Below, in pieces: positions 1 to 64,000 of a DNA stretch of 64,000 bases. Below the pieces are notes generated by a model. That model did no database searches, was not told where the DNA came from, and saw only the letters and a list, made by a program, of their open reading frames with translations. This stretch comes from a virus. Each line of letters opens with the position of its first letter. Position 1 is the first letter of the stretch. A program made the position numbers and the translations under genes. The DNA is taken from the IMG/VR virus record IMGVR_UViG_3300032267_001142, positions 122,106-186,105 of that record. One strand, given 5' to 3'.

Positions 1-783
1 GTGGACGGAAAGAATATGTGCCGCAGCGATTTGCTGCTTTTGAAATATACAGATTGGGACGGAGGTAGATACGAGTTTGAATGTTCCACGACAGAAGACA
101 CGGAAGGCTACCGAATTACGCCGAGTATCGCGCTGTGCTCGTCAGCGGAAAAATTAAGGACTCTGCCGGTCGGCGCTGTTCAAAAAATACTTTCTAGGTA
201 TTCACACATAAACGCCGCAGTAATAGGAGCGGAGAAAGATTATCCTAGATTGCCTATACAAGAGATATGTGCGAGCCGAGACATAAATCTTGATTATCGC
301 TGCGACTCCAGAAAAGACTACGCGTCGATTCAGTGGAAATTCAAGGCTGTCGCAGATTCGGATTTGGTAATAGCGACCGATTGTGGTTGGGCGTGGATTG
401 CGATGGCGCTCAAAATACCTGTAGTGTGGCTGGAGAGTAGGGTCTCTTACGAGCGCTTAATACCTAAGCATTATTGGGATGCCGTAAAACTCTACAAGTC
501 CTACAAAATAAGCTGCGATAGGATGTGTCAGGCCGGAAGGGAAGAGATGCTCGCAAGAATATATGGCGACAGCGCCAATCGCCCGAGAGAGAATTGGCAG
601 TTCTTTAATGGTGGTCCGAAAGAATTTTCACTCAGATTGCCTGACGCACAGTCTCACTTTGATTTGGCGTGTAGGCAAAAAGAAAACGTCCCCTGCCTAG
701 ATTATAGCGAGGCTGACGTTTCACAAATACTAAGCTTAGCAGAGGAATTGGCTCCCGCGCTGAAAGGATGCAGAATACGTTGA
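1..783 (+). CDS. Glycosyltransferase family 9-like protein (5' partial)
   Basis: DLVIATDCGWAWIAMALKIPVVWL resembles the GT9 D-x-G-x-x-H/W-x-A-x-A-x-x-x-P motif. Confidence 0.6.
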   Translation: MDGKNMCRSDLLLLKYTDWDGGRYEFECSTTEDTEGYRITPSIALCSSAEKLRTLPVGAVQKILSRYSHINAAVIGAEKDYPRLPIQEICASRDINLDYRCDSRKDYASIQWKFKAVADSDLVIATDCGWAWIAMALKIPVVWLESRVSYERLIPKHYWDAVKLYKSYKISCDRMCQAGREEMLARIYGDSANRPRENWQFFNGGPKEFSLRLPDAQSHFDLACRQKENVPCLDYSEADVSQILSLAEELAPALKGCRIR

Positions 784-816
784 CTCTACTGGCATAAAGA
801 GTAACATACAGAGAAT

Positions 817-1107
817 ATGGATAAGACCCAACACCTATTGACAATTCTCATGGAAGAATGCGCGGAAGTCTCGCAGCGGGCTAGTAAAGCGCTCCGCTTT
901 GGTCTAAAAGAGCAGCAGAGCGAGCTTCACCCGCCAAACGATGAGAGGCTCACTTACGAGTTTGCCGACCTATTGGCCGTGTATCGCTGTTTGGTGGATT
1001 TGGGACTACTGAAGACGCCATCACCAGAAGATTTGGAAAAGAAGAGGATGAAGCTGGAGGAGTATACAAAGTATTCTCAATCGCTAGGAATCGTTGACCC
1101 TGATTAA
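817..1107 (+). CDS. MazG-like nucleotide pyrophosphohydrolase
   Basis: LMEECAEVSQRASKALRFG ... EFADL helical EExxE motif. Confidence 0.65.
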   Translation: MDKTQHLLTILMEECAEVSQRASKALRFGLKEQQSELHPPNDERLTYEFADLLAVYRCLVDLGLLKTPSPEDLEKKRMKLEEYTKYSQSLGIVDPD

Positions 1108-1109
1108 AA

Positions 1110-1358
1110 ATGCGCCCAGCCAAAACTCATGAATTAAAAATCCTTCCGAAATACTTCGTAGCGGTAATCTCAGGCGCGAAAACGTTTGAGATTCGCGAGA
1201 AGAGGGATAGAGACTTTCAAGTAGGCGACATTCTTTGGCTAAGGCAGTATTTGCCGTACCCAGAGAACAGATTCACGGGTCTTGGCGTGTACAAGCGTGT
1301 CTCTTATATTTCCGAGTTCTTTGAAAAAGAGGGGTTCGTAGTGATGTCGATAGTATGA
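1110..1358 (+). CDS. ASCH/DUF3850 domain protein
   Basis: HELKILPKYFVAVISGAKTFEIR..DRDFQVGD signature. Confidence 0.8.
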   Translation: MRPAKTHELKILPKYFVAVISGAKTFEIREKRDRDFQVGDILWLRQYLPYPENRFTGLGVYKRVSYISEFFEKEGFVVMSIV

Positions 1359-1759
1359 ACAATATCAGATATCGAGTTTGGGACATCAAGAATAAATCGT
1401 TCACAAACGATGATTCTATTTGCGTGTCGCCGCTAGGCAAGGTTTTCTCTATTCGTGATTATACGAGAGACGTATCGGACAGATTCATTATTCAGCGGTT
1501 TACTGGCGTCAAAGATAGCGTCGGCGTGGATATTTACGAAGGTGACATTGTTAAAACAGACCCGAAGCATATCACCGTCTCTTTGTGTGACGTTTCTGAA
1601 TATACGCATGGGGAAGTCCGTTGGTTTAACTCCTCGTTCAAAGTCTGTCAAGAGTTTATAGGCGCGGCGTATCTTAACGATTATGTCACTTGTAACTGCT
1701 GCGGCTGTGGCTTGACGATAATTGGAAACGTATTCAATACACCTTACCCTTGTGAATAA
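1355..1759 (+). CDS. YopX family phage protein
   Basis: IRYRVWD...QRFTGVKDSVGVDIYEGDIV...IIGNVF. Confidence 0.85.
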   Translation: MNNIRYRVWDIKNKSFTNDDSICVSPLGKVFSIRDYTRDVSDRFIIQRFTGVKDSVGVDIYEGDIVKTDPKHITVSLCDVSEYTHGEVRWFNSSFKVCQEFIGAAYLNDYVTCNCCGCGLTIIGNVFNTPYPCE

Positions 1760-1765
1760 CAAAAG

Positions 1766-2371
1766 ATGAGCGACAAATACAAGATTAACGAAGTCTATAC
1801 TCTACGAGTTTTTTCTGAGCCGGAAGAAATGGAATACCTAGGAAAGATTCAAAACTCTAAAACTAACGGCGCGGACACTTCAATTGTTTTTGAAGTGTTT
1901 CGTCGCATGTCTTTCGGAAGATTAGATTTGATGGCGCTAGCCAGTAATAAGTTCATCGCTAGGTCATACGACGGGACTATAGAGGGATTGTTGGCGGAGA
2001 TTAGGAAAGGATTGACATTCTTCGGAAGTGGTCACGACTCCATCACAGTCGGCGACAAGAAACTACAAATAGGAGAGTTCAAAGCTCAGGTCGCCGGTTT
2101 ATTAACCGACGAGCAGATTGAAGAGAGTGTTTTACGAGGTCGTTACGACGCAATAAATAACGGACATGGTGAAGTGAAGTGGTGCCCATCTTGCGGAAGG
2201 GTATCGCAGACTAGCTGCGCTGCCTGTGGTTGCGGTAATTGTAAGACTTGCGGACATCGTTGGACGTGCCAAACACCATTTATGCAAGTTGTAAATCTTC
2301 TCTCTCCTTTCTCCAAGTTTTTTATTGACAAATCTGAAAATCAGTGTAATATAACAGCGCCTAGGAATTAG
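1766..2371 (+). CDS. Hypothetical protein with C-terminal Cys-rich zinc ribbon
   Basis: ORF; CPSC/CAAC/CKTC motifs. Confidence 0.55.
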   Translation: MSDKYKINEVYTLRVFSEPEEMEYLGKIQNSKTNGADTSIVFEVFRRMSFGRLDLMALASNKFIARSYDGTIEGLLAEIRKGLTFFGSGHDSITVGDKKLQIGEFKAQVAGLLTDEQIEESVLRGRYDAINNGHGEVKWCPSCGRVSQTSCAACGCGNCKTCGHRWTCQTPFMQVVNLLSPFSKFFIDKSENQCNITAPRN

Positions 2372-2415
2372 CCTCGGCAGAACAAGTCCTCATTAGTGGG
2401 GCGAAAACAAAAAAA

Positions 2416-3147
2416 ATGTCAAATAAAGCAAACGCTTTGTCCGTTCTAGTAAACGGTCGTAACTGCAAGACCTATGGAAAAGATGGAAGGGTCTTCATTG
2501 AAGGCCGCAAAGGGTCCGAATACTCTATCAGGATTACCAATGACCGTATCCGCAGGGTTTTGGCCGTCATTACGGTAGACGGAATCAACGTCATCAGCGG
2601 CAATCTCGGCGGCGATGGTGATGAGGGTTACGTGATTGAGCCGTTCTCCAAGGCTGAGATTAAAGGGTTCCGCACTTCGGAAAGCGAAGTCCACCCGTTC
2701 CTGTTCAGCGACAAGGATAAAAGCTACGCCGCGAAAACCGATACCGAAGGTTCCAGTGACCGTAATTGTGGAGTTATTGCGGTTAAGCTATTTCAGGAAT
2801 ATCGTCCCGAACCGACTTACATGATGCGCAAGAAATCTCTGTCGCCAGACTGGGATTTATCAACAATGAGAGGCGCGCACGATGCACAGTATAGGTCTTG
2901 TCTGACCTCCTGCGCCTCGCTTAATGAGGTAGGCTCTTTTGATTTGGGCACCAAGTTTGCCGATGAGGCAATTACCGACACCGTTACCACAGTGTCCTTT
3001 ACTAAGGGGTCGCTCATTGGAATTGATGAGATTTACTACGCGTCTTTCTCCGAGCTAGAGAAGATGGGCGTCATTGATAAGTCCCCGAAGGTAGCTTTCC
3101 CTCAAGCTTTCCCTGAAAGGAAATTCTGCAAGCCTCCGAAAAAGTAA
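2416..3147 (+). CDS. Conserved hypothetical protein
   Basis: 243-aa ORF; FIEGRKGSEYSIRITN...VLAVITVDGINV beta-rich segment. Confidence 0.65.
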   Translation: MSNKANALSVLVNGRNCKTYGKDGRVFIEGRKGSEYSIRITNDRIRRVLAVITVDGINVISGNLGGDGDEGYVIEPFSKAEIKGFRTSESEVHPFLFSDKDKSYAAKTDTEGSSDRNCGVIAVKLFQEYRPEPTYMMRKKSLSPDWDLSTMRGAHDAQYRSCLTSCASLNEVGSFDLGTKFADEAITDTVTTVSFTKGSLIGIDEIYYASFSELEKMGVIDKSPKVAFPQAFPERKFCKPPKK

Positions 3148-3189
3148 AAAGCTCTTGCAAAGGCGAAAAAGAGAGCTAGTATAGGATAT

Positions 3190-3480
3190 ATGCAAATTCC
3201 CACATCTGACGAACTCCAGCGCAATATCGTAACAGGAGCGCCTCGATATGATTCTCCTAGCCATAAGCAACAGGAGACAGCCGAGACAGCCGAGACAGCC
3301 GAGACAGTCCTAGCCGTAGGCGCAGCTCTAGGTGGCTCGTTGTCTTACGGGTTCGATGGTCCGTGCGAGCCAGCTCTCCGTGCCGAACTAGAGGCTAAAG
3401 GATATGAAGTAGAGGATGAGTGGTATCCAGCCGATGAGCGCGGGCCTAAATCTTGTTACGTTTTTGTCAGCCCGAAGTAA
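3190..3480 (+). CDS. Hypothetical protein
   Basis: ORF preceded by TTGCAA-N16-TAGTAT promoter-like element. Confidence 0.55.
   Translation: MQIPTSDELQRNIVTGAPRYDSPSHKQQETAETAETAETVLAVGAALGGSLSYGFDGPCEPALRAELEAKGYEVEDEWYPADERGPKSCYVFVSPK
3274..3309 (+). repeat. 9-bp tandem repeat (GAGACAGCC)x4, in frame (ETA repeats)
   Basis: Directly visible; last copy GAGACAGTC. Confidence 0.9.
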
Positions 3481-3871
3481 TTCGGAAATCGTTCCCTCAA
3501 AAAAAAAACGAAAAAGTTCTGGACAATCCGAAGAAAGTAGTGTAAACATCATCAGTAATGAAAGCAGTCACCTTTAGTATTAAACACGGTTCCGCCGATT
3601 TGGTGGGGTATAATCTCCCCACGAATCAGCGTCTACAGGCAACCTGTGCCTCAGAACCGAAAGAAACATAGAACTGCGAGCGATAAAAGAAAACAGGTCA
3701 GAAGACAACCCGCCGCTCGCAGAAAACGAAGGCGGGTTTTCAATTTTAGCAGAAAAGTTTAAGGGATAGCCAATGTCCCCGAAAAAATTGGTAAACTCCG
3801 GTGAGGACGCGGCAGAAATTCCGGCTCTGTTTAACGACAGATGACTTAACTCGCGCATGTAAAAGACGATT

Positions 3872-4723
3872 ATGGAAAAAATCCATTATTCACGCAATGA
3901 ATACCGACAGGACTACCTTGCTTCCGACGATTGGAAGCAGAAAAGCCGTTTAATTTTAGATAGAGACAAGGTTTGTCGAGTTTGCGAAAGAAAAGAGAGT
4001 TGCGACACTCATCATCTGACCTACGAAAGAGTAGGTTTCGAGAACCTAGAAACAGATTTGATAGGTGTGTGCCGCAATTGTCATAATCGTATTCACCGCC
4101 ACGAAGAGTTGGTGAAGATTTCTGATTTGTCAGTATTAAAGATGGAGTTTGAGCGCTCGAAGAAACCCTTTTTGGTGAAAGAAGGTGTCGTCAATCAAAT
4201 TCTAGATTGTAACGTCGCGACTCAAAGAGCTATCGCAGGTATCCTAAGAATCAGACCGGAAGACATTTGTTTTCAAAAAAACAGAAAATGGCACTATTTC
4301 AGTGCGCAGAAAATCCTGTTCTTAATGAGAAACAATTTGCCTGACGGAAAGAGGCTCATGGACGTTAATAAGCACTCCGTAGCTAGTTTTAGAGACTTCG
4401 ATACTGAGGACTGGCTAAACTATAAAGAATCCTTATTGCGAAATCTCGGTGATAAAATCAAGAAGATGTCGCGGCGCGAAATTCTTAGGTTTTTTGCTAG
4501 AGAAAAAACGATTTGGGGACAAAAAAGACAAAACGACCTCAATAAAGAACGCCAAGTTTATCTCGACAAACGAGCTAAAACAAGGCAACTCAGAAAGAGT
4601 CAGGACGCGATTTTGAAGCGTCTAGCCCGAGAAGTCCTCACTCCAGAGTGCAGGAGTGAATTAGAGAAAGAACTAGGAATTTTGAACGCGGAAGCGAAAA
4701 GAAATTCTCCCACGGCGGGTTAG
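3872..4723 (+). CDS. HNH endonuclease
   Basis: CRVC...THHLTY...VCRNCHNRIH. Confidence 0.85.
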   Translation: MEKIHYSRNEYRQDYLASDDWKQKSRLILDRDKVCRVCERKESCDTHHLTYERVGFENLETDLIGVCRNCHNRIHRHEELVKISDLSVLKMEFERSKKPFLVKEGVVNQILDCNVATQRAIAGILRIRPEDICFQKNRKWHYFSAQKILFLMRNNLPDGKRLMDVNKHSVASFRDFDTEDWLNYKESLLRNLGDKIKKMSRREILRFFAREKTIWGQKRQNDLNKERQVYLDKRAKTRQLRKSQDAILKRLAREVLTPECRSELEKELGILNAEAKRNSPTAG

Positions 4724-4729
4724 CCGAAT

Positions 4730-4803
4730 GCGCGCATCGTATATGAGTATTACTCCTGATTGCCATTCAGGGAAAGCGGTTGCAAGTCCCGCTGCGCGCT
4801 CCA
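4730..4803 (+). tRNA. trnG: tRNA-Gly(GCC)
   Basis: GCGCGCA/TGCGCGC acceptor, CCTGA-TTGCCAT-TCAGG, U73-CCA. Confidence 0.85.
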
Positions 4804-4820
4804 AGTTTTTCAAAAACCTG

Positions 4821-4848
4821 TTGACCTTTTCAAAAAAGGCAGTAGAGT
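4821..4848 (+). promoter_or_regulatory. Sigma70-like promoter at the start of the tRNA cluster
   Basis: TTGACC-N16-TAGAGT. Confidence 0.55.
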
Positions 4849-4993
4849 GAGTGAAGTAAAGGGAAGCCGCCCTAAACGCAAACGGCGAAAACGACCATAG
4901 AGAGTCTAGCATTAAAATCGGCCAGCTAGCGCCCCTGTCGGATAGCTTGTAAAAAGCTTAAAGATGTTTGTTATTTGCAGTGGTAGTTATTAT

Positions 4994-5071
4994 GCGGTAT
5001 TCGCCTAGTTAGTTATGGCACCTGTCTTCCAAATAGGAATAACGTCGGAGCAAAGCCGACATACCGCACCA
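4994..5071 (+). tRNA. trnG: tRNA-Gly(TCC)
   Basis: Cloverleaf, loop CTTCCAA, T-loop AGCAAAG, CCA. Confidence 0.85.
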
Positions 5072-5080
5072 TTCTTTACT

Positions 5081-5174
5081 TCCAAAGTACACTAACTGGA
5101 AAGTGGCGAAGCTGTTAACTTCGTGCATCCCACCCCTGCGTGGTATCTAGGTCCGAATCCTAGCTTTGGAGCCA
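5081..5174 (+). tRNA. trnN: tRNA-Asn(GTT) with long variable arm
   Basis: TCCAAAG/CTTTGGA, loop CTGTTAA, ~23-nt variable region, G73-CCA. Confidence 0.8.
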
Positions 5175-5175
5175 C

Positions 5176-5742
5176 TTAACATTTGGAAGTAATAATACCA
5201 AGTTTTTTAGCTCTTTTGCGAATTCCTGTTGGGCTAATGTTTATTAATTCCGATATCGAATTCGGGCTGAGTTTTTGCACGACCATCATATCATACAGGT
5301 CTATTGACGACCAATCAAACTTCTCCCGAAGTTTGCACGCACAAGACCTCGAACAAACTTTGTAACCTACTGGTTTATCTGCGCCGCAGATAGGGCACGA
5401 ATTCATTTCTATCACTGTTTCCGGTCTATAGTTGACGAACGACTCATTAAACGCCCGAAAGGTTTCGGGAACATTTGCAACTCCGTTATGCACTTCTCGA
5501 TGACAGTTGGAACATAACAAAATACACTTTTTTAGTTCGGCACAAATCTTGCTCCAAGCTTTAGGTGACGACATAGTTTTACCAAACGAAAACTCTTTAA
5601 TAGATGGGTCTAAATGATGAAGTTCGAGCGCCGCGTTACATTTTTTGTAATTGCAGATTTGGCAGCATCCTCCCATAGATTCGATGATACGGATTTTGGT
5701 ATTTTTGCGCCACATTTTGACATGATTAGAATTTTTGCTCAT
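5176..5742 (-). CDS. HNH endonuclease
   Basis: CQIC...LELHHLDP...LLCSNCHREVH. Confidence 0.85.
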   Translation of the reverse strand: MSKNSNHVKMWRKNTKIRIIESMGGCCQICNYKKCNAALELHHLDPSIKEFSFGKTMSSPKAWSKICAELKKCILLCSNCHREVHNGVANVPETFRAFNESFVNYRPETVIEMNSCPICGADKPVGYKVCSRSCACKLREKFDWSSIDLYDMMVVQKLSPNSISELINISPTGIRKRAKKLGIITSKC

Positions 5743-5904
5743 ATATTAACAGATTATGTTAATTTACACCATTAGTGGTGTGATGTGAGGGTTATCTTGG
5801 AATTAGAGCCTATTTCTAGTAGCGACACTGCCAAAGCGTTGAACGTGGCCCGTCATAGTAACGGGATAAAGAAATGCGTTTCTCAACCGCTAGAATTCAA
5901 TTTC

Positions 5905-5980
5905 GGGGCATTAGTGAGAGAAGTTAGCACAGGAAGCTTGCACCTTCCAAGAGACGGCGCGATACCGTCATGCTCCACCA
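5905..5980 (+). tRNA. trnA: tRNA-Ala(TGC)
   Basis: G3:U70 pair, loop CTTGCAC, CCA. Confidence 0.9.
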
Positions 5981-5992
5981 TTAGTTGAACAT

Positions 5993-6068
5993 CGGAACGT
6001 AGCCTAGCAGTTCAGGCACCTGTTTTGGGAACAGGACGAGGCGGGGGCAGCACCTGCCGTTCCGACCA
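5993..6068 (+). tRNA. trnP: tRNA-Pro(TGG)
   Basis: CGGAACG/CGTTCCG, loop TTTGGGA, CCA. Confidence 0.9.
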
Positions 6069-6071
6069 TTT

Positions 6072-6158
6072 GGGTAGTTAGACTCGTAGAGTGCGAGGGC
6101 GGATTGTAAACCCGCCTCTGTAATGGACTGGTAGGTGCGACTCCTACATTGCCCACCA
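6072..6158 (+). tRNA. trnY: tRNA-Tyr(GTA)
   Basis: Loop TTGTAAA, long variable arm, CCA. Confidence 0.85.
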
Positions 6159-6164
6159 TTTTAT

Positions 6165-6239
6165 GTCCCATTCGTCCATAAGTTAAGACCGCAGCCTTTC
6201 AAGTTGCAGAACGCGGAGCGTTACCGCGATGGGATACCA
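6165..6239 (+). tRNA. trnE: tRNA-Glu(TTC)
   Basis: Loop CTTTCAA, T-loop AGCGTTA, CCA. Confidence 0.9.
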
Positions 6240-6267
6240 TTTATAAACGGTAGCTGATAACCTTGGC

Positions 6268-6386
6268 CGAGGTTTAGGCACGACCGAAACGAGAGAGACA
6301 CAGTAGCATATCTAGTAATGCAGGCCCCTAATTCGGGCCTTAACGTGGTGCAAATCCCGCGAGTTGGAACGTCCGTGAAATCCTCG
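6268..6386 (+). ncRNA. Unclassified structured RNA motif, copy A (tRNA-like insert)
   Basis: CGAGG/CCTCG and CACG/CGTG stems; 18-mer GGAACGTCCGTGAAATCC shared with 8821-8838. Confidence 0.5.
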
Positions 6387-6397
6387 ATAATTTTGAT

Positions 6398-6471
6398 ACC
6401 TCATTGGTGAATGAATATCACACAACCCTGTCACGGTTGAGTAACGGGTGTAAGTCCCGTATGGGGTGCCA
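6398..6471 (+). tRNA. trnD: tRNA-Asp(GTC)
   Basis: Loop CTGTCAC, G73-CCA. Confidence 0.9.
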
Positions 6472-6581
6472 TTTTCAATAAAACAGAGGCTATACTGTAT
6501 TAGCGACGAAATCGGAGCCGAAACATAGCGGAGGTTGCAAACTCCGTGGAATAACCCGTCGCTCATTGAAGAATTTTTAAT

Positions 6582-6658
6582 CGTAGTGAGGCTCGAACAG
6601 CATCGACACCCGCTTGATAGGCGGACCAAAGCAAGGGCAGCACTTGCCACTACGACCA
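6582..6658 (+). tRNA. trnI: tRNA-Ile(GAT)
   Basis: CGTAGTG/CACTACG, loop TTGATAG, CCA. Confidence 0.85.
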
Positions 6659-6732
6659 GCGGGATAGTGTAAGAGTAGCATATCAGTCTCATAAGCTGAA
6701 GACGCCGTTGCAATTTACGGCTCCTGCAACCA
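6658..6732 (+). tRNA. trnM: tRNA-Met(CAT), initiator-like acceptor; shares position 1 with the upstream CCA
   Basis: 1:72 mismatch, 3' end GCAACCA, loop CTCATAA. Confidence 0.8.
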
Positions 6733-6783
6733 TACAGTCCGTCGGCTATTCCTCTGCGCGAGCATGAACCGATGGTTAGTTTC

Positions 6784-6858
6784 GCTGACGTAGCCCAATG
6801 CAGAGGCATGAGGTCGAGAACTTCATTAGTGTAGGTGCGAGTCCTATCGTCAGCACCA
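6784..6858 (+). tRNA. trnL: tRNA-Leu(GAG), short variable loop, C33
   Basis: Loop TCGAGAA, 5-nt variable loop, CCA. Confidence 0.75.
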
Positions 6859-6870
6859 ATTTCAAATACT

Positions 6871-6945
6871 CCGCTCAGAGTGTGAAAGATAGCACGATAC
6901 TCTGTCACAGTATTAGAACGAGAGCGTTACTCGTTGGGCGGGCCA
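6871..6945 (+). tRNA. trnD: tRNA-Asp(GTC)
   Basis: Loop CTGTCAC, G73-CCA. Confidence 0.9.
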
Positions 6946-6989
6946 AAAATTAAATTGTCTAAATCCGGGTTTCTTGTGTAAACTATTGT

Positions 6990-7517
6990 ATGACAATCCA
7001 GATAGGACATCTCTACAATTCTCTAAAAGTTTTAGAGTTTTCTCACACAGATAAACTAGGCCACAAGATTTGGAAATGCGAGTGCTGCTGCGGCAAGCTG
7101 TGCCTTCAGCCCTCTCGATATCTAGGGAAAACAAAAAGTTGCGGATGTCAAAGGAGAAGCAAAAACATCAAAGGAGAAGGAGAGATATATGGTTCGTTAT
7201 TCTCTGGTATGAGATTCGCCGCCAAGCGGCGGCGCATAGTTTTCGATGTCTCTCCGAAATTTTTGTGGCAGCTTTTCCTAAAACAGGAAAGAAAATGCGC
7301 GCTTAGCGACCTACCATTAGATTTCGGCAGGGGTAAAAGAGGACTGTTCAGAACGGCCTCCCTAGATAGAATAGACTCCAGCAAGGGATACACGGAGGAC
7401 AACGTTCAATGGGTTCATCGCCAAGTAAACGTAATGAAGCATGAGCTTTCTTATCAGGAATTTCAGGATTTAGTAGAGAGGGTTTTTAATAAAGCCCGAA
7501 AGGATAAAAAACATTGA
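6990..7517 (+). CDS. HNH homing endonuclease-like protein
   Basis: WKCECCCG..TKSCGC N-terminus; SLDRIDSSKGYTEDNVQWVHRQVNVMK. Confidence 0.85.
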   Translation: MTIQIGHLYNSLKVLEFSHTDKLGHKIWKCECCCGKLCLQPSRYLGKTKSCGCQRRSKNIKGEGEIYGSLFSGMRFAAKRRRIVFDVSPKFLWQLFLKQERKCALSDLPLDFGRGKRGLFRTASLDRIDSSKGYTEDNVQWVHRQVNVMKHELSYQEFQDLVERVFNKARKDKKH

Positions 7518-7551
7518 CGTTCGCTGTAAAACGCGCTACTGTCTAAAACAT

Positions 7552-7627
7552 CGCTGTTTAGCAAATCAAGAGATTGCGACCCGCTGAAGACGGGATGAGG
7601 TCGGCGCGATACCGACAACAGCGGCCA
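7552..7627 (+). tRNA. trnF: tRNA-Phe(GAA), atypical C1-G72/G73
   Basis: CGCTGTT/AACAGCG, loop CTGAAGA, CCA. Confidence 0.75.
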
Positions 7628-7634
7628 TCTTAAA

Positions 7635-7805
7635 ATGAGAAAGTCTCACCTAGTCGAAAAATTGTTATCGCTCTCAATGAGCGAAGTTTTGAGTCCGAGA
7701 AATTCAAAATACGCAAAAGTAGGCGCATGGATAAGTAAACTCTCCAGCGAAGAAAAAGAAAAATTAAAGACTCTTGAGTCGAAAGACTTTAATCATCGAA
7801 TTTAA
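7635..7805 (+). CDS. Small hypothetical protein (56 aa)
   Basis: ATG..TAA ORF filling the gap between two tRNAs. Confidence 0.45.
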   Translation: MRKSHLVEKLLSLSMSEVLSPRNSKYAKVGAWISKLSSEEKEKLKTLESKDFNHRI

Positions 7806-7810
7806 GAAAT

Positions 7811-7884
7811 GTCTCATTAGCATAACAGTAATGCCTCTGCCTTCCAAGCAGAACATGTCGGGGCGGCACCGACATGGGACTCCA
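7811..7884 (+). tRNA. trnG: tRNA-Gly(TCC)
   Basis: Loop CTTCCAA, U73-CCA. Confidence 0.9.
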
Positions 7885-7893
7885 ATTTCAAAT

Positions 7894-7967
7894 GGGTTGC
7901 TAGCTTAAAAGTAAAGCCGTGGATTTTTACCCCACCTAACACGGAGCATTACCGTGGCGACTCTCCA
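7894..7967 (+). tRNA. trnK: tRNA-Lys(TTT)
   Basis: Loop TTTTTAC, CCA. Confidence 0.85.
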
Positions 7968-8015
7968 CTTCAAAGTTTTTCTGGAAACTTTTAATCCAGA
8001 CGTGTAATATACAGT

Positions 8016-8432
8016 ATGACTAAAATCTGTTATATGTGTAAGCTTCCGAAACCAGTCGAAAAGTTCGCCAAGAAGAAAGCGGCTAAAGACGGGTTGCAGA
8101 GTCGCTGCAACGAGTGTATGTCGAAAACGATGATACAAGTCTATAGGGATGACGTTTCAGCATGGAACGATAAAACTAAGTTGCAAAAAGGACGGAAAAG
8201 AGTTTGGGTTGACGAGCTTAAACAATCTGTTGGCTGTATAGTTTGTGGCGAAGAAAATCCTAGCTGTTTAGAGTTTCATCACGTAAGCGCCTCCAATAAA
8301 GAACACGACATATCACAAATGATAGTCAATAAAGCTTCCGACGAAAGGATTCGCGAAGAGATAGACAAGTGTTTGATTCTGTGTGCTAATTGCCACAGAA
8401 AAGTTCATAGAGGATACATCCTGATAGTATAA
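8016..8432 (+). CDS. HNH endonuclease
   Basis: CYMC..CNEC N-terminus; CIVC..LEFHH..LCANCHRKVH. Confidence 0.85.
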   Translation: MTKICYMCKLPKPVEKFAKKKAAKDGLQSRCNECMSKTMIQVYRDDVSAWNDKTKLQKGRKRVWVDELKQSVGCIVCGEENPSCLEFHHVSASNKEHDISQMIVNKASDERIREEIDKCLILCANCHRKVHRGYILIV

Positions 8433-8435
8433 ATC

Positions 8436-8509
8436 GGACTACTAGCATAAAAGTAATGCGTTCGGCCCTTACCCGAATAAATACGGAGCGTTACCGTGGT
8501 TGTCCTCCA
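8436..8509 (+). tRNA. trnK: tRNA-Lys(CTT), C33
   Basis: Loop CCCTTAC, CCA. Confidence 0.8.
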
Positions 8510-8520
8510 TTTAACAAATT

Positions 8521-8605
8521 CGCTCTGTGATGAAATCAGAATACATGCAGGCTTTAGATACCTGTGCCGAAAGGCGTGCAAGTGCAAATCTTGTCGGAGC
8601 GACCA
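8521..8605 (+). tRNA. trnL: tRNA-Leu(TAG)
   Basis: Loop TTTAGAT, variable arm GCCGAAAGGC, CCA. Confidence 0.85.
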
Positions 8606-8613
8606 TTTTATAT

Positions 8614-8687
8614 TGCCCCTTAGCATAGAAGCAATGCCGTGGACTTTGAACCCACATAAGTCGGAGCGTTACCGACAGGGGCGACCA
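8614..8687 (+). tRNA. trnQ: tRNA-Gln(TTG)
   Basis: Loop CTTTGAA, CCA. Confidence 0.9.
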
Positions 8688-8715
8688 ATTAAATAACCTA
8701 CAGAATATCGCCGCG

Positions 8716-8843
8716 CCCTCGAAAGCACGGCTGGTCTAACCAAAAGATGCGGCATCTGGCCGCGATGATAGATAGCGGGGTAAGCTCGATAGACGGCTGA
8801 ACATACGCGTTAAGTAGGCCGGAACGTCCGTGAAATCCGAGAG
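8716..8843 (+). ncRNA. Unclassified structured RNA motif, copy B
   Basis: CTCG/CGAG, CACGG/CCGTG and CTGGTC/GGCCGG stems; shared 18-mer. Confidence 0.5.
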
Positions 8844-8895
8844 TTTAATTTCATAAGGTTCTCTTCGTAAGTATCCTTTCAAAATACTTTCCGTG

Positions 8896-8969
8896 CGGTG
8901 CGTGAGTGTAAGTAACCTTCTCGCCTTGGAAGTGAGATATTGGGAGTGCGAATCTCCCCGCGCCGACCA
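8896..8969 (+). tRNA. trnP: tRNA-Pro(TGG)
   Basis: Loop CTTGGAA (A37), CCA. Confidence 0.85.
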
Positions 8970-9104
8970 GATTCGACGTAATGGACAGCCTACCCACCAA
9001 GGGGCGCGTTTGAATAGTCCTGAAAATTTATTGACGCCGCCACAAATCGGCATACACTTAGGTCATAAGGAAATCATGTGAGTTTCCTCGAACAAAGTAA
9101 AAAT

Positions 9105-9180
9105 GGCCGCTTAGCCCAACAGCAGAGGCGACGAACTCAAAATCCGTAAAGCGAGAGTGCGAATCTCTCAGCGGCTACCA
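9105..9180 (+). tRNA. trnL: tRNA-Leu(CAA), short variable loop
   Basis: Loop CTCAAAA, 5-nt variable loop, CCA. Confidence 0.8.
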
Positions 9181-9183
9181 TTT

Positions 9184-9388
9184 GCCCCTCGGAGGGATAA
9201 GTCCGAGACGAACCAACTAGACGCCGTAGTCACGTTACAATTAAGGACGTGATGGAGGCTATAAAGGTTTGATTACCAACAAAAAGATAGGGAGAATACG
9301 TCAAATATCTCAAGCCTAGTGTTGGAATAGTGCTGCGGAATCACCAGCAAGTTGAATGCATTGTTCGCGACGATGTTACTAGACCGAA
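9184..9388 (+). ncRNA. Putative structured ncRNA (~200 nt)
   Basis: Hairpins CTCGGA/TCCGAG, CACGT/ACGTG, AGGCT/AGCCT, TGCTG/CAGCA; no credible ORF. Confidence 0.4.
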
Positions 9389-9390
9389 AT

Positions 9391-9468
9391 GCCCCATGTA
9401 AGCACCTAGACCTCCCTTGTAACGAGGCATGACGATTGCGATATCGTATGGGGCTCCATTTTTTATGC
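9391..9468 (+). tRNA. trnT: tRNA-Thr(TGT)
   Basis: GCCCCAT/ATGGGGC, loop CTTGTAA, CCA. Confidence 0.75.
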
Positions 9469-9581
9469 AGCGGCGTGGAACATTGACACGCGGTATATCC
9501 TAACGGTGATGCCGGAATAGAAACGATATCGTTTTACGACGATATTCGAGCCAGCCTTAACTGGTCTGCGTAAAGAATTTT

Positions 9582-9656
9582 GGTTTGTTGGGAAACCGTC
9601 AATCCGCCCGCCTGCAAAGCGGGAGATGCCACGTTGGATTCGTGGACAAACCTCCA
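9582..9656 (+). tRNA. trnC: tRNA-Cys(GCA)
   Basis: Loop CTGCAAA, U73-CCA, T-loop TTGGATT. Confidence 0.85.
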
Positions 9657-9694
9657 TTATGAATACATAGCAAAAACAAAACTGCAAAGAAGTA

Positions 9695-9922
9695 GTGTTC
9701 CACTTCAACAAAGGACACCTCGCGAATCCCAACATCCCCATGTGGGTCGTGAAAGCGAAAGGCCAGTCATACTACGTGTCCCACGTAGTCAGCAACGCGC
9801 CTTTCTCCACCAAAGAGACGCCAGAAAATGAGCACACAAAAGGCTCGCTAAAGTTCAAAAACGTCTCTATAGTGCTTGAGAACGGAGTAATCACAATCTC
9901 CCCAATCGAAGGAGGTGATTAA
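9695..9922 (+). CDS. Hypothetical phage protein (possible TAG-readthrough start at 9659)
   Basis: FHFNKGHL..PMWVVKAKG..WS/FSTKETP..HTKGSLK. Confidence 0.65.
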   Translation: MFHFNKGHLANPNIPMWVVKAKGQSYYVSHVVSNAPFSTKETPENEHTKGSLKFKNVSIVLENGVITISPIEGGD

Positions 9923-9975
9923 AATGCGTTAGACTTAGTAAACAATTCCCCGAGGGCCGTAAAAAGCCCTCAACT

Positions 9976-10049
9976 GCTCGGCTAGCTTAATGATAAAGCA
10001 AGCCTCTCTAAAAGGTCGTATCTCGGTTTGAGTCCGAGGTCGAGCACCA
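9976..10049 (+). tRNA. Amber suppressor tRNA (anticodon CTA)
   Basis: GCTCGGC/GTCGAGC, GCCT-CTCTAAA-AGGT, CCA; anticodon 10008-10010. Confidence 0.75.
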
Positions 10050-10053
10050 ATTT

Positions 10054-10141
10054 GGGTTAATAGACGACTAAAGAGGTCGGCCAAGCTGTAACCTTGGTTG
10101 CTTAAATGCACATTTCGGCGCAATACCGGATTAGCCCACCA
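10054..10141 (+). tRNA. trnY: tRNA-Tyr(GTA)
   Basis: Loop CTGTAAC, long variable arm, CCA. Confidence 0.85.
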
Positions 10142-10146
10142 TACAT

Positions 10147-10221
10147 GGCCTATTAGTGTAAAAGTAAGCACGACTGATTCTCAATCAGTAAACCTCGGAG
10201 CGTTACCGAGATAGGCTACCA
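10147..10221 (+). tRNA. trnE: tRNA-Glu(CTC)
   Basis: Loop TTCTCAA, CCA. Confidence 0.9.
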
Positions 10222-10226
10222 ATTTT

Positions 10227-10302
10227 GTTCCTATGGTGAAATCAGAAATCATAGAGGCTTGCGAAGCCCCTGTTCCAGATGCGAGTTCTGGTAGGAACAC
10301 CA
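10227..10302 (+). tRNA. trnR: tRNA-Arg(GCG)
   Basis: Loop TTGCGAA, CCA. Confidence 0.85.
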
Positions 10303-10307
10303 TTTAT

Positions 10308-10399
10308 GGCTAGTTAAGTGGTCGAGTGGCCACCTTCAATTGCTAATTGAAAGGCACCCTTAAACAAGGTGTAGCGGGCGGGACGTTAGCTAGCCGCCA
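10308..10399 (+). tRNA. trnS: tRNA-Ser(GCT)
   Basis: Loop TTGCTAA, long variable arm, G73-CCA. Confidence 0.85.
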
Positions 10400-10406
10400 T
10401 ATAATA

Positions 10407-10595
10407 ATGAACATCCTGAAATGGTTTAGGCGCTGTCAGTGCTGTAAAAAGCGAGGAGCGACCAGACGCCACCAAATGACTCAATACGCGGACGAAGAGC
10501 GCAACTTTGCGACGCTCTGCCCGCCTTGCCAAATCGGAAACGATAAGTATTGGGAGGATATGTGGGCCGAGTATCGTTCAAGTCAAGGTATCTGA
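10407..10595 (+). CDS. Small Cys-rich hypothetical protein
   Basis: ATG at 10407 after the tRNA; CQCC/CPPC. Confidence 0.55.
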   Translation: MNILKWFRRCQCCKKRGATRRHQMTQYADEERNFATLCPPCQIGNDKYWEDMWAEYRSSQGI

Positions 10596-10666
10596 TTTTG
10601 CAGTGCAGAAAACCCGTTAATGGAGTCACGAGATGTTCGTCGGCAATAGAACTCCTTACTGCTTAT

Positions 10667-10742
10667 GTTCGCCTAGCTCAATAGATAGAGCACTACTTTG
10701 CGAAGGTAGAGGTTCCCGATGCAAGTTCGGGGGTGAACTCCA
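10667..10742 (+). tRNA. trnR: tRNA-Arg(GCG)
   Basis: Loop TTGCGAA, U73-CCA. Confidence 0.85.
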
Positions 10743-10748
10743 TTTAAT

Positions 10749-10822
10749 CGGAGGTTGATGAAACAGTATCATATTTGGCCTACACCCAAAATTCGCAAGG
10801 GCAGCACTTGCACTTCCGACCA
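10749..10822 (+). tRNA. trnV: tRNA-Val(TAC), C33
   Basis: Loop CCTACAC, CCA. Confidence 0.8.
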
Positions 10823-10875
10823 ATTAGAGCCTTGACGCCTCTTGAAAAAAGCGTAATCTCAGGGCTGTTCTTTAC

Positions 10876-10950
10876 GCCGCCGTGGCAGAATAGATATGCG
10901 CCAGTCTCCTAAACTGGTTTATGAAAGTGCAACTCTTTCCGGCAGCACCA
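10876..10950 (+). tRNA. trnR: tRNA-Arg(CCT)
   Basis: Loop CTCCTAA, CCA. Confidence 0.85.
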
Positions 10951-11016
10951 GTTCTCTTGAAACAAGCGCCGAGAAATTGCAAAGGCACAAAGTCTTGGAG
11001 TAGGGAGAAAATTTTT

Positions 11017-11093
11017 CGAGTAGTAGTTTATCCTAGAAAAACAGCCCTTCACAAGAGGGCGAAGGTGAGGCATAGGAACTCCCCTCTCGACCA
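11017..11093 (+). pseudogene. Degenerate tRNA (anticodon ACA or CAC, ambiguous)
   Basis: GCCCT-TCACAAG-AGGGC and CCA present, but acceptor and T arm are mismatched. Confidence 0.45.
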
Positions 11094-11097
11094 TTTT

Positions 11098-11172
11098 GCC
11101 GCATAAACATAGTCAGCGATGTGCTAGTTTCGTAAACTAGATAGTAGGGTGCGTCTCCCTAATGTGGCTCCA
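11098..11172 (+). tRNA. trnT: tRNA-Thr(CGT)
   Basis: Loop TTCGTAA, CCA. Confidence 0.85.
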
Positions 11173-11283
11173 TTTTGCAAAAAGAAAACTGATGCACCTA
11201 TGGTCAAAGGGGTGTTGTGAAAATCAGGGTGCGGCTTGCCGTGCGAAACACAGGGGTAAAAGTCCCAACTAGACCATCATTTT

Positions 11284-11358
11284 GTCCCATTAGTGAAACA
11301 GATATAACAATGCGTTTCGACCGCATAATTCCGAGTGCAAATCTTGGGTGGGACACCA
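11284..11358 (+). tRNA. trnR: tRNA-Arg(TCG)
   Basis: Loop TTTCGAC, CCA. Confidence 0.85.
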
Positions 11359-11495
11359 ATCGCTACGACCATTGCAACCAAACCCAAGTCTCACCGAGGG
11401 CGCAGCCAAGCAGGTATGGTGCAAATCTCCCTGTGCTGTGAGAGACTTGGGAAGGGTGCAAGTGCAACTCCCGCCTTGGCGTCCAATTTTTAGAT

Positions 11496-11570
11496 GGTTA
11501 CGTGAGTGTGATAGCCGCACTGAATTTTGTGAAAATTCCAGAATGGGAGCGAAACCCATACGTGACCCCA
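11496..11570 (+). tRNA. trnH: tRNA-His(GTG) with G-1:C73
   Basis: Loop TTGTGAA, 8-bp acceptor. Confidence 0.9.
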
Positions 11571-11635
11571 TCTTTTCTTTCTCAAATTGGAGTTTAATCT
11601 TGCCGCCGCTTGAAAAGTGGGTATGATTATCGAAT

Positions 11636-11710
11636 CAGGTGATGATGTAGCACTCAGCATTCGATTCTGTGAAAATCGCCGGATACGTGGAACTCGTATG
11701 CACCTGACCA
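11636..11710 (+). tRNA. trnH: tRNA-His(GTG), atypical (no G-1, A73)
   Basis: Loop CTGTGAA, T-loop TGGAACT, CCA. Confidence 0.7.
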
Positions 11711-11714
11711 CTTT

Positions 11715-12269
11715 ATGAGCAACTTTAAGTTAGATAGACGGTATTGTTTTAACTGCCAGACTGATACAGAACAAATCGTGAGAGACTCGACGCACGAGCG
11801 GGACGCCTCAAATGATTATTACATCTGTCGGATGTGCCACCATCATTATTCAGGTCGCTCAGGCGAGTATGAAAAACCTTCGGCTTTCGATTTAGAATAC
11901 GAAGAGTCTCTCGCAAAGCAACTATCAACACGACCACAATACGAAAAACTCTTCAGAAGAGAGTTTAGAGCGTTAGACTCAGACTCTCAGCAATTAGCCG
12001 CAGTCACTCTTATCGACACATACAGCCATCGTGTCAACGTCCTCGCGAAGGCTTTTGAGAGTCTAGCCCTCCAGATGATTAAGTCTGGAAGCATTTCGCG
12101 TTTTCGTCGTATCGTAGGACGAGATTTCGTAATTAAACCCCTGCAAAGTTCCCCCTTTTTGAGCGAAAGAGAGCGAGCGTTAAAATCGCAACTGGCCACC
12201 CCGCCAACAGAACGGCAAGTGGAGACGAAAAGCGCATTTTTACGCTCGCTGAACGAAGAGAGTTGTTGA
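11715..12269 (+). CDS. Hypothetical protein with N-terminal zinc ribbon
   Basis: CFNC..CRMC. Confidence 0.55.
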   Translation: MSNFKLDRRYCFNCQTDTEQIVRDSTHERDASNDYYICRMCHHHYSGRSGEYEKPSAFDLEYEESLAKQLSTRPQYEKLFRREFRALDSDSQQLAAVTLIDTYSHRVNVLAKAFESLALQMIKSGSISRFRRIVGRDFVIKPLQSSPFLSERERALKSQLATPPTERQVETKSAFLRSLNEESC

Positions 12270-12302
12270 CTTTGGGTCAAAAAAGCCATATTCTTAATTC
12301 AC

Positions 12303-12373
12303 GTCCTCGGTAATAGATACTTCTGGAGCTTCTAACTCTGAGAAACGCGGCGCGATACCGTGCGGGGACACCA
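12303..12373 (+). tRNA. trnR: tRNA-Arg(TCT), short D arm
   Basis: Loop CTTCTAA, CCA; promoter TTGACT..TATTCT upstream. Confidence 0.75.
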
Positions 12374-12380
12374 CTCTAAA

Positions 12381-12782
12381 ATGAAAATCAGAACCGAAAA
12401 AGTAATCGACTGCAACGATTGGGACAAGCTGGTCAAAGAGACTTACGGCAAGCCTTACACGCTTCAACAACAGAGAGGCTGTCACGACCGAGGCTTTTTT
12501 CGCTTCACAGTTCCAGAGGAAACTGACGAAGATGACTACGCGCACGACGAGATACCGGAAGTCGTCAACGACGAAAAGATGTGCGTCAAATTCGATAAGT
12601 GGTTAGCGAGAGACCCGAAGCAGGAACTCAATGCCGAAGACGGCTCTTGCCGAAAAGAGGACTGGGCCATTGATTTGTGGTGGTCGCGCAATTTCTATCC
12701 AGCGTTTCAGGTTGTTGCTAATGATTTGCACAAACGCGGCAAAATTGAGGCGGGAGACTATACCATAGATATTAACTGGTAA
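12381..12782 (+). CDS. Conserved hypothetical phage protein
   Basis: ATG at 12381; DWDKLVKETYGKPY..WWSRNFYP..DLHKRGKIEAGDYTIDINW. Confidence 0.65.
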   Translation: MKIRTEKVIDCNDWDKLVKETYGKPYTLQQQRGCHDRGFFRFTVPEETDEDDYAHDEIPEVVNDEKMCVKFDKWLARDPKQELNAEDGSCRKEDWAIDLWWSRNFYPAFQVVANDLHKRGKIEAGDYTIDINW

Positions 12783-12973
12783 TGACAGCCGAAGAAGAGT
12801 CCTCAATTAGAAACGCTATATCTCTGCTGCGGCGCTCATTGTGTTGTGACTACAATAACGAGACTTACATTAAAGTTTCGGAGGGTTACTTGGACTACGT
12901 TTTCAGACAGCTCAGAGCGGGACAAAAAGTTCAGCCCCACAAAGAGGCGGGTTTTGCGCTGGCAGGATTTTAG
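12782..12973 (+). CDS. Hypothetical protein
   Basis: Coupled TAATG junction. Confidence 0.45.
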   Translation: MTAEEESSIRNAISLLRRSLCCDYNNETYIKVSEGYLDYVFRQLRAGQKVQPHKEAGFALAGF

Positions 12974-12996
12974 TAATTACGGTGTTGATAGCGCGT

Positions 12997-13491
12997 CTAA
13001 TTACCATGAATAGACACAACACTACGGCACAATTTTAAGAAGTCGTCTAACGCCAAATCATTTTTAGCAACGTTTGCGTTTTTGGTAGTCAAACCCATAT
13101 TAGACAAGTCACAAGCGCCGCCTTTACTTCTTGGTACTTTATGGTCTAGTGAGTAGCTATCCGCTTTTAATAAGTCAATCTTTTCGCCTGTTAGGTAGCA
13201 GGTCGGATTTTCGCCAATAAACGCTAACGCATCCTTGAAGGAGATTGCAGGTTCCGCCTGCCCTTTCAATTTTCCGCCCATACTGAAAAATTTACCATAA
13301 AATCTTTGCAGCTTCCGTCTTAAAGGATGGGCTTTAGAATCGTACTCTTTGGCTTTCCTTAACGCGTAATCTCTAGCAGTTGGGCTAAGATAATATCGAA
13401 CACAAGCAATAGAAACCGATAGATGTTTAGCGATTTTTCTGTAACCCCAAGTTGGGTTTTGTAGTTTACAGTCAAGGACTTTTTGTTTCAT
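12997..13491 (-). CDS. HTH-HNH endonuclease (paralog of 14314-14886)
   Basis: WGYRKIAKHL HTH; SLDHKVPRSKGG..SNMGLTTKNANVAKND. Confidence 0.85.
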   Translation of the reverse strand: MKQKVLDCKLQNPTWGYRKIAKHLSVSIACVRYYLSPTARDYALRKAKEYDSKAHPLRRKLQRFYGKFFSMGGKLKGQAEPAISFKDALAFIGENPTCYLTGEKIDLLKADSYSLDHKVPRSKGGACDLSNMGLTTKNANVAKNDLALDDFLKLCRSVVSIHGN

Positions 13492-13537
13492 GTGATTGTT
13501 TACACGTTGCTAAGAATTTTGGGAAATTTAGATACAT

Positions 13538-13629
13538 GGTTCTGTAATGTAAAGTAGCATCGCACGTCTTATAAACGTGGCGCACTTGATTGGTGCCGGG
13601 TCTCAGTGCAAGTCTGAGCAGAACTACCA
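13538..13629 (+). tRNA. trnI: tRNA-Ile(TAT) with long variable arm
   Basis: CACGT-CTTATAA-ACGTG, ~22-nt variable arm, CCA. Confidence 0.75.
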
Positions 13630-13632
13630 TTT

Positions 13633-13708
13633 CGCTCCTTACTCCAATGCAGAGAGCGTGGTCTCAGAAACCGCGAAAGTGTCGTTGCAAGTACGACAGG
13701 AGCGACCA
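13633..13708 (+). tRNA. trnL: tRNA-Leu(CAG), short variable loop
   Basis: Loop CTCAGAA, CCA. Confidence 0.8.
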
Positions 13709-13718
13709 GAATTTAGAT

Positions 13719-13800
13719 TCCTAGTAAGGAAACGAGTGTAACCGGCGGTCTGTTAAACCGTGAAATAACGAGCTTCGTGCGACTCGAAGACTAGGAGCCA
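13719..13800 (+). tRNA. trnN: tRNA-Asn(GTT), extended variable region
   Basis: Loop CTGTTAA, ~11-nt variable region, G73-CCA. Confidence 0.8.
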
Positions 13801-13947
13801 TTTCAACCCTATTGAGAACCAATAGGGGACGGCACCCTGACAGCAACTTAATCAGGGCGCAGTAAGCGGAAGTTTAAGTTCTAACCGCGTAGCCGTTGAA
13901 AATTTTCTTCTTGCGTTTAGCGAGAAAGACTGTAAGATATAACACAT

Positions 13948-14031
13948 ACACCCTCTCCCAAGAAGGATTGGAACTCGTCTCCAAAACGAGAGTCATCAGA
14001 CTAAGCCGAGCGTTACGGCAAGGGTGTGCCA
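13948..14031 (+). tRNA. trnW: tRNA-Trp(CCA) with variable hairpin
   Basis: Loop CTCCAAA, AGTC-ATCA-GACT arm, G73-CCA. Confidence 0.8.
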
Positions 14032-14035
14032 CTTT

Positions 14036-14109
14036 GGGCTGTTCGACTAAAATTAAGTCACGAGTCTCTTAAACTCAGGAACACGGAGAATTACCGTGAC
14101 GGCTCACCA
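14036..14109 (+). tRNA. trnK: tRNA-Lys(CTT)
   Basis: Loop CTCTTAA, T-loop AGAATTA, CCA. Confidence 0.85.
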
Positions 14110-14184
14110 GCGGGATAGACAAGTAGTTAAGTCAGGGGTTTCATAAGCCTCCATGCATGGGTGCAAATCCCATTTCCGCAACCA
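14109..14184 (+). tRNA. trnM: tRNA-fMet(CAT)-like; shares position 1 with the upstream CCA
   Basis: 1:72 mismatch, GGGGT-TTCATAA-GCCTC, end CCGCAACCA. Confidence 0.8.
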
Positions 14185-14194
14185 TTGTAAATAT

Positions 14195-14269
14195 GGGCCA
14201 TTGATGAAATAGTATCATGCAATTCTGGCAGAATTGATTTTCGGGTGCGAATCCCGAATGTGTCCACCA
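14195..14269 (+). tRNA. trnA: tRNA-Ala(GGC), bulged acceptor
   Basis: G3:U70, loop CTGGCAG, CCA. Confidence 0.8.
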
Positions 14270-14271
14270 TT

Positions 14272-14363
14272 GGAAGCTAGGCGAATATAAGTTGGTCGCG
14301 CTAGTCTTGAAAACTAGTTCACTGTAACAGGTGAGGTCGGGGCAGTACCGACAGCTTCCGCCA
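14272..14363 (+). tRNA. trnS: tRNA-Ser(TGA)
   Basis: Loop CTTGAAA, long arm, G73-CCA. Confidence 0.9.
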
Positions 14364-14886
14364 TTTTGGATACTGAGTATCCACGGTGTATCAAAACTAA
14401 CTTACAGATTTCCTCGAACTCTTCTAATGTGGAGTCTGATTTTGCGCGATTTACCGCTTTTAGCGTCAAGCCGCAATTTGAAAGAGAATTATCTCCTCCT
14501 TTCGCAATAGGTTGAATATGGTCAAGCTCATAGGTTTTCGGCTCTAGTAGATTTATCGGTAGTCCCGTAAGATAGCAGATAGGCTGAGACAAGAGCTTGT
14601 CTTTAAGTTCTTGAGCAGAGAACAGAGAAGCTGCACGATTTCGTCCGCCCGCTAATCCGGCCTTAGTGCATCGCCGCCCCGCTATACATTGGAAATTATC
14701 CTTTTTGCGTTTCAAAATTCCGTTGAAATTCGCCCGATGCTTTCTCGTTCGTGCGAAGCTTCGTTTTTTACCTTCAGGATTCAAATAGTAAGCGACAGTA
14801 CTATAAGCGCAACCTAAAAATTTCGCTATGTTTTTATACCCCCATGTTGGGTTGGAGGTTTTACAATCAAGGATTTTTTGTTTCAT
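14314..14886 (-). CDS. HTH-HNH endonuclease (paralog of 12997-13491)
   Basis: MKQKILDCKTSNPTWGYKNIAK; ELDHIQPIAKGG..SNCGLTLKAVNRAKSD. Confidence 0.85.
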   Translation of the reverse strand: MKQKILDCKTSNPTWGYKNIAKFLGCAYSTVAYYLNPEGKKRSFARTRKHRANFNGILKRKKDNFQCIAGRRCTKAGLAGGRNRAASLFSAQELKDKLLSQPICYLTGLPINLLEPKTYELDHIQPIAKGGDNSLSNCGLTLKAVNRAKSDSTLEEFEEICKLVLIHRGYSVSKMAEAVGTAPTSPVTVN

Positions 14887-14938
14887 ACATGATTTTACAC
14901 GTCGCGTCACATTTTTTCTAGTATTTGTATCGCTGCTT

Positions 14939-15027
14939 AGCAGATTACCCGAATAAGATTCGGCCTCGCCTCGAAAGCGAAGGGCACCCCAAAAGGGTGT
15001 GGGGCGCGCTACCTCAATCTGCTGCCA
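14939..15027 (+). tRNA. trnS: tRNA-Ser(CGA)
   Basis: Loop CTCGAAA, long arm, G73-CCA. Confidence 0.85.
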
Positions 15028-15030
15028 TTT

Positions 15031-15121
15031 GGTAAGTAAATCATCAAAGTGATGACCTAAGCTGGAAACTTAGTGGCACCCTTAAAAAAGGTGTGGGATG
15101 CGAGTTCTCTGCTTACCGCCA
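15031..15121 (+). tRNA. trnS: tRNA-Ser(GGA)
   Basis: Loop CTGGAAA, long arm, G73-CCA. Confidence 0.85.
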
Positions 15122-15196
15122 CGCAGCTCAAAATGAGCTGCTTTTAGCCCTGTGGTGTAATAGAAACATATCTGGTTCTGACCCAGCAGACTCAAC

Positions 15197-15430
15197 GTGC
15201 AAGTCGTTGCGGGGCTTCCAATTATGCCTAGTATCAAAGAAAAGAAAGTCGCGTTCCTACTCGAAAGAGGCGCGGCGGTCGCCTTAGACCAGTTCAATAG
15301 GACTGTGTTGAAGCAAGGTGGCGCGTTTTGTCTCGTTGACGACTATGGCCGCGTCACTTGGTATACGAATAAGACTCTGGAAGAAATGCGAGTCATAAGA
15401 AACGATGCGAGAGTCGAGATTGAATTATGA
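15197..15430 (+). CDS. Hypothetical protein
   Basis: ORF coupled (ATGA) to the next gene. Confidence 0.5.
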   Translation: MQVVAGLPIMPSIKEKKVAFLLERGAAVALDQFNRTVLKQGGAFCLVDDYGRVTWYTNKTLEEMRVIRNDARVEIEL

Positions 15431-15684
15431 AAAGCATGCTCCGCAGTGTCATAAAGGCGAACAAGCAGATAGAAGAGGCTAGAAGCATAATTGCCAAGGT
15501 TCAAGCGAAATGCTCACACCCTGACGCGACGCTCGATAAAGTTTACAAAGCGGACACTGGCAACTGGTGCGAGCAGGACAACTCGTATTGGGCAGAACTG
15601 ACGTGTAACCGATGCGGCAAATTTTGGTACGCAGACAGCGTAAAGAATCCAGAAGACTACCGCAGGGGCACAGTAAAAGTTTGA
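15427..15684 (+). CDS. Hypothetical protein (zinc ribbon)
   Basis: CSH..CNRCGKFW. Confidence 0.6.
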   Translation: MKSMLRSVIKANKQIEEARSIIAKVQAKCSHPDATLDKVYKADTGNWCEQDNSYWAELTCNRCGKFWYADSVKNPEDYRRGTVKV

Positions 15685-15714
15685 CAGCTCAGAAAGTTTC
15701 GATATCATAAAAGC

Positions 15715-16131
15715 ATGAAACCAATCTCCCGTAAGTCCTTCTTTGCTATTTTTGTCGCCCCGCTTTTGGCTCCGTTTTTACCAAAAGCCGTTGCAAAAAT
15801 CGTTAATCCAACTAGCGAGCCAACCGCTTCAAAGGTTTTCCTTACAGCGACAGAGGTAACGACAAACAAGAGAATCGGAAGCGTGAGCTTTTACAGTAAG
15901 TATCTTGCTAACGGACGAACGGAAGTCGCCGATAGAGCGCTGGCTCTCTTAGTTAGGCGGGCCGTCGATAGTGGCGCGTCGCACTATGTCGTCACATGGT
16001 CAGATGCGAACGCTCAGCGGGCATATTTCCATGAAAAATTTAACATACCGCTGAAAAACCTAGACTCTATGTTAGGAAAGTCCGAGCACTGGCTGAGCCG
16101 AGCTGAATTCGAGACACAATATCCTCTTTGA
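15715..16131 (+). CDS. Hypothetical protein with Tat-like N-terminus
   Basis: ISRKSFFAIFVAPLLAP. Confidence 0.5.
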   Translation: MKPISRKSFFAIFVAPLLAPFLPKAVAKIVNPTSEPTASKVFLTATEVTTNKRIGSVSFYSKYLANGRTEVADRALALLVRRAVDSGASHYVVTWSDANAQRAYFHEKFNIPLKNLDSMLGKSEHWLSRAEFETQYPL

Positions 16132-16273
16132 TGCTCTTTATACCTTATTCCAACGATTTTTTACTTCAGTCTCGATGCCGCCTCGGCGGAGGATGTAAAT
16201 ATGGGAAAATAATCGAGTTGGATGCTCGTTTTGAAAACGAGATAGGAATTATAGTAATTCGATAACGAATTAT

Positions 16274-16350
16274 GTCCTGTGAGGGAGCAAGTTGAACCCC
16301 ACAATCTGCAAAATTGTTGTTGCACGGCGCGATACCGTGACAGGACTCCA
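16274..16350 (+). tRNA. trnC: tRNA-Cys(GCA)
   Basis: Loop CTGCAAA, U73-CCA. Confidence 0.85.
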
Positions 16351-16352
16351 AT

Positions 16353-16697
16353 ATGAAACCCGAAGCGCAAAGAAAAGCTATCATTAAGTTCTGTGGCTGG
16401 AAAGACATCTCCGATAGCTGCCGCTATCGTTTAATGACTTTAGCAGTGATTCGAGACGAGCGGATGTTTAACGTCCACGACCCTTTGACGGATTTGAACG
16501 CGATGCGCGAGGCGGAGAGGATGTTGTCAGTAAAGCAAGCGAAACTTTATGTCGAGCTTTTGGGTGAGATAGTTCTGGACAACGGGGGCTGTTACTTCAA
16601 TAAGAACAAATATATGGCATTCGTGGCTCTAAATTCCACGGCTGCGCAGCGCGCCGAAGCTTTTCTAAAAGCTCTTGGACTTTGGACAGAAGATTAA
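16353..16697 (+). CDS. Phage ABA-sandwich-like protein
   Basis: AIIKFCGW..DPLTDLNAMREAE..STAAQRAEAFL; similar to 27474-27839. Confidence 0.55.
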   Translation: MKPEAQRKAIIKFCGWKDISDSCRYRLMTLAVIRDERMFNVHDPLTDLNAMREAERMLSVKQAKLYVELLGEIVLDNGGCYFNKNKYMAFVALNSTAAQRAEAFLKALGLWTED

Positions 16698-16736
16698 AAG
16701 TGTTGACGTTTTAGCAAAAGAGCCTAGAATGTAACC

Positions 16737-17715
16737 ATGCGATTGAGACAGGAAACTCTCTCGAAAGCAACAAAAGGGGGCATGACCTCTTAGATAACGC
16801 GCCGCAAGGCGAAGAAAGGCTGAAAGCCCTACATTTTCAGCCGCCGTTTACGGTCACTTATGCAACCGTAGTTCCTCGGTTTACAATGCCAAACATTGTG
16901 GACTAGACTATCGAGGTTCCGGCGTCCCGAAAGGGGCGTTTCCAGACGTGAAACTCTGGTAAACGGGTTCAAACTTAAATAGTCGAGAACGAAGCGTAGT
17001 TGTTTATGTCGAGCCTAGCAAGCAAGACGCGAACAGCAGCCCAAACGGGAGTGGACTCGTGAGAGTTTATGACCGAGAAAGCCGTCGAAATCGCCGCTGG
17101 CGAAAGATATCATGTTGTGTTGTATTGGGTGGTCGAAAGGTCATCTAGCGACTGGACAGACGCAACATAATAGGGATAAGTATTTGGAACTTACAAGAAA
17201 AAGTTCTGTCCACGTTAGCGCGATAAGCAGATTAAGTCGCTGGCCTTCGGGCAACAGCGAGCGTTAAACCTCTCAAGGGAATAACGTTTGGCGTCAGAGT
17301 AAGATTGGTTGGCCTTTAGCGGGGTTAGCTGAGACGAAAAAACGCTGAGTAGCGCGACGGTTAATGGATATGCTACCATTCAAAAGCATCTGTGAGAAAT
17401 AGCGGTCGAAAGGTCGCTGGATAACAAGATAACACATACGTCTTGTAAAGGTTCTCGAATCGAAGCATAGTCTCAGCTTTGATAATTTGGTCAGCGGGCG
17501 AGCTATTTGAACGCAGTCGTTTGCAAAACTTCTATAGCAAGGTGAGATTCCTTGGCTGACCTCCATCTCATCAGTAGCGTATTACGCTAGTTTGGCTGCG
17601 GCCCATTGGGTCGCGAATTAAAGAGTTCGGGTTGCTCTGAGCTTAGTAGATTGGCAGGACGGAGGTAATAATATCCGCGCTTGTTAGTTGCTGGACGGGG
17701 AGTTAGCCCCTTGAG
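16737..17715 (+). ncRNA. Large ornate structured ncRNA (~980 nt; GOLLD/ROOL-class candidate)
   Basis: Own promoter TTGACG-N16-TAGAAT (16703-16730); no + strand ORF; dense GNRA/UUCG hairpins and long-range helices; abuts a tRNA. Confidence 0.7.
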
Positions 17716-17719
17716 AAAT

Positions 17720-17794
17720 GGGTCATTGGTGAAATAGAATCACGACGCACTCGCAATGCGTAGTCGAGGGTGCGACTCCCTCATGTATCCACCA
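17720..17794 (+). tRNA. trnA: tRNA-Ala(CGC), bulged acceptor
   Basis: G3:U70, loop CTCGCAA, CCA. Confidence 0.85.
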
Positions 17795-17899
17795 CAATTT
17801 TTACGTCGGAAACACAAAGAAAACATAAATGCCACTCAATATCTTAACTCTTTCGGTAGTGATGTCCGCGTTACTAATCTTAACTAGCCGCCGTATTCG

Positions 17900-18400
17900 A
17901 TGAAATTTTTCAAGAAAGTCAAAACCATTACCTCCAAAGAGGGCGAGCTGCACTTCGAGCGCTGGGCGATTTTCGAGTCAAAGTGGCTCTCGTGGTATAT
18001 CCACAGAATACACAAGGCAGACAGGGACCATTTACATTCCTATCCTTGGAATTTTCTGTCACTAATCTTGAAGGGCTGTTATCTCGAAGAGAACGCTTAC
18101 GATACAGCAGATGGAAGTTTCTGCACAGGCTTAAAGATAAAGAGCCCGTTCACAGTCACTTACTGTAACAAATCTAAATTTCATAAAATCAACACCATCA
18201 TCTCTGGTCCGGTTTACACGACGATGTTTGTGTGGGGCGACACCCAGAAGTGGTTTTATCGGGTAGGAAAGAAGAGAATTCCTTTTGAGGAATATCGCGA
18301 AATCAAAGCCGCAGCCAAAGAGGCGGGGCTTTCTATCGAGGAGTATATCTTCAAATATGAGATTGGGCTCTTGACTCCGTCGCAAAAACGAGTAGACTAG
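17900..18400 (+). CDS. Cupin-like hypothetical phage protein
   Basis: YIHRIHKADRDHLHSYPWNFLSLILKGCY. Confidence 0.55.
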   Translation: MKFFKKVKTITSKEGELHFERWAIFESKWLSWYIHRIHKADRDHLHSYPWNFLSLILKGCYLEENAYDTADGSFCTGLKIKSPFTVTYCNKSKFHKINTIISGPVYTTMFVWGDTQKWFYRVGKKRIPFEEYREIKAAAKEAGLSIEEYIFKYEIGLLTPSQKRVD

Positions 18401-18412
18401 TAAAAATCAAAC

Positions 18413-18799
18413 ATGAAATCATTCCTAAAACTTGCAATCATCGCCGTCGCGTCACTATCAATCGCTGGGTGCCAGCCAGAATCAGACGTAGCCGCCTATA
18501 ATGTTTCGCAGGCCGCGCATAATTTTGAAGTCAACAGACGAGTCGTGTTCTACAACGGCATCACAGGAGATTACATACTCACCATCGAGGGTCTTCTATC
18601 TGTGACGCCAGAAGATAAGCGCCTCTCGGTTATCGTAAAGACTGGGCCGAATCAGTATAAGAAGCACTATCTTGGTGTTTCTGATAACGTGACTTGGTTC
18701 TGCGAACAAATCGAATCCGTTCCAGCGTCGCCTTTTCATTATCGTGTCATCTTCCGTCCTACCACGATTATCCCAGATGTCGAAGTTAGGACGCGCTAA
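18413..18799 (+). CDS. Phage lipoprotein
   Basis: Lipobox IAGC; NFEVNRRVVFYNGITG..YKKHYLGVSDNVT. Confidence 0.75.
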   Translation: MKSFLKLAIIAVASLSIAGCQPESDVAAYNVSQAAHNFEVNRRVVFYNGITGDYILTIEGLLSVTPEDKRLSVIVKTGPNQYKKHYLGVSDNVTWFCEQIESVPASPFHYRVIFRPTTIIPDVEVRTR

Positions 18800-18817
18800 G
18801 AGAAGTTTAGTCAAAAT

Positions 18818-18901
18818 GTCGGTGTGAGTTAATGGCGAATAGCACAGCCTCTCCGCTTAAAACGGATACTTTTGCAGGTGCAAGTCCTGTCACCGATACC
18901 A
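18818..18901 (+). tRNA. trnL: tRNA-Leu(TAA), enlarged D arm, short variable loop
   Basis: Loop CTTAAAA, CCA. Confidence 0.7.
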
Positions 18902-18908
18902 AATTACA

Positions 18909-19133
18909 ATGAATGGAACATATCTTGACGCTCTCAATGTCACACTACACTGGTTTGGAGGCTCAATCAATCGAATGGATATTTTCGTGGCCTCTATCGA
19001 AGGACGCGTTATGAGAGATTTGGTTGATTCGGGACATTTGAGAAAAAGATTTTTTGGATGGGAAATCACTAGTAAAGGGCGCGAAGCTCTCGAAGAAGCT
19101 GACATCCATTGTTTCGAGGACACGCGTTCATAA
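18909..19133 (+). CDS. Hypothetical protein (winged-helix-like)
   Basis: LVDSGHL..WEITSKGREAL. Confidence 0.5.
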   Translation: MNGTYLDALNVTLHWFGGSINRMDIFVASIEGRVMRDLVDSGHLRKRFFGWEITSKGREALEEADIHCFEDTRS

Positions 19134-19139
19134 TTTTAT

Positions 19140-19213
19140 CGCTAATTCGTTCAAAAGCAGGACTCGCGTTTCATAAGCGCAGGACGCTGGAGCGTTACCA
19201 GCATTAGCGACCA
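19140..19213 (+). tRNA. tRNA with CAT anticodon (elongator Met or Ile2)
   Basis: Loop TTCATAA, paired 1-72, CCA. Confidence 0.8.
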
Positions 19214-19304
19214 TGTTAGTAAAACCCCGTCTCCCTCGGTTAAGGGGAGGTTGCCAGCGATGGCGATAATATCTGGGGCCGTAAAGTCGGAATCCGAACC
19301 TCCA

Positions 19305-19384
19305 CGCGGTCGGGCATAGGAGAAGTTTCTTCTGGTCTGTCTCATAAGCAGATAAATTACGTGCGATTCGTAACGCCGCAACCA
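19305..19384 (+). tRNA. trnM: tRNA-fMet(CAT)-like with irregular D arm
   Basis: C1:A72, loop CTCATAA, end GCCGCAACCA. Confidence 0.65.
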
Positions 19385-19431
19385 ACAGACTGTGCAAGCC
19401 TATACACAAAACTCAAATCGCGCAGTCATTT

Positions 19432-19505
19432 CGAGACATAGTTCAATAGTAGAATTTTTGATTGACATTCAAAAGACGAAGGAGCGTAACCTTCTGTTTC
19501 GACCA
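19432..19505 (+). tRNA. trnV: tRNA-Val(GAC)
   Basis: Loop TTGACAT, CCA. Confidence 0.85.
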
Positions 19506-19514
19506 AATTTTAAC

Positions 19515-19588
19515 GCCTCGTTAATTTAATAGTAAACCGCCTTTTTGGTAAAAAGGGTTCGCTGGAGCGTAACCAGCACGAGGCTCCA
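19515..19588 (+). tRNA. trnT: tRNA-Thr(GGT)
   Basis: Loop TTGGTAA, CCA. Confidence 0.85.
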
Positions 19589-19626
19589 TCCATCTGAATT
19601 AATGTCTCCATACAACGCACTTCTCT

Positions 19627-20262
19627 ATGATAGAATATCCATCAATTATCAGTGCATCAAAAGCTCCACGAGCACCATGCGTAGCCTTCGATAAGCTAGA
19701 TGGCTCAAATATCAGAGCAAAGTGGACACAAAAACGGGGTTTTGAGCTATTCGGCAGTCGCCATACCCTCATTGAAGAAACGCACCCGCATTTAGGGGAC
19801 GCCGTGTCGATTTTTAAGTCAACGCATGCAAAGCCGCTGGACGACTTCTTCAGGAAGGATAAAGAGTTCAGAAACGAAAGAGAAATTGTTGTATTCTCTG
19901 AGTTTTTCGGCGCTAAAAGTTTCGCTGGATGGCACGAGCCCGAAGACCCAAAGAAGTTGGTCGTATTCGATATTCTCGTAGGCCACAAAAATAAATGGTT
20001 TGTCAAACCTTTCGATTTCCACAATACGTTTAACAAAATCGTTCCGACTCCTGCGGTGATTTACGTCGGGAACATGAACGACCAACTCATTGAGGACGTT
20101 CGTGCAGGCAAATATAACGTCAATGAGGGTGTTATATGCAAGGGCACCCTAACTAGAGGCGATTGTGTCGGGAAAATCTGGATGTGCAAAATAAAGACGC
20201 ACGACTATTTCGAGAGATTGCGCTCGCGTTTCAAGGAAAAGTGGGAACAATATGCTGAATGA
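19627..20262 (+). CDS. RNA ligase (Rnl2-like nucleotidyltransferase)
   Basis: Motif I DKLDGSN, III SEFFG, IIIa VFDI, IV EGVICK, V KIKT. Confidence 0.8.
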   Translation: MIEYPSIISASKAPRAPCVAFDKLDGSNIRAKWTQKRGFELFGSRHTLIEETHPHLGDAVSIFKSTHAKPLDDFFRKDKEFRNEREIVVFSEFFGAKSFAGWHEPEDPKKLVVFDILVGHKNKWFVKPFDFHNTFNKIVPTPAVIYVGNMNDQLIEDVRAGKYNVNEGVICKGTLTRGDCVGKIWMCKIKTHDYFERLRSRFKEKWEQYAE

Positions 20263-20759
20263 GTGAATCACCAGCGGTAGTCCATGTCTTCGGCGCGAAC
20301 CTCGACGGTTTTCACGGAGGGGGGAACGCGGGCCGGTTGTGGAAATCCGCGATGCGGAGTTGGCGCGACGACAAAGACTTCTCGCTAGCTTTAAGGGAGT
20401 TGAACAGGAAGACGAAAGGTCTGCCGTATATCAGGCAGGGTCTTATCGGAGAGTATTGTACGCTAGGAACCATCGGCCTACAGTCGGGCTCGCTAGGGTT
20501 CTCCTATGGGATAGTCACTACAGAGCGCCCCGCTCATCAGGGCATCGTAACCACCGATGTTCTTAGATATGAAATCGCAAAGCTTTTCAAATGCGCCCGC
20601 CAATATCCAGACAAGGAATTTCGGTGTTTGAATTTCGGGCTAAAGCGCCCTAACGGATTTTCGTGGTGGACACCGCAAGAAATCTGTGATATTTGGACAT
20701 CACTCGGCACCGCTCCAGAAAATCTCATTCCACCTCAATACTTAATCGGACTAATCTAA
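20259..20759 (+). CDS. A1S_2505-family (macro-like) phage protein
   Basis: VHVFGANLDGFHGGGNAG..SYGIVT. Confidence 0.65.
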   Translation: MSESPAVVHVFGANLDGFHGGGNAGRLWKSAMRSWRDDKDFSLALRELNRKTKGLPYIRQGLIGEYCTLGTIGLQSGSLGFSYGIVTTERPAHQGIVTTDVLRYEIAKLFKCARQYPDKEFRCLNFGLKRPNGFSWWTPQEICDIWTSLGTAPENLIPPQYLIGLI

Positions 20760-20971
20760 TGCACCATCCATACGCCAAATGCCCCTTTTGTGGGGTCACG
20801 AAAGCGTTATTGACTTGGAAGGCGTGCAGCCGTTGGTGTCGCGATTATATGGAATCAGTTCCGAAGGAGCGCTGGGCGTCGCCTGACGCTCCTATTGGCG
20901 AAGAAGAGCCCTTTACAGAGTTCGGCCTTGCTATTGACAAGGAGAGAATAAACACTGGACTCGGCCAGTAA
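20759..20971 (+). CDS. Hypothetical protein (zinc ribbon)
   Basis: TAATG coupling; CPFC..CSRWC. Confidence 0.5.
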   Translation: MHHPYAKCPFCGVTKALLTWKACSRWCRDYMESVPKERWASPDAPIGEEEPFTEFGLAIDKERINTGLGQ

Positions 20972-20990
20972 ACTCTACTAGTATTACAAC

Positions 20991-21485
20991 ATGATAACCT
21001 ACCTGTTTTTGCTACTACTCATTATAGTAGCTATGCAACGAGACTTTCTTTTTTTCTTTTTTAGCTTTATTTTTTTACTTTTAGTATACGGGGTGGTAGG
21101 TGGCATCGCTTCTGCACGCTTTATGAAGGAGACTCATCGAGACGATATAAAGCTCCCGATTTACTCATTCGCTAACTCTTCCGGCTTCAAAGGAGAGTTT
21201 ACATTGGGGCTTTTTACAGGCTTAGGACAAATGGGAACGTATGAAGAGTATCGTTACTACTTCATGAACGATAAAGGAGCGCTTCAGCTAGGAAAGACGC
21301 CAGTAAATTTAGCGCAGATTTATCTAAGGGATGAGCCGCCCTATTTGTTTAGGCAGGTTGTCCACTACAGATATCCTAAATGGTTCTGCGCTCCGCCTTT
21401 TGATTTCGCGAGAGAGACGAGGGAGACGACAACGGACTTCATTATCCCTAACGGCTCGCTAATCCAAAAATACGAGCTACGATAG
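20991..21485 (+). CDS. Membrane protein
   Basis: Two N-terminal hydrophobic segments. Confidence 0.6.
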   Translation: MITYLFLLLLIIVAMQRDFLFFFFSFIFLLLVYGVVGGIASARFMKETHRDDIKLPIYSFANSSGFKGEFTLGLFTGLGQMGTYEEYRYYFMNDKGALQLGKTPVNLAQIYLRDEPPYLFRQVVHYRYPKWFCAPPFDFARETRETTTDFIIPNGSLIQKYELR

Positions 21486-21487
21486 GC

Positions 21488-21515
21488 TTGACTTTTCTAA
21501 ATTGGCGGCTATAGT
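21488..21515 (+). promoter_or_regulatory. Sigma70-like leaderless promoter
   Basis: TTGACT-N16-TATAGT-N6-ATG. Confidence 0.65.
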
Positions 21516-21521
21516 CGAAAT

Positions 21522-21809
21522 ATGAACCTAATGACTCAAGAAGACGCCGCCCTACTCAAAGATGGAGACCTAGTGGATGTTTGGTGGTTTTCCCCCCGCA
21601 AAGACAAGCATAACCCCGACGCCAAAACCCGCGAATATGGTGGGCGCACGGAGTATCTTGAATTAGTATGGCGCAACGTGCCGGTTAAGGGCGAGCCGTA
21701 TATGACCGCTTCCGACGGGTATTTAGTGCCCGTTTTGGACCCCAACGACAAGACAGTGAAGCACTTTCTAGCTAGTCGCATGAGTTTTGCTGAAAAAGTG
21801 CAGACCTAG
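21522..21809 (+). CDS. Hypothetical protein
   Basis: ORF directly after the promoter. Confidence 0.6.
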   Translation: MNLMTQEDAALLKDGDLVDVWWFSPRKDKHNPDAKTREYGGRTEYLELVWRNVPVKGEPYMTASDGYLVPVLDPNDKTVKHFLASRMSFAEKVQT

Positions 21810-21831
21810 AATTGCTAGTGTAAACTAATGA

Positions 21832-22560
21832 GTGCCTATTCTATTGGTCATACTTTCTATGTTCGGGTGGATGCTCTCGTCTGAGCATCTCGTATGGAAT
21901 GACGAATTTAGCGGCGAAAAGCTTAACCAAGATAAATGGGTCGCGTGGGTTGATGAAAAGCGACACGATGCGACGAACCTCCTTGATTTAGCGAAGGTCT
22001 CAGGAGGAAAGTTGTCAATATCCCCGATAACCTCGGAAAAAGTCCACCATTCTTCAATGGTATGCACAGATTCAAAGTTCGACATGCTATATGGGCGAGT
22101 CGAAATAAGAGTTAAGCTTAGCACAGAATCGGGCGCGTGGTCTAACTTTTGGCTGTATACTCACGAAATGCTAAAAGACAAAGGTTCAGAAATAGACCTT
22201 TTCGAGCATCGCGCCGCGTATGAGAGCACTGACCTTAGCGGTATTGTGGCTCACTCGCTTCACTACAACGGCTACGGCAGCAATCACCTGTGTAACGGCA
22301 AGGACGCCAAGATAAGCTCAAAGGACTGGAATGTCATATCTTTGACGCGCACAAAAGACTATAATCTGTTTACCGTTAATGGCGTCGAAACGTGGAAGAC
22401 TTACGAGGCCGTCAATGACGAAAGGCTATTTTTTGTTCTTAGTGTCGAGATAGCCGATAAGTTTTGGGCTGGTGATATTCCGAAAGGCGGATATTCTGGT
22501 AAACCGATGTTGGAAGTTGACTATATCCGCGTTTTTTCTTTGCCGTCGCTGGCAAAGTAA
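21832..22560 (+). CDS. Glycoside hydrolase family 16
   Basis: WNDEFSG, YGRVEIR, GAWSNFW, catalytic EIDLFE, VDYIRV. Confidence 0.85.
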   Translation: MPILLVILSMFGWMLSSEHLVWNDEFSGEKLNQDKWVAWVDEKRHDATNLLDLAKVSGGKLSISPITSEKVHHSSMVCTDSKFDMLYGRVEIRVKLSTESGAWSNFWLYTHEMLKDKGSEIDLFEHRAAYESTDLSGIVAHSLHYNGYGSNHLCNGKDAKISSKDWNVISLTRTKDYNLFTVNGVETWKTYEAVNDERLFFVLSVEIADKFWAGDIPKGGYSGKPMLEVDYIRVFSLPSLAK

Positions 22561-22576
22561 GGGATACTCCCGACAG

Positions 22577-22807
22577 ATGATTAAGAAAGAAACGTCACAC
22601 AGCAGGAAGCATCACGCAAGGTTCCAAAATTATGACACGATTAACGTTGACGGGGTAGAGCGCGGCGATTTAGTTTCGTTCGCGTTTGTGGCGGGCGCTG
22701 CTTATCTAAAGTCCTCGTTCGGAGATATCGAAAAATTTCCTGTTGGAGAATTTAGCGTAACGCGGTCTACCTCTGGTTGGGGGCTGCGTATTACTTCGCG
22801 TTCATAA
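22577..22807 (+). CDS. Hypothetical protein
   Basis: ATG at 22577 (MIKKET). Confidence 0.45.
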   Translation: MIKKETSHSRKHHARFQNYDTINVDGVERGDLVSFAFVAGAAYLKSSFGDIEKFPVGEFSVTRSTSGWGLRITSRS

Positions 22808-22815
22808 AGAGTAAT

Positions 22816-23496
22816 ATGCGAGCCTTAGTCTCTATCGCCGATTTCGGAGGGCGAGCCACCTTGCCGAAAGTTAAGGCGTGTTTCGCCGACAACGCTTTTA
22901 CCGTCGTTACTTTCTCTACCAAATCAGGCGAATACCTTTTCGACGAGAGCATAGGCGAAGACTTGCCGTTTGCGCACCGGCAGCTTTTTGCAAACGAAGT
23001 AGATAACTATGACTATTTCTTTTTCACAGAGAACGATATATTCTACCCAGAGTCATCCTTAAAGCACCTTTTTCATAATTTTGACCAGTTCGGCGAGCGC
23101 CGACCTCTAGGTTTCTTACGATACGAGGAAGACCAACTAATAGATTTCGCCGCCACTCCTAAAGGAACAGTCATCGTAACTAGGGACAGCGAAAGCTTCG
23201 TTCCGACTAATGTTCATCAGGCGTCTTACATAGTCTCGCAGGCGCAGTTAAGAATCGCGATAGACAGCGGAAACTATTTGATTTCGCCGTGCCGAAAGCA
23301 CGGTTACGGTAAGCTAGAAACCGGCGCATCGAGTGTCTATATGGACTGCGGGCTCACCAAAGCCTATCCTGTCAAGAATTTGGAGTCTTTGTCGGCGAAG
23401 CACTTAGATTTGAAGTGGAAGCCACGACAACACAAATATACACTCCCGATGCTAAACGAAGAAATACGCTTGTTTCCTGAGCAAAAGCAGGGATAA
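22816..23496 (+). CDS. Glycosyltransferase-like protein
   Basis: YDYFFFTENDI DxD-like motif; HQASYI. Confidence 0.5.
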   Translation: MRALVSIADFGGRATLPKVKACFADNAFTVVTFSTKSGEYLFDESIGEDLPFAHRQLFANEVDNYDYFFFTENDIFYPESSLKHLFHNFDQFGERRPLGFLRYEEDQLIDFAATPKGTVIVTRDSESFVPTNVHQASYIVSQAQLRIAIDSGNYLISPCRKHGYGKLETGASSVYMDCGLTKAYPVKNLESLSAKHLDLKWKPRQHKYTLPMLNEEIRLFPEQKQG

Positions 23497-23505
23497 TAGT
23501 GGGGA

Positions 23506-24165
23506 ATGAAAGCAAAACGCATTTTTATCGTCCGCCACGGCCAGAGCGCGGCAAACGTGGACAAGCAAGTTTATACGCACACGCCGGATTACGCTGTAAG
23601 GTTGACCGAGGTTGGCAAAAGACAGGCGTTTGAGGTTGGCGAAAAGATAAAAGGAATCATCGGCGATGAGACTGTGCAATTTTACGTTTCTCCGTTTTAT
23701 AGGACCAGAGAGACAGCCATCGAGATGCGTAAGAGTATTCTCGCGCACGGATTTCGCGAGGATGTAAGACTGAGAGAGCAGGAGTGGCAGACTAGGTTCA
23801 TGGCCGAACAGGGGTTCCACCAGCAGGTTCACGAAGAGCGTGCTGCCTACGGCTATTACTACTACCGCTTCAACGGAGGCGAGTCGCCTGCGGACTGTTA
23901 CGATAGGCTCAGCGGTTTTTTGGACACCCTGCATCGAGACATGGAGAAAGAGGACTTTCCCGAGAACGTAATTATCGTAAGCCACGGTATCGCGATGCGA
24001 GTTTTTCTTCAGCGTTGGTTTCATTTGTCTGTGGAAAGTTTTGAAGAGTTGAAGACTCCGAAGAACTGCGAATTTTATCTGCTAGAAATACAGGAAAATA
24101 ACAAATACAAGCTCGCCACTGAGCCAGAAAAGTACGAACATCACGCTCCTGCGTTTTCTTTTTAG
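23506..24165 (+). CDS. Histidine phosphatase (phosphoglycerate mutase family)
   Basis: RHGQS, SPFYRTRET, LREQ, VSHG. Confidence 0.9.
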   Translation: MKAKRIFIVRHGQSAANVDKQVYTHTPDYAVRLTEVGKRQAFEVGEKIKGIIGDETVQFYVSPFYRTRETAIEMRKSILAHGFREDVRLREQEWQTRFMAEQGFHQQVHEERAAYGYYYYRFNGGESPADCYDRLSGFLDTLHRDMEKEDFPENVIIVSHGIAMRVFLQRWFHLSVESFEELKTPKNCEFYLLEIQENNKYKLATEPEKYEHHAPAFSF

Positions 24166-24177
24166 CCTTATCACGAA

Positions 24178-24993
24178 ATGAAGACTACTTGGATTATCGA
24201 AAACCTAACACGAGAAGAAAGTTACGTTGAGTTAGCGAAAGCCGTCGAAGAAGCTGGGCTTGAGCTAATTAGGCTAGATGGGGACTTTTCAAAATCTGAG
24301 TTTTTGCAAACGCTAGGAAACGAGCCGAAACCTACGGTCGTTTGCGCTAGCATACAGATGAACAGTCTCATTAGGGACTGCCTGCCTAAGTGGGCGACGC
24401 CGCCGTATTGCACGCCTGCGAATTATCTATGCTCGCGGTATTACCCTATTTTTGACAAATATTTATTCAATGACAAATACATAATGATGCCCGCGAGAAT
24501 GGCTAGGAAAATGTATTGGGACATTTATGGTCGCTTCGCTAAGGAAGCTCAGGTTTTTTGCCGCCCCAATTCAGGAGAGAAGCCTTTCAAAGCGGGGCTG
24601 GTTGATTTGCAAGAATTTGAGCGGTTCTTGGATGGATATACAGAAGAGGGCCAACTTTTACTGTTTTCGTCGCCTAAAAACATCCTCGGGGAATGGCGCT
24701 TCGTAGTCTCGAAAGACGCAGACATCATCGCTCAATCGAGTTACAAATATCAAGGCTTGCTTACAAAAGTCCCGTCCGCGCCAAAAGCGGCAACAGATTT
24801 TGTGAATGAGATATTAGCGGTCGGGTATTATCCAGATGATGTGTTTTGTGTGGACGTTGCCCTTGATGGGGACTCTAAACCTTGGCTGATGGAATTGACG
24901 AGCTTTTCTTCCGCAGGACTTTATGCTTGCGATAAAAACAGAATCGTAGAAGGAGTGAGTAAGATAGCGAGCAAAAGCTCGTCTCCTCTATAA
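24178..24993 (+). CDS. ATP-grasp protein, R2K/DUF4343-like
   Basis: FCRPNSGEKPFKAG, EWRFVV, VDVA..LMELTSFSSAGLY. Confidence 0.75.
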   Translation: MKTTWIIENLTREESYVELAKAVEEAGLELIRLDGDFSKSEFLQTLGNEPKPTVVCASIQMNSLIRDCLPKWATPPYCTPANYLCSRYYPIFDKYLFNDKYIMMPARMARKMYWDIYGRFAKEAQVFCRPNSGEKPFKAGLVDLQEFERFLDGYTEEGQLLLFSSPKNILGEWRFVVSKDADIIAQSSYKYQGLLTKVPSAPKAATDFVNEILAVGYYPDDVFCVDVALDGDSKPWLMELTSFSSAGLYACDKNRIVEGVSKIASKSSSPL

Positions 24994-25009
24994 AAATAGA
25001 TACAATGCG

Positions 25010-25810
25010 GTGATGCCACAGGTTATACACATTTTTGGAGACGTTCACGAATACGTCGAGAACGCTCAATACCTATTAAAGAAGCACAGCGTCGAACGCG
25101 CTATTTGGCTAGGCGACTTTTTTGACCGTAAGCGGCGCGATGGACTTGAAGATGGCGATGGAGGACTTCGTCGGGCCTGCGCGTTTCTTAACGACATAGC
25201 CGAAAATCGCCCCGAGGATATCGTTCTTGCGGGCAATCACGATATTCCCTATCTCTCTGGATACAAGAAGTATTTTCGGTATGGCTGCGACCCGTGGAGG
25301 TATGCAACTTTTAATAGTGAAATCAGCGCTGCGGCCAAGAGGAATTTCCGAATTTTTCACAAGATTAACTGGAATGGCAGAACTGTCGTATTCTCTCATG
25401 CGGGGTTTGATGACAGGTTTTCTGCAAATTTTGGAGGATGGAAAGACCCCGAGGCGGTGGAAAGATATGTTCGCAGCTCTTGTCAACTCCTACGAAGGAG
25501 TGACGCGGATAATGACCTGTTCGATAGCGAGTTCGGACCTCAGTGGATACGCTGGAACGCCCTCACTCTATCAAAAGAAATCAGCAACATCGTTGGGCAT
25601 ACCCCTCAAAAAGAAGCCCAAATACTTCAACAAAGTCAAGGTAAGCGAAACTTCAATATCTGTATAGATGTGCTATGGCGCGGTCAATTCCTCGAAATTA
25701 CTGAGAACGCGATTTATCTTATAGATGATAAAGAAGATACCAGAACTATGCTTGTAGGCGTCGAGATGGTAGGACGGAAGAAAAAGAGGGTGGTGAATTT
25801 TGACGAATAG
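25010..25810 (+). CDS. Calcineurin-like metallophosphoesterase
   Basis: GDVH, LGDFFD, GNHD, FSHAG, VGHT. Confidence 0.9.
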   Translation: MMPQVIHIFGDVHEYVENAQYLLKKHSVERAIWLGDFFDRKRRDGLEDGDGGLRRACAFLNDIAENRPEDIVLAGNHDIPYLSGYKKYFRYGCDPWRYATFNSEISAAAKRNFRIFHKINWNGRTVVFSHAGFDDRFSANFGGWKDPEAVERYVRSSCQLLRRSDADNDLFDSEFGPQWIRWNALTLSKEISNIVGHTPQKEAQILQQSQGKRNFNICIDVLWRGQFLEITENAIYLIDDKEDTRTMLVGVEMVGRKKKRVVNFDE

Positions 25811-25876
25811 GCTGAAGTTTCGTAAGAAATCAAATAAAAATGTAGAATTCCGCAGAGTGTCGTGTAAAATGTTACG

Positions 25877-25950
25877 ACCGCTGACTAACAGATTAGGCCG
25901 CAAATAAAAGGCCGGTAGCCACTTGATTGTGGTGAATCGTATCTTTAGGC
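25877..25950 (+). promoter_or_regulatory. Structured 5' leader downstream of the GTGTAAA motif (25862)
   Basis: GACCGCTG/CAGCGGTC closing stem with inner GGCC/GGCC and CCAC/GTGG hairpins. Confidence 0.4.
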
Positions 25951-25993
25951 AGCGGTCAACTATTCGCGAAACCTGACTTTTACATTTTTTACC

Positions 25994-26269
25994 ATGCCTC
26001 CAGTCGATATGCAAGATGAGATGAACAAAGAGTGGCGCAGCTTGTTGATTCAAAAAATCGACGAGTTGAACAGCGATATCAAGGCTATGCGTCACGAAAT
26101 CGACCAGAAAATCGAAAGAATATCAGAATGGAAGGGTGGGCTTGACGAAAAATACGTTTCCCAAAAGGAATTTGCGCCAGTAAAACAGTTGATTTATGGA
26201 GCGGTCGGCACGATACTTCTAGCACTGCTCGGTTCTGTTATCGCGTTAGTTACACACGCACCCAAATAA
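25994..26269 (+). CDS. Holin/XhlA-like coiled-coil plus C-terminal TM protein
   Basis: YVSQKEFAPVKQLIYGAVGTILLALLGSVIALV. Confidence 0.55.
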   Translation: MPPVDMQDEMNKEWRSLLIQKIDELNSDIKAMRHEIDQKIERISEWKGGLDEKYVSQKEFAPVKQLIYGAVGTILLALLGSVIALVTHAPK

Positions 26270-26871
26270 TGAGTCCCAGACAAATATCATCGACCCTTTT
26301 CTCTGGTCGAATCGTGGGGGTTTTGCTGGTGTTGATTGCTCTTTTTGACTTTTCTATCCAAGTCGCGTCGGCAGAGACGTATAAGTCATTTTTTCTCAAA
26401 TATAGCCACCTAACTTTCTCTCCTATAGATTGTTTGTCAATGATAGTGGCGGGACTTATTCTGATGGTCGGAATAATCGACAGGGATTGGAAAATGTGGG
26501 TCCATACGATAGGAGGCGCGGCCCTAATCTCATTTAATTCAGCGCGAGTAATTTGGGAATTGTTAGTTGAAGGAGGAAATAATGGTGCGGTGCCGATAGC
26601 GATATTCGGCACGTTCGGAACTTGGGTCGTGATAAGGTTGATGTTTCCAAAAAGACCCCTTACACTGATGCTTCCTTATGTGATGATGTTCACTTCTTTG
26701 GTCATCTTCTTTATCGACTTTGCTCATTACGCGTCTATAGCTTTGGTATCCGGTTATAGCGCTACGGCACCGCATTCTTTGTTTGTATGTATTCTTCTCT
26801 TCTGTATAGGTTTGGTGGCCAAACACTATAATGAGACGCTTTTGAGCGACGGAAGAGTGAATGCGGCTTAA
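26269..26871 (+). CDS. Multi-pass membrane protein
   Basis: About six hydrophobic segments. Confidence 0.65.
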   Translation: MSPRQISSTLFSGRIVGVLLVLIALFDFSIQVASAETYKSFFLKYSHLTFSPIDCLSMIVAGLILMVGIIDRDWKMWVHTIGGAALISFNSARVIWELLVEGGNNGAVPIAIFGTFGTWVVIRLMFPKRPLTLMLPYVMMFTSLVIFFIDFAHYASIALVSGYSATAPHSLFVCILLFCIGLVAKHYNETLLSDGRVNAA

Positions 26872-26917
26872 CGGATAAGTGTTGACCTTTTTCTAAAAGG
26901 GGATACAGTGGTTAGTA

Positions 26918-27207
26918 ACGCAATCGCTAAGCGACTCTACGCGCAATGCCGTAACCAGTGCGGTAAAGTGAGGAAAGTTCTTGGCAGCCGAGAGAACGAC
27001 AGGAGAGCGCCCGCTAGCAATAGCGGCGTTCGTTAATACTGCAAGTTAGCTGCAACCCGAACAGTCCGATGGTAGCTCTCCCAAATGAGGACGGGTCGGG
27101 GCGGTAGGATTCACACCCTACGGGCGCTGTAAAGCGTTCAGTCAAATGTAGAGTTGAAGTCCCGCAAGGGACCAGACCAGAACCGAGGCTATAGCTAGCG
27201 ATTGCGT
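26918..27207 (+). ncRNA. rnpB: RNase P RNA (phage-encoded, compact)
   Basis: P1 ACGCAATCGCTA/TAGCGATTGCGT; CR-I GAGGAAAGTTC (26970); CR-V CAGAACCGAGGCTATA (27178); P2 GACTCTAC/GTAGAGTT; promoter TTGACC..TACAGT. Confidence 0.9.
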
Positions 27208-27249
27208 ATCTTTTCTTACAAATAATGATTATTAAGACTAACAGGTGAT

Positions 27250-27474
27250 ATGGCAGCTAAAAGAAAGCCCGCACGAGGCAAGAAAAAGCTAAATAAGTCC
27301 GCTCTTAAAGAAGGGCTTGAGGCGGCACGCTCATTGACTAGAGAGCGATGGATGCATGAAGTAACGAGCGCCCTTACTTTCCTTCTGACAGGTAAAGACG
27401 ACGAAAGAATCGTCCGACTATGTGGGGCTCTTCAAGACGCTATACGCTGGAGCAACTTCAGCGACGATAAATAA
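27250..27474 (+). CDS. Hypothetical protein
   Basis: ORF. Confidence 0.5.
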   Translation: MAAKRKPARGKKKLNKSALKEGLEAARSLTRERWMHEVTSALTFLLTGKDDERIVRLCGALQDAIRWSNFSDDK

Positions 27475-27839
27475 TGACTGTCAATAATACGAAACTCAAT
27501 CTCTTGATTGCGGAGCTAGGAGGATGGAAGGAACTGCCCCAACATGAATTTGTAAAAGTGTATCAACCTTGGCAAGCGAAAGTTTATAGCAGCAAATATA
27601 AGCACATCCGAAACTATGGAGCTTCACTTGACGCGTGTGCCGAATTTGAGAAAAGCTTGACCGCTTTACAAAAACTGAAATTCGCTTTCGTTCTTTGCAG
27701 CGTTGTGGGTAGTCAAGGAATGCAACACGGTATGCTAGTAGAAGATGTGAACCGAATCGCGTTTGCAACGCCAATCCAACGCTGCCTAGCATATATCCGC
27801 ACTGTCGCGCCAGAACGAGAGAAGGAGATTTACGATTAA
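27474..27839 (+). CDS. Phage ABA-sandwich-like protein
   Basis: IAELGGW..NYGASLDACAEFE..ATPIQRCLAY. Confidence 0.55.
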   Translation: MTVNNTKLNLLIAELGGWKELPQHEFVKVYQPWQAKVYSSKYKHIRNYGASLDACAEFEKSLTALQKLKFAFVLCSVVGSQGMQHGMLVEDVNRIAFATPIQRCLAYIRTVAPEREKEIYD

Positions 27840-27882
27840 ACTCTGCTCTTGTGCCTTTTGTAAAACTAAGTAAAGTCTGATA

Positions 27883-28338
27883 ATGCTAACTGTCTATCCG
27901 CCCGATTACGGGCCGCACCACGATTATCCGAGCGAGCCAATCGGGGAAGGAAACCCGTATTATCAATGTTGCTCGTGTGGAGCCTCAGACCCGCAAATAA
28001 ACGGCACCCTTAGTGGTCATAAGGGCGGTTGCGGCTGGGTTGCCGGTTTCCAAAAAGGATGGCAAGAGCGCTACTACGATTCGATGATTGACTGCGCCGC
28101 TATTCGTGGTCCCGATGGGCGGGTCTGGACCGGCAAGCGGCATTACCACTGTATCAATACAATTATCCAAGCTACCGGCGTAAAACAGGTTGCCGAAGGA
28201 TACGAACAGGGGTTCGTTACCATGTCTGGGCGATTTGTTACGCGCAGAGAGGCAGGACAACTTGTGCAAAAAACTGGACAGGTAAAAGTGACACCATACA
28301 ACCCAAAGCTTGAACTTTTCAGTGAAAATTTATATTAG
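27883..28338 (+). CDS. Conserved two-domain phage protein
   Basis: NPYY.C..C..SDPQING plus AAIR..RHYHC..EQGFVT..GRFVTR.EA..LFSENLY. Confidence 0.6.
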   Translation: MLTVYPPDYGPHHDYPSEPIGEGNPYYQCCSCGASDPQINGTLSGHKGGCGWVAGFQKGWQERYYDSMIDCAAIRGPDGRVWTGKRHYHCINTIIQATGVKQVAEGYEQGFVTMSGRFVTRREAGQLVQKTGQVKVTPYNPKLELFSENLY

Positions 28339-28409
28339 TGAGTTTCTGATTCAAAAGCCCCGTTGCTTTATAGTCTTGCGTCTTCGGTAAAACCCGCCAA
28401 TCTTCCGTC

Positions 28410-28913
28410 ATGACTTTTTCTCTCGACATGACTCTCAAGTATGACCCTACTGATGCCCGCGCTACTCGCAAGGGTTTTCAGAAGTGGTGGGCTATGGCGC
28501 TAGCGCCAAAGGGCTTACACGACTACTACGCGCACTGGTTGATGAAGACCCACGGCGTCAAGCTTACGCTTCCGCTATGGGGCGTGCATCTTACGGTTAT
28601 CCGTGGAGAGTTGCCTCGTCATCTGCGTAATTGGCGTAAGTATGATGGGCAGACCTTCCGAGTGTATTACGACGGCTCTGACCTTCAGTATTCGGATAAG
28701 TATGCGTGGCTACCCGCGCATTCTCCTGATTTGGAGGCGGTTCGTCGTGAACTTGGGCTTCGCTCGCAGCCGAAGGTAGCTTTTCACGTTACTTTGGGTA
28801 ATCGTAAAAATCTGGAACTTCCGAAGAAGAGGGTTTTTAATCCAGTCGTTTTCCCTTGGGAAAAGCACAACTTCGAGTCCTACGAATATCGAGAGTTCTC
28901 CCCCGCGAAATAG
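28410..28913 (+). CDS. 2H phosphoesterase-like protein
   Basis: Paired HLTV and HVTL motifs. Confidence 0.65.
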   Translation: MTFSLDMTLKYDPTDARATRKGFQKWWAMALAPKGLHDYYAHWLMKTHGVKLTLPLWGVHLTVIRGELPRHLRNWRKYDGQTFRVYYDGSDLQYSDKYAWLPAHSPDLEAVRRELGLRSQPKVAFHVTLGNRKNLELPKKRVFNPVVFPWEKHNFESYEYREFSPAK

Positions 28914-29001
28914 CGCCGACGAAAGTTCGTGCTATTTTCGCTTTTAATGCGAGAAAAAGTTAGACGCGCTATAAAAACGCGCTAGATTCTTAATTCACAA
29001 T

Positions 29002-29853
29002 ATGGGCTGCTTAAACTCTACAGGACAATTCACTCACTGGTTCGGAAACATTCACCTATCGGGACCGTGCAATCGCTCTTGCTATTTTTGTATCGGGCAG
29101 CACATGATGGCGCTTGACCCGCTCAATAATTTAGATGAATGGCCTTTAAGGAACTTCGATAAATTCATAGTGCTTTGTGGAGAGCGCTGCGTTTCCGAGG
29201 TTAATTTGACAGGCAGCAATACTGACCCCTTGATGTATAAACATCACGCTAGTTTGACCGCCGCGCTAAAGGAACAGATTCCTAACTGTAAACTTGGGCT
29301 GCGCACGAACGGCGCTATGGCGGAAAGTCACCCTGAGATATGGAGTCTTTACGATAAGGCGAGTATCTCCATTACTTCGTTTGACGCTGACATTTACAAA
29401 GCGACTATGGGGTGCGGCGCTCCGCCGAACATTTCTGCCCTCTTGAAGTTAAAACCAGAAATGCCAGTCAAGGTGAACGTCGTCCTCTGTCCAGAGGTAA
29501 TGGGCGAGGATATCAAAAGGACGCTGGACATTCTTACGGACGCTGGAATAAAAACGGTGAACCTTCGGGAACCTTACGGCCAACCGCATCTAGGAAGTCC
29601 GTTGAAAAATCCCACTGGCAGTCGGTTGGGTATGCCTCGCTACGATTGGAAAGGAATGGACGTTACTTATTGGGACGTGCATTACGTGGAAGTTGAAAGT
29701 GTCAACCTATACGCTAACGGAATCGTTAGTGAGACCTACCCTATCACTAAGGGTCACGCTCCTAACGGAGAGGTCATTGCGCAACAGAACTGGACGCGTA
29801 GCGGCAGGCAGCGCCCTCAGTGGTTGAAGTATGATAAAGAGTTGACTGCCTAA
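29002..29853 (+). CDS. Radical SAM protein
   Basis: CNRSCYFC (CxxxCxxC), LTGSNTDP, RTNG. Confidence 0.85.
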   Translation: MGCLNSTGQFTHWFGNIHLSGPCNRSCYFCIGQHMMALDPLNNLDEWPLRNFDKFIVLCGERCVSEVNLTGSNTDPLMYKHHASLTAALKEQIPNCKLGLRTNGAMAESHPEIWSLYDKASISITSFDADIYKATMGCGAPPNISALLKLKPEMPVKVNVVLCPEVMGEDIKRTLDILTDAGIKTVNLREPYGQPHLGSPLKNPTGSRLGMPRYDWKGMDVTYWDVHYVEVESVNLYANGIVSETYPITKGHAPNGEVIAQQNWTRSGRQRPQWLKYDKELTA

Positions 29854-29878
29854 CAAAATAGCAGTATACATCGCCTAC

Positions 29879-30328
29879 ATGAATCACGAAATCTTCCCGA
29901 CTCTTTTGTTTGGTCATTTGCTTGGTGACTATCTGTTCCAAAATCGGAAGATGGCGGTGAATAAGTCGAAAAGCACGCCAATATGCTTGCTGCATTGCAC
30001 AATTTATACGCTATGCGTGACTGCGACGGCGTGGCCCATCGTTCACTCATGGAGTTGGTCAATCTTTATCTTTCTCACCCACTTTCCTATCGACAGGTTT
30101 TCTTTGGCAGGTCATTGGATGAAGATGTTGGGGTCGCCGACTTTGGAGGATTTCGTAACGAAATCCGACGATAGTATCCCGAATAATGTCATTGTCAGCA
30201 AATACCTCGCGCTGCAAGGAGGGTTCGCGGCGCTCGTTTACGCCGTTTGTGACAACGCGATGCATCTGATGTTGATGTATTATGGTTATTTCTTTTTCTT
30301 CGATGACGGACTGGCGTTTTCTTACTGA
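29879..30328 (+). CDS. DUF3307 membrane protein
   Basis: GHLLGDYLFQ..LLHC..THFPIDR..DNAMH. Confidence 0.85.
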   Translation: MNHEIFPTLLFGHLLGDYLFQNRKMAVNKSKSTPICLLHCTIYTLCVTATAWPIVHSWSWSIFIFLTHFPIDRFSLAGHWMKMLGSPTLEDFVTKSDDSIPNNVIVSKYLALQGGFAALVYAVCDNAMHLMLMYYGYFFFFDDGLAFSY

Positions 30329-30369
30329 ACTCTCTTGCCAGCATCACAAAAACCTATAATATCAAAAAC

Positions 30370-30909
30370 ATGAACATCACACTGTCCCTATCCGAAGTCG
30401 TCAATTTCGTCATTTTTATGCGAACGCTGAACAAGCAACCTTTTAGCGCCCACGACGTGACACAGGCGGTTCGCTCAGCCGTTCAACAGGGCATCGTCCT
30501 GTCGGACGCGGCTGTGGTGCGTCATTATGGTTCCGGTGGTGTCCGCGAGCTTGTCAAAGCTTATGTGGAGAAGTTTCCTGACGCTTTTGATAAATCCTTT
30601 GCCGCTGGAGGTTGGTTTGTCTATACCTACCGTGGCGACGACAAGGCACCCGTGAGCGCTGCGGTAGCTGTTCCGATGCCTCAGTCGGCTACGACGCTCG
30701 AAATGGCGGTGAAGCGTCATCTTGTCGCCAAGGGAACGGGAAAGCAAGTCACCATCAAGGGCATCCAGAGCGCTCTCAAGAGTTTCAGCGTCAAGTGCAG
30801 TGAAATCCACGACGCTCTCGTCTCTCTCTCGAAAGCCGGTCACAAAATCGTCATCTGGAACGACCCCGACGGTAATATCAGCAAAACTACGGTCAAAATC
30901 ATTGACTAA
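30370..30909 (+). CDS. Hypothetical protein (possible tandem winged helix)
   Basis: ORF after a TTGCCA-N-TATAAT promoter. Confidence 0.6.
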   Translation: MNITLSLSEVVNFVIFMRTLNKQPFSAHDVTQAVRSAVQQGIVLSDAAVVRHYGSGGVRELVKAYVEKFPDAFDKSFAAGGWFVYTYRGDDKAPVSAAVAVPMPQSATTLEMAVKRHLVAKGTGKQVTIKGIQSALKSFSVKCSEIHDALVSLSKAGHKIVIWNDPDGNISKTTVKIID

Positions 30910-30936
30910 AAACCAAAAACGAGTGTAATTCATTTT

Positions 30937-31167
30937 ATGAGCAAGGACAACGATATCTTCGAGTGCGAAAACTGCGGAAACGAGTTTTGCTGGGACGACG
31001 ACTGCGCCGAACTTACGGAAGACGAAAAGGGTAAGGTCACGGACTTGATTTTGGTCTGCGCTCCATGTCGCAGGGCAGACCTCGGAGCGAAATTGAAGAA
31101 GTCAGGTGACTCAGGAAATGGTATGGCGGCAGCAATCGCAGTGCCATGTCGAACCGATGGAAAGTAA
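30937..31167 (+). CDS. Zinc-ribbon protein
   Basis: CENC..CAPC; GTGTAAT-N7-ATG. Confidence 0.55.
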   Translation: MSKDNDIFECENCGNEFCWDDDCAELTEDEKGKVTDLILVCAPCRRADLGAKLKKSGDSGNGMAAAIAVPCRTDGK

Positions 31168-31409
31168 CGATTGAGGATTGGAAAGTCGAGAACTTCGGCG
31201 AATCGACGCCAGTTTTCGTTCTTAGCGGCAAGGTTTTCGGCCACCCTAAAATCAAGGATGGTGAAGAGTATTTCACTTCCAGAATCATTGGTTGGTATCC
31301 ATGCTCTCACAAGGTTGTCTCTAGCGCCGGAATGACTTATTCGTTGGGCGAACCTGACAAAAAGTGGGCCGCACTCAACGCAAAGACTTGCGCTTTACTG
31401 AAAAAGTAA
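31146..31409 (+). CDS. Conserved hypothetical phage protein
   Basis: LSGKVFGHPKIKDGEEYFTSRI. Confidence 0.6.
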   Translation: MSNRWKVTIEDWKVENFGESTPVFVLSGKVFGHPKIKDGEEYFTSRIIGWYPCSHKVVSSAGMTYSLGEPDKKWAALNAKTCALLKK

Positions 31410-31422
31410 CTATAAGTAGGTA

Positions 31423-31800
31423 GTGAATCACGCCGCGCTTATATCGGAAATCCAAAAGTCGCTTTCTCCAGACCTCCTAAAAGGCAGGTGGAAATATCAT
31501 CAGACGCACCCCCTTTCAGGACATTGTTATGTAGCCTCTGAGGCTTTGTGGCATCTGATAGACGATAAAAGCACTTGGGCCGTAATGTGTGCGTCGTATA
31601 ACGACGCGAACGGAAAGGCGACCCATTGGTGGCTAAAAAACAAAAACACCAAAGAAATACTTGACCCCACCGCCGCTCAGTTTCAAGTATCGCCGCCTTA
31701 TCACCTTGGCAAAGGGTGTGGGTTCTTGACAAAACTACCATCGAAAAGGGCGCAGACTTTGATAGACAGAGTTGTCGCCCGCACTGAATACACGCCATGA
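31423..31800 (+). CDS. Conserved hypothetical phage protein
   Basis: GHCYVASEALWHL..THWWL..DPTAAQF. Confidence 0.6.
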   Translation: MNHAALISEIQKSLSPDLLKGRWKYHQTHPLSGHCYVASEALWHLIDDKSTWAVMCASYNDANGKATHWWLKNKNTKEILDPTAAQFQVSPPYHLGKGCGFLTKLPSKRAQTLIDRVVARTEYTP

Positions 31801-31988
31801 ACCTCCCAAAGACGGACAAACCTTGCCGTTCACTGCTAGCGGCAGTCGTGAGGCTTTATCGCCGCGCTAGACTTGAGTTTGTTTTATGGCGATATGGGAT
31901 GACGGGGACCCGAATGCAGGTAAGACTTTTGAGGACGCGTGGCTATAAAAATGTTGCAGAGTGGCGAAAGCCGTGTAAGATAAGGTAG
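31797..31988 (+). CDS. Hypothetical protein
   Basis: ATGA coupling. Confidence 0.4.
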   Translation: MNLPKTDKPCRSLLAAVVRLYRRARLEFVLWRYGMTGTRMQVRLLRTRGYKNVAEWRKPCKIR

Positions 31989-32430
31989 TTCTTTGATAGT
32001 AATGGGGTAGCAAGGATTCGACAAATAAGACGAGTCTAAACCCGCAAGCCGCTTATGGTAGTTAGACTGCGTCAAATCTCTACCAAGCATAAACGTCTCA
32101 AACGTAATTGCAAAAGTGAAGACCGCTTGGAGCGCCTTCCGTAATAACCTTACGGTTGCCTTCGGGAGCTTTTCGCCCGTCGTGGCCTAATCACGGCCAC
32201 CCGTATCATTTCCGATTTCTGCTAGGACTTAGATGCGACATTAGCAGGATTTACGAAATAAGTTCGCATATTCTTATTCGTCACATACGATATACGCTGT
32301 GGTCAGTTAGGTTTTGTCATTTTAGACAACTGGCCGAAAGCAAAAAAGAAACTAAGCTTGTAGAAGGTCTGATAAAAATTGTTTGGACAGGGGCTTCGAT
32401 GCCCCTCTACTCCACCATTAGCCTTGATTT

Positions 32431-33300
32431 TTGAGCAAAGAGCACTATCATAAAACAATGAACTCTCTTCTTGCTTTATTCGAGGCTACTAAAAATGACC
32501 GGCGCTGCGAAGACATTGGGCAACATTTGCCCACCTTGCGGCGTGTTGCTGGTGAATGCAACACCGCGCTAGAGATTGGCGTCCGAGGCGGATGCTCAAC
32601 AATAGGTATCGCCGCTGGTCTTTACGATGGAATCGTAACGCGTTACCGCAGCCAAGCGGTGTTCGTCCGTTATACGTGCCCCAAGTGCCGACTGGATTGC
32701 GTAGTGATGCATAGTCACCGAGGGCAACGGGCGTGTGGGTATTGCGAAAATACCATAGTGAGCGCTTTTTTTGAAAAGGTTATGGTTAGGGACGCCGACG
32801 AAGACGTATGGAAGGTTCTCACCAATTGTCCATTTGAGTCGGAGAGGATTTTCAATAGCCTTCCGACGTTTCCCGTTTTGGATTCATTGGATATTTCGGA
32901 CTGCGAGAACACCGGCATCAGGTCTCTCGTTAATGCCCAAGGGATATCAGGGAAGTTCACTCGTGCCGACTCACTCACTTTCACGCCTAGCCAGAGTTAC
33001 GATTTGGTGTTTATCGACACCCTTCATACCTATTTGCAACTAAAGGCTGAGCTTGATAGATACTCAAACTTCGCTAACAAATACATCGCGCTTCACGATA
33101 CCGAGCCGCCCTTCAAGTATCAGGACGAGACGGAGAACCCCGACTCACCTCACACTGGCCTGCGCTGGGCCGTGAAGGACTTCATTCAAGAGAATGCTGG
33201 CAAGTGGTATGTAAAAGAGCACCACGCCTATTGTCACGGCATGACGATTCTAGCGAAAGGCTCCGGCGAAGATTGCGGGGAATGGATTAATGCCGAATGA
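32431..33300 (+). CDS. Class I SAM-dependent methyltransferase (Methyltransf_24-like) with zinc-ribbon insertion
   Basis: EIGVRGGCST, DLVFIDTLHTY, IALHDT. Confidence 0.8.
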   Translation: MSKEHYHKTMNSLLALFEATKNDRRCEDIGQHLPTLRRVAGECNTALEIGVRGGCSTIGIAAGLYDGIVTRYRSQAVFVRYTCPKCRLDCVVMHSHRGQRACGYCENTIVSAFFEKVMVRDADEDVWKVLTNCPFESERIFNSLPTFPVLDSLDISDCENTGIRSLVNAQGISGKFTRADSLTFTPSQSYDLVFIDTLHTYLQLKAELDRYSNFANKYIALHDTEPPFKYQDETENPDSPHTGLRWAVKDFIQENAGKWYVKEHHAYCHGMTILAKGSGEDCGEWINAE

Positions 33301-34067
33301 TAGCTAGACTGTTTAATCAGGATTGCCGAGAAGGATTAAAGCGAATAGCTCCGCTGTCTGTTGACACTATCGTTACGTCACCGCCGTATAATATCGGGGC
33401 CGATTACGCGTCTTACGACGACAATAAAGACGAGAACCTGTATTTGTCCTTTTTAGCGGACGTATTCGTTGAGATACGAAATAAGATGACAGAGGGAGCG
33501 TCTTTGTTCCTAAACGTAGGCTCGAAGCCCACGAACCCTATATTCCCTCATAGGGTGGCTTCGGTAGTGTCTGATATTTTGTGTTTGCAGAATACTTTCC
33601 ATTGGATAAAGTCAGTGACCATCGACAAATCGGGAACACAAATATCTGCGGGGCATTTCAAACCGATAAACAGCAAAAGATTCGTGAACGATTGTCACGA
33701 ATACATCTTTCATTTCAGCAAAAATGGTAGCGCTGAACTTGACCGTTTGGCCGTAGGCGTTGAATATGCGGACATCTCAAACACTAAGAGATGGAAGGCG
33801 GGAAACACTAAACGGTGCCGAGGAAATAATTGGTTTATTCCGTATTCGACAGTGCAGGCGAAAAAGTTTCATCCGGCGACATTCCCCGAAGCTTTAGTAG
33901 AAAGATGCCTCGCGGTCTCAGGCGGCGCGACAAATAAGGTAATCATGGACCCTTTTATGGGAGTTGGCACCACCGGCATAGTCGCAAAGCGCTTAGGTGC
34001 GCGAGAGTTTGTAGGGTTTGAAATAGACAAAATTTACTTTGATATCGCACAAAACGGGTTAAAGTAG
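33297..34067 (+). CDS. N4/N6 DNA methyltransferase (beta class)
   Basis: TSPPYN, HPATFP, MDPFMGVGTT. Confidence 0.9.
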   Translation: MIARLFNQDCREGLKRIAPLSVDTIVTSPPYNIGADYASYDDNKDENLYLSFLADVFVEIRNKMTEGASLFLNVGSKPTNPIFPHRVASVVSDILCLQNTFHWIKSVTIDKSGTQISAGHFKPINSKRFVNDCHEYIFHFSKNGSAELDRLAVGVEYADISNTKRWKAGNTKRCRGNNWFIPYSTVQAKKFHPATFPEALVERCLAVSGGATNKVIMDPFMGVGTTGIVAKRLGAREFVGFEIDKIYFDIAQNGLK

Positions 34068-34076
34068 CAATTCAAG

Positions 34077-34502
34077 ATGAACAACCAAGAAGACATCAAC
34101 GTCGGTGATAAGGTCGTGTGTATCGCTGGACACTATTTCAAATTTCAACTGCTGAAATCGACGGTAGCTTACTCTGTAAAAAGTGTTTCAGAAGAGGGAA
34201 ATATCACCCTAGAAGAGACAGGAAACTTCCTGTTCCCTAAGAAATGCTTCAAAAAATTCAAAGCTCGACTCGCGAAGGGTGTAAAGAGAGGAACACCCGA
34301 AGAGTTCGCCGATAACCTCGCTAAGCAAAAAGAAGAGACGCTAGCGCGCCTCTCTGAGCTAGGAATAGAGTGGGAAGTCGCGAGCGATGAAGGTGATAAG
34401 CAGGAAGCGGAGCGTCTTATGTCCCATATCGACTTCCTTCTTGAGAAACTTCACGTAATCAATTCCTCTCCTAATGGCACTAGCACCGACCAAGAAGGCT
34501 AA
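34077..34502 (+). CDS. Hypothetical protein
   Basis: ORF. Confidence 0.55.
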   Translation: MNNQEDINVGDKVVCIAGHYFKFQLLKSTVAYSVKSVSEEGNITLEETGNFLFPKKCFKKFKARLAKGVKRGTPEEFADNLAKQKEETLARLSELGIEWEVASDEGDKQEAERLMSHIDFLLEKLHVINSSPNGTSTDQEG

Positions 34503-34962
34503 ATTTTTAGTTGACCTCGCCAGAGGTAAAGCGGGCGAAGAGTTGGTTGCCAAAACGCTATTACCTTTCTATGGTGCTAAAGAAGCCGTTACTGATTCTT
34601 CGGCGACGCATGATTTGACTTTTATTCTCGCTGACGATGCTCGGCATAAAGTTGAGGTCAAGGTTGACTTTTTGGCCGGTAAGACAGGCAATGTCTTTAT
34701 CGAATACCTTTGTTCCAAAAAGCAATCAGGCATTCTTGCTACCACAGCGCAGGATTGGGCGATTGTGGTCCCCGATAAGAATGCAATTTATGTTTTCTGC
34801 CCAAAGCTTTTAGTTCAGGCGATTGAGAAATCTTCGGTCAAGTTTCGTCAAGTATCAGGAGGCGATAGGTATGCAACGCGTGGTTGGTTAGTGCCTCTGG
34901 AGGAACTTGAGAAAATGCAGTTTTGTACGAAACTTCCTGCGGAATGCTCTGCTCAGGTGTAG
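34474..34962 (+). CDS. PD-(D/E)xK nuclease-like protein
   Basis: HDL..EVKVD..TGNVFIEY..SGILATTAQDW. Confidence 0.7.
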   Translation: MALAPTKKAKFLVDLARGKAGEELVAKTLLPFYGAKEAVTDSSATHDLTFILADDARHKVEVKVDFLAGKTGNVFIEYLCSKKQSGILATTAQDWAIVVPDKNAIYVFCPKLLVQAIEKSSVKFRQVSGGDRYATRGWLVPLEELEKMQFCTKLPAECSAQV

Positions 34963-35054
34963 TAGAGTGAAAGCTTCGTCAATCGCAGGTTTCAAGGTCA
35001 AAATCGTCGCCGATAAAGCTGGACGACGCAGCAAAGCCTGTCATATTCACTTAC

Positions 35055-37205
35055 ATGATTCCTACCACTTCCGACGTGCCGAAAGTCTCTAGCTTCGGTC
35101 TCGCTTCTGCTCCGGTATCTTTCTCGATTCAGGCGAACAAAGCGGCATTCAAGATTTTGTCTAGCAATGTCTATACTGACAAAATCCTTGCCGTGTGCCG
35201 AGAGCTGTTCACTAATGGCTGGGACGCGCACATCGTAGCAGGAAACACAGACAAGGCTATCAAAGTCCATTTGCCTAATGCTCTGGAGCCTTTCTTTAGC
35301 ATTCGCGACTTTGGAACCGGCCTTAGTCACGAGAACATGGAGGTTTTGTATAGCACTTATTTTTCTTCGACTAAGCGAGACAACAACTCCCAAACTGGAT
35401 GCCTCGGCATCGGAAGCAAAAGCCCATTCGCTTATACTGATTCATTTGAGGTAGTCTCCTATTATGATGGAAGAAAGCGTGTGTATGTGGCTTTTACCGG
35501 CGACGACGGAGCACCAAAACTAAACCTTCTTAACGACGAAGACACGGAGGAAGATAATGGATTGGAAATTATCATCAGTGTCAACGCAACTGACTATTCT
35601 TCATTTTCTGAAAAGCTCGCACAGGCTACGCGGTTCTTTCCTCTGCCTCCCGAAGTCGTCGGTGCCGCGAACTGGACTCCAGCGAGGTTGCCCGACAAGA
35701 CAATTGCGAGCGGCGAAGGGTGGGCAATTTACCCACACTATTTGAACAACATCAGGGGCGCGACGGTAGTGATGGGCAACATCGGCTATCCGATTAGCAA
35801 TCTATACAGTCAGTCCGCAATTTCCCATACGCGGGGCGTCGATGATGTAATCAAAGCTCTTCTTGCCTCACCGTTGGTAGTCCGTGCCCCGCTCGGTTCC
35901 TTGGATATTGCGGCATCTCGTGAAGAGTTGTCTTTTGACCCAAAGACAGTCGCGACCCTGCGCGAGCTTCTATTGAAGGTCGCAGAGGACTTTAAGGTTC
36001 AGCTAGTTAAGGGGTTGAATTTGCTGCCGTGTCTTTGGGACGTAAGGAGCGAGATTTTGAAAATTACACGAGGTAATTGGTCACTTCGTACGGTTATTGA
36101 GCACGAAGTAGTGAAAGGCACAACGATTAAAGACCTTTTGAATGCTTACTTTTCCTGTAATGGCACCCAGCACGTAACGCATTCGACGCGAAACCAATCA
36201 GGAATCAAAATCACTAAACGCTCTTCTTATGTCGGCGCGAATGATGGCACGGTCTTTCTCTATAGGAAGCCTACTGATACTAAAGTTATGTCGCGTATTG
36301 GCGCTTTCTTTAGCAAATCTTCGGAAAACGCCGCCAAGAGCATCATTCTAATCAACGGCGATGAAGTTAGCGAACAAGAAGCTATCAACGCATTCAAAAT
36401 CACGCCCGCGCACATAATTCAAGTATCTTCACTGGATGTTCCCGCCCGCGCAATTCATTCCTATACCGGCGTCACGCCCACCGTCAGGTCCGTTGGCAAT
36501 AATTTCTTTCAGTTCAGCGTTACTAATAACGTAGCTCATCAAAAAATGAGTAAAGCCGTCATTGACAAGTCTGTTCCTGAATTTTTCGTAATACACGAGG
36601 GCGGTCGGTGTCTCGGTTCGAGAGGTTGGTGGGCTGATACGCTTCGTTTGGTTCCTTGGACTTCCGCCATCCGTGATTTCGGACTTGACGAACTGCTGAC
36701 TAAGCGGGTGTTTTTAGTCACGAAGACTCAAGCAGAATCACTAAAAGAAGAAAACCCTGCGTGGACTAGCTTTGGCGAGTATGTCGTTACAAAACTTGAC
36801 ACCTTCGCAAAGACTCAGCCCGATTACGAGCCGCGACTTGCGATTGCGAAACGTATCCCAAGTGGTCGTGGATTAGTCATCTCAATTTTCCAATCGTTCA
36901 AGAAAGCTGGGATTCCTCTTCCGTCCGCTTATGCTGGACTTGAGGATAAGATACTTGACTATTACGGAACTAGCTCTTCTCCAGCTTGGAAGAACCTTGT
37001 CCTGTGTTATCAGCGACTATCAAATTCCGACTATTCTTATGCGCCGAAGCTATGGGCAGATGCCAATAGAGATGTCTATTCTCGTTTGTTTAACGATTAT
37101 CCGTTGCTGAGCGTCATGGAAGGATATCGTCTATCTGAAAAGGCTATCGACGATATTCGTGATTACATGATAGCCTTGGACAAAATGCGCTCGACAAAAT
37201 CCTAA
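35055..37205 (+). CDS. rIIA: rIIA lysis-inhibitor protein
   Basis: GHKL-like N-terminus (RELFTNGWDAH, IRDFGTGL, GCLGIGSKSPFAY), paired with rIIB. Confidence 0.9.
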   Translation: MIPTTSDVPKVSSFGLASAPVSFSIQANKAAFKILSSNVYTDKILAVCRELFTNGWDAHIVAGNTDKAIKVHLPNALEPFFSIRDFGTGLSHENMEVLYSTYFSSTKRDNNSQTGCLGIGSKSPFAYTDSFEVVSYYDGRKRVYVAFTGDDGAPKLNLLNDEDTEEDNGLEIIISVNATDYSSFSEKLAQATRFFPLPPEVVGAANWTPARLPDKTIASGEGWAIYPHYLNNIRGATVVMGNIGYPISNLYSQSAISHTRGVDDVIKALLASPLVVRAPLGSLDIAASREELSFDPKTVATLRELLLKVAEDFKVQLVKGLNLLPCLWDVRSEILKITRGNWSLRTVIEHEVVKGTTIKDLLNAYFSCNGTQHVTHSTRNQSGIKITKRSSYVGANDGTVFLYRKPTDTKVMSRIGAFFSKSSENAAKSIILINGDEVSEQEAINAFKITPAHIIQVSSLDVPARAIHSYTGVTPTVRSVGNNFFQFSVTNNVAHQKMSKAVIDKSVPEFFVIHEGGRCLGSRGWWADTLRLVPWTSAIRDFGLDELLTKRVFLVTKTQAESLKEENPAWTSFGEYVVTKLDTFAKTQPDYEPRLAIAKRIPSGRGLVISIFQSFKKAGIPLPSAYAGLEDKILDYYGTSSSPAWKNLVLCYQRLSNSDYSYAPKLWADANRDVYSRLFNDYPLLSVMEGYRLSEKAIDDIRDYMIALDKMRSTKS

Positions 37206-37226
37206 AAGCTGAGAAACTAGAAAAAC

Positions 37227-37736
37227 ATGCACCTACTCCCTACTATTGTTGGCGACATCCTCGACCCGTCTTTGAATATCGACTGCATTTTGCATCAAGC
37301 GAATATCTACCACAGGTTCGGCGGCGGATTGGCGGCGCAAATCGCCAAGCGCTATCCAGAGGCACTGGAAGCAGACCGTGCGACGGGCTATGGAGACGAA
37401 TCCAAACTAGGCTCTTTCTCTGTGGCACGCGTGCCGGTCGCCGATGAAGTTTCGGGCGCGACTGTAAGCGAGCTTCGTATCTTCAACATTTACTCCCAAA
37501 TTGGGATGAGCGAAACTTCCTACGACTACATGCGTATGGCCCTTGTCAAGGTCTCCGAACACTTGGAAGGTCTGAGGCTCGGCGAGTGGCGTGGGCAAAA
37601 ATATCGGGTCGCCATTCCTTACAATCTCGGATGCGGTATCGCCGATGGTAATTTCAATGTAGTGCAAGCTATCGTAAAAGAATATCTTGGGCATGACGGT
37701 TCGGTGTTTATCGTCAGGCGTCCGTGCGACTTTTAA
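37227..37736 (+). CDS. Macro domain protein
   Basis: GDIL..ILHQAN..FGGGLAAQIAKRYP..IPYNLGCGIADG. Confidence 0.85.
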   Translation: MHLLPTIVGDILDPSLNIDCILHQANIYHRFGGGLAAQIAKRYPEALEADRATGYGDESKLGSFSVARVPVADEVSGATVSELRIFNIYSQIGMSETSYDYMRMALVKVSEHLEGLRLGEWRGQKYRVAIPYNLGCGIADGNFNVVQAIVKEYLGHDGSVFIVRRPCDF

Positions 37737-37775
37737 TGCGTTGACTTCCGTTGCAAAACTCGATAAAATAACAAA

Positions 37776-38615
37776 ATGACCAACCCGACAAATCTAGCTT
37801 ACATCGTTTCCGGTAGCGGAATCATCTCAGGAACAGCAAAAGGCAAGCGCTTCTCCGTAGGTAAGGAGCACGCGAACTATTCGGTAATCATCGAAGCTCT
37901 GCGCGATAAGGACGCAGATAAGGTGTGTTCACTTGTGGATATTTCCGGCTCAGTGCTTTCGATGACGAAAGGAAAGTGCGAGGTCCAGAACGGCGTCGTG
38001 CTATACAACGGAAAGCAAATCGGCAACTCCGTTACTTACCGCATTATTTCCATGATGCGAACGGGTTTCGACTTTCAACCGATGCTACGGTTCTTGGAGA
38101 ACCTGATGAGCAATCCTTCGGAAACGGCACGCGAAGAGCTTTATCTGTTCCTTGAGGCGAACGAAATTCCTATCACCGAGGACGGGCATTTTCTCGCCTA
38201 CAAGAAGGTCAACGCGAACTTCTGTTCGATTCACCCATCTCCAGACGGAACGCATCTCGACCACTCTATCGGCAAGACGCCGAGTATGGACAGGAAAAGC
38301 GTTTGTGCTGACCGCGACCGCACTTGTTCGCAAGGGCTGCATTTCTGCTCGTTCTCCTATCTGTCCTCTTATGGCTCCGCGCCTAACGACAAGGTGGTAA
38401 TCGTGAAGATTAACCCCGCTGACGTAGTGAGTATTCCTTCCGATTATCGGAACGCGAAAGGACGTGCGTGGAGGTATGAAGTCGTCGCCGAGCACAAGGA
38501 AGAAGGCGAAGCTTTCGATATCGAAACCCCTGTTTATGTCGCCTCGTCAACCGAAGGGTTTAGGCCGAGCGGACCAAAGCGTGACAGCCGTGGCAGGTTC
38601 GTGACCGCCTCCTAA
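37776..38615 (+). CDS. rIIB: rIIB protein
   Basis: FLENLMSNPS..ELYLFLE..PITEDGHFLAYKKV..VSIPSDY..KGR..RYEVV. Confidence 0.9.
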   Translation: MTNPTNLAYIVSGSGIISGTAKGKRFSVGKEHANYSVIIEALRDKDADKVCSLVDISGSVLSMTKGKCEVQNGVVLYNGKQIGNSVTYRIISMMRTGFDFQPMLRFLENLMSNPSETAREELYLFLEANEIPITEDGHFLAYKKVNANFCSIHPSPDGTHLDHSIGKTPSMDRKSVCADRDRTCSQGLHFCSFSYLSSYGSAPNDKVVIVKINPADVVSIPSDYRNAKGRAWRYEVVAEHKEEGEAFDIETPVYVASSTEGFRPSGPKRDSRGRFVTAS

Positions 38616-38619
38616 TTCC

Positions 38620-39048
38620 ATGATTCAACTCTCATATTGTCACTACGGAAACGGACTAGCTATCAGTGCGGCTGGACCGATTGATAAAGTCACTCAAACC
38701 TTCAACCGCTTCGCTAATTTCGGGATTACGAACAGTGAACCTATCTGGCTTAACGAAGACAAACTCAGGGCGCTCGCTTATATCCTGACCGACCAGAAAA
38801 AGCTGCTTGACGGATTTACAGCAATGAAAGGGGCGGGACTTATTACGCGCTGTTTGAGCAAGCGTACGAAGTCGGACAGGCGGGACCGCCGCTATAAGGG
38901 GCAGAAAAAGGGAGTAATGCCCACCGCTAGGCAGAGGGCTTTGGAGTCCATCAGCAAGATTCCGAAAGGAGATTTTCTGGAGGATACCTCTAGTTCAGTA
39001 AGCTCTGTTTCCCTTTTGGGGGAAGAGCGCGGAGGTTTTGAAGAATAA
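38620..39048 (+). CDS. Hypothetical protein
   Basis: ORF. Confidence 0.5.
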   Translation: MIQLSYCHYGNGLAISAAGPIDKVTQTFNRFANFGITNSEPIWLNEDKLRALAYILTDQKKLLDGFTAMKGAGLITRCLSKRTKSDRRDRRYKGQKKGVMPTARQRALESISKIPKGDFLEDTSSSVSSVSLLGEERGGFEE

Positions 39049-39087
39049 GTGTGGCGCAGCGTGTAAATAAGAGTAACATCAAAAAAC

Positions 39088-39582
39088 ATGAGTGAAAAAG
39101 AAAAGTTTGTTGGCGCGGTGTCTGCTGGCGAGGTCGCCAAGGGACAAACATTGGCTATTCTAGGGTTCAGGGAAATTCGCCGCGAGGTCTTTATCAACGG
39201 CGAGTCTGTTTCGGTGGCGGAAAGGCCGGAAAATAACGCCGTGGTAGGCGTTCCCCTGAAAGTTCTTGCAAAAAGTGGGCCGATGACAGTGATGTCAAAT
39301 ATCTGCAATATCCCCAATCTGCCGTCGATTTTGACAGTGGATACGCGGATTGTGGAATTGACAGAAATCGGTAGCGATTATATTGCTGCCTTTCGTAAAG
39401 CCGTCAAGCTCGGCTCGCAGGAAGACAAACGGCGCTCAGGCGGCGATTCTGACGAAGACCTAGACCTGTCGTTGCGAGAGATTTTCGTTGACGGACCCAA
39501 GGAGCCTGCGGTAGATATTCCTATCCAACCCCCCAATACAGGCCAACATCCTTTCACTCTATTCGGAATAACGCGTAATTAA
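39088..39582 (+). CDS. Hypothetical protein
   Basis: ORF after the GTGTAAA motif (39061). Confidence 0.55.
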   Translation: MSEKEKFVGAVSAGEVAKGQTLAILGFREIRREVFINGESVSVAERPENNAVVGVPLKVLAKSGPMTVMSNICNIPNLPSILTVDTRIVELTEIGSDYIAAFRKAVKLGSQEDKRRSGGDSDEDLDLSLREIFVDGPKEPAVDIPIQPPNTGQHPFTLFGITRN

Positions 39583-39686
39583 TTTTCATGGCTATACTAA
39601 TTTTAGCAATCATTCTCGCGATTTTGATTCATCGAAAGCGGTAGAAAAAGATAGCCAAAGCGCAAAAGTCCTGTATAACTGAACAC

Positions 39687-39941
39687 ATGAAACAACTCCT
39701 ATTCTTCCTCGTATTTTCTGCCGCGCTTTCCTTTTCTGGATGCAGCGAAACTCCCAAAGCGTCGCCAGAAGTGGCGGCTCCGAAAGAAGACTTGGTTGAT
39801 TTGGAATCCACGGAAGTTTATCAATTCGCCATTCCGGGACGCTATTACGGAGGCCGCGTTCACTTCTTTGATAGGCATGGTAAGACCTTCGCCGTAGCTG
39901 TTACCTCGGAAGGCATTTCCATCATTCAGGTCCAGCAGTAA
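39687..39941 (+). CDS. Lipoprotein
   Basis: Lipobox FSGC. Confidence 0.6.
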   Translation: MKQLLFFLVFSAALSFSGCSETPKASPEVAAPKEDLVDLESTEVYQFAIPGRYYGGRVHFFDRHGKTFAVAVTSEGISIIQVQQ

Positions 39942-39955
39942 AAGCTGACTTGTTT

Positions 39956-40216
39956 ATGAGCGTTGTATACGAACCCAAATATGGCGAGCTGTCTTTCTCT
40001 TGTTATCAGGGGAGAATATACGTCAATTGGTGCTTGAGGACTCAAGAGGAATGCGATAAGCTGACCGAGAGATTTGAGCGTGAGTATCCGTTTATGTGTA
40101 TTCGGAAAGCCGAACAGCGCACCATCTGGATTGACCGAATGACGCCTTCTGGACGCGTATATTTCAGTCAGACTGGCGTATTCGACCCGTTCTATCTTTC
40201 TAAGTTCATCAAGTAA
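39956..40216 (+). CDS. Hypothetical protein
   Basis: ORF. Confidence 0.5.
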   Translation: MSVVYEPKYGELSFSCYQGRIYVNWCLRTQEECDKLTERFEREYPFMCIRKAEQRTIWIDRMTPSGRVYFSQTGVFDPFYLSKFIK

Positions 40217-40217
40217 C

Positions 40218-41474
40218 ATGGCTGAAACAATTACGCTAATCTTCGCCGATATTAAAGGCAACAATAATAAAATGTGGAAAGCCACATTGCATGATGACGA
40301 CAGCGTCATCAGCGAGTTTGGCCGAGTTGGTCTAGGAACGCAAAGGAAGGACTACGGGAAAGTCGGTAAGGTGTTCTTCGACAAAAAGGTCCGCGAGAAA
40401 ACCAAAAAGGGATACACGGAAGCCAAGACCGTAGATAATTCAGCATCCTCGACCAGTGCGGCTACGTCAAATAATCTGTTGCTGGATATCGCGAAGTCGC
40501 AAATCAAACTCGGCAGCGCGTCCCTTGAGCGGCTAATCGAACGTTTAGTCTCGTCGAATATCCACCGCATCACGTCTTCTACCCAAATCAATTACAACAC
40601 GTCAACAGGCGTGTTCAGCACACCTTTGGGAGTCGTAACGAAAGAGGGGATTACTGAGGCGCGAGACATCTTAGCGCAGATGGTCCCGCTAGTCTCCGCC
40701 AGAAATCACTCGTCATGCGTTGACCTAGCAAATAAGTATCTGCGCATTGTGCCTCAAAATTTAGGAATGAGGAAGCTTGATGTTTCGTGGCTATTTCCTG
40801 ATATTGCCGCAATTCAAAAGCAGCAAAGCGTTTTGGACTCTCTCGAATCTAGTCTTGACACGCTTAGCTCCAAACCCCTGAAAGATTCAGCATCGACAAA
40901 TAACGCGACCTACGAGAAGGTATTTGGCGCTTCTTTGAATATCTGCGGCGACGATAAGGTCCGCGCTCGTTTAGTAAAATGGTTTGAGAGTACAAAGAAG
41001 CCGATGCACGGATACGGAAGTGCCAAAGTCGCAGAGATTTACGAAGTGGACGTAGTGGACTATAACGCGGAATTTATTTCGGACCCCAATACTGTCGAGG
41101 TTTTTCATGGAACGTCTCAGGCTAATGTTCTTAGCGTGCTAAAGAGCGGCCTTTTGATTTCCCCTCCCAGCACCGCTGTTATTGCAGGGAAGTTATTTGG
41201 TAACGGGCTTTATGGTTCACAGACCTCGACGAAAAGCTTAGGATACGCTTTGGGTCGATGGGGCGCTAGCGTGGGTGATGCAGGATGGCTTTTCGTTTGT
41301 AATTTTGCGATGGGAAAGGCTTACTATCCAACGACTTACGGCATTTCTTCGGTGCCTGCGGGATTCGATTCTTGTTGGGCGCTGCCCGAGAAGACGAGGC
41401 TTCATAATGATGAGTTGATTGTCTATAGCAAGAATAGGATTCGTATGAATTACCTGCTGGAAGTGAAAGCTTAA
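40218..41474 (+). CDS. WGR-domain poly/mono(ADP-ribose) polymerase (PARP-like)
   Basis: WGR-like EFGRVG; catalytic FHGT..GKLFGNGLYG..KSLGY..DELIVY. Confidence 0.85.
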   Translation: MAETITLIFADIKGNNNKMWKATLHDDDSVISEFGRVGLGTQRKDYGKVGKVFFDKKVREKTKKGYTEAKTVDNSASSTSAATSNNLLLDIAKSQIKLGSASLERLIERLVSSNIHRITSSTQINYNTSTGVFSTPLGVVTKEGITEARDILAQMVPLVSARNHSSCVDLANKYLRIVPQNLGMRKLDVSWLFPDIAAIQKQQSVLDSLESSLDTLSSKPLKDSASTNNATYEKVFGASLNICGDDKVRARLVKWFESTKKPMHGYGSAKVAEIYEVDVVDYNAEFISDPNTVEVFHGTSQANVLSVLKSGLLISPPSTAVIAGKLFGNGLYGSQTSTKSLGYALGRWGASVGDAGWLFVCNFAMGKAYYPTTYGISSVPAGFDSCWALPEKTRLHNDELIVYSKNRIRMNYLLEVKA

Positions 41475-41517
41475 AAATACTCTTGCCGTATCCGCAAAAC
41501 CGTTTAGAGTTTGCGGT

Positions 41518-42930
41518 ATGAACAGCGGCAACAACATTCTTCTTATCGGAGCGGGGCAGTATGGACGCTCTTGTTACGTTAAGCACTTTTTGGAGCATTC
41601 CTACTCGGATGCCCGACTGGCGCTTATCGTTGACCTCGAAAAGGAACGCTCAAATATCGAGGCTTACGTGTCGCTCTTTCCTCAAGAAAAGCGTCCCGAG
41701 TGTATCTTCTTGCCCGCGCCCCTACAGTCTTCGGAACTGGCCACATTCCTTTCTTCGATAGAGCGTAACTTCGATTCGGTAATCATCAGCACCCCGCCCG
41801 AGGACAGGATGAACTATTTCCGCAATCTATTGCACATGGGCAAGAATATCCTGTGCGATAAGCCTTTGACCGCCCCCAAGAATATCAGCGTGGATGTTGA
41901 GGCTGCGCGTCTTTTTGTAAGTGAATACGAGGATGTTTGTTACGCCTATCGCCGAGCGCTTGCGGAGCGTCCGGACATTCGATTTGACGTGATGGTTCAG
42001 CGTCGCTATCATCCTGTTTTTCAGCTAATCCGTAACAAGCTTATGGAGGTTGCGGAATATACCGGATGCCCGCTTACTCATTTCCAAGGCACACACGCCG
42101 ATGGACAGTGGCGCACGCCGCAGGAAATCATTGATATTGATTATCATGGCTTCAATATCGGGCAGGGTAAGGCTAGTCATTCCGGCTATCACTTCTTTGA
42201 TATTGCGGCGTGGATGGTCGAGGGTTCTTTTGTAGCCGCTCGTCGTAACGAAGTGGATTCCGTGGAGGCTTATAGCGTTCCGTCACTTCCCCAAGATTAT
42301 TTCCGAGTGATGAATAACAATGTTCATCAGCGGACCCTACAGGGATACGCGCCTATTGATGAGGCTAAGTTTGCCGAAGCGACGAAGAACTTCGGAGAGA
42401 TTGACTGCAACGTCTCTTTGAACTTCAAGGCTGGCAATAACTCGATGGTCAATGGAAACCTGAACTTGCTGCATAATAGTTTCAGCGGTCGATACTGGAA
42501 TGAGCCTAATATGCAAGACCTGTATCGCGCTAATGGTCGTCTGCGTCAGGAATTGCATTACTTTGTTCAGGGACCGTTTCAGTCTATCTCTGTTGTTAGC
42601 CTGCGCGGATGTAGCAAGGTGCCCGTAGCGAAGCGTCTTGAGGAAGACTCAGCCAAGGAGCCCTTGGAAATCCACGTTTTCCGAAATACCGGAATTAACC
42701 GTAACTGGAAGGCTTACGAGCGTTTCACTATTGGCGATTTGATTCCTACACTTGAGATTCACGACGCTCACTTGGCGCACGCCCGCAATCTCTGTATTGA
42801 ACAATTCGTTCGTCGCGAAGGTGAAGTCTCGAATCTACTTACGCATTCAAATAGTGTGAATGTTATGGCCGCCGCGTGCGAAAGCATCGCGACTAAAAAG
42901 ATGGCGACCCGTTCTTTCTGGATTGGCTAA
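41518..42930 (+). CDS. Gfo/Idh/MocA-family oxidoreductase
   Basis: IGAGQYG Rossmann motif, ISTPP, CDKPL, SHSGYHFFD. Confidence 0.8.
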   Translation: MNSGNNILLIGAGQYGRSCYVKHFLEHSYSDARLALIVDLEKERSNIEAYVSLFPQEKRPECIFLPAPLQSSELATFLSSIERNFDSVIISTPPEDRMNYFRNLLHMGKNILCDKPLTAPKNISVDVEAARLFVSEYEDVCYAYRRALAERPDIRFDVMVQRRYHPVFQLIRNKLMEVAEYTGCPLTHFQGTHADGQWRTPQEIIDIDYHGFNIGQGKASHSGYHFFDIAAWMVEGSFVAARRNEVDSVEAYSVPSLPQDYFRVMNNNVHQRTLQGYAPIDEAKFAEATKNFGEIDCNVSLNFKAGNNSMVNGNLNLLHNSFSGRYWNEPNMQDLYRANGRLRQELHYFVQGPFQSISVVSLRGCSKVPVAKRLEEDSAKEPLEIHVFRNTGINRNWKAYERFTIGDLIPTLEIHDAHLAHARNLCIEQFVRREGEVSNLLTHSNSVNVMAAACESIATKKMATRSFWIG

Positions 42931-43017
42931 CATGATACCCAAAGGCTACAAGCGTCCCTAACAGATGAGTCCGTAGATTAAGATTTACATAGTCGAAAAC
43001 ATCACTAAGGTCATCAC

Positions 43018-43257
43018 ATGACATTCGAGGAAATTAAAATTTGGGCGCGAAAAATGACCGAAAAAGAGGGTCACGACTCGGAAGACGCGGCGAAAGCTTT
43101 AATTGGAGCATTACGGCTCGCGCAGTGCGCTCAGGACGAGCGAAGCTCTTGTCAAGCGCAAGCCGTGTACGGAAAGTATTTCGCGCACGTATGTCTAGCC
43201 GAAAAGAAGGCGAAAGTCTACCGTTTGTGCGTCGCTGCTGATATTGTTGTTGACTGA
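43018..43257 (+). CDS. Hypothetical protein
   Basis: ORF. Confidence 0.45.
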   Translation: MTFEEIKIWARKMTEKEGHDSEDAAKALIGALRLAQCAQDERSSCQAQAVYGKYFAHVCLAEKKAKVYRLCVAADIVVD

Positions 43258-43403
43258 AAGAGTCGGCAATACGCGGAAATCCGCCCTATCGAACTTTGTT
43301 AATCGTCGAGAAAACTGTTGACGACCGAAAATGCCCTGATACTTAGCGACGAAGTCTCATTGGCCGCTTACATTCTCGATTCTCAAAAATCTTCCTAAAA
43401 GGG

Positions 43404-43431
43404 TTGACGCCTCACAAAACTCAGATAGCCT
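43404..43431 (+). promoter_or_regulatory. Sigma70-like promoter
   Basis: TTGACG-N16-TAGCCT. Confidence 0.65.
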
Positions 43432-43440
43432 AGACTCAAC

Positions 43441-43695
43441 ATGAACACCAAACGCACACTCGTTATTCTCGCAGAAAGCAACATCATCAAGGAGCGCCTC
43501 ACGGAAACCGCATGGGGTCCGTTCAAGAGCATTCCCGAAGCAAGCTCTCTCGGCAAGGAAAAAATCAAGAGCCTCCGTTGGCGCGTGGCCTATCGCGTCG
43601 AACGCGAGCGTAAGAATGAACCCGATGAAGTCACCTACGAGTTCGTGGGTGGACTCAACGAACCCGAGCGCCGCGCCGTGAATTTCGCCGCTTAA
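43441..43695 (+). CDS. Hypothetical protein
   Basis: ORF with strong C-ending codon bias. Confidence 0.6.
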   Translation: MNTKRTLVILAESNIIKERLTETAWGPFKSIPEASSLGKEKIKSLRWRVAYRVERERKNEPDEVTYEFVGGLNEPERRAVNFAA

Positions 43696-43771
43696 TTCTC
43701 TTCACAAAAAGCAAAAACCTACTACTCTCAAAAACGTAACAGTAAAACCAAACATCGAAAACTAAACTCCA

Positions 43772-44020
43772 ATGCCTACTCCCGCTAAAACCGCTAAGCC
43801 CTCGTCCAACGTCGCCGCCCGCATCGCAGGCGATAACGTTCATCTGACGCTTCCCAAGTCCGCTCTTGAGCGTATCAAGGCGAAGACTGGAGCGCCGCTA
43901 CAGTTCGTCGTCGTCGGTAACACGATTCAGATTCTCGTCGGTAGCGACAAGAGCCTGACGCACGAAATGCCTGTCGTCTCCGCTGACGACGTTGCCGACC
44001 AGTTCATCGCCGTCGCCTAA
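43772..44020 (+). CDS. AbrB/MazE-like DNA-binding protein
   Basis: LTLPKSALERIKAKTGAPLQFVVVGNTIQI. Confidence 0.55.
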   Translation: MPTPAKTAKPSSNVAARIAGDNVHLTLPKSALERIKAKTGAPLQFVVVGNTIQILVGSDKSLTHEMPVVSADDVADQFIAVA

Positions 44021-44051
44021 GTATCAACCGTCTAGTTTAACACTCACTCTT

Positions 44052-44960
44052 ATGTCCAAGTATAACTGTGGTAAAGTCATCATCGGATGTGACCCCGAAA
44101 TGGGCGTCACGCGAGCGCGCAAGAATTTCACGGAGGCAATGTGGGGAGTCATCGAAGCGAGGGACAGCGGCGTGACAAATTCCAGCCCGTTCGGCCTTGA
44201 CGGCTGCGAACGTATCTTTGAGCTTCGCCCTAAGCAGTCGCTCGACCCGCTTCAAGTTGTGGCGAATATCAAGACGCTACTCCATGAGCGCGTTCAGAAG
44301 GTTCCCGAAATCACTTCCGTTCAGTGGAAGGCGGGTAGCCGAGTTGACAACGAGCCGATTGGCGGACATATCCACGTCTGCGCTGAAAGCGCAACTGACA
44401 AGACTACGATTCGCGAGTATATCCCGAACGGGTTCATGCTGTTCCTCGCACCTATCGTCGGGCTGCTCGAAGCTCCCTCGGAAGCGCGGTTCCGTCGCGG
44501 CAGTCGCTCAGGCTACGGAAAGGCACTTGATATTCGTCGCCCCGACCACGGTGGTATCGAATACCGCTATCCGAGTTCTTGGATTACCTCGCCAATCATC
44601 GCGGCGGGTATTCTTACTCTGGCGAAGTTTATCGCCGAGGATATCGTCGCCAATCGCAGCGCGTCGCCTTTCGTAAAGCATTACGAAGGTTTTGACCAAG
44701 AAGCGCTGGAGGTAATCAACCGCGACAAGCTCAAGAGCATGTATGCTACAGTGCGGTCGATTATCGAGCAGAACGCAAATTACGCTTTCTACAAGGCGCA
44801 TATCAGTCCGCTCTTCGCGATTATCGACGCTGGCAAGTCTTGGTTCCCGAAAATCGGAATGCTCCAAGCTTGGGGAATCTCCCCGTCGCGGGCTCGCGCA
44901 TTCAAAGCGCCGCTACAGCAAAAAACTGGCACCGCTCTGCTTGCCGAGTTCGGATTCTAG
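44052..44960 (+). CDS. phiEco32-like COOH.NH2 ligase type 2
   Basis: IGCDPEM, FELRP, IGGHIH, GIEYR. Confidence 0.8.
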   Translation: MSKYNCGKVIIGCDPEMGVTRARKNFTEAMWGVIEARDSGVTNSSPFGLDGCERIFELRPKQSLDPLQVVANIKTLLHERVQKVPEITSVQWKAGSRVDNEPIGGHIHVCAESATDKTTIREYIPNGFMLFLAPIVGLLEAPSEARFRRGSRSGYGKALDIRRPDHGGIEYRYPSSWITSPIIAAGILTLAKFIAEDIVANRSASPFVKHYEGFDQEALEVINRDKLKSMYATVRSIIEQNANYAFYKAHISPLFAIIDAGKSWFPKIGMLQAWGISPSRARAFKAPLQQKTGTALLAEFGF

Positions 44961-44995
44961 TCGCCAAAAACGAAAACCTTAGTATTCTCATCACC

Positions 44996-45412
44996 ATGAT
45001 TACATTCACTACCGCAGACTTCAATCTTGCCGCAATCCACAAAGCGTCCAAGCTCAACAAGGCGCTCATCCGAAATACCTACAACCTTTTCGGATTGGCG
45101 AACCATCAGGCAAATCCGCCCGTCATCATCGAAATCAATCCCGAAACCGGAATGAATTACGGGCGAGCGCTTGAAATCCTGAGCAATTCAGGTATCGCCT
45201 ACCGCATCGACGAAGAGGATTACGTCGGCACGCGTGAGGTTCGCATCGGTCTCCGCAAGGATGTGCGCGAGAATGTCAAGCTGTCCGCAGCAATCGCCGC
45301 CATCGTGGTTTACGAGGGCGAGGGTCGCCTTGGCTCGTATTATGACGCGAAGTTCAAGGGCGTTTCCTTTCCAGAAGTCTACGGCTCCGCTACCACAGGC
45401 ACGACGGCATAA
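44996..45412 (+). CDS. Hypothetical protein
   Basis: ATG at 44996; within the amidoligase cluster. Confidence 0.55.
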   Translation: MITFTTADFNLAAIHKASKLNKALIRNTYNLFGLANHQANPPVIIEINPETGMNYGRALEILSNSGIAYRIDEEDYVGTREVRIGLRKDVRENVKLSAAIAAIVVYEGEGRLGSYYDAKFKGVSFPEVYGSATTGTTA

Positions 45413-45483
45413 AGCCCAGTCGTAAAAGATAAGAAAGTGTGCCGAATCTTGGATTCGGCACACTTTCCAGTGTAAAGTTGGTG

Positions 45484-45984
45484 ATGACTCCTATCACGCC
45501 AACCAAAACCTGTCAGATTTGTCAATCTGTAAAGTCTCTTAATTTATTCGCTAGACACGTCAATAACAGCCTCCGACGTATGTGTAGAGAATGCTGGGAG
45601 GTTCATACTCCGCAAGAACAAAAAGATAAATTCTTTCTCAAGAAAGAACAGCGAAAAACCGCAGAACGGGACTGGCATAGAAATAATATCGAACGAACTA
45701 TTTGGAAAGGAGCGAAGCACAGGGCCAAAAAGCAAGGAGTGCCTTTCAATATCGAGATTTGTGATATTGACATTCCTGAATACTGCCCCATACTTGGGTT
45801 GAAGTTAGCGCAAAGTGAAGGGAAAACCAGCGGTTGCTCGCCTTCACTTGATAAAATAGTCCCGTCTAAAGGTTACGTCAAGGGAAACATACAGATAATT
45901 AGTTGGAAAGCTAATTCCTTAAAAAAAGACGCCACTTTAGAAGAACTCGAAAAAATTTCAGACTACATCAGGAAAAACTCTTGA
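45484..45984 (+). CDS. HNH endonuclease
   Basis: CPILG..PSLDKIVPSKGYVKGNIQIISWKANSLK; GTGTAAA-N7-ATG. Confidence 0.85.
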   Translation: MTPITPTKTCQICQSVKSLNLFARHVNNSLRRMCRECWEVHTPQEQKDKFFLKKEQRKTAERDWHRNNIERTIWKGAKHRAKKQGVPFNIEICDIDIPEYCPILGLKLAQSEGKTSGCSPSLDKIVPSKGYVKGNIQIISWKANSLKKDATLEELEKISDYIRKNS

Positions 45985-46068
45985 TGAAATCGAAAACGCT
46001 GTTAGGCTAAAAAAGTCAAGCAGTCACCACAAACAAAAAACACAAAAAGAAAGGTTAGGGTTAATTAT

Positions 46069-46896
46069 ATCTGTCGCATCGCCATTTTTCCTCCGAACAC
46101 CACCAAAGAGCAAGCCATTAGCGTTCTCCGTAACTTCTACGGCAACAATTCTGATGGCGTCGGAACAGTCTATGTCAAAGACGGGCAGTTCGTCGTCAAC
46201 AAGACTCCGCTGTCGCTTCCCCAAGCAATCCTCCAAGAGTTCCCGCTGTTCGCCCACATGCCTCACGATGGCTGGACGCTCGCCCATCTTCGTGCCGCGT
46301 CTCATGGCGAGGTCGAACACCGCAATACGCACCCGTTCGTCGTCGGCAACTTCGCTTACATCCATAACGGGGTTTGGAGCGATTACGAAATCGCTAGCAA
46401 CCTGCTCAAGTCATTCGGCACCAAGTTCACAGGAGAAACCGACAGCGAAGTCGCCGCGCATTATATGAATCGCATCGGCAAAGAGCGGTTCATCGACACG
46501 GTGGGTAACAGCGGCGTGTGGGCACGCCTGCATATCAACGGCAGCGTTGAACTGGTGAAGACTAGCGGTGATTTGGAAGCCGCAAAGTTGGAATCTGGCG
46601 CGGTCATTCTCGCTTCGACTCTCAACTCTTCCAAGTATCCCAGCGCCAAGGAAACCTTCAAGGGGTGGATTCGGTTCGATGCTACGGGCCGATATGTCAA
46701 TCATCGCTTGACGCGCCCTAACAAGGGATTCGGGAGTCTCGGCGAGTATCCCGCTATCGCCAACACGGGACTCAAGGATTTCTGTCTGCCCTATCAGCTT
46801 ACTCGGCTTCCGGTAGCTGCAAAAAGCTATCCCCGCTATCAGAGCGGTTCAACCAAAGGTCCGCTTGATTACCTGAATCTCGGCGGCTACCACTAA
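46069..46896 (+). CDS. Class II glutamine amidotransferase (Ntn), apparent ATC start
   Basis: CRIA N-terminus, NSDGVG, HLRAAS, NTHPF, HNG, TDSE. Confidence 0.8.
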   Translation: MCRIAIFPPNTTKEQAISVLRNFYGNNSDGVGTVYVKDGQFVVNKTPLSLPQAILQEFPLFAHMPHDGWTLAHLRAASHGEVEHRNTHPFVVGNFAYIHNGVWSDYEIASNLLKSFGTKFTGETDSEVAAHYMNRIGKERFIDTVGNSGVWARLHINGSVELVKTSGDLEAAKLESGAVILASTLNSSKYPSAKETFKGWIRFDATGRYVNHRLTRPNKGFGSLGEYPAIANTGLKDFCLPYQLTRLPVAAKSYPRYQSGSTKGPLDYLNLGGYH

Positions 46897-46928
46897 ATTA
46901 TCAGACTCAGCTTACTAAAAACAACACC

Positions 46929-47651
46929 ATGAAAACCTTCATCGTTACCTGTCAGAGTGAATACGAATCGGCTAGCTCCCTCGGCCTGCCTTGCACAGTT
47001 TGGGACATGCACGAGGATTATCGCAAAGACAAAGACCTTCTCATCCGCTGGGGTGCCAGCGGAGAAGAGAGCGAAGACGTTGGAGCGTTTCACGTCGCCA
47101 ACCCTTCTAAGGCGATTGCCGCTAACGTCCGCAAGTTGAACGCAATCCGCATCTTGGCCCGCGTTGTGGACACGCCAAAGCTCTTCTCTGGCAGTGTTCC
47201 GGCAGGAGTCAAGGTCGTGTATCGTCCTACGCGTCACTCGGCTGGAAAAGGATTCGGCGTAAAGGTGGGACCGTTCCGCATCGAATACGCGCACTACGCT
47301 ACGGAATACATCAAAACCGATACGGAAGTGCGCGCATGGTTCTCTCCCTTCGGTATCATGGTCGGTAAGCGCGTCGCACTGGCTCGCCTGAAACAGACTA
47401 GCAACGTCGAGCATCCTTGCCGTTCCGAATGGGGTTATAGTTTCATCACTAAGCCACGAGGTCTCGAAGAGCAAGTAATGAAGGCAGCTAAGGAAATTGG
47501 CCTGCACTTCGGCGCTGCCGACATTCTGATTCACGAAGGCAAGTATTACTTCTTGGAGCTTAACTCTGCGCCCTCCGTGGACTGCCGAGCGGTTCGTGAA
47601 TTTTATCAGCGAGCCATCGAACGCTACGCTTCTTCCTTGAAGCCTCAGTAA
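46929..47651 (+). CDS. ATP-grasp (RimK-like) ligase
   Basis: LIRWG, EVRAW, FGAADI, FLELNSAP. Confidence 0.8.
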   Translation: MKTFIVTCQSEYESASSLGLPCTVWDMHEDYRKDKDLLIRWGASGEESEDVGAFHVANPSKAIAANVRKLNAIRILARVVDTPKLFSGSVPAGVKVVYRPTRHSAGKGFGVKVGPFRIEYAHYATEYIKTDTEVRAWFSPFGIMVGKRVALARLKQTSNVEHPCRSEWGYSFITKPRGLEEQVMKAAKEIGLHFGAADILIHEGKYYFLELNSAPSVDCRAVREFYQRAIERYASSLKPQ

Positions 47652-47672
47652 AAGCGGATAGGCTTCTCTTAT

Positions 47673-48098
47673 ATGAGTACCACCAAATCCAAGATTCCGA
47701 GTTTCAAACAAGTAAAAGCGATTTTCACGCTCTCGGAGGTTCCCGTTATCTCCTATTGCTTGCACAAGAACAAGAAGTGTGGCGACTATTGGGAAGTGGT
47801 CACTGGATACGGACCTGTAGAGATTCACTGTAACAGCGGTGGCCTGCTGCTCAAGTGGGAGCGCTCTAGCCTGAAATCTTTGAAAGGCAAAAGTCAAGGT
47901 GTCTGGCAATGGGAGCGAAACTCGGGCTTGATAGGCTACCGCTGTGCGGTATGCGCGGAATGGAATGAGTTTGGTGGGCGCGGCCCGCGTGGCGGATGCA
48001 AGTGCGGATATCAGAAAATCTATCACCAAATGTCAACGAATGTGTCCGGTTTGGTCAGCCTGATTCTCGGTATCAAAAAAGGGGGTGGCTGCATCTAG
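47673..48098 (+). CDS. Hypothetical protein
   Basis: ORF. Confidence 0.5.
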   Translation: MSTTKSKIPSFKQVKAIFTLSEVPVISYCLHKNKKCGDYWEVVTGYGPVEIHCNSGGLLLKWERSSLKSLKGKSQGVWQWERNSGLIGYRCAVCAEWNEFGGRGPRGGCKCGYQKIYHQMSTNVSGLVSLILGIKKGGGCI

Positions 48099-48354
48099 TC
48101 AGATTACTGAACCCGCAAAACTGGCAAGCGAACACGTCTTCACTATTCAGCGCTGCGTACAATCGAGTCTTAAAGAGCTGGAAAAGCTGCACTGGAGCGT
48201 CTTGCCCTTTATGAAGGCTAAAGGTAAATCCGCCAAGGCGGCACAATTTGCGGCTCTTGAAGAAATCCGCAAACAAGAACGCGCTATTGAGTCCGCAATG
48301 GAGGCTATCTCGGCACTATATTCTTCGCAATTTCCAGACGAAATTGAGGAATGA
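48085..48354 (+). CDS. Hypothetical coiled-coil protein
   Basis: ORF. Confidence 0.45.
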   Translation: MAASSQITEPAKLASEHVFTIQRCVQSSLKELEKLHWSVLPFMKAKGKSAKAAQFAALEEIRKQERAIESAMEAISALYSSQFPDEIEE

Positions 48355-48629
48355 TAAAACCTAAAAGCGCTAACTCTATTGAAGAGCTTCGCGTAAGCGA
48401 CACAGTTGAGTTTCTTAAAGAAAAGTGGGAAGCTGCCCACCCTACTAGGAATGATAATGAACGGGGATTCTTTATGAAGGTCCGCGAGTTATCTAACTTG
48501 CGTCCGAATCCCACTTTCAGAGGCATTTATCTGACTCAGCCGTCATCGACAAAACAGAGATTGCTTGGGACGTTATCGAACTGGATGAACCCTAGATACT
48601 TCAAAAAGACGCTGGACTTCCAGCAATAA
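48351..48629 (+). CDS. Small protein, MIKP N-terminus
   Basis: ATGA coupling. Confidence 0.55.
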   Translation: MIKPKSANSIEELRVSDTVEFLKEKWEAAHPTRNDNERGFFMKVRELSNLRPNPTFRGIYLTQPSSTKQRLLGTLSNWMNPRYFKKTLDFQQ

Positions 48630-48646
48630 CAGTATAAAAAAGAACC

Positions 48647-49105
48647 ATGTCTTACAGACTCAACCTACTGCACCCGCCGAAAACCCCAATCAAAAAGCCC
48701 GTCGCGAAAGCCCCGCTTTATACGTGCCCTATTGGATGGTGGTCGGTCTCTACCGACGGGGACGTAGAAGGAAGGACTACGAGAGAGCTTGGTCAGTTTT
48801 ACGGACACATTGCGGAGATTGCCTTTTCTCTTGCAGACAAAGTTTTTTACTCTATACGGTTCAGCCCCGTAGCTGATGAGTGTATTCGCAGTGTTCCTAA
48901 AGAACGCCCTCAGTATCAGGCGAAAAAGTCTGCTGTATGGGTATCTTTGGGCATCCAGTCGGGCACTTGGGAGATGAATCCAGAAAGGCGTGCCGAATGG
49001 ATGGCGTTCTTCCTGAATTGCCGAGACGAAGTATCTGTAGAATCTCACGAACGAGGCGCTGTCTATTACGCCGCTTCATATCTCATATTACGCGAAAATG
49101 ATTAA
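48647..49105 (+). CDS. Hypothetical protein
   Basis: WWSVSTDGDVEGRTTRELG.FYGHI.EIAF. Confidence 0.6.
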   Translation: MSYRLNLLHPPKTPIKKPVAKAPLYTCPIGWWSVSTDGDVEGRTTRELGQFYGHIAEIAFSLADKVFYSIRFSPVADECIRSVPKERPQYQAKKSAVWVSLGIQSGTWEMNPERRAEWMAFFLNCRDEVSVESHERGAVYYAASYLILREND

Positions 49106-49457
49106 ACCTGCCAGTCATTCAGTCACTCAGCGTTGCAACCGTCAGAATACTTCGGTTGGTGATATCGTCACCTTTTTGAATAATAAATATAACGGTTCTG
49201 GAGCTTTTGATGCGCTAGTCATTAGCGGAGTTGACAGCAGCTTGGATTTCAAGGGGTTCGTGATTTCTTCCGCGAATAGGTTCCATTGTGTCGGAACCAA
49301 AGTCGATAATTTTAACGCGATGTTTTTTAGGATAAAAGAAACGTCTTCCAAGAAGCTCTGGCATCCCGAACAGAAGCCGGAAGAGATTTATCTAGGCAAC
49401 CTTTGTGAACGTAGCCGAACGGGTGTCGCTGGTGGTCGCTCAGGCAGGGTCAAGTAG
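49098..49457 (+). CDS. Small protein, MIKP N-terminus
   Basis: ORF. Confidence 0.5.
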   Translation: MIKPASHSVTQRCNRQNTSVGDIVTFLNNKYNGSGAFDALVISGVDSSLDFKGFVISSANRFHCVGTKVDNFNAMFFRIKETSSKKLWHPEQKPEEIYLGNLCERSRTGVAGGRSGRVK

Positions 49458-49646
49458 CTCTCGGTGCGGACGGTTCGCCGCTGCGCCAAATCTATCGCGA
49501 TACATTTCCGGCATTCGTTTTGAAATCTGAAATTCGTAGTGCTATTTCTTTCGGGAGTTATGACGGCGCAAAGACCTTAGCGGAAATGTTGCGCAAAGGT
49601 TCAATCTAAGGTTGACCGCAGCCAACACCCTGATATTCTCTAAAAC

Positions 49647-49919
49647 ATGAACTATAGCAAAACATTCCGCAAATCATCCGATTACGTTCCGAATCCAGCC
49701 GCCGACACGGTAATCTTTATTTTTCTGTTCGTCCTTTGTCTGTGGCTGGTGCCATATACACTGAATTTCTGGCTCGGCTACGCTGGTAAGGCTCAGTCCG
49801 TAAACTTCATTCATGGAACGGTAGCGTTCGCGATTCTTGAGTTTCTCGGCGCGAAATCTCGCCTGTTCGTGTTGGTTTTTCTGCCGTGCGCGACTTGGGT
49901 CGCCTCGCTTTTTCTGTAA
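49647..49919 (+). CDS. Membrane protein
   Basis: Three hydrophobic segments; leaderless promoter at 49612. Confidence 0.6.
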   Translation: MNYSKTFRKSSDYVPNPAADTVIFIFLFVLCLWLVPYTLNFWLGYAGKAQSVNFIHGTVAFAILEFLGAKSRLFVLVFLPCATWVASLFL

Positions 49920-49961
49920 GCGATAGCTTGACGCGGCGCAACACTCAGCTACCGTCTAGGA

Positions 49962-50651
49962 ATGACACGAGACCCTCTCAAGCTAAAATCCCTGTCTGAT
50001 TTCTCAGTTCTGGACGCTCCAGATTTCATCGGACCTTACAATCCGAGAGTGCCCGAGAAAGAGCAAATGATTCTTCGGATGCTCGTTTGTCCGAAATACG
50101 GAACGCTTCGGATTCCCCAAGAGCTATCGTGGCTCAGCGGCGCTATCGAAACAATCTCAGAACACGACAAAGCAGTAACCGGCATTGCCGATAGCTGGTG
50201 CTACGTTACAGTCCGTCATGGCAAAGTCAAGTCAACAACAGATGACGAATGGCACTTCGACGGAGCCTCTTTTCGAGTCGAGCATATTCCCGAAAGGAAT
50301 TACATTTGGTCAAGCGCGGACCCGACAGAATACAAAACGGGAAAGCTCAGTATCCCCGAAGATTTCGACCCAATGCGGCACCATCTCTTTAAGCTCGCAG
50401 AAGCGCAGACAAAAGACGAGCCAATCAAGACGATTAAAGCTCGATGCTGGTATCGGCTCTCGCCGTTCTGTCTCCACCGCAGGCCGACAATCAATCACGA
50501 TGGAATCCGCACTTTTATTCGTGTATCTTTCACGGACATCGAGATTCGGGACGTAAATAATACGCAGAACCCGCTAATTCCAACTAACGCCTACGGAAGA
50601 GACGCCGTTAAAGCGTTTCGCAAGCAGCTTCAAGAATATCCAAATGGTTAA
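49962..50651 (+). CDS. 2OG-Fe(II) oxygenase-like protein
   Basis: WHFDG (HxD) ... LHRRP ... RTFIRVS. Confidence 0.55.
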   Translation: MTRDPLKLKSLSDFSVLDAPDFIGPYNPRVPEKEQMILRMLVCPKYGTLRIPQELSWLSGAIETISEHDKAVTGIADSWCYVTVRHGKVKSTTDDEWHFDGASFRVEHIPERNYIWSSADPTEYKTGKLSIPEDFDPMRHHLFKLAEAQTKDEPIKTIKARCWYRLSPFCLHRRPTINHDGIRTFIRVSFTDIEIRDVNNTQNPLIPTNAYGRDAVKAFRKQLQEYPNG

Positions 50652-50922
50652 ACCCAAGAAACAAGAGTTCTACGAACGCGTTTACGATAGGATTTCGCGA
50701 GCGCGGGACGGGCTGCGTCGATATATTCCCTCGCGGACGATGACGCGCTTGCACCTCTCTAGTTTGAAAATCGTTTTTCATGCAGCTTTGCGACGCAGGG
50801 AGCATAGGACGGCGAATCGAATTATCAGAATCGTCTTCGACGCCAGCCTGTTCCATCCATGCGCGGACATGCTGAAAGAATCTCTCAAAATGATGACTTG
50901 CCTTAGAGCGAACCTCTGGTAG
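50644..50922 (+). CDS. Small protein, MVKP N-terminus
   Basis: ORF. Confidence 0.45.
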   Translation: MVKPKKQEFYERVYDRISRARDGLRRYIPSRTMTRLHLSSLKIVFHAALRRREHRTANRIIRIVFDASLFHPCADMLKESLKMMTCLRANLW

Positions 50923-50931
50923 AGTAGCGAC

Positions 50932-51189
50932 ATGAAGATTTCCAGACACGAGCGGCTGCTAAAGCTAGCCATTCATAAAATCAAAAAGCACGACGGGCGC
51001 GTTTGGTGCGGCTATTTGACGCCGTGTGAAATCAGGGCTCTCGTTCGTGTCGGCGTAATCTTTAGGTATAGCCACGAAGACACCGTGCGGCGAATCGACA
51101 GCGAAATCAAAAAGGGCTTATGTTCGCCTACTTGGTTTTATTTTCAGCTTTCTAAACCGCTCGCAAAAAAAGTAGGAGCAGAAGTCTAA
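50932..51189 (+). CDS. Hypothetical protein
   Basis: ORF. Confidence 0.5.
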   Translation: MKISRHERLLKLAIHKIKKHDGRVWCGYLTPCEIRALVRVGVIFRYSHEDTVRRIDSEIKKGLCSPTWFYFQLSKPLAKKVGAEV

Positions 51190-51193
51190 AAAT

Positions 51194-51442
51194 ATGCCTA
51201 TATCTCCAAACATCCACGACGGAAAGCACCCGCGCTTCAAAATTCAGCGAGTAATCGACGGCAAGCTTACCTCCGCGCTTCATGCAGCGCCGACTCAGGA
51301 CGCCATTGTTATCGTTTTGCCCGATTGGGCGAAAGTCTCCAAAGGTGTGATGAGCAGACTCGCGAAGGCTTATCAAAATCTCGGATGGGCGAGCGTCGAA
51401 GCTGACGCTACTGGACTCGTTCTGACATTCAAGAAACCTTAG
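51194..51442 (+). CDS. Hypothetical protein (similar to 54994-55242)
   Basis: LPDW..S.GV..RLAKAYQNLGW vs LPDKISQGTYNKLRDEYRKAGW. Confidence 0.5.
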   Translation: MPISPNIHDGKHPRFKIQRVIDGKLTSALHAAPTQDAIVIVLPDWAKVSKGVMSRLAKAYQNLGWASVEADATGLVLTFKKP

Positions 51443-51446
51443 TAAA

Positions 51447-51722
51447 ATGGTAAAGGCCAAAAAACTCAACACAGAATTGCCAAATGGTTGTTCTTGGCAC
51501 AATCCTTCCGGTTTGACACCTGAGCAAGTTGGGGAAGGATGGCGTCTGTGTCTGAAAGAAGAGCCGGGTATTATTGATTGCTGTCAGTTTTACGATGATT
51601 GGGACAGAAGTTGGTCATCTACTAATACCTATAGCAAATACGGACTTGACAGGGGAAAATATGGCACCCTGCGCGTCCGTAACTACCGCCCGTTCATGCT
51701 TCGGAAGGAGAAAAATGATTAA
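51447..51722 (+). CDS. WHNP-family small protein 1
   Basis: GCSWHNP.GLT..VGEGWRLCLKEEP. Confidence 0.65.
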   Translation: MVKAKKLNTELPNGCSWHNPSGLTPEQVGEGWRLCLKEEPGIIDCCQFYDDWDRSWSSTNTYSKYGLDRGKYGTLRVRNYRPFMLRKEKND

Positions 51723-51984
51723 ACCGTTTCAAAACAAACCCCGTCCTACACCACCCGAAGGATGCTCATGGCATAATCCATTGAATCTCTCGGATGAGAC
51801 TTTAGGAGAAGGATACCGTTTTCTACTCAAAGAAGAGCCTAACTTAGTCCAGCGCTCGCAATACTGGCAAGCTAAGACGGGGAGATGGTCCGATGTAGCT
51901 CAGTGGCGAAAATATGGGCTTAATGTTGATGACTGCGGGACGCTTCGAGTAAAATCCAGTAGACCGTTCTTACTGCCGAAATGA
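51715..51984 (+). CDS. WHNP-family small protein 2
   Basis: EGCSWHNPLNL..LGEGYRFLLKEEP. Confidence 0.65.
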   Translation: MIKPFQNKPRPTPPEGCSWHNPLNLSDETLGEGYRFLLKEEPNLVQRSQYWQAKTGRWSDVAQWRKYGLNVDDCGTLRVKSSRPFLLPK

Positions 51985-52208
51985 TTAAAAAACCCAACAT
52001 AGGCTATCCAGTTCCGCCCGAAGGACATAAGTGGCACAACCCGCTTCATCTTACTTCATCAAAGGTAGGAAAAGGATACCGCCTCTGTTTACAGAAGGAG
52101 CCTAACAGTATTCCTGAAAGTCAGTATTGGGATGGCGAACGGTGGTCCCGCATCGACAGGTTCCTGCATCTCGCCCTTTCGTGTTGCCTCCCAAGTAAAC
52201 CGCGCTAA
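51981..52208 (+). pseudogene. WHNP-family small protein 3, internal deletion plus frameshift
   Basis: Paralog C-terminus SRPFVLPPK* lies in the -1 frame (52169-52198). Confidence 0.55.
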
Positions 52209-52217
52209 GCTCTTCAC

Positions 52218-52550
52218 ATGCACAACTTCAAAAAGACCGCCGCCATGCGATTCCAGCGAAACAACGTCGCCGTCTTCACTCAGCGAGTGGAGGTTTACAT
52301 TCCGAAATCTTTTCTCGCGTGCTTGGCGCGTTTGGGATTTAGGCAGGAGAGTGGAAAGCGCGAGGGTTTTTGCTGGAGGCGCGATGTGAAATTCAGAAGT
52401 TCGGCCACCCAAAAGGTATACATCGACTTTGAAGAACGCACCATTCGTTTGAAGTTCATCGACGGGAAAGGTGTGGAGTTCGATGGAATGAGGTTCCCGA
52501 ATTTCTCCGCTTTTTGCCGGAATGTCGATATTCGGTCGATGAAAAAGTAA
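52218..52550 (+). CDS. Hypothetical protein
   Basis: ORF. Confidence 0.5.
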   Translation: MHNFKKTAAMRFQRNNVAVFTQRVEVYIPKSFLACLARLGFRQESGKREGFCWRRDVKFRSSATQKVYIDFEERTIRLKFIDGKGVEFDGMRFPNFSAFCRNVDIRSMKK

Positions 52551-52832
52551 ATGGACCGGCCTCCGTATCAAAAATACACGCCCCTCATGTGTATCAGAAC
52601 GCTTATCAAAGACGGCAACGTCCTGCTGAGCGAGGGGGTCGTCTATTACGTGGGTTGGAGTTTCATCACCGAATCGGACCCCAAAGACCCAAGGATTCTC
52701 GTCAGTATTACGACGCTTCCGAACAAAATCGGAGGATTTCACGTATTTGACAGCACCTATTTCGCAAAGTATCGGCCCACCCGTTCATACAGTGAACATA
52801 AACTAAAACCCTTGGCGTGGCCGCACTTTTAG
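52551..52832 (+). CDS. Hypothetical protein
   Basis: ORF. Confidence 0.5.
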   Translation: MDRPPYQKYTPLMCIRTLIKDGNVLLSEGVVYYVGWSFITESDPKDPRILVSITTLPNKIGGFHVFDSTYFAKYRPTRSYSEHKLKPLAWPHF

Positions 52833-52894
52833 GAAGACTCGATGACACGATAGAACAAGATTGACGACAGAGAATAACCCGCTATTCTGTATCC

Positions 52895-53137
52895 ATGTTC
52901 AAGAAAACTCTATGGGTCCGCGCCTTTGGTCGCAAACAAGAATGGGAACGCACTCAGGTTCTCGAATGTCGATATAGCTTTTGTGGCTTCACTTTCTGGA
53001 AAAAGGAGATTGACCGCGAGACGGTTCCTTCTCATGTCGCAATCGAGGTCGCATGTCTCGGCGGCACCGCATGGCGAAGCAAATTCTCAGGCATCGGCGC
53101 TCTGACGAATCGTTATGGCAAAATCGTAAAGTTCTAA
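52895..53137 (+). CDS. Hypothetical protein
   Basis: Leaderless promoter TTGACG-N16-TATTCT-N6-ATG. Confidence 0.6.
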   Translation: MFKKTLWVRAFGRKQEWERTQVLECRYSFCGFTFWKKEIDRETVPSHVAIEVACLGGTAWRSKFSGIGALTNRYGKIVKF

Positions 53138-53160
53138 ATCCCTTAAACCTCCTACTTAAT

Positions 53161-53577
53161 ATGCACATCGCCTACTCCATCATCGCCCTAGTCTTCGCCA
53201 CTTTAGCGGTTGCGTCCTCTTATGCTTACGCTAGTCGCTGCCATCGCCGTAATGAATTAGCGTGGAAAGCCTTCGATATAAGCAGCGAAGATAATGAAGA
53301 GCTTTGCCGAATAATTGATTCTCAAGACCGGCGTATTCAACAACTTGAAAACGGCGAGCCGCATGATTTGTCTCGGTTTATTTCAGAGGTCGAAGCTTCA
53401 TACTTTCGCTCAGCCTACGACACCGGAGCCAATTTAAATGCTCTGCTTATTTGGAATCTCGTGCGCGAAAATGCCGGTCTACCAAGGCTAAAACTCACGG
53501 ACCTACCAGCTTATTGCGTTACTTGCAACAGTTATCATGTGAATCCTCACAAGACCGCAGACTCAGTAGCAGCTTAA
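53161..53577 (+). CDS. Hypothetical protein with N-terminal TM/signal segment
   Basis: ATG at 53161. Confidence 0.5.
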   Translation: MHIAYSIIALVFATLAVASSYAYASRCHRRNELAWKAFDISSEDNEELCRIIDSQDRRIQQLENGEPHDLSRFISEVEASYFRSAYDTGANLNALLIWNLVRENAGLPRLKLTDLPAYCVTCNSYHVNPHKTADSVAA

Positions 53578-53578
53578 C

Positions 53579-53785
53579 ATGAACGAATACTATATCTACC
53601 TCAATTCCGACGCCCAAACTAACGGACATAAGGGATTCCTCCACAAAGACGCCAACCTTCGTGCCCGCCATGTTAAAACAACTACCGAATTTGCTTTCGC
53701 TATGCGTTTTACCACGATGAGGGAATTGAACAAAGTCAATCGTCGCCGAAGCGTTCAGGGAATCGTGTTTACTAGGCTCAATTAA
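53579..53785 (+). CDS. Hypothetical protein
   Basis: ORF. Confidence 0.5.
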   Translation: MNEYYIYLNSDAQTNGHKGFLHKDANLRARHVKTTTEFAFAMRFTTMRELNKVNRRRSVQGIVFTRLN

Positions 53786-53788
53786 CTT

Positions 53789-54043
53789 ATGACAGTTACT
53801 TCTGATTTCGTGCCCGAAACCGAGAAGAAAAGTGAAACGCCCGTTAAGCGTCTCGCCTCAAAAATCATTCAAGTTGCAACTATGTATTTCCCCGCAGGCC
53901 CGAATAACGGCGACTGCAATAAGCTTGTGGCACTCTGTAAAGATGGCTCTTTGTGGGAACAGTGGCACAGCATGGGCTATTCAAATGTCCCTAATGACGG
54001 ACTTTGGTATCCTAACTACGCCGCCCATCCTCCACGGCGCTAA
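53789..54043 (+). CDS. Hypothetical protein
   Basis: IIQVA..LVALCKDGSLW. Confidence 0.55.
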   Translation: MTVTSDFVPETEKKSETPVKRLASKIIQVATMYFPAGPNNGDCNKLVALCKDGSLWEQWHSMGYSNVPNDGLWYPNYAAHPPRR

Positions 54044-54086
54044 AGTTCACAGTTGACGAGGCGCAAAAATCTGATAATTTTGACCC

Positions 54087-54281
54087 ATGAGCAAATACAA
54101 GGTCGGCGACATCCTCGAATACACCGGAAAGTTCTTCGGTAAGTTCACTCTATTCGTCACGCAGCTTAACTTTGGCGGCACTGGCATCGGTGGCACCGTT
54201 CAGACAGCAGGCGAAGGATGCCCTTTCCGTGAAGGTTTCCTTGTTCACTTCGGAATGTATCCTTTCGTTAAAATCAATTAA
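54087..54281 (+). CDS. Hypothetical protein
   Basis: Leaderless promoter at 54053; KYKVGDIL. Confidence 0.55.
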   Translation: MSKYKVGDILEYTGKFFGKFTLFVTQLNFGGTGIGGTVQTAGEGCPFREGFLVHFGMYPFVKIN

Positions 54282-54284
54282 GTC

Positions 54285-54593
54285 ATGGAAAACATCTGGT
54301 ATATCATTCTTTTGTGCGTTAGTTCGTCCTTGGTAGGATACGGGCTGTCGTTGCTCACTATGCGAATTGCTGCGGCGCGAGCTAGATTGAGGATTCGTTT
54401 GCAGGAGTTGTTTTCTGAATCTCGTTGTCCCAGCGCTAATATCTCAGATTTGCGCTGCCTCTGTAACAACATCCGAAACGAGATACAAGATTTGCCTTTC
54501 GGAGTCGGTAAGGCGATTAAGTCGGAGATGATTAAGCTCGAACGGTACACTTTAGGGCGTCATCAGCAGCTAGATGTAATTTTCACGAAGTAA
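54285..54593 (+). CDS. Hypothetical membrane-anchored protein
   Basis: N-terminal TM segment. Confidence 0.45.
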   Translation: MENIWYIILLCVSSSLVGYGLSLLTMRIAAARARLRIRLQELFSESRCPSANISDLRCLCNNIRNEIQDLPFGVGKAIKSEMIKLERYTLGRHQQLDVIFTK

Positions 54594-54740
54594 CAGCAAA
54601 TTAACACACCTACAATGTTAGCAACCATCACTTTTTACGTATTTCAATTCCTAGCGGGTTTTGTGGCTGGATTCTTTCTGTTCCTGTATGCCGGATATGT
54701 CAAACGCCAGCGAGCGAATGCATAATCAGAATATCGCGAT

Positions 54741-54974
54741 TTGATTCGTGACGCCTACATGGTTTCCGCAACGGTGCCCGACCTTCGTGTCGTAAAAGCA
54801 CTAATCAACTCCACTATTACGTTTCTTCCTTGGCATGTCAGCAAAACCCGTTACGTCTCTTTGAAAGAGTTCGTCAATGGCAGGCTGAAACAGCTAAGGG
54901 ATATTGATAGGCTTACCGGCCAAGAGGACTTCATTCTCTCGATTCAGCCAAAGACCGACTTGACGCAAAGTTAA
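54741..54974 (+). CDS. Hypothetical protein
   Basis: ORF. Confidence 0.4.
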   Translation: MIRDAYMVSATVPDLRVVKALINSTITFLPWHVSKTRYVSLKEFVNGRLKQLRDIDRLTGQEDFILSIQPKTDLTQS

Positions 54975-54993
54975 AACCAGATACATTCAAGAC

Positions 54994-55242
54994 ATGGCAC
55001 TATCTCCACTTCCAGTCGTTCCGAAACCGCAGCTAACGGTTCCGTATTTGGTCTGCTTTATTGACGAATCGCTCTCTCGTCAAATGAGGGAGAACCAGCA
55101 TGTTTTGACTTTTTTCGTTCAGTTGCCCGACAAGATTAGTCAGGGCACGTATAATAAACTACGTGACGAGTATCGCAAAGCGGGCTGGAATCAGGTTTAC
55201 GAATCGTGCCTACAGACGCTTACTTTTGGGCGACACAACTAA
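54994..55242 (+). CDS. Hypothetical protein
   Basis: Leaderless promoter at 54960. Confidence 0.55.
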   Translation: MALSPLPVVPKPQLTVPYLVCFIDESLSRQMRENQHVLTFFVQLPDKISQGTYNKLRDEYRKAGWNQVYESCLQTLTFGRHN

Positions 55243-55323
55243 ATTTCATTCTCATGGCTATAGCCCCGATTCCTTCCGTTCAATACACCTATCGTTAATA
55301 CTTGATACATCAATATCTCTCTT

Positions 55324-55521
55324 ATGGCTAATTCCATCATCAACCTTGTCTATTATTTCTTCCTCGCGGCACTGATAATCTACGCCGGTTCGGACCCCTC
55401 TAATCCGCCTCAAGCGTTTGTTACTGCAATCGTTATACTTTGTGTGGTGTTCTTTTTGGCGCTACTTTCTGGATGGCGTTTGATGCTCCAACTCGAAGAG
55501 CGCGACGCTAACCGACTCTAA
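55324..55521 (+). CDS. Small two-TM membrane protein
   Basis: Hydrophobicity. Confidence 0.5.
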   Translation: MANSIINLVYYFFLAALIIYAGSDPSNPPQAFVTAIVILCVVFFLALLSGWRLMLQLEERDANRL

Positions 55522-55526
55522 AACTC

Positions 55527-55898
55527 ATGCCTCATATTCTCGTCTACGGCTCGCTGCGGTCCAGCGGCACACGTAATTTCAACTTTGAACGGTTCGGTCC
55601 TCAGAAGAGCCTCGGCACCTATAGCCTAAAAGGCTTCGCGATGTTCGACTTGGGCGGCTATCCGGCTGTCGTTTATGACCCCAAAGCGACAATCACGGTC
55701 GAGCTTCACGAGGTTTCGGATGAGACGTTCGCGCAACTAGATTTGATGGAAGCAGCCTCGGGCTATGACAGATTGGAGGTCGAGGTCGATGGCGAAAAGG
55801 CAACTATTTGGCATATGAATCTCGAAAATATGTTCCACTGGTTTCAGCCTCAACTTGTGCGCCACGGCGATTGGGTCAGGCACACTGGCAAGAAGTAG
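55527..55898 (+). CDS. Gamma-glutamylcyclotransferase (AIG2-like)
   Basis: VYGSLR, LGGYPAV, LDLME..SGYDR. Confidence 0.85.
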   Translation: MPHILVYGSLRSSGTRNFNFERFGPQKSLGTYSLKGFAMFDLGGYPAVVYDPKATITVELHEVSDETFAQLDLMEAASGYDRLEVEVDGEKATIWHMNLENMFHWFQPQLVRHGDWVRHTGKK

Positions 55899-56076
55899 CA
55901 GTGGCGCAAAGATATATGTAGCAAGCTTTTACGATAGGTCTTTTTGCATATACTAAAACCTATAGGGACGGTCGCTTTAAGCCCTTTTTAGCGGAAACTT
56001 CAAATTGCTCTCAGAGGCGGAAATTTCAATTCGTAAAAATACTTAGGTTTCCGCTAAAAATAAAAGCTCAAAAACA

Positions 56077-56400
56077 ATGATAAAGCCAGCCAAAGAATCC
56101 TCAAGAAAGAGCCCTACCCAAAGGACCGACATGAATGGTTTTATGGATAGCATTCTTAGGCGATATAGGCAGCTTCAAAGGTCGTGGAATCATTGGCAAA
56201 GTCCTGTGCTGGAAGAGTTTACAGATAACAGGTTTACTAATTTTTACAGCGATTACCATGTCGGAAATTCGTCGCGCTATTTTCCGTCGCCCCTGCTCGG
56301 CCAGAGCGGCGAAGCCGCTCCCTCCAGCCCTCTCTCCAACACAACAACAACACAGGTAGACATAGTAAGGGTAGAAGAGATGAACACCGAGATGCATTAG
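56077..56400 (+). CDS. Hypothetical protein, MIKP N-terminus
   Basis: ORF; low-complexity C-terminus. Confidence 0.3.
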   Translation: MIKPAKESSRKSPTQRTDMNGFMDSILRRYRQLQRSWNHWQSPVLEEFTDNRFTNFYSDYHVGNSSRYFPSPLLGQSGEAAPSSPLSNTTTTQVDIVRVEEMNTEMH

Positions 56401-56905
56401 TAGGTAAAGGCTTGAGAATCAGAGACTTAAATAAGTGATTGGTATAGAAGAGAGAGGATTGTATGATTGATTCTCGTATTCATTTTATGTCATTTGCTTA
56501 AATACTATGCATTGCACGCCTTAATTATCCCAAAAAGTTCACTCAGCAACTCTTTTTTGTGGACAAATGCACTATTTTGGTGTAGCAAACGCCACCTTTT
56601 ACGCCCTTTTCTGTAAGAAAAGACCCTCTCAGCCATCAATTCCTAAATCATATAAACCCCTGTGCAAAGTGACACTTCTACAGAGTAAAACCGAAAAACC
56701 CATGCTGTAAAATAGCGTCAAAAATAGGGTTTTTCTCTGATGGGGCCGCTTTAGCCACCTGTGACTCGGGGCAGATTTCACAATTGCAAATAATGCGTGT
56801 ATACATTCTAGGCGCACAAAATAAGCAAAAACGGCTCCAAATCGCCAAAAACTTTGTATAAACCCCTATACGCGGAGACACTCAAGCTCGCCAAAGTGAA
56901 GATTT

Positions 56906-57190
56906 TTGAAAAAGTTTCGACTTTATCTGAAAGCCTGTCATTCTAATCCCATGCCTAGCACCTTTAATCTCCGACACGTTGGTAAAATCGGCAACAGCGA
57001 AGTTGCCACGAACTACCCGATTGTAGTTTTCGGCGTCATCAGCGGTTTCATCAGTCGCCACAAGACAATTCGGGGCGCGAAAAAGACGCTCAGCCGTCAC
57101 GACCGCAAGCATCGGAAGAACAACGCAATTCCCGATGGGCACATTTACGTTTGGCGCAATAACGCGTGGCACGGATACGCGGGAGAATAG
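56906..57190 (+). CDS. Hypothetical protein
   Basis: ORF with TTG start. Confidence 0.45.
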   Translation: MKKFRLYLKACHSNPMPSTFNLRHVGKIGNSEVATNYPIVVFGVISGFISRHKTIRGAKKTLSRHDRKHRKNNAIPDGHIYVWRNNAWHGYAGE

Positions 57191-57271
57191 TGGTTAATTG
57201 ATTTTTAGCGGAAACCTTCCTCGGCTCTAATTCCTCTGGACAAATCACGAAACTCTGGCATAATAATCACC

Positions 57272-57535
57272 ATGAAACACCTTCTATTCGCAACCATTTT
57301 TTCTGTCGCACTCGCTGGATGCTCGCAGCCTCAAGCACAGCAAAACATGCAAAATAAGTATCCGAACGAAGATGTCGTGCCGGTTCTTAAACCTAGCTGT
57401 TTCAGTTATCAATTCATTCTTCGCGCCGAAGACGGTAGCATTTATTGGGTTGAAAATGACGGCGGTAACTATGGAAATTCCTCCCATCTTTCAGAAGGTA
57501 GAAAAGTCCTTCTTTTTCGCCCCAAAACCAACTAA
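57272..57535 (+). CDS. Lipoprotein
   Basis: Lipobox LAGC. Confidence 0.6.
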   Translation: MKHLLFATIFSVALAGCSQPQAQQNMQNKYPNEDVVPVLKPSCFSYQFILRAEDGSIYWVENDGGNYGNSSHLSEGRKVLLFRPKTN

Positions 57536-57546
57536 AATCGCCAAAA

Positions 57547-57759
57547 ATGCCAAATCCAGCACCAAAATCCTCAATTACGCTCAAGCGCGGCTCATTGTAT
57601 CGCATTATCGGAAGTAGCGTCGCCCGTTTCCGCTCTGTCGCCTATGGTGATTACGTCGTGATGAGTGTTCACAACAAGCCCGTTGTCGTCGAGCGTGGCC
57701 GCGTCGTTCTCGCAAGCAAAGAGGATGTCCAGCACTATCTCAAAGACGCCGGAGTCTAA
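57547..57759 (+). CDS. Hypothetical protein
   Basis: ORF. Confidence 0.5.
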   Translation: MPNPAPKSSITLKRGSLYRIIGSSVARFRSVAYGDYVVMSVHNKPVVVERGRVVLASKEDVQHYLKDAGV

Positions 57760-58054
57760 AGCGATTTGCCTTTGCGTCTGCCACGACAAAAAAGCGTCGC
57801 GCCGCAAGCTGCATCCGTTAAACAAATTGCCGAGTTGTTGCGTCAGTCCAAATAAAGGATACTACGACGCGCAAGGGGTAGATTTGTTCCTTTACCTTAA
57901 CTAATTCACCATGCAACCTCCTAATCCTGACCCACAGGACGAACAGACGACTTTCGTTATTGTATTCGTTGTGTTGATTGCGGCGATTTACGCGATGCAA
58001 ATTTATCTCAAGACGTTTCTTGCGCCGCAGTAAAACCTGAGTAGTATCTTCCTC

Positions 58055-58696
58055 ATGTCCGATATCCTCGATAAACCTCATGTTTTGTTTCTGAATGCTT
58101 CATGGATGCCTATTTTGACTGGCACCGTGCGTAAGGCTATCTGCGACATGAACGCGGACAGCGAGAACCGCAGCCTAGTGGCAGCGGCGCTCGACATTCA
58201 GTACGGCCTCAAGGAGGATGGCACTTGGGACTTTGATAATCCGCCCGTGGCGATGATTCCTACCAAGTGGGCCGATTGGGTTAGTCTTCCAGTTCGCGAC
58301 TACGACGAAGTAATCAATTCAGCACTCCTAAAGATTCGGGTGCCTACGGTCGTCGTCAGCCTCGGCTATCGTAAGATGCCCTTGAAGAAGTTCCGCCCAA
58401 GCAAGCGGACTGTCTATCAACGAGACAAGGGGACTTGCCAATACACCGGAAGGAAGCTCAGCTATTCCGAAGCAACGCTCGACCACGTAAATCCTAAGTC
58501 CAAGGGAGGTAAGGATACCTTTACCAATCTTGTACTGTGCGCTCCCGACGTAAACCACAAAAAGGGAAATAAGTCAAACCAAGAGGCGGGCCTCAAACTT
58601 CTTCGGAAGCCTATTGAGCCTGCACCAGTCCCAGCCGCCGCCTTAATTACTGAGGCTCGCACGCGAGATTGGTCTTGGTTTCTGATGAAAACCTAA
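58055..58696 (+). CDS. HNH endonuclease (McrA-like)
   Basis: VLFLNASW; RDKGTCQYTG..TLDHVNPKSKGG..NLVLC..NHKKGNK. Confidence 0.9.
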   Translation: MSDILDKPHVLFLNASWMPILTGTVRKAICDMNADSENRSLVAAALDIQYGLKEDGTWDFDNPPVAMIPTKWADWVSLPVRDYDEVINSALLKIRVPTVVVSLGYRKMPLKKFRPSKRTVYQRDKGTCQYTGRKLSYSEATLDHVNPKSKGGKDTFTNLVLCAPDVNHKKGNKSNQEAGLKLLRKPIEPAPVPAAALITEARTRDWSWFLMKT

Positions 58697-58708
58697 TAAG
58701 CTCGTCTC

Positions 58709-58975
58709 ATGTCAAAGTCCACTGCATTCATCATCGCGTCTGTCGCTCTTGTCCTCGCTTCCTGCACTGATAACAGTTCAGTCCGCTACTTCGGCGGAAA
58801 GGAAAAGATGGAGCTTCCCGATAAGCAGAAACTCGTAAATGTCACTTGGAAAGAATCTTCTCTCTGGGTGCTCACGCGTCCGAGGCGTGCCGATGAGTTT
58901 CCTGAGACGTACACGTTCCAAGAAAAATCAGCCTTCGGAGTCGTGCAGGGTGTTGTTGTCCTGCAAGAGCGGTAA
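58709..58975 (+). CDS. Lipoprotein
   Basis: Lipobox LASC; FGGKEKMELP..KLVNVTWK. Confidence 0.7.
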   Translation: MSKSTAFIIASVALVLASCTDNSSVRYFGGKEKMELPDKQKLVNVTWKESSLWVLTRPRRADEFPETYTFQEKSAFGVVQGVVVLQER

Positions 58976-59010
58976 GGCCGAGCAAAACAGGCGACCCGCG
59001 CAAAATAGAA

Positions 59011-59298
59011 ATGACAAAAGGTAAAAAATGGCGTCCCTTCAAGAGTCTGTCGGTTCTGACAACTCACGATGAGTCTATCTGCGCGGGTCGTAGCTGTTGC
59101 GTCCACAATCCAAGTAATCACCACATGCGGAAGTTTCCGCAGCACTACAGAACCGACATCGGAGTGACAGAGCGTATCTGTCCTCATGGTATCGGGCATC
59201 CTGACCCTGACCAACCCTTTCCCGAAGACGGATGGCAGTGGATTCACGGTTGCGATGGCTGCTGCACGCCGCCCAAAAAGAAACGCCGAAACAAATGA
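59011..59298 (+). CDS. Conserved Cys/His-rich phage protein
   Basis: CCVHNPSNHHM..ERICPHGIGHPDPD..HGCDGCC. Confidence 0.7.
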   Translation: MTKGKKWRPFKSLSVLTTHDESICAGRSCCVHNPSNHHMRKFPQHYRTDIGVTERICPHGIGHPDPDQPFPEDGWQWIHGCDGCCTPPKKKRRNK

Positions 59299-59489
59299 AA
59301 CAGATAATCTCTTTTGCCGATTTGCGGCATTCAATGGGTCACGACGAATTTTACGTCTACCCTTCCTTGACTTCCAACTTCGCGATGGGTCGCGGAGGAT
59401 TGGACAAGAACTATCGCTTCGGAAAAGCGCCAAAAACCTTGCAGGATTTTCAATCCCTGATATACGTTGGCGGACAGTCGCTCAACTAA
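59295..59489 (+). CDS. Hypothetical protein
   Basis: ATGA coupling. Confidence 0.45.
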   Translation: MKQIISFADLRHSMGHDEFYVYPSLTSNFAMGRGGLDKNYRFGKAPKTLQDFQSLIYVGGQSLN

Positions 59490-59498
59490 ATTTGTCTA

Positions 59499-59816
59499 AT
59501 GAAATCACGCCTAAATACTCTACAGAAAATCACCATCGCCCTGTTTTACGCGGCTATCGCAGTTTTTATTCTGATTATCTGTCTCGCGCACCCCAAGGGT
59601 GATAACGCACAGAAAGCTAAGGACGCGACCGAGTACTTGGAGCCGCAATGCAAATCTCCTGAGCCCGAGCTGCCCCTTCCGCAAAAGCCCGCTGAATCGG
59701 ATGGTCCCTCAACTATTGACGACCTCCTGCCTTTACCCTCCCAAGCTGAGCTACTCGGCACCGACATTGAGTTCATTCCCCACATCGCCACCATCACCCG
59801 CAAGAAAAGAAAGTAA
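59499..59816 (+). CDS. Membrane-anchored protein
   Basis: N-terminal TM segment. Confidence 0.5.
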   Translation: MKSRLNTLQKITIALFYAAIAVFILIICLAHPKGDNAQKAKDATEYLEPQCKSPEPELPLPQKPAESDGPSTIDDLLPLPSQAELLGTDIEFIPHIATITRKKRK

Positions 59817-59821
59817 AAACT

Positions 59822-60067
59822 ATGCACGTCATCATTAAAGTAAACGGTCTAACTTACAAAGGTAAAGGAGCCCCGTCCACTAACCAAGAAGATTTCCTGC
59901 TTGCCGTGCAGGCTTTTCGCCAAGCTCTGAGGGAAGAACAGGCAGGAGCTTTCAGTATGGAACTGGCGGATGGTTCGGTTGTGGTTTTTGGCCAAGACGT
60001 TCTGCGCGCCGCTATCTTCGAGTTCTACAACGACGGAAAGAAGGCGCGTAACGCCCTCGTGTCATGA
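59822..60067 (+). CDS. Hypothetical protein
   Basis: ORF. Confidence 0.55.
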   Translation: MHVIIKVNGLTYKGKGAPSTNQEDFLLAVQAFRQALREEQAGAFSMELADGSVVVFGQDVLRAAIFEFYNDGKKARNALVS

Positions 60068-60208
60068 TTGCCACGCTCGAATCGGAAGACCCGAAGTTTC
60101 TCAAGTACACCGACGGTTACATCGTTTGGTATACGGACACCGATGGTTGCTTCGTAGGCAACACTCTCGAAGAAGCACTCAAGGAAGTCTCGCCGCCCAA
60201 AGCCCAAG

Positions 60209-60475
60209 ATGATTAAGCTCGCAAAACCCGAGGCTCCCGTCTATTTTGACGCTATGGATGACTCTAGCCGGAGATATCCTATCCCTATTATGAGGGCGAA
60301 GCTCGGCCCGAAGAGGGCTGTCCAATCTAGTGAGTGGTATATCACAGGGTTAGCGGATACCAGCCGAAGCATCTTAGCTAGTGTTTTAGTTGGAGGGGCA
60401 TGGTATATCCGACAAAGTGATGACGAGCACGCCGGTAACGTAGAGTGGATTGTCGAAATCCAAAAAGAGTCTTGA
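60209..60475 (+). CDS. M[IV]K-family small protein
   Basis: MIKLAKP..YF; C-terminal EWIVE. Confidence 0.55.
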   Translation: MIKLAKPEAPVYFDAMDDSSRRYPIPIMRAKLGPKRAVQSSEWYITGLADTSRSILASVLVGGAWYIRQSDDEHAGNVEWIVEIQKES

Positions 60476-60505
60476 CCGCCGCCGATACCTTACTAGATTA
60501 ATCTC

Positions 60506-60763
60506 ATGGTCAAACTCGCATCCGCTAAGTCTAAAACCTTGTCTAATCGCACATTTGTCTGTGACGAGGGTAGGCGCTGGCTCGCTATAGAGAGGCGAGT
60601 AATCCAGCGCTACGATAAATACTTCGTTGCGGACTCGGAATCTTTTCCAAGCGCTGATTATCTCAAATCGGAGCGGCGTCAAGTGTTGTCATTGGCAGGG
60701 TTCTACAATATGTTTGTTGGTGAGGTTAGATGGGTCGTCAAACCCTACCCGCGCAATGGTTAG
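60506..60763 (+). CDS. M[IV]K-family small protein
   Basis: Leaderless promoter at 60472; RWVVKP. Confidence 0.6.
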   Translation: MVKLASAKSKTLSNRTFVCDEGRRWLAIERRVIQRYDKYFVADSESFPSADYLKSERRQVLSLAGFYNMFVGEVRWVVKPYPRNG

Positions 60764-60797
60764 TTGACTCTGCCACAAACACCGCTATTCTCAAGAT

Positions 60798-61001
60798 ATG
60801 AAAACTCTTCTTTGTTTCCTTTCCGCGCTCCTCTTTTTGGCCGTAGCGCTAATTGCTCATGAGGCTGTTTATGGCCGGTATACCGTACGAGAGGTTCATT
60901 TGGTCTCTTTCGTTGTGACGGCAACGCTCGTTGGGTGGTCTCTCATGGACGTCTGCCTCCATTCCGACAAGGACAAAACTCAAATTGATAACCAAAATTG
61001 A
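60798..61001 (+). CDS. Small two-TM membrane protein
   Basis: Leaderless promoter at 60764. Confidence 0.5.
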   Translation: MKTLLCFLSALLFLAVALIAHEAVYGRYTVREVHLVSFVVTATLVGWSLMDVCLHSDKDKTQIDNQN

Positions 61002-61257
61002 TTGCCAGCTTCCCCATCTAATCGAGGTCATCGACTCAGGATGCTATGTCGGTATAGACAGCCCCAAGGGTTTCAAGGCGGTAATCACGAAAATAAACGA
61101 CTCCTACTATATGCACGGCCTAGGCACACATAGCGGGACTTCGGTGGAGCTTCGTGATTTGTCTTTGGACTTGAGGGATTTCGCCAATCAGGGATGCGAT
61201 ATTGTCGTGACGGCGAACCTGAATGACTTTTTGGACTGGTTCCGTATTTCAGTATGA
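60931..61257 (+). CDS. Hypothetical protein (start uncertain)
   Basis: ORF. Confidence 0.4.
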   Translation: MGGLSWTSASIPTRTKLKLITKIDCQLPHLIEVIDSGCYVGIDSPKGFKAVITKINDSYYMHGLGTHSGTSVELRDLSLDLRDFANQGCDIVVTANLNDFLDWFRISV

Positions 61258-61517
61258 TAAAATTTAAGCCTCAAACGGAAGCTCGTGAACACGTCATCAC
61301 TGACTATCACGGTCGTAAATGGAAACTGCTCAGTAACCTACCACTGCAAGCGGTCGAGCAGTATTTTATCGCGGGAAGTGACAGGTTTCTGGAGCTGGAG
61401 AAACTCAAGCTCCATCAGCGCTGCGGCGGACATTTCTCTGTTTTGCGCACCCATTGTGGCAATCATAACTCTTTCGTTGGAGTGCGGCGCTGGACCGTAA
61501 AACCGTTGAACCGGTAG
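61254..61517 (+). CDS. M[IV]K-family small protein
   Basis: TDYHGRKWKLL..RRWTVKP. Confidence 0.6.
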   Translation: MIKFKPQTEAREHVITDYHGRKWKLLSNLPLQAVEQYFIAGSDRFLELEKLKLHQRCGGHFSVLRTHCGNHNSFVGVRRWTVKPLNR

Positions 61518-61564
61518 AGCCTTAATCACCTTGCGTCCCGATAAAACTCAGCTACAATAGCGAT

Positions 61565-61807
61565 ATGGTAAAGAAAAAGCAAGTCTCGAAGCCTAAAACA
61601 ATCGAAGGTACGATATTCAGCGATAGGAGGGGCGAGCGCTATCGTGTGACTACTTATGGCGCGGTGCCACTCGGAGGGTATTATGTAGGAGGTACGGCGG
61701 GATATTCAATTCGTGCGCTTCGAGGGCTCTTAAATAATTCACCATTTGTCTTCATCCGTAAGTGTGACGGTGCATTCAGTAGGTGGAAATGTGAACCAAT
61801 TCGATGA
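61565..61807 (+). CDS. M[IV]K-family small protein
   Basis: Promoter at 61531; FSDRRGERYRV..SRWKCEP. Confidence 0.6.
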   Translation: MVKKKQVSKPKTIEGTIFSDRRGERYRVTTYGAVPLGGYYVGGTAGYSIRALRGLLNNSPFVFIRKCDGAFSRWKCEPIR

Positions 61808-62037
61808 TTAAGAAACAAACTAATAAACCCATATTTTTCAAAGTCAACGACGTTAAATACGCTCTGGGTGCGTACCGTCTTCCGAAGGCGGGCGAGCTTT
61901 ATGTTGCTCATTCCTATGCAGTCTCTAGGCGGGACATCATAAAATGGGTTCAAAGTGACGACCCAATCAATATCATGGCTGCTTTAGGTGATTATGATGC
62001 GGCGCGATGGATATGCTCCCGAGCTAACTCCGCATAG
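61804..62037 (+). CDS. M[IV]K-family small protein
   Basis: RLPKAGELYV..ARWIC. Confidence 0.6.
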   Translation: MIKKQTNKPIFFKVNDVKYALGAYRLPKAGELYVAHSYAVSRRDIIKWVQSDDPINIMAALGDYDAARWICSRANSA

Positions 62038-62075
62038 TATGGTTGAGAACAAAAGCGTGAAAACTACGATTAAGT

Positions 62076-62306
62076 ATGGTCAAAACCACCAAACATAAAC
62101 CCTTCCGTTTTATTCATCACCAAGTCAAGTATGAAGTGGTCGGACTTCGCCGATTGAGAAAGGGAATGTTTTTTATCTGCTATCACAACGGATGCGCGAC
62201 GCTCTCGACGATTCGTCGTATGCACCGCTCGATGCGATTCTGGCCATGCATCGGTGAGCGAACGACTCGCGACATCGTATGGGCCTGCAAAAGGATTAGC
62301 CGCTAA
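62076..62306 (+). CDS. M[IV]K-family small protein
   Basis: RRLRKGMFFI..IVWAC. Confidence 0.6.
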   Translation: MVKTTKHKPFRFIHHQVKYEVVGLRRLRKGMFFICYHNGCATLSTIRRMHRSMRFWPCIGERTTRDIVWACKRISR

Positions 62307-62557
62307 TGATTAAACCAATCAAAGAAACACCTGCCAACAGAATCTACACCGATAGATTTGGACGCAGGTGGAAGATTTTGCGCAGGATGGTGCTGCCTCC
62401 TAGCAGCGCTCAGCCCTTCGTTCTCGATTCCGAACATTGTCGAAGTGTAGCGGAAGTATTCCGTCACTTGCAGAGCTATGATGGTAGAGGAATCATGCCA
62501 CCTGGACATGGTTTCTTCGGCGTGACTAGATGGGCAGTTAGCAGACTTCTTGACTAG
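62306..62557 (+). CDS. M[IV]K-family small protein
   Basis: TDRFGRRWKIL..TRWAVS. Confidence 0.6.
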   Translation: MIKPIKETPANRIYTDRFGRRWKILRRMVLPPSSAQPFVLDSEHCRSVAEVFRHLQSYDGRGIMPPGHGFFGVTRWAVSRLLD

Positions 62558-62583
62558 TGGATAAAACCTTATAGCCTGAACTC

Positions 62584-62829
62584 ATGGTAAAACCTCGCAG
62601 AGCCGCATCAGATAATCAGATTGTGACCTATTTAGGCGTAAAGTGGAGACTTCTGGAGTATCGTCGCGTCAAGAATGAAGATATCTTTATCGCTGATACT
62701 TACTCAAAGATGCCCAGAGCGATACTACAGCAATTCATGCACAAGGGCCATAAGGTTCTTAACGCGTCTGAATTTCCTTGGTTAGTCGGAGAGAAAAGAC
62801 AGATAGTCGAGAAGGTTACAAATGGTTAA
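62584..62829 (+). CDS. M[IV]K-family small protein
   Basis: Promoter at 62550; WRLLEYRRVKNEDIFI..PWLVGEKR. Confidence 0.65.
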   Translation: MVKPRRAASDNQIVTYLGVKWRLLEYRRVKNEDIFIADTYSKMPRAILQQFMHKGHKVLNASEFPWLVGEKRQIVEKVTNG

Positions 62830-63061
62830 ACCGCGTAAAGAAACAGAAGCAAAGACTTTCTGCTATAAAGGCTCATCTTGGAAGCTCGTCGAGCATCGAC
62901 CTCTGAAAGAAGGCGACTTCTTTGTCACGAATACTTATAGTCGTTGCGCTCTATCGAATATCCAAGCGACGCTGAATCGTAACGGTAGCTCCGTCGGAGA
63001 AGCCTATTATTATCCTTGGTTGCTTGGCGAACACCGCTGGGTTGTTGAACGGCTCCGATGA
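62822..63061 (+). CDS. M[IV]K-family small protein
   Basis: WKLVEHRPLKEGDFFV..PWLLGEHRWVV. Confidence 0.65.
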   Translation: MVKPRKETEAKTFCYKGSSWKLVEHRPLKEGDFFVTNTYSRCALSNIQATLNRNGSSVGEAYYYPWLLGEHRWVVERLR

Positions 63062-63294
63062 TTAAGATACCCAAACCCCTACGCCGCATCTATTTCGCGC
63101 CAGTCGGATACCGAAAAGTGCTTCTGGGAGAATTGCGCATTCCGAAAATAGGAGAGATGATTCTTCCTGGACTTTCAGACAGAACACGAAGTGAATTGGC
63201 TAGGTTAGTAAAATACCCCTCTGTCGTTATCTGTGAGGCCGATGAAAGTTTCGTGCGGTTCCAAGAGTGGTGCGTGACTGTAATTGAAAAATGA
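63058..63294 (+). CDS. M[IV]K-family small protein
   Basis: LLGELRIPKIGEMILP..EWCVTVI. Confidence 0.65.
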   Translation: MIKIPKPLRRIYFAPVGYRKVLLGELRIPKIGEMILPGLSDRTRSELARLVKYPSVVICEADESFVRFQEWCVTVIEK

Positions 63295-63563
63295 TTAAAC
63301 CCTATCGCCCGCCAGCGCCGTTCTATTTCTCCGCCACCCTAAAGGGTCCACGGAGTGTTACCGAATGCCCGAAGGTCAAGCTGCTTGAGAATTGTTTGCC
63401 AAAGTTAGGGCAGATGATTATACCTTATGTTGGTGACGTGCGGAAAAGGGATTTGCTTGGCTCGCTGAGGCGCGCCGCTCTTTATATTCGTGAGGCGAGC
63501 ATGTATGACTTACACACTAAACAGTGGTGCGTCGAAGTTATCGACGAAGCCTCTCGGGCTTGA
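63291..63563 (+). CDS. M[IV]K-family small protein
   Basis: LLENCLPKLGQMIIP..QWCVEVI. Confidence 0.65.
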   Translation: MIKPYRPPAPFYFSATLKGPRSVTECPKVKLLENCLPKLGQMIIPYVGDVRKRDLLGSLRRAALYIREASMYDLHTKQWCVEVIDEASRA

Positions 63564-63593
63564 CACTGAAACATAACCTGCTAGATTGACAAT

Positions 63594-63886
63594 ATGGTCA
63601 AACCGACTACGCCGCCGAGACTTTTACTTTTGTCGCTATTGAATATCCCGCCTACACAAGAGACAACAGCGCGGTGATTCGCCACAAATGCGTCAACCTC
63701 GGCGAGCGACGGCTAATAAAAATTGGCGAATACTATATTCCTGGAATGGTCAACTACGAAGCTCATCATCTAAGGAGTCTTCTCAAACACTCGGGAACTG
63801 GACTTCGTTGTTATTCCATTACCAAAGCTAAAGATGATAGTGTTGGTAAAGAATGGTCAGTAACTTTTGGAGTCACTAATGATTAA
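63594..63886 (+). pseudogene. M[IV]K-family gene split by a -1 frameshift
   Basis: Promoter points at ATG 63594 (MVKPTTPP); the family body continues in the -1 frame. Confidence 0.55.
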
Positions 63887-64000
63887 GCCTCAAAAACCGC
63901 CCGTCCCGTTTTTCTTTCCCGCTCGCACAGAGGTCAAGGATAAGATAGCTTATCCCAAAGTTTTGCTTGGTGAACTTCGCGTACCTGAGCTTGGTGAATA
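63879..64000 (+). CDS. M[IV]K-family small protein (3' partial)
   Basis: MIKPQKPPVPFFF..LLGELRVPELGE. Confidence 0.6.
   Translation, partial: MIKPQKPPVPFFFPARTEVKDKIAYPKVLLGELRVPELGE

Follow-up and report, generated by a model that had tools for sequence, protein, structure and literature searches.

The locus and its genomic setting

The DNA considered here, referred to as the window, makes up the final 64 kb of an IMG/VR phage genome that is complete at 186,105 bp and carries direct terminal repeats. An ORF-free gap of 378 nt, in which the upstream reading frame ends at 26871 and the next one starts at 27250, surrounds an RNA gene that spans positions 26918-27207 on the plus strand. The gene runs for 290 nt from the 5' end to the 3' end of its closing helix, P1, and is followed by a U-rich tract. 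This stretch gives a predicted fold of -114.8 kcal/mol, with a z-score of -4.66 relative to dinucleotide shuffles. RNase P RNA is the ribozyme that trims new tRNAs, and the features recognized in the RNA, which we refer to as the candidate, and just ahead of it are those of an RNA of this family:

26882-26909, plus strand: sigma-70-like promoter TTGACC-16-TACAGT, by consensus match only, ending 8 nt upstream of P1
26918-26929, plus strand: 5' strand of P1, paired with 27196-27207 (12 bp, all Watson-Crick)
26932-26940, plus strand: 5' strand of P2, CGACUCUAC, with 9 pairs to 27148-27156, crossing P4 as a pseudoknot
26942-26970, plus strand: P3 hairpin of 10 pairs with an AA/AA internal loop
26970-26984, plus strand: CR-I, GAGGAAAGU (26970-26978, bulged U at 26978), and the 5' strand of P4, which pairs with 27183-27190
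26985-26988, plus strand: 5' strand of P5, CAGC, paired with GCUG at 27049-27052 (4/4)
26990-26994, plus strand: 5' strand of P6, GAGAG, in a pseudoknot with CUCUC at 27076-27080 inside the loop of P17
26995-27048, plus strand: remnant of the specificity domain (S-domain), 54 nt, with a short P7-like stem and one 11-pair hairpin capped by a GCAA tetraloop (27005-27031), from the fold only and with no covariation
27049-27102, plus strand: 3' strand of P5, J5/15 (G)CAA, P15 CCC/GGG, L15 GAACA...GGGUC, P16 GUCC/GGAC, P17 UGG/CCA and a conserved AUGA, matched by the covariance model R2 (see below)
27104-27121, plus strand: extra 5-pair hairpin between P15 and P18, from folding only, absent from the six phage mini RNAs described below
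27122-27139, plus strand: P18-like hairpin of 7 pairs with a GUAA tetraloop, from the fold
27140-27147, plus strand: J18/2, AGUCAAAU (E. coli AGAUGAAU), with an AAAUG that is common to all six mini RNAs
27159-27172, plus strand: P19-like hairpin GUCCC-GCAA-GGGAC between the 3' strand of P2 and CR-V, from folding only; a hairpin lies at the same place in the bacterial RNA L277
27173-27195, plus strand: J2/4 and CR-V (CAGACCAGAA), the 3' strand of P4, CCGAGGCU, and a linker AUAGC, from motif, pairing and the covariance model R1 (see below)

The transcription start predicted from the promoter-like site, at around 26916-26918, corresponds to the first base of P1. A first-pass annotation, made from the sequence alone, had credited the gene with its own promoter, and this consensus match agrees with it.

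Also within the window are at least 24 tRNA genes (4730-19505), one GOLLD RNA and one tmRNA gene. The RNA gene is found in the same arm of the genome as the tRNA array, 7.4 kb past the last detected tRNA and 4.8 kb before the tmRNA gene. The GOLLD RNA is located inside the array (17110-17479) and scores 150.6 bits against a gathering score of 150. The tmRNA gene (32004-32417, 95.3 bits) harbors a canonical T-loop in its tRNA-like part (GGGGC-UUCGAUG-CCCC), unlike the tRNAs of the phage. A suppressor tRNA with a CUA anticodon is encoded at 9976-10049, and the string GGAAAGTCCGAGC occurs at 16074-16086, in a region separate from the RNA gene.

No RnpA is encoded by the phage. The 200-aa ORF upstream of the RNA is an orphan, and a downstream neighbor of 151 aa (27883-28338) contains a T4_Y16D domain (PF26092); shorter homologues of this protein are scattered over other large-phage contigs without synteny to the RNA, and the RNA is absent from the contigs that carry them. 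Another ORF (40218-41474) encodes a WGR domain together with the regulatory and catalytic domains of PARP, the catalytic one matched in Pfam at E 1.5e-20. The replicase is of the DNA polymerase III alpha type (L055:3884-6919, minus strand, genome positions 80783-83818), and shows weak Hint/intein-like Pfam matches at residues 495-577, both of which are under the Pfam cut-offs. Inteins are also found in several terminase homologues of the clade, in forms of about 1040-1065 aa. This terminase clade, of which the phage is a member, is large, and many relatives were found. Two of these relatives are complete (G001 and G003, with 48% and 35% terminase identity), and both are without the RNA, its flanking genes and the tRNA array, one having zero tRNA genes and the other a single canonical tRNA gene.

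The catalytic domain

All of the helices of a class-A catalytic domain, P1-P6 and P15-P18, are present in the candidate and are kept through compensatory sequence. Helix P4, formed between AG[U]UCUUGG and its 3' strand, makes eight of eight pairs, two of which are G-U, around the universal bulged U. Pairing is likewise complete in P15 (3/3) and P16 (4/4), and is 3/4 in P17, and the sequences of P4, P5 and P15-P17 are all unlike those of the mini-RNA family. The conserved single-stranded core is also in place, comprising CR-I with its bulged U, the GCAA of J5/15, the GGGU of L15, the AAAU of J18/2 and the CAGAA of J2/4, and the CR-V side can be read in the sequence as CAGAAC...GGCUAUA. The P6 pseudoknot starts one base after P5, the position that it occupies in the six mini RNAs.

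Much of this had been anticipated in the first-pass annotation. The 12-bp P1, P2, the compensated P4 and the CR-I and CR-V motifs that it listed are all seen directly at 26918-27207, and its description of a complete catalytic core is borne out by P1, P2, P3, CR-I, P4, P5, P6, P15-P17, P18, J18/2 and CR-V. Its P18- and P19-like hairpins are those that the fold caps with GUAA and GCAA, respectively. Two other assignments were dropped in favor of the register given by the mini-RNA family. GGAGAGC/GCUCUCC had been considered as P5/P7, and the family register instead gives P6 as GAGAG/CUCUC; similarly, GGUAGG at 27103-27108 had been considered as L15, which the family alignment places at GGGUC, 27093-27097.

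A local hairpin, UCUUGG-CAG-CCGAGA (26979-26993), competes with P4, P5 and P6. It is able to form because positions 26988-26994 (CCGAGAG) nearly repeat the 3' strand of P4 (CCGAGGC, 27183-27189), and it may represent an alternative conformer or a folding trap.

A specificity domain reduced to a stub

In the family register only 54 nt remain between P6 and the 3' strand of P5, which upholds the claim of an S-domain with no room for P12-P14 and no CR-II/III. Neither CR-II (AGUGCNACAGAAA) nor CR-III (GGUAAACCCC), taken as the consensus of 100 bacterial genes, occurs in these 54 nt, and none of P8-P14 is found there. By folding alone, the P7-like stem of the stub is broken and surrounds the single GCAA hairpin. 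Because no close homologue of the candidate was found, it is from folding alone that the stub size and two of the hairpins, the one at 27104-27121 and the P19-like one, are read. The smallest bacterial RNase P RNA in our sample (L277, 300 nt) retains the CR-II and P13 motifs.

Two sequences that might have extended the S-domain were set aside. The string GAACAGUCCGAUGG, which had been taken in the first-pass annotation as an S-domain landmark and which, matching positions 214-225 of the E. coli RNA in 12 of 13, could be read as P14-like or as a remnant, belongs by family alignment to the 5' side of L15 and P16, and hence to the catalytic domain. A reading of AGUGCGGUAAAG, in the 3' strand of P3, as CR-II/III moved from its usual site was dropped, since the position is wrong and the match is probably due to chance.

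Comparison with catalogued RNase P RNAs

The candidate has no match to the Rfam RNase P families, whether at the gathering thresholds, at E<=10 on 901 nt, or when 5' and 3' pieces are searched separately with truncated matches allowed. The class-A model RF00010, whose gathering threshold of 100 bits the candidate fails to reach, returned just one chance hit to a terminator hairpin from the whole phage genome and five relatives, and nothing at the locus. A scan with all families at E<=10 likewise gave no match to the type T model, RF02357. Class B, which was judged by the presence of P5.1, P10.1, P15.1 and P19 and the absence of P6, P16 and P17, does not accommodate the candidate either: there is no Rfam match to RF00011, and the RNA has the P6, P16 and P17 that class B lacks, sharing with it only the P19-like hairpin. 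The Rfam models for RNase P are not known to pair P4, which crosses P2. If they do not, a likely contributor to the failure of RF00010 is P4, in which the changes on both strands (UCUUGG/CCGAGG for CCGGG/CCCGG) would be counted as mismatches.

Sequence profiles gave the same picture. From bacterial genomes, 100 rnpB genes were fetched with a CR-I pattern, 85 of class A and 15 of class B, and the nhmmer profiles built from them found nothing at the locus. With neither an Rfam nor an nhmmer match, the likeness to bacterial rnpB sequence is thus limited to short motifs. A blastn search of GenBank phages gave no relative of the RNA, and scanning IMG/VR and JGI metagenomes with exact and gapped motifs turned up nothing but chance matches in coding DNA, so that no close homologue was found by blastn, by motif scans, among terminase relatives or on the contigs with neighbor-protein homologues.

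The architecture itself can be searched for. A descriptor was composed of AGGAAAGU, at least five contiguous P4 pairs after the bulged U with the 3' strand lying between CA[GA]AA and CU, a P1 of 7 or more pairs and a P2 of 5 or more pairs in the crossing arrangement. Of 120 true bacterial rnpB loci it finds 84, none with a second site, and it also finds E. coli rnpB; in 1.38 Mb of other DNA it gives one false positive, which is AT-rich. The sole match in the 186-kb genome is the locus at 26918-27207, with 12 pairs in P1 and 10 in P2 as the descriptor counts them (9 in the structure model). Among the 84 bacterial genes, the length from P1 to P1 is about 402 nt at the median and never below 300, against 290 in the candidate; from CR-I to CR-V the median distance is 306 and the shortest 227, against 207.

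A group of miniature RNase P RNAs in phages

Pattern scans of IMG/VR uncovered six phage mini RNase P RNAs of 192-249 nt, on contigs of 39-340 kb. All six are found beside tRNA genes, which number from 4 to 26 per locus, and one locus, L307, also has a tmRNA gene:

L300:1379-1570, plus strand: mini RNase P RNA
L301:6197-6398, minus strand: mini RNase P RNA
L302:6795-7043, minus strand: mini RNase P RNA
L304:788-1011, minus strand: mini RNase P RNA
L307:12077-12270, minus strand: mini RNase P RNA
L308:679-885, minus strand: mini RNase P RNA

RF00010 scores these RNAs at 61-72 bits (E 6e-20 to 4e-16), skipping the S-domain part of the model, and because this is below the 100-bit gathering score, routine annotation would pass over all six. 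In their alignment P4, P5, the P7-like stub, P15, P16 and P17 covary, as does the P6 pseudoknot (UCGCUUA/UGAGCGA, CUGCUUA/UGAGCAG, UCACUU/GAGUGA and GUGCUC/GAGCAU). When the candidate and the variant L303 are added to give eight rows, 91% of the cells are paired, against 31-44% with the partners slid, and both sides have changed in 23 of 32 pairs. The variant (L303:10627-10786, plus strand), which scores 32.5 bits on the R1 model described next, appears to have retained a hairpin like P8 and a string (GCAACAGAAAGUAAACCGCC) that resembles CR-II and CR-III fused, and may represent an intermediate stage of S-domain loss.

Two covariance models were built from the six mini RNAs, with the candidate left out of both, and their E-values, as those of home-made models, are rough. 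The first, R1, spans CR-I to CR-V in 154 positions and annotates P4 in place of P2. On the whole 64-kb window with the filters off, its top match is at 26969-27191, over the full length of the model, at 20.7 bits (E about 0.008), and the next match is at 9.4 bits. Because CR-I, CR-V and P4, all of which R1 contains, were also among the motifs on which the first-pass annotation had based its choice of the locus, a second model that holds none of these was made. R2 comprises 55 positions from the 3' strand of P5, J5/15, P15, P16, P17 and L15, and its top match in the window is at 27049-27102 with 33.5 bits (E 3.5e-7), the next being at 9.9 bits. The P6 pseudoknot of the candidate is in neither model. 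On 12 bacterial rnpB loci, R2 gives at most 14.5 bits, with the correct place in the one found; the affinity of the candidate is therefore with the phage group in particular.

The first-pass annotation had proposed a phage-encoded RNase P RNA with a strongly reduced S-domain, and two models from independent phage mini RNAs now match it. The RF00010 and RF00011 searches through which it was to be confirmed gave no match, and it is through the phage-derived covariance models that the RNase P identity is supported. Within the group, the candidate is the most divergent mini RNase P RNA of those compared, having no RF00010 match at E<=10 where the six score 61-72 bits, and it is the only one located beside re-wired tRNAs.

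The tRNA array and the elbow

The phage carries around 50 odd tRNA genes. Among the 24 that ARAGORN detects in the window (4730-19505), 19 have T-loops of the form NGCR(A/U), such as UGCAAGU, AGCGUUA and CGCGAUA, and only one has TTCRA; the elbow-altered tRNAs reported in the first-pass annotation are thus real. The T-loops have G55 in place of U55, and some have A54...U58 or C54, while the D-loops are mostly AG rather than GG. Scores on the Rfam tRNA model are depressed in the array, at 36-55 bits against 50-79 bits in other phages. CCA is encoded by 23 of the 24 genes, and a U at position -1 ends most of the listed leaders.

In solved RNase P-tRNA complexes, the outer G19-C56 pair of the elbow is the one on which the S-domain of the bacterial RNA stacks. 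This raises the question of whether an RNase P RNA that has lost its S-domain and tRNAs with unusual elbows belong together, and the first-pass annotation had indeed matched the one to the other. Under such a reading, the phage RNase P would be re-specified for, or independent of, elbows with G55 and A18 on which the host enzyme performs poorly, forming a self-contained processing system. Both oddities do occur in one genome, with its 19 of 24 NGCR(A/U) T-loops. The RNA in question is also the one that diverges furthest from the other mini RNAs and escapes RF00010, its stub is 54 nt long against approximately 33 nt in the family, and the terminase relatives that are without the tRNA array are also without the RNA. 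However, the loss of the S-domain is common to the six mini RNAs of unrelated phages, and 69 of the 72 tRNAs at their loci have TTCRA T-loops. With six mini RNAs beside canonical tRNAs, the loss of the S-domain is therefore characteristic of this class of phage RNA as a whole, rather than a reaction to G55 elbows. The outer G19-C56 pair, moreover, appears to be kept, since C56 is retained in most of the array T-loops and the D-loops are shown mostly with AG. The co-occurrence of a compact RNA with G55 tRNAs across phages, which had been put forward as a check, amounts to a single case against six canonical loci. A link between S-domain loss and the re-wired elbows is not supported, and we regard a re-specified or elbow-independent enzyme as unlikely.

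A broader form of the same idea would be an orthogonal tRNA supply line, in which some 50 tRNAs with re-wired elbows (G55, often A18 and sometimes A54-U58) are matured by an elbow-blind phage ribozyme, both having co-evolved away from the host. Host factors that read the elbow, among them the RNase P S-domain, TruB, TrmA and the tRNA-targeting nucleases of defence systems, would then act poorly on such tRNAs. We consider this scheme unlikely.

Interpretation and proposed function

We consider it likely that 26918-27207 is the gene for a miniature RNase P RNA derived from class A, a divergent member of an uncatalogued phage group in which the catalytic domain has been kept and the S-domain almost lost. 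Its homology to RNase P RNA, taken separately, is highly probable. The most likely function, and on the features of the sequence a reasonably probable one, is the 5' maturation of tRNAs together with host RnpA.

In the proposed mechanism, the RNA would be transcribed from its own sigma-70-type promoter. It is predicted to bind the acceptor stem, 5' leader and genome-encoded 3'-CCA of the approximately 50 phage pre-tRNAs, and probably the tmRNA precursor too, after which the 5' leader would be removed. In the E. coli RNA, G292 and G293 pair with CCA and A248 meets base -1. By analogy, the equivalents in the candidate would be G27094 and G27095 of L15 and the adenines of J5/15. As the phage has no RnpA, that of the host would be the most likely partner. 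Without T-loop modules to read the elbow, substrates would be recognized through the acceptor end only. The likely benefit would be extra, or host-independent, capacity for tRNA 5' maturation in infection.

An alternative is that the RNA is a non-catalytic look-alike, either a decoy that sequesters host RnpA or pre-tRNA leaders in order to stop host tRNA maturation, or a decaying relic. The unusual sequence of P4 with its two G-U pairs and the competing local hairpin are in keeping with this, as are the lack of a close homologue that might reveal purifying selection and the lack of a phage RnpA. Against it, the nucleotides of the single-stranded core are kept, as are the helices of the C-domain, including P6, through compensatory change, which is unexpected for a relic, and the gene has a promoter-like site of its own; we would put a decoy or relic at perhaps a one-in-ten chance. 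That the candidate is some unrelated structured phage RNA with an accidental likeness to RNase P is very improbable, for although Rfam and nhmmer find no match and the identity to rnpB is confined to short motifs, R1 and R2 both match it where expected, with register and order correct, R2 without any of the motifs that picked the locus, over a background that stays below 10 bits in about 270 kb of searched strands.

Significance

RNase P RNA is regarded as a ribozyme universal to cells, and a search of the full-text literature found no paper on a virus- or phage-encoded form. Judged from their sequences, the candidate and its six relatives suggest the presence, in large phages that have tRNA arrays, of natural ribozymes with little left beyond the catalytic domain. 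Standard annotation misses these phage mini RNAs, which fall under the Rfam threshold, and the candidate is invisible to Rfam. The 5' maturation of tRNA would join the list of translation functions that phages bring with them. As ready-made minimal RNase P RNAs, the phage forms lend themselves to the study of catalysis without elbow recognition, and in the genome of the candidate, the importance of a re-wired tRNA elbow to RNase P can be tested directly.

Relationship to known RNase P systems

The E. coli M1 RNA, encoded by rnpB (class A, RF00010, 377 nt), has the same order of catalytic-domain elements as the candidate, running through P1-P6, P15-P17, P18, J18/2 and CR-V. The GGU of L15, a P18 with a GNRA loop and the bulged U in CR-I are common to class A and the candidate, and the CR-I sequence and the GCAA of J5/15 are identical in E. 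coli and the candidate. Unlike class A, the candidate is 290 nt long, is without P8-P14 and CR-II/III, has a P4 that is changed on both strands, and is encoded by a phage; it also bears one additional hairpin following P15 and another hairpin ahead of CR-V.

The six phage mini RNAs share with the candidate the same helices in the same register, and in all of them the S-domain is cut to a short stub. A number of derived motifs are also common to the seven RNAs, namely GCAAC-N-C-RAACAG, AUGA before the 3' strand of P16, GGGU-N before the 3' strand of P15, AAAUG before the 3' strand of P2, and a P6 that starts 1-3 nt after P5. The candidate differs in being longer (290 against 192-249 nt), in having a larger stub and a more diverged P4, and in its extra and P19-like hairpins, which are missing in the six. 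The six are found inside tRNA arrays, whereas the candidate lies 7.4 kb beyond the last detected tRNA, and its neighboring tRNAs have G55 T-loops where the neighbors of the six have TTCRA. A relative of the terminase of the candidate's phage is not detectable in five of the mini-RNA phage records, one of which is complete.

RNase P RNAs without an S-domain are not confined to phages. The type T RNase P RNA of the Thermoproteaceae (RF02357) is a natural example (PMC3579882), and the E. coli C-domain alone is reported to be catalytic at lower efficiency (PMC5839562). Both the type T RNA and the engineered C-domain-only E. coli RNA work without the S-domain, as the candidate would, and they demonstrate that an RNase P RNA consisting of the C-domain alone may be a natural enzyme with activity. 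In contrast to type T, which is archaeal and is accompanied by archaeal proteins, the candidate, with no Rfam match, appears to descend from the bacterial class-A fold.
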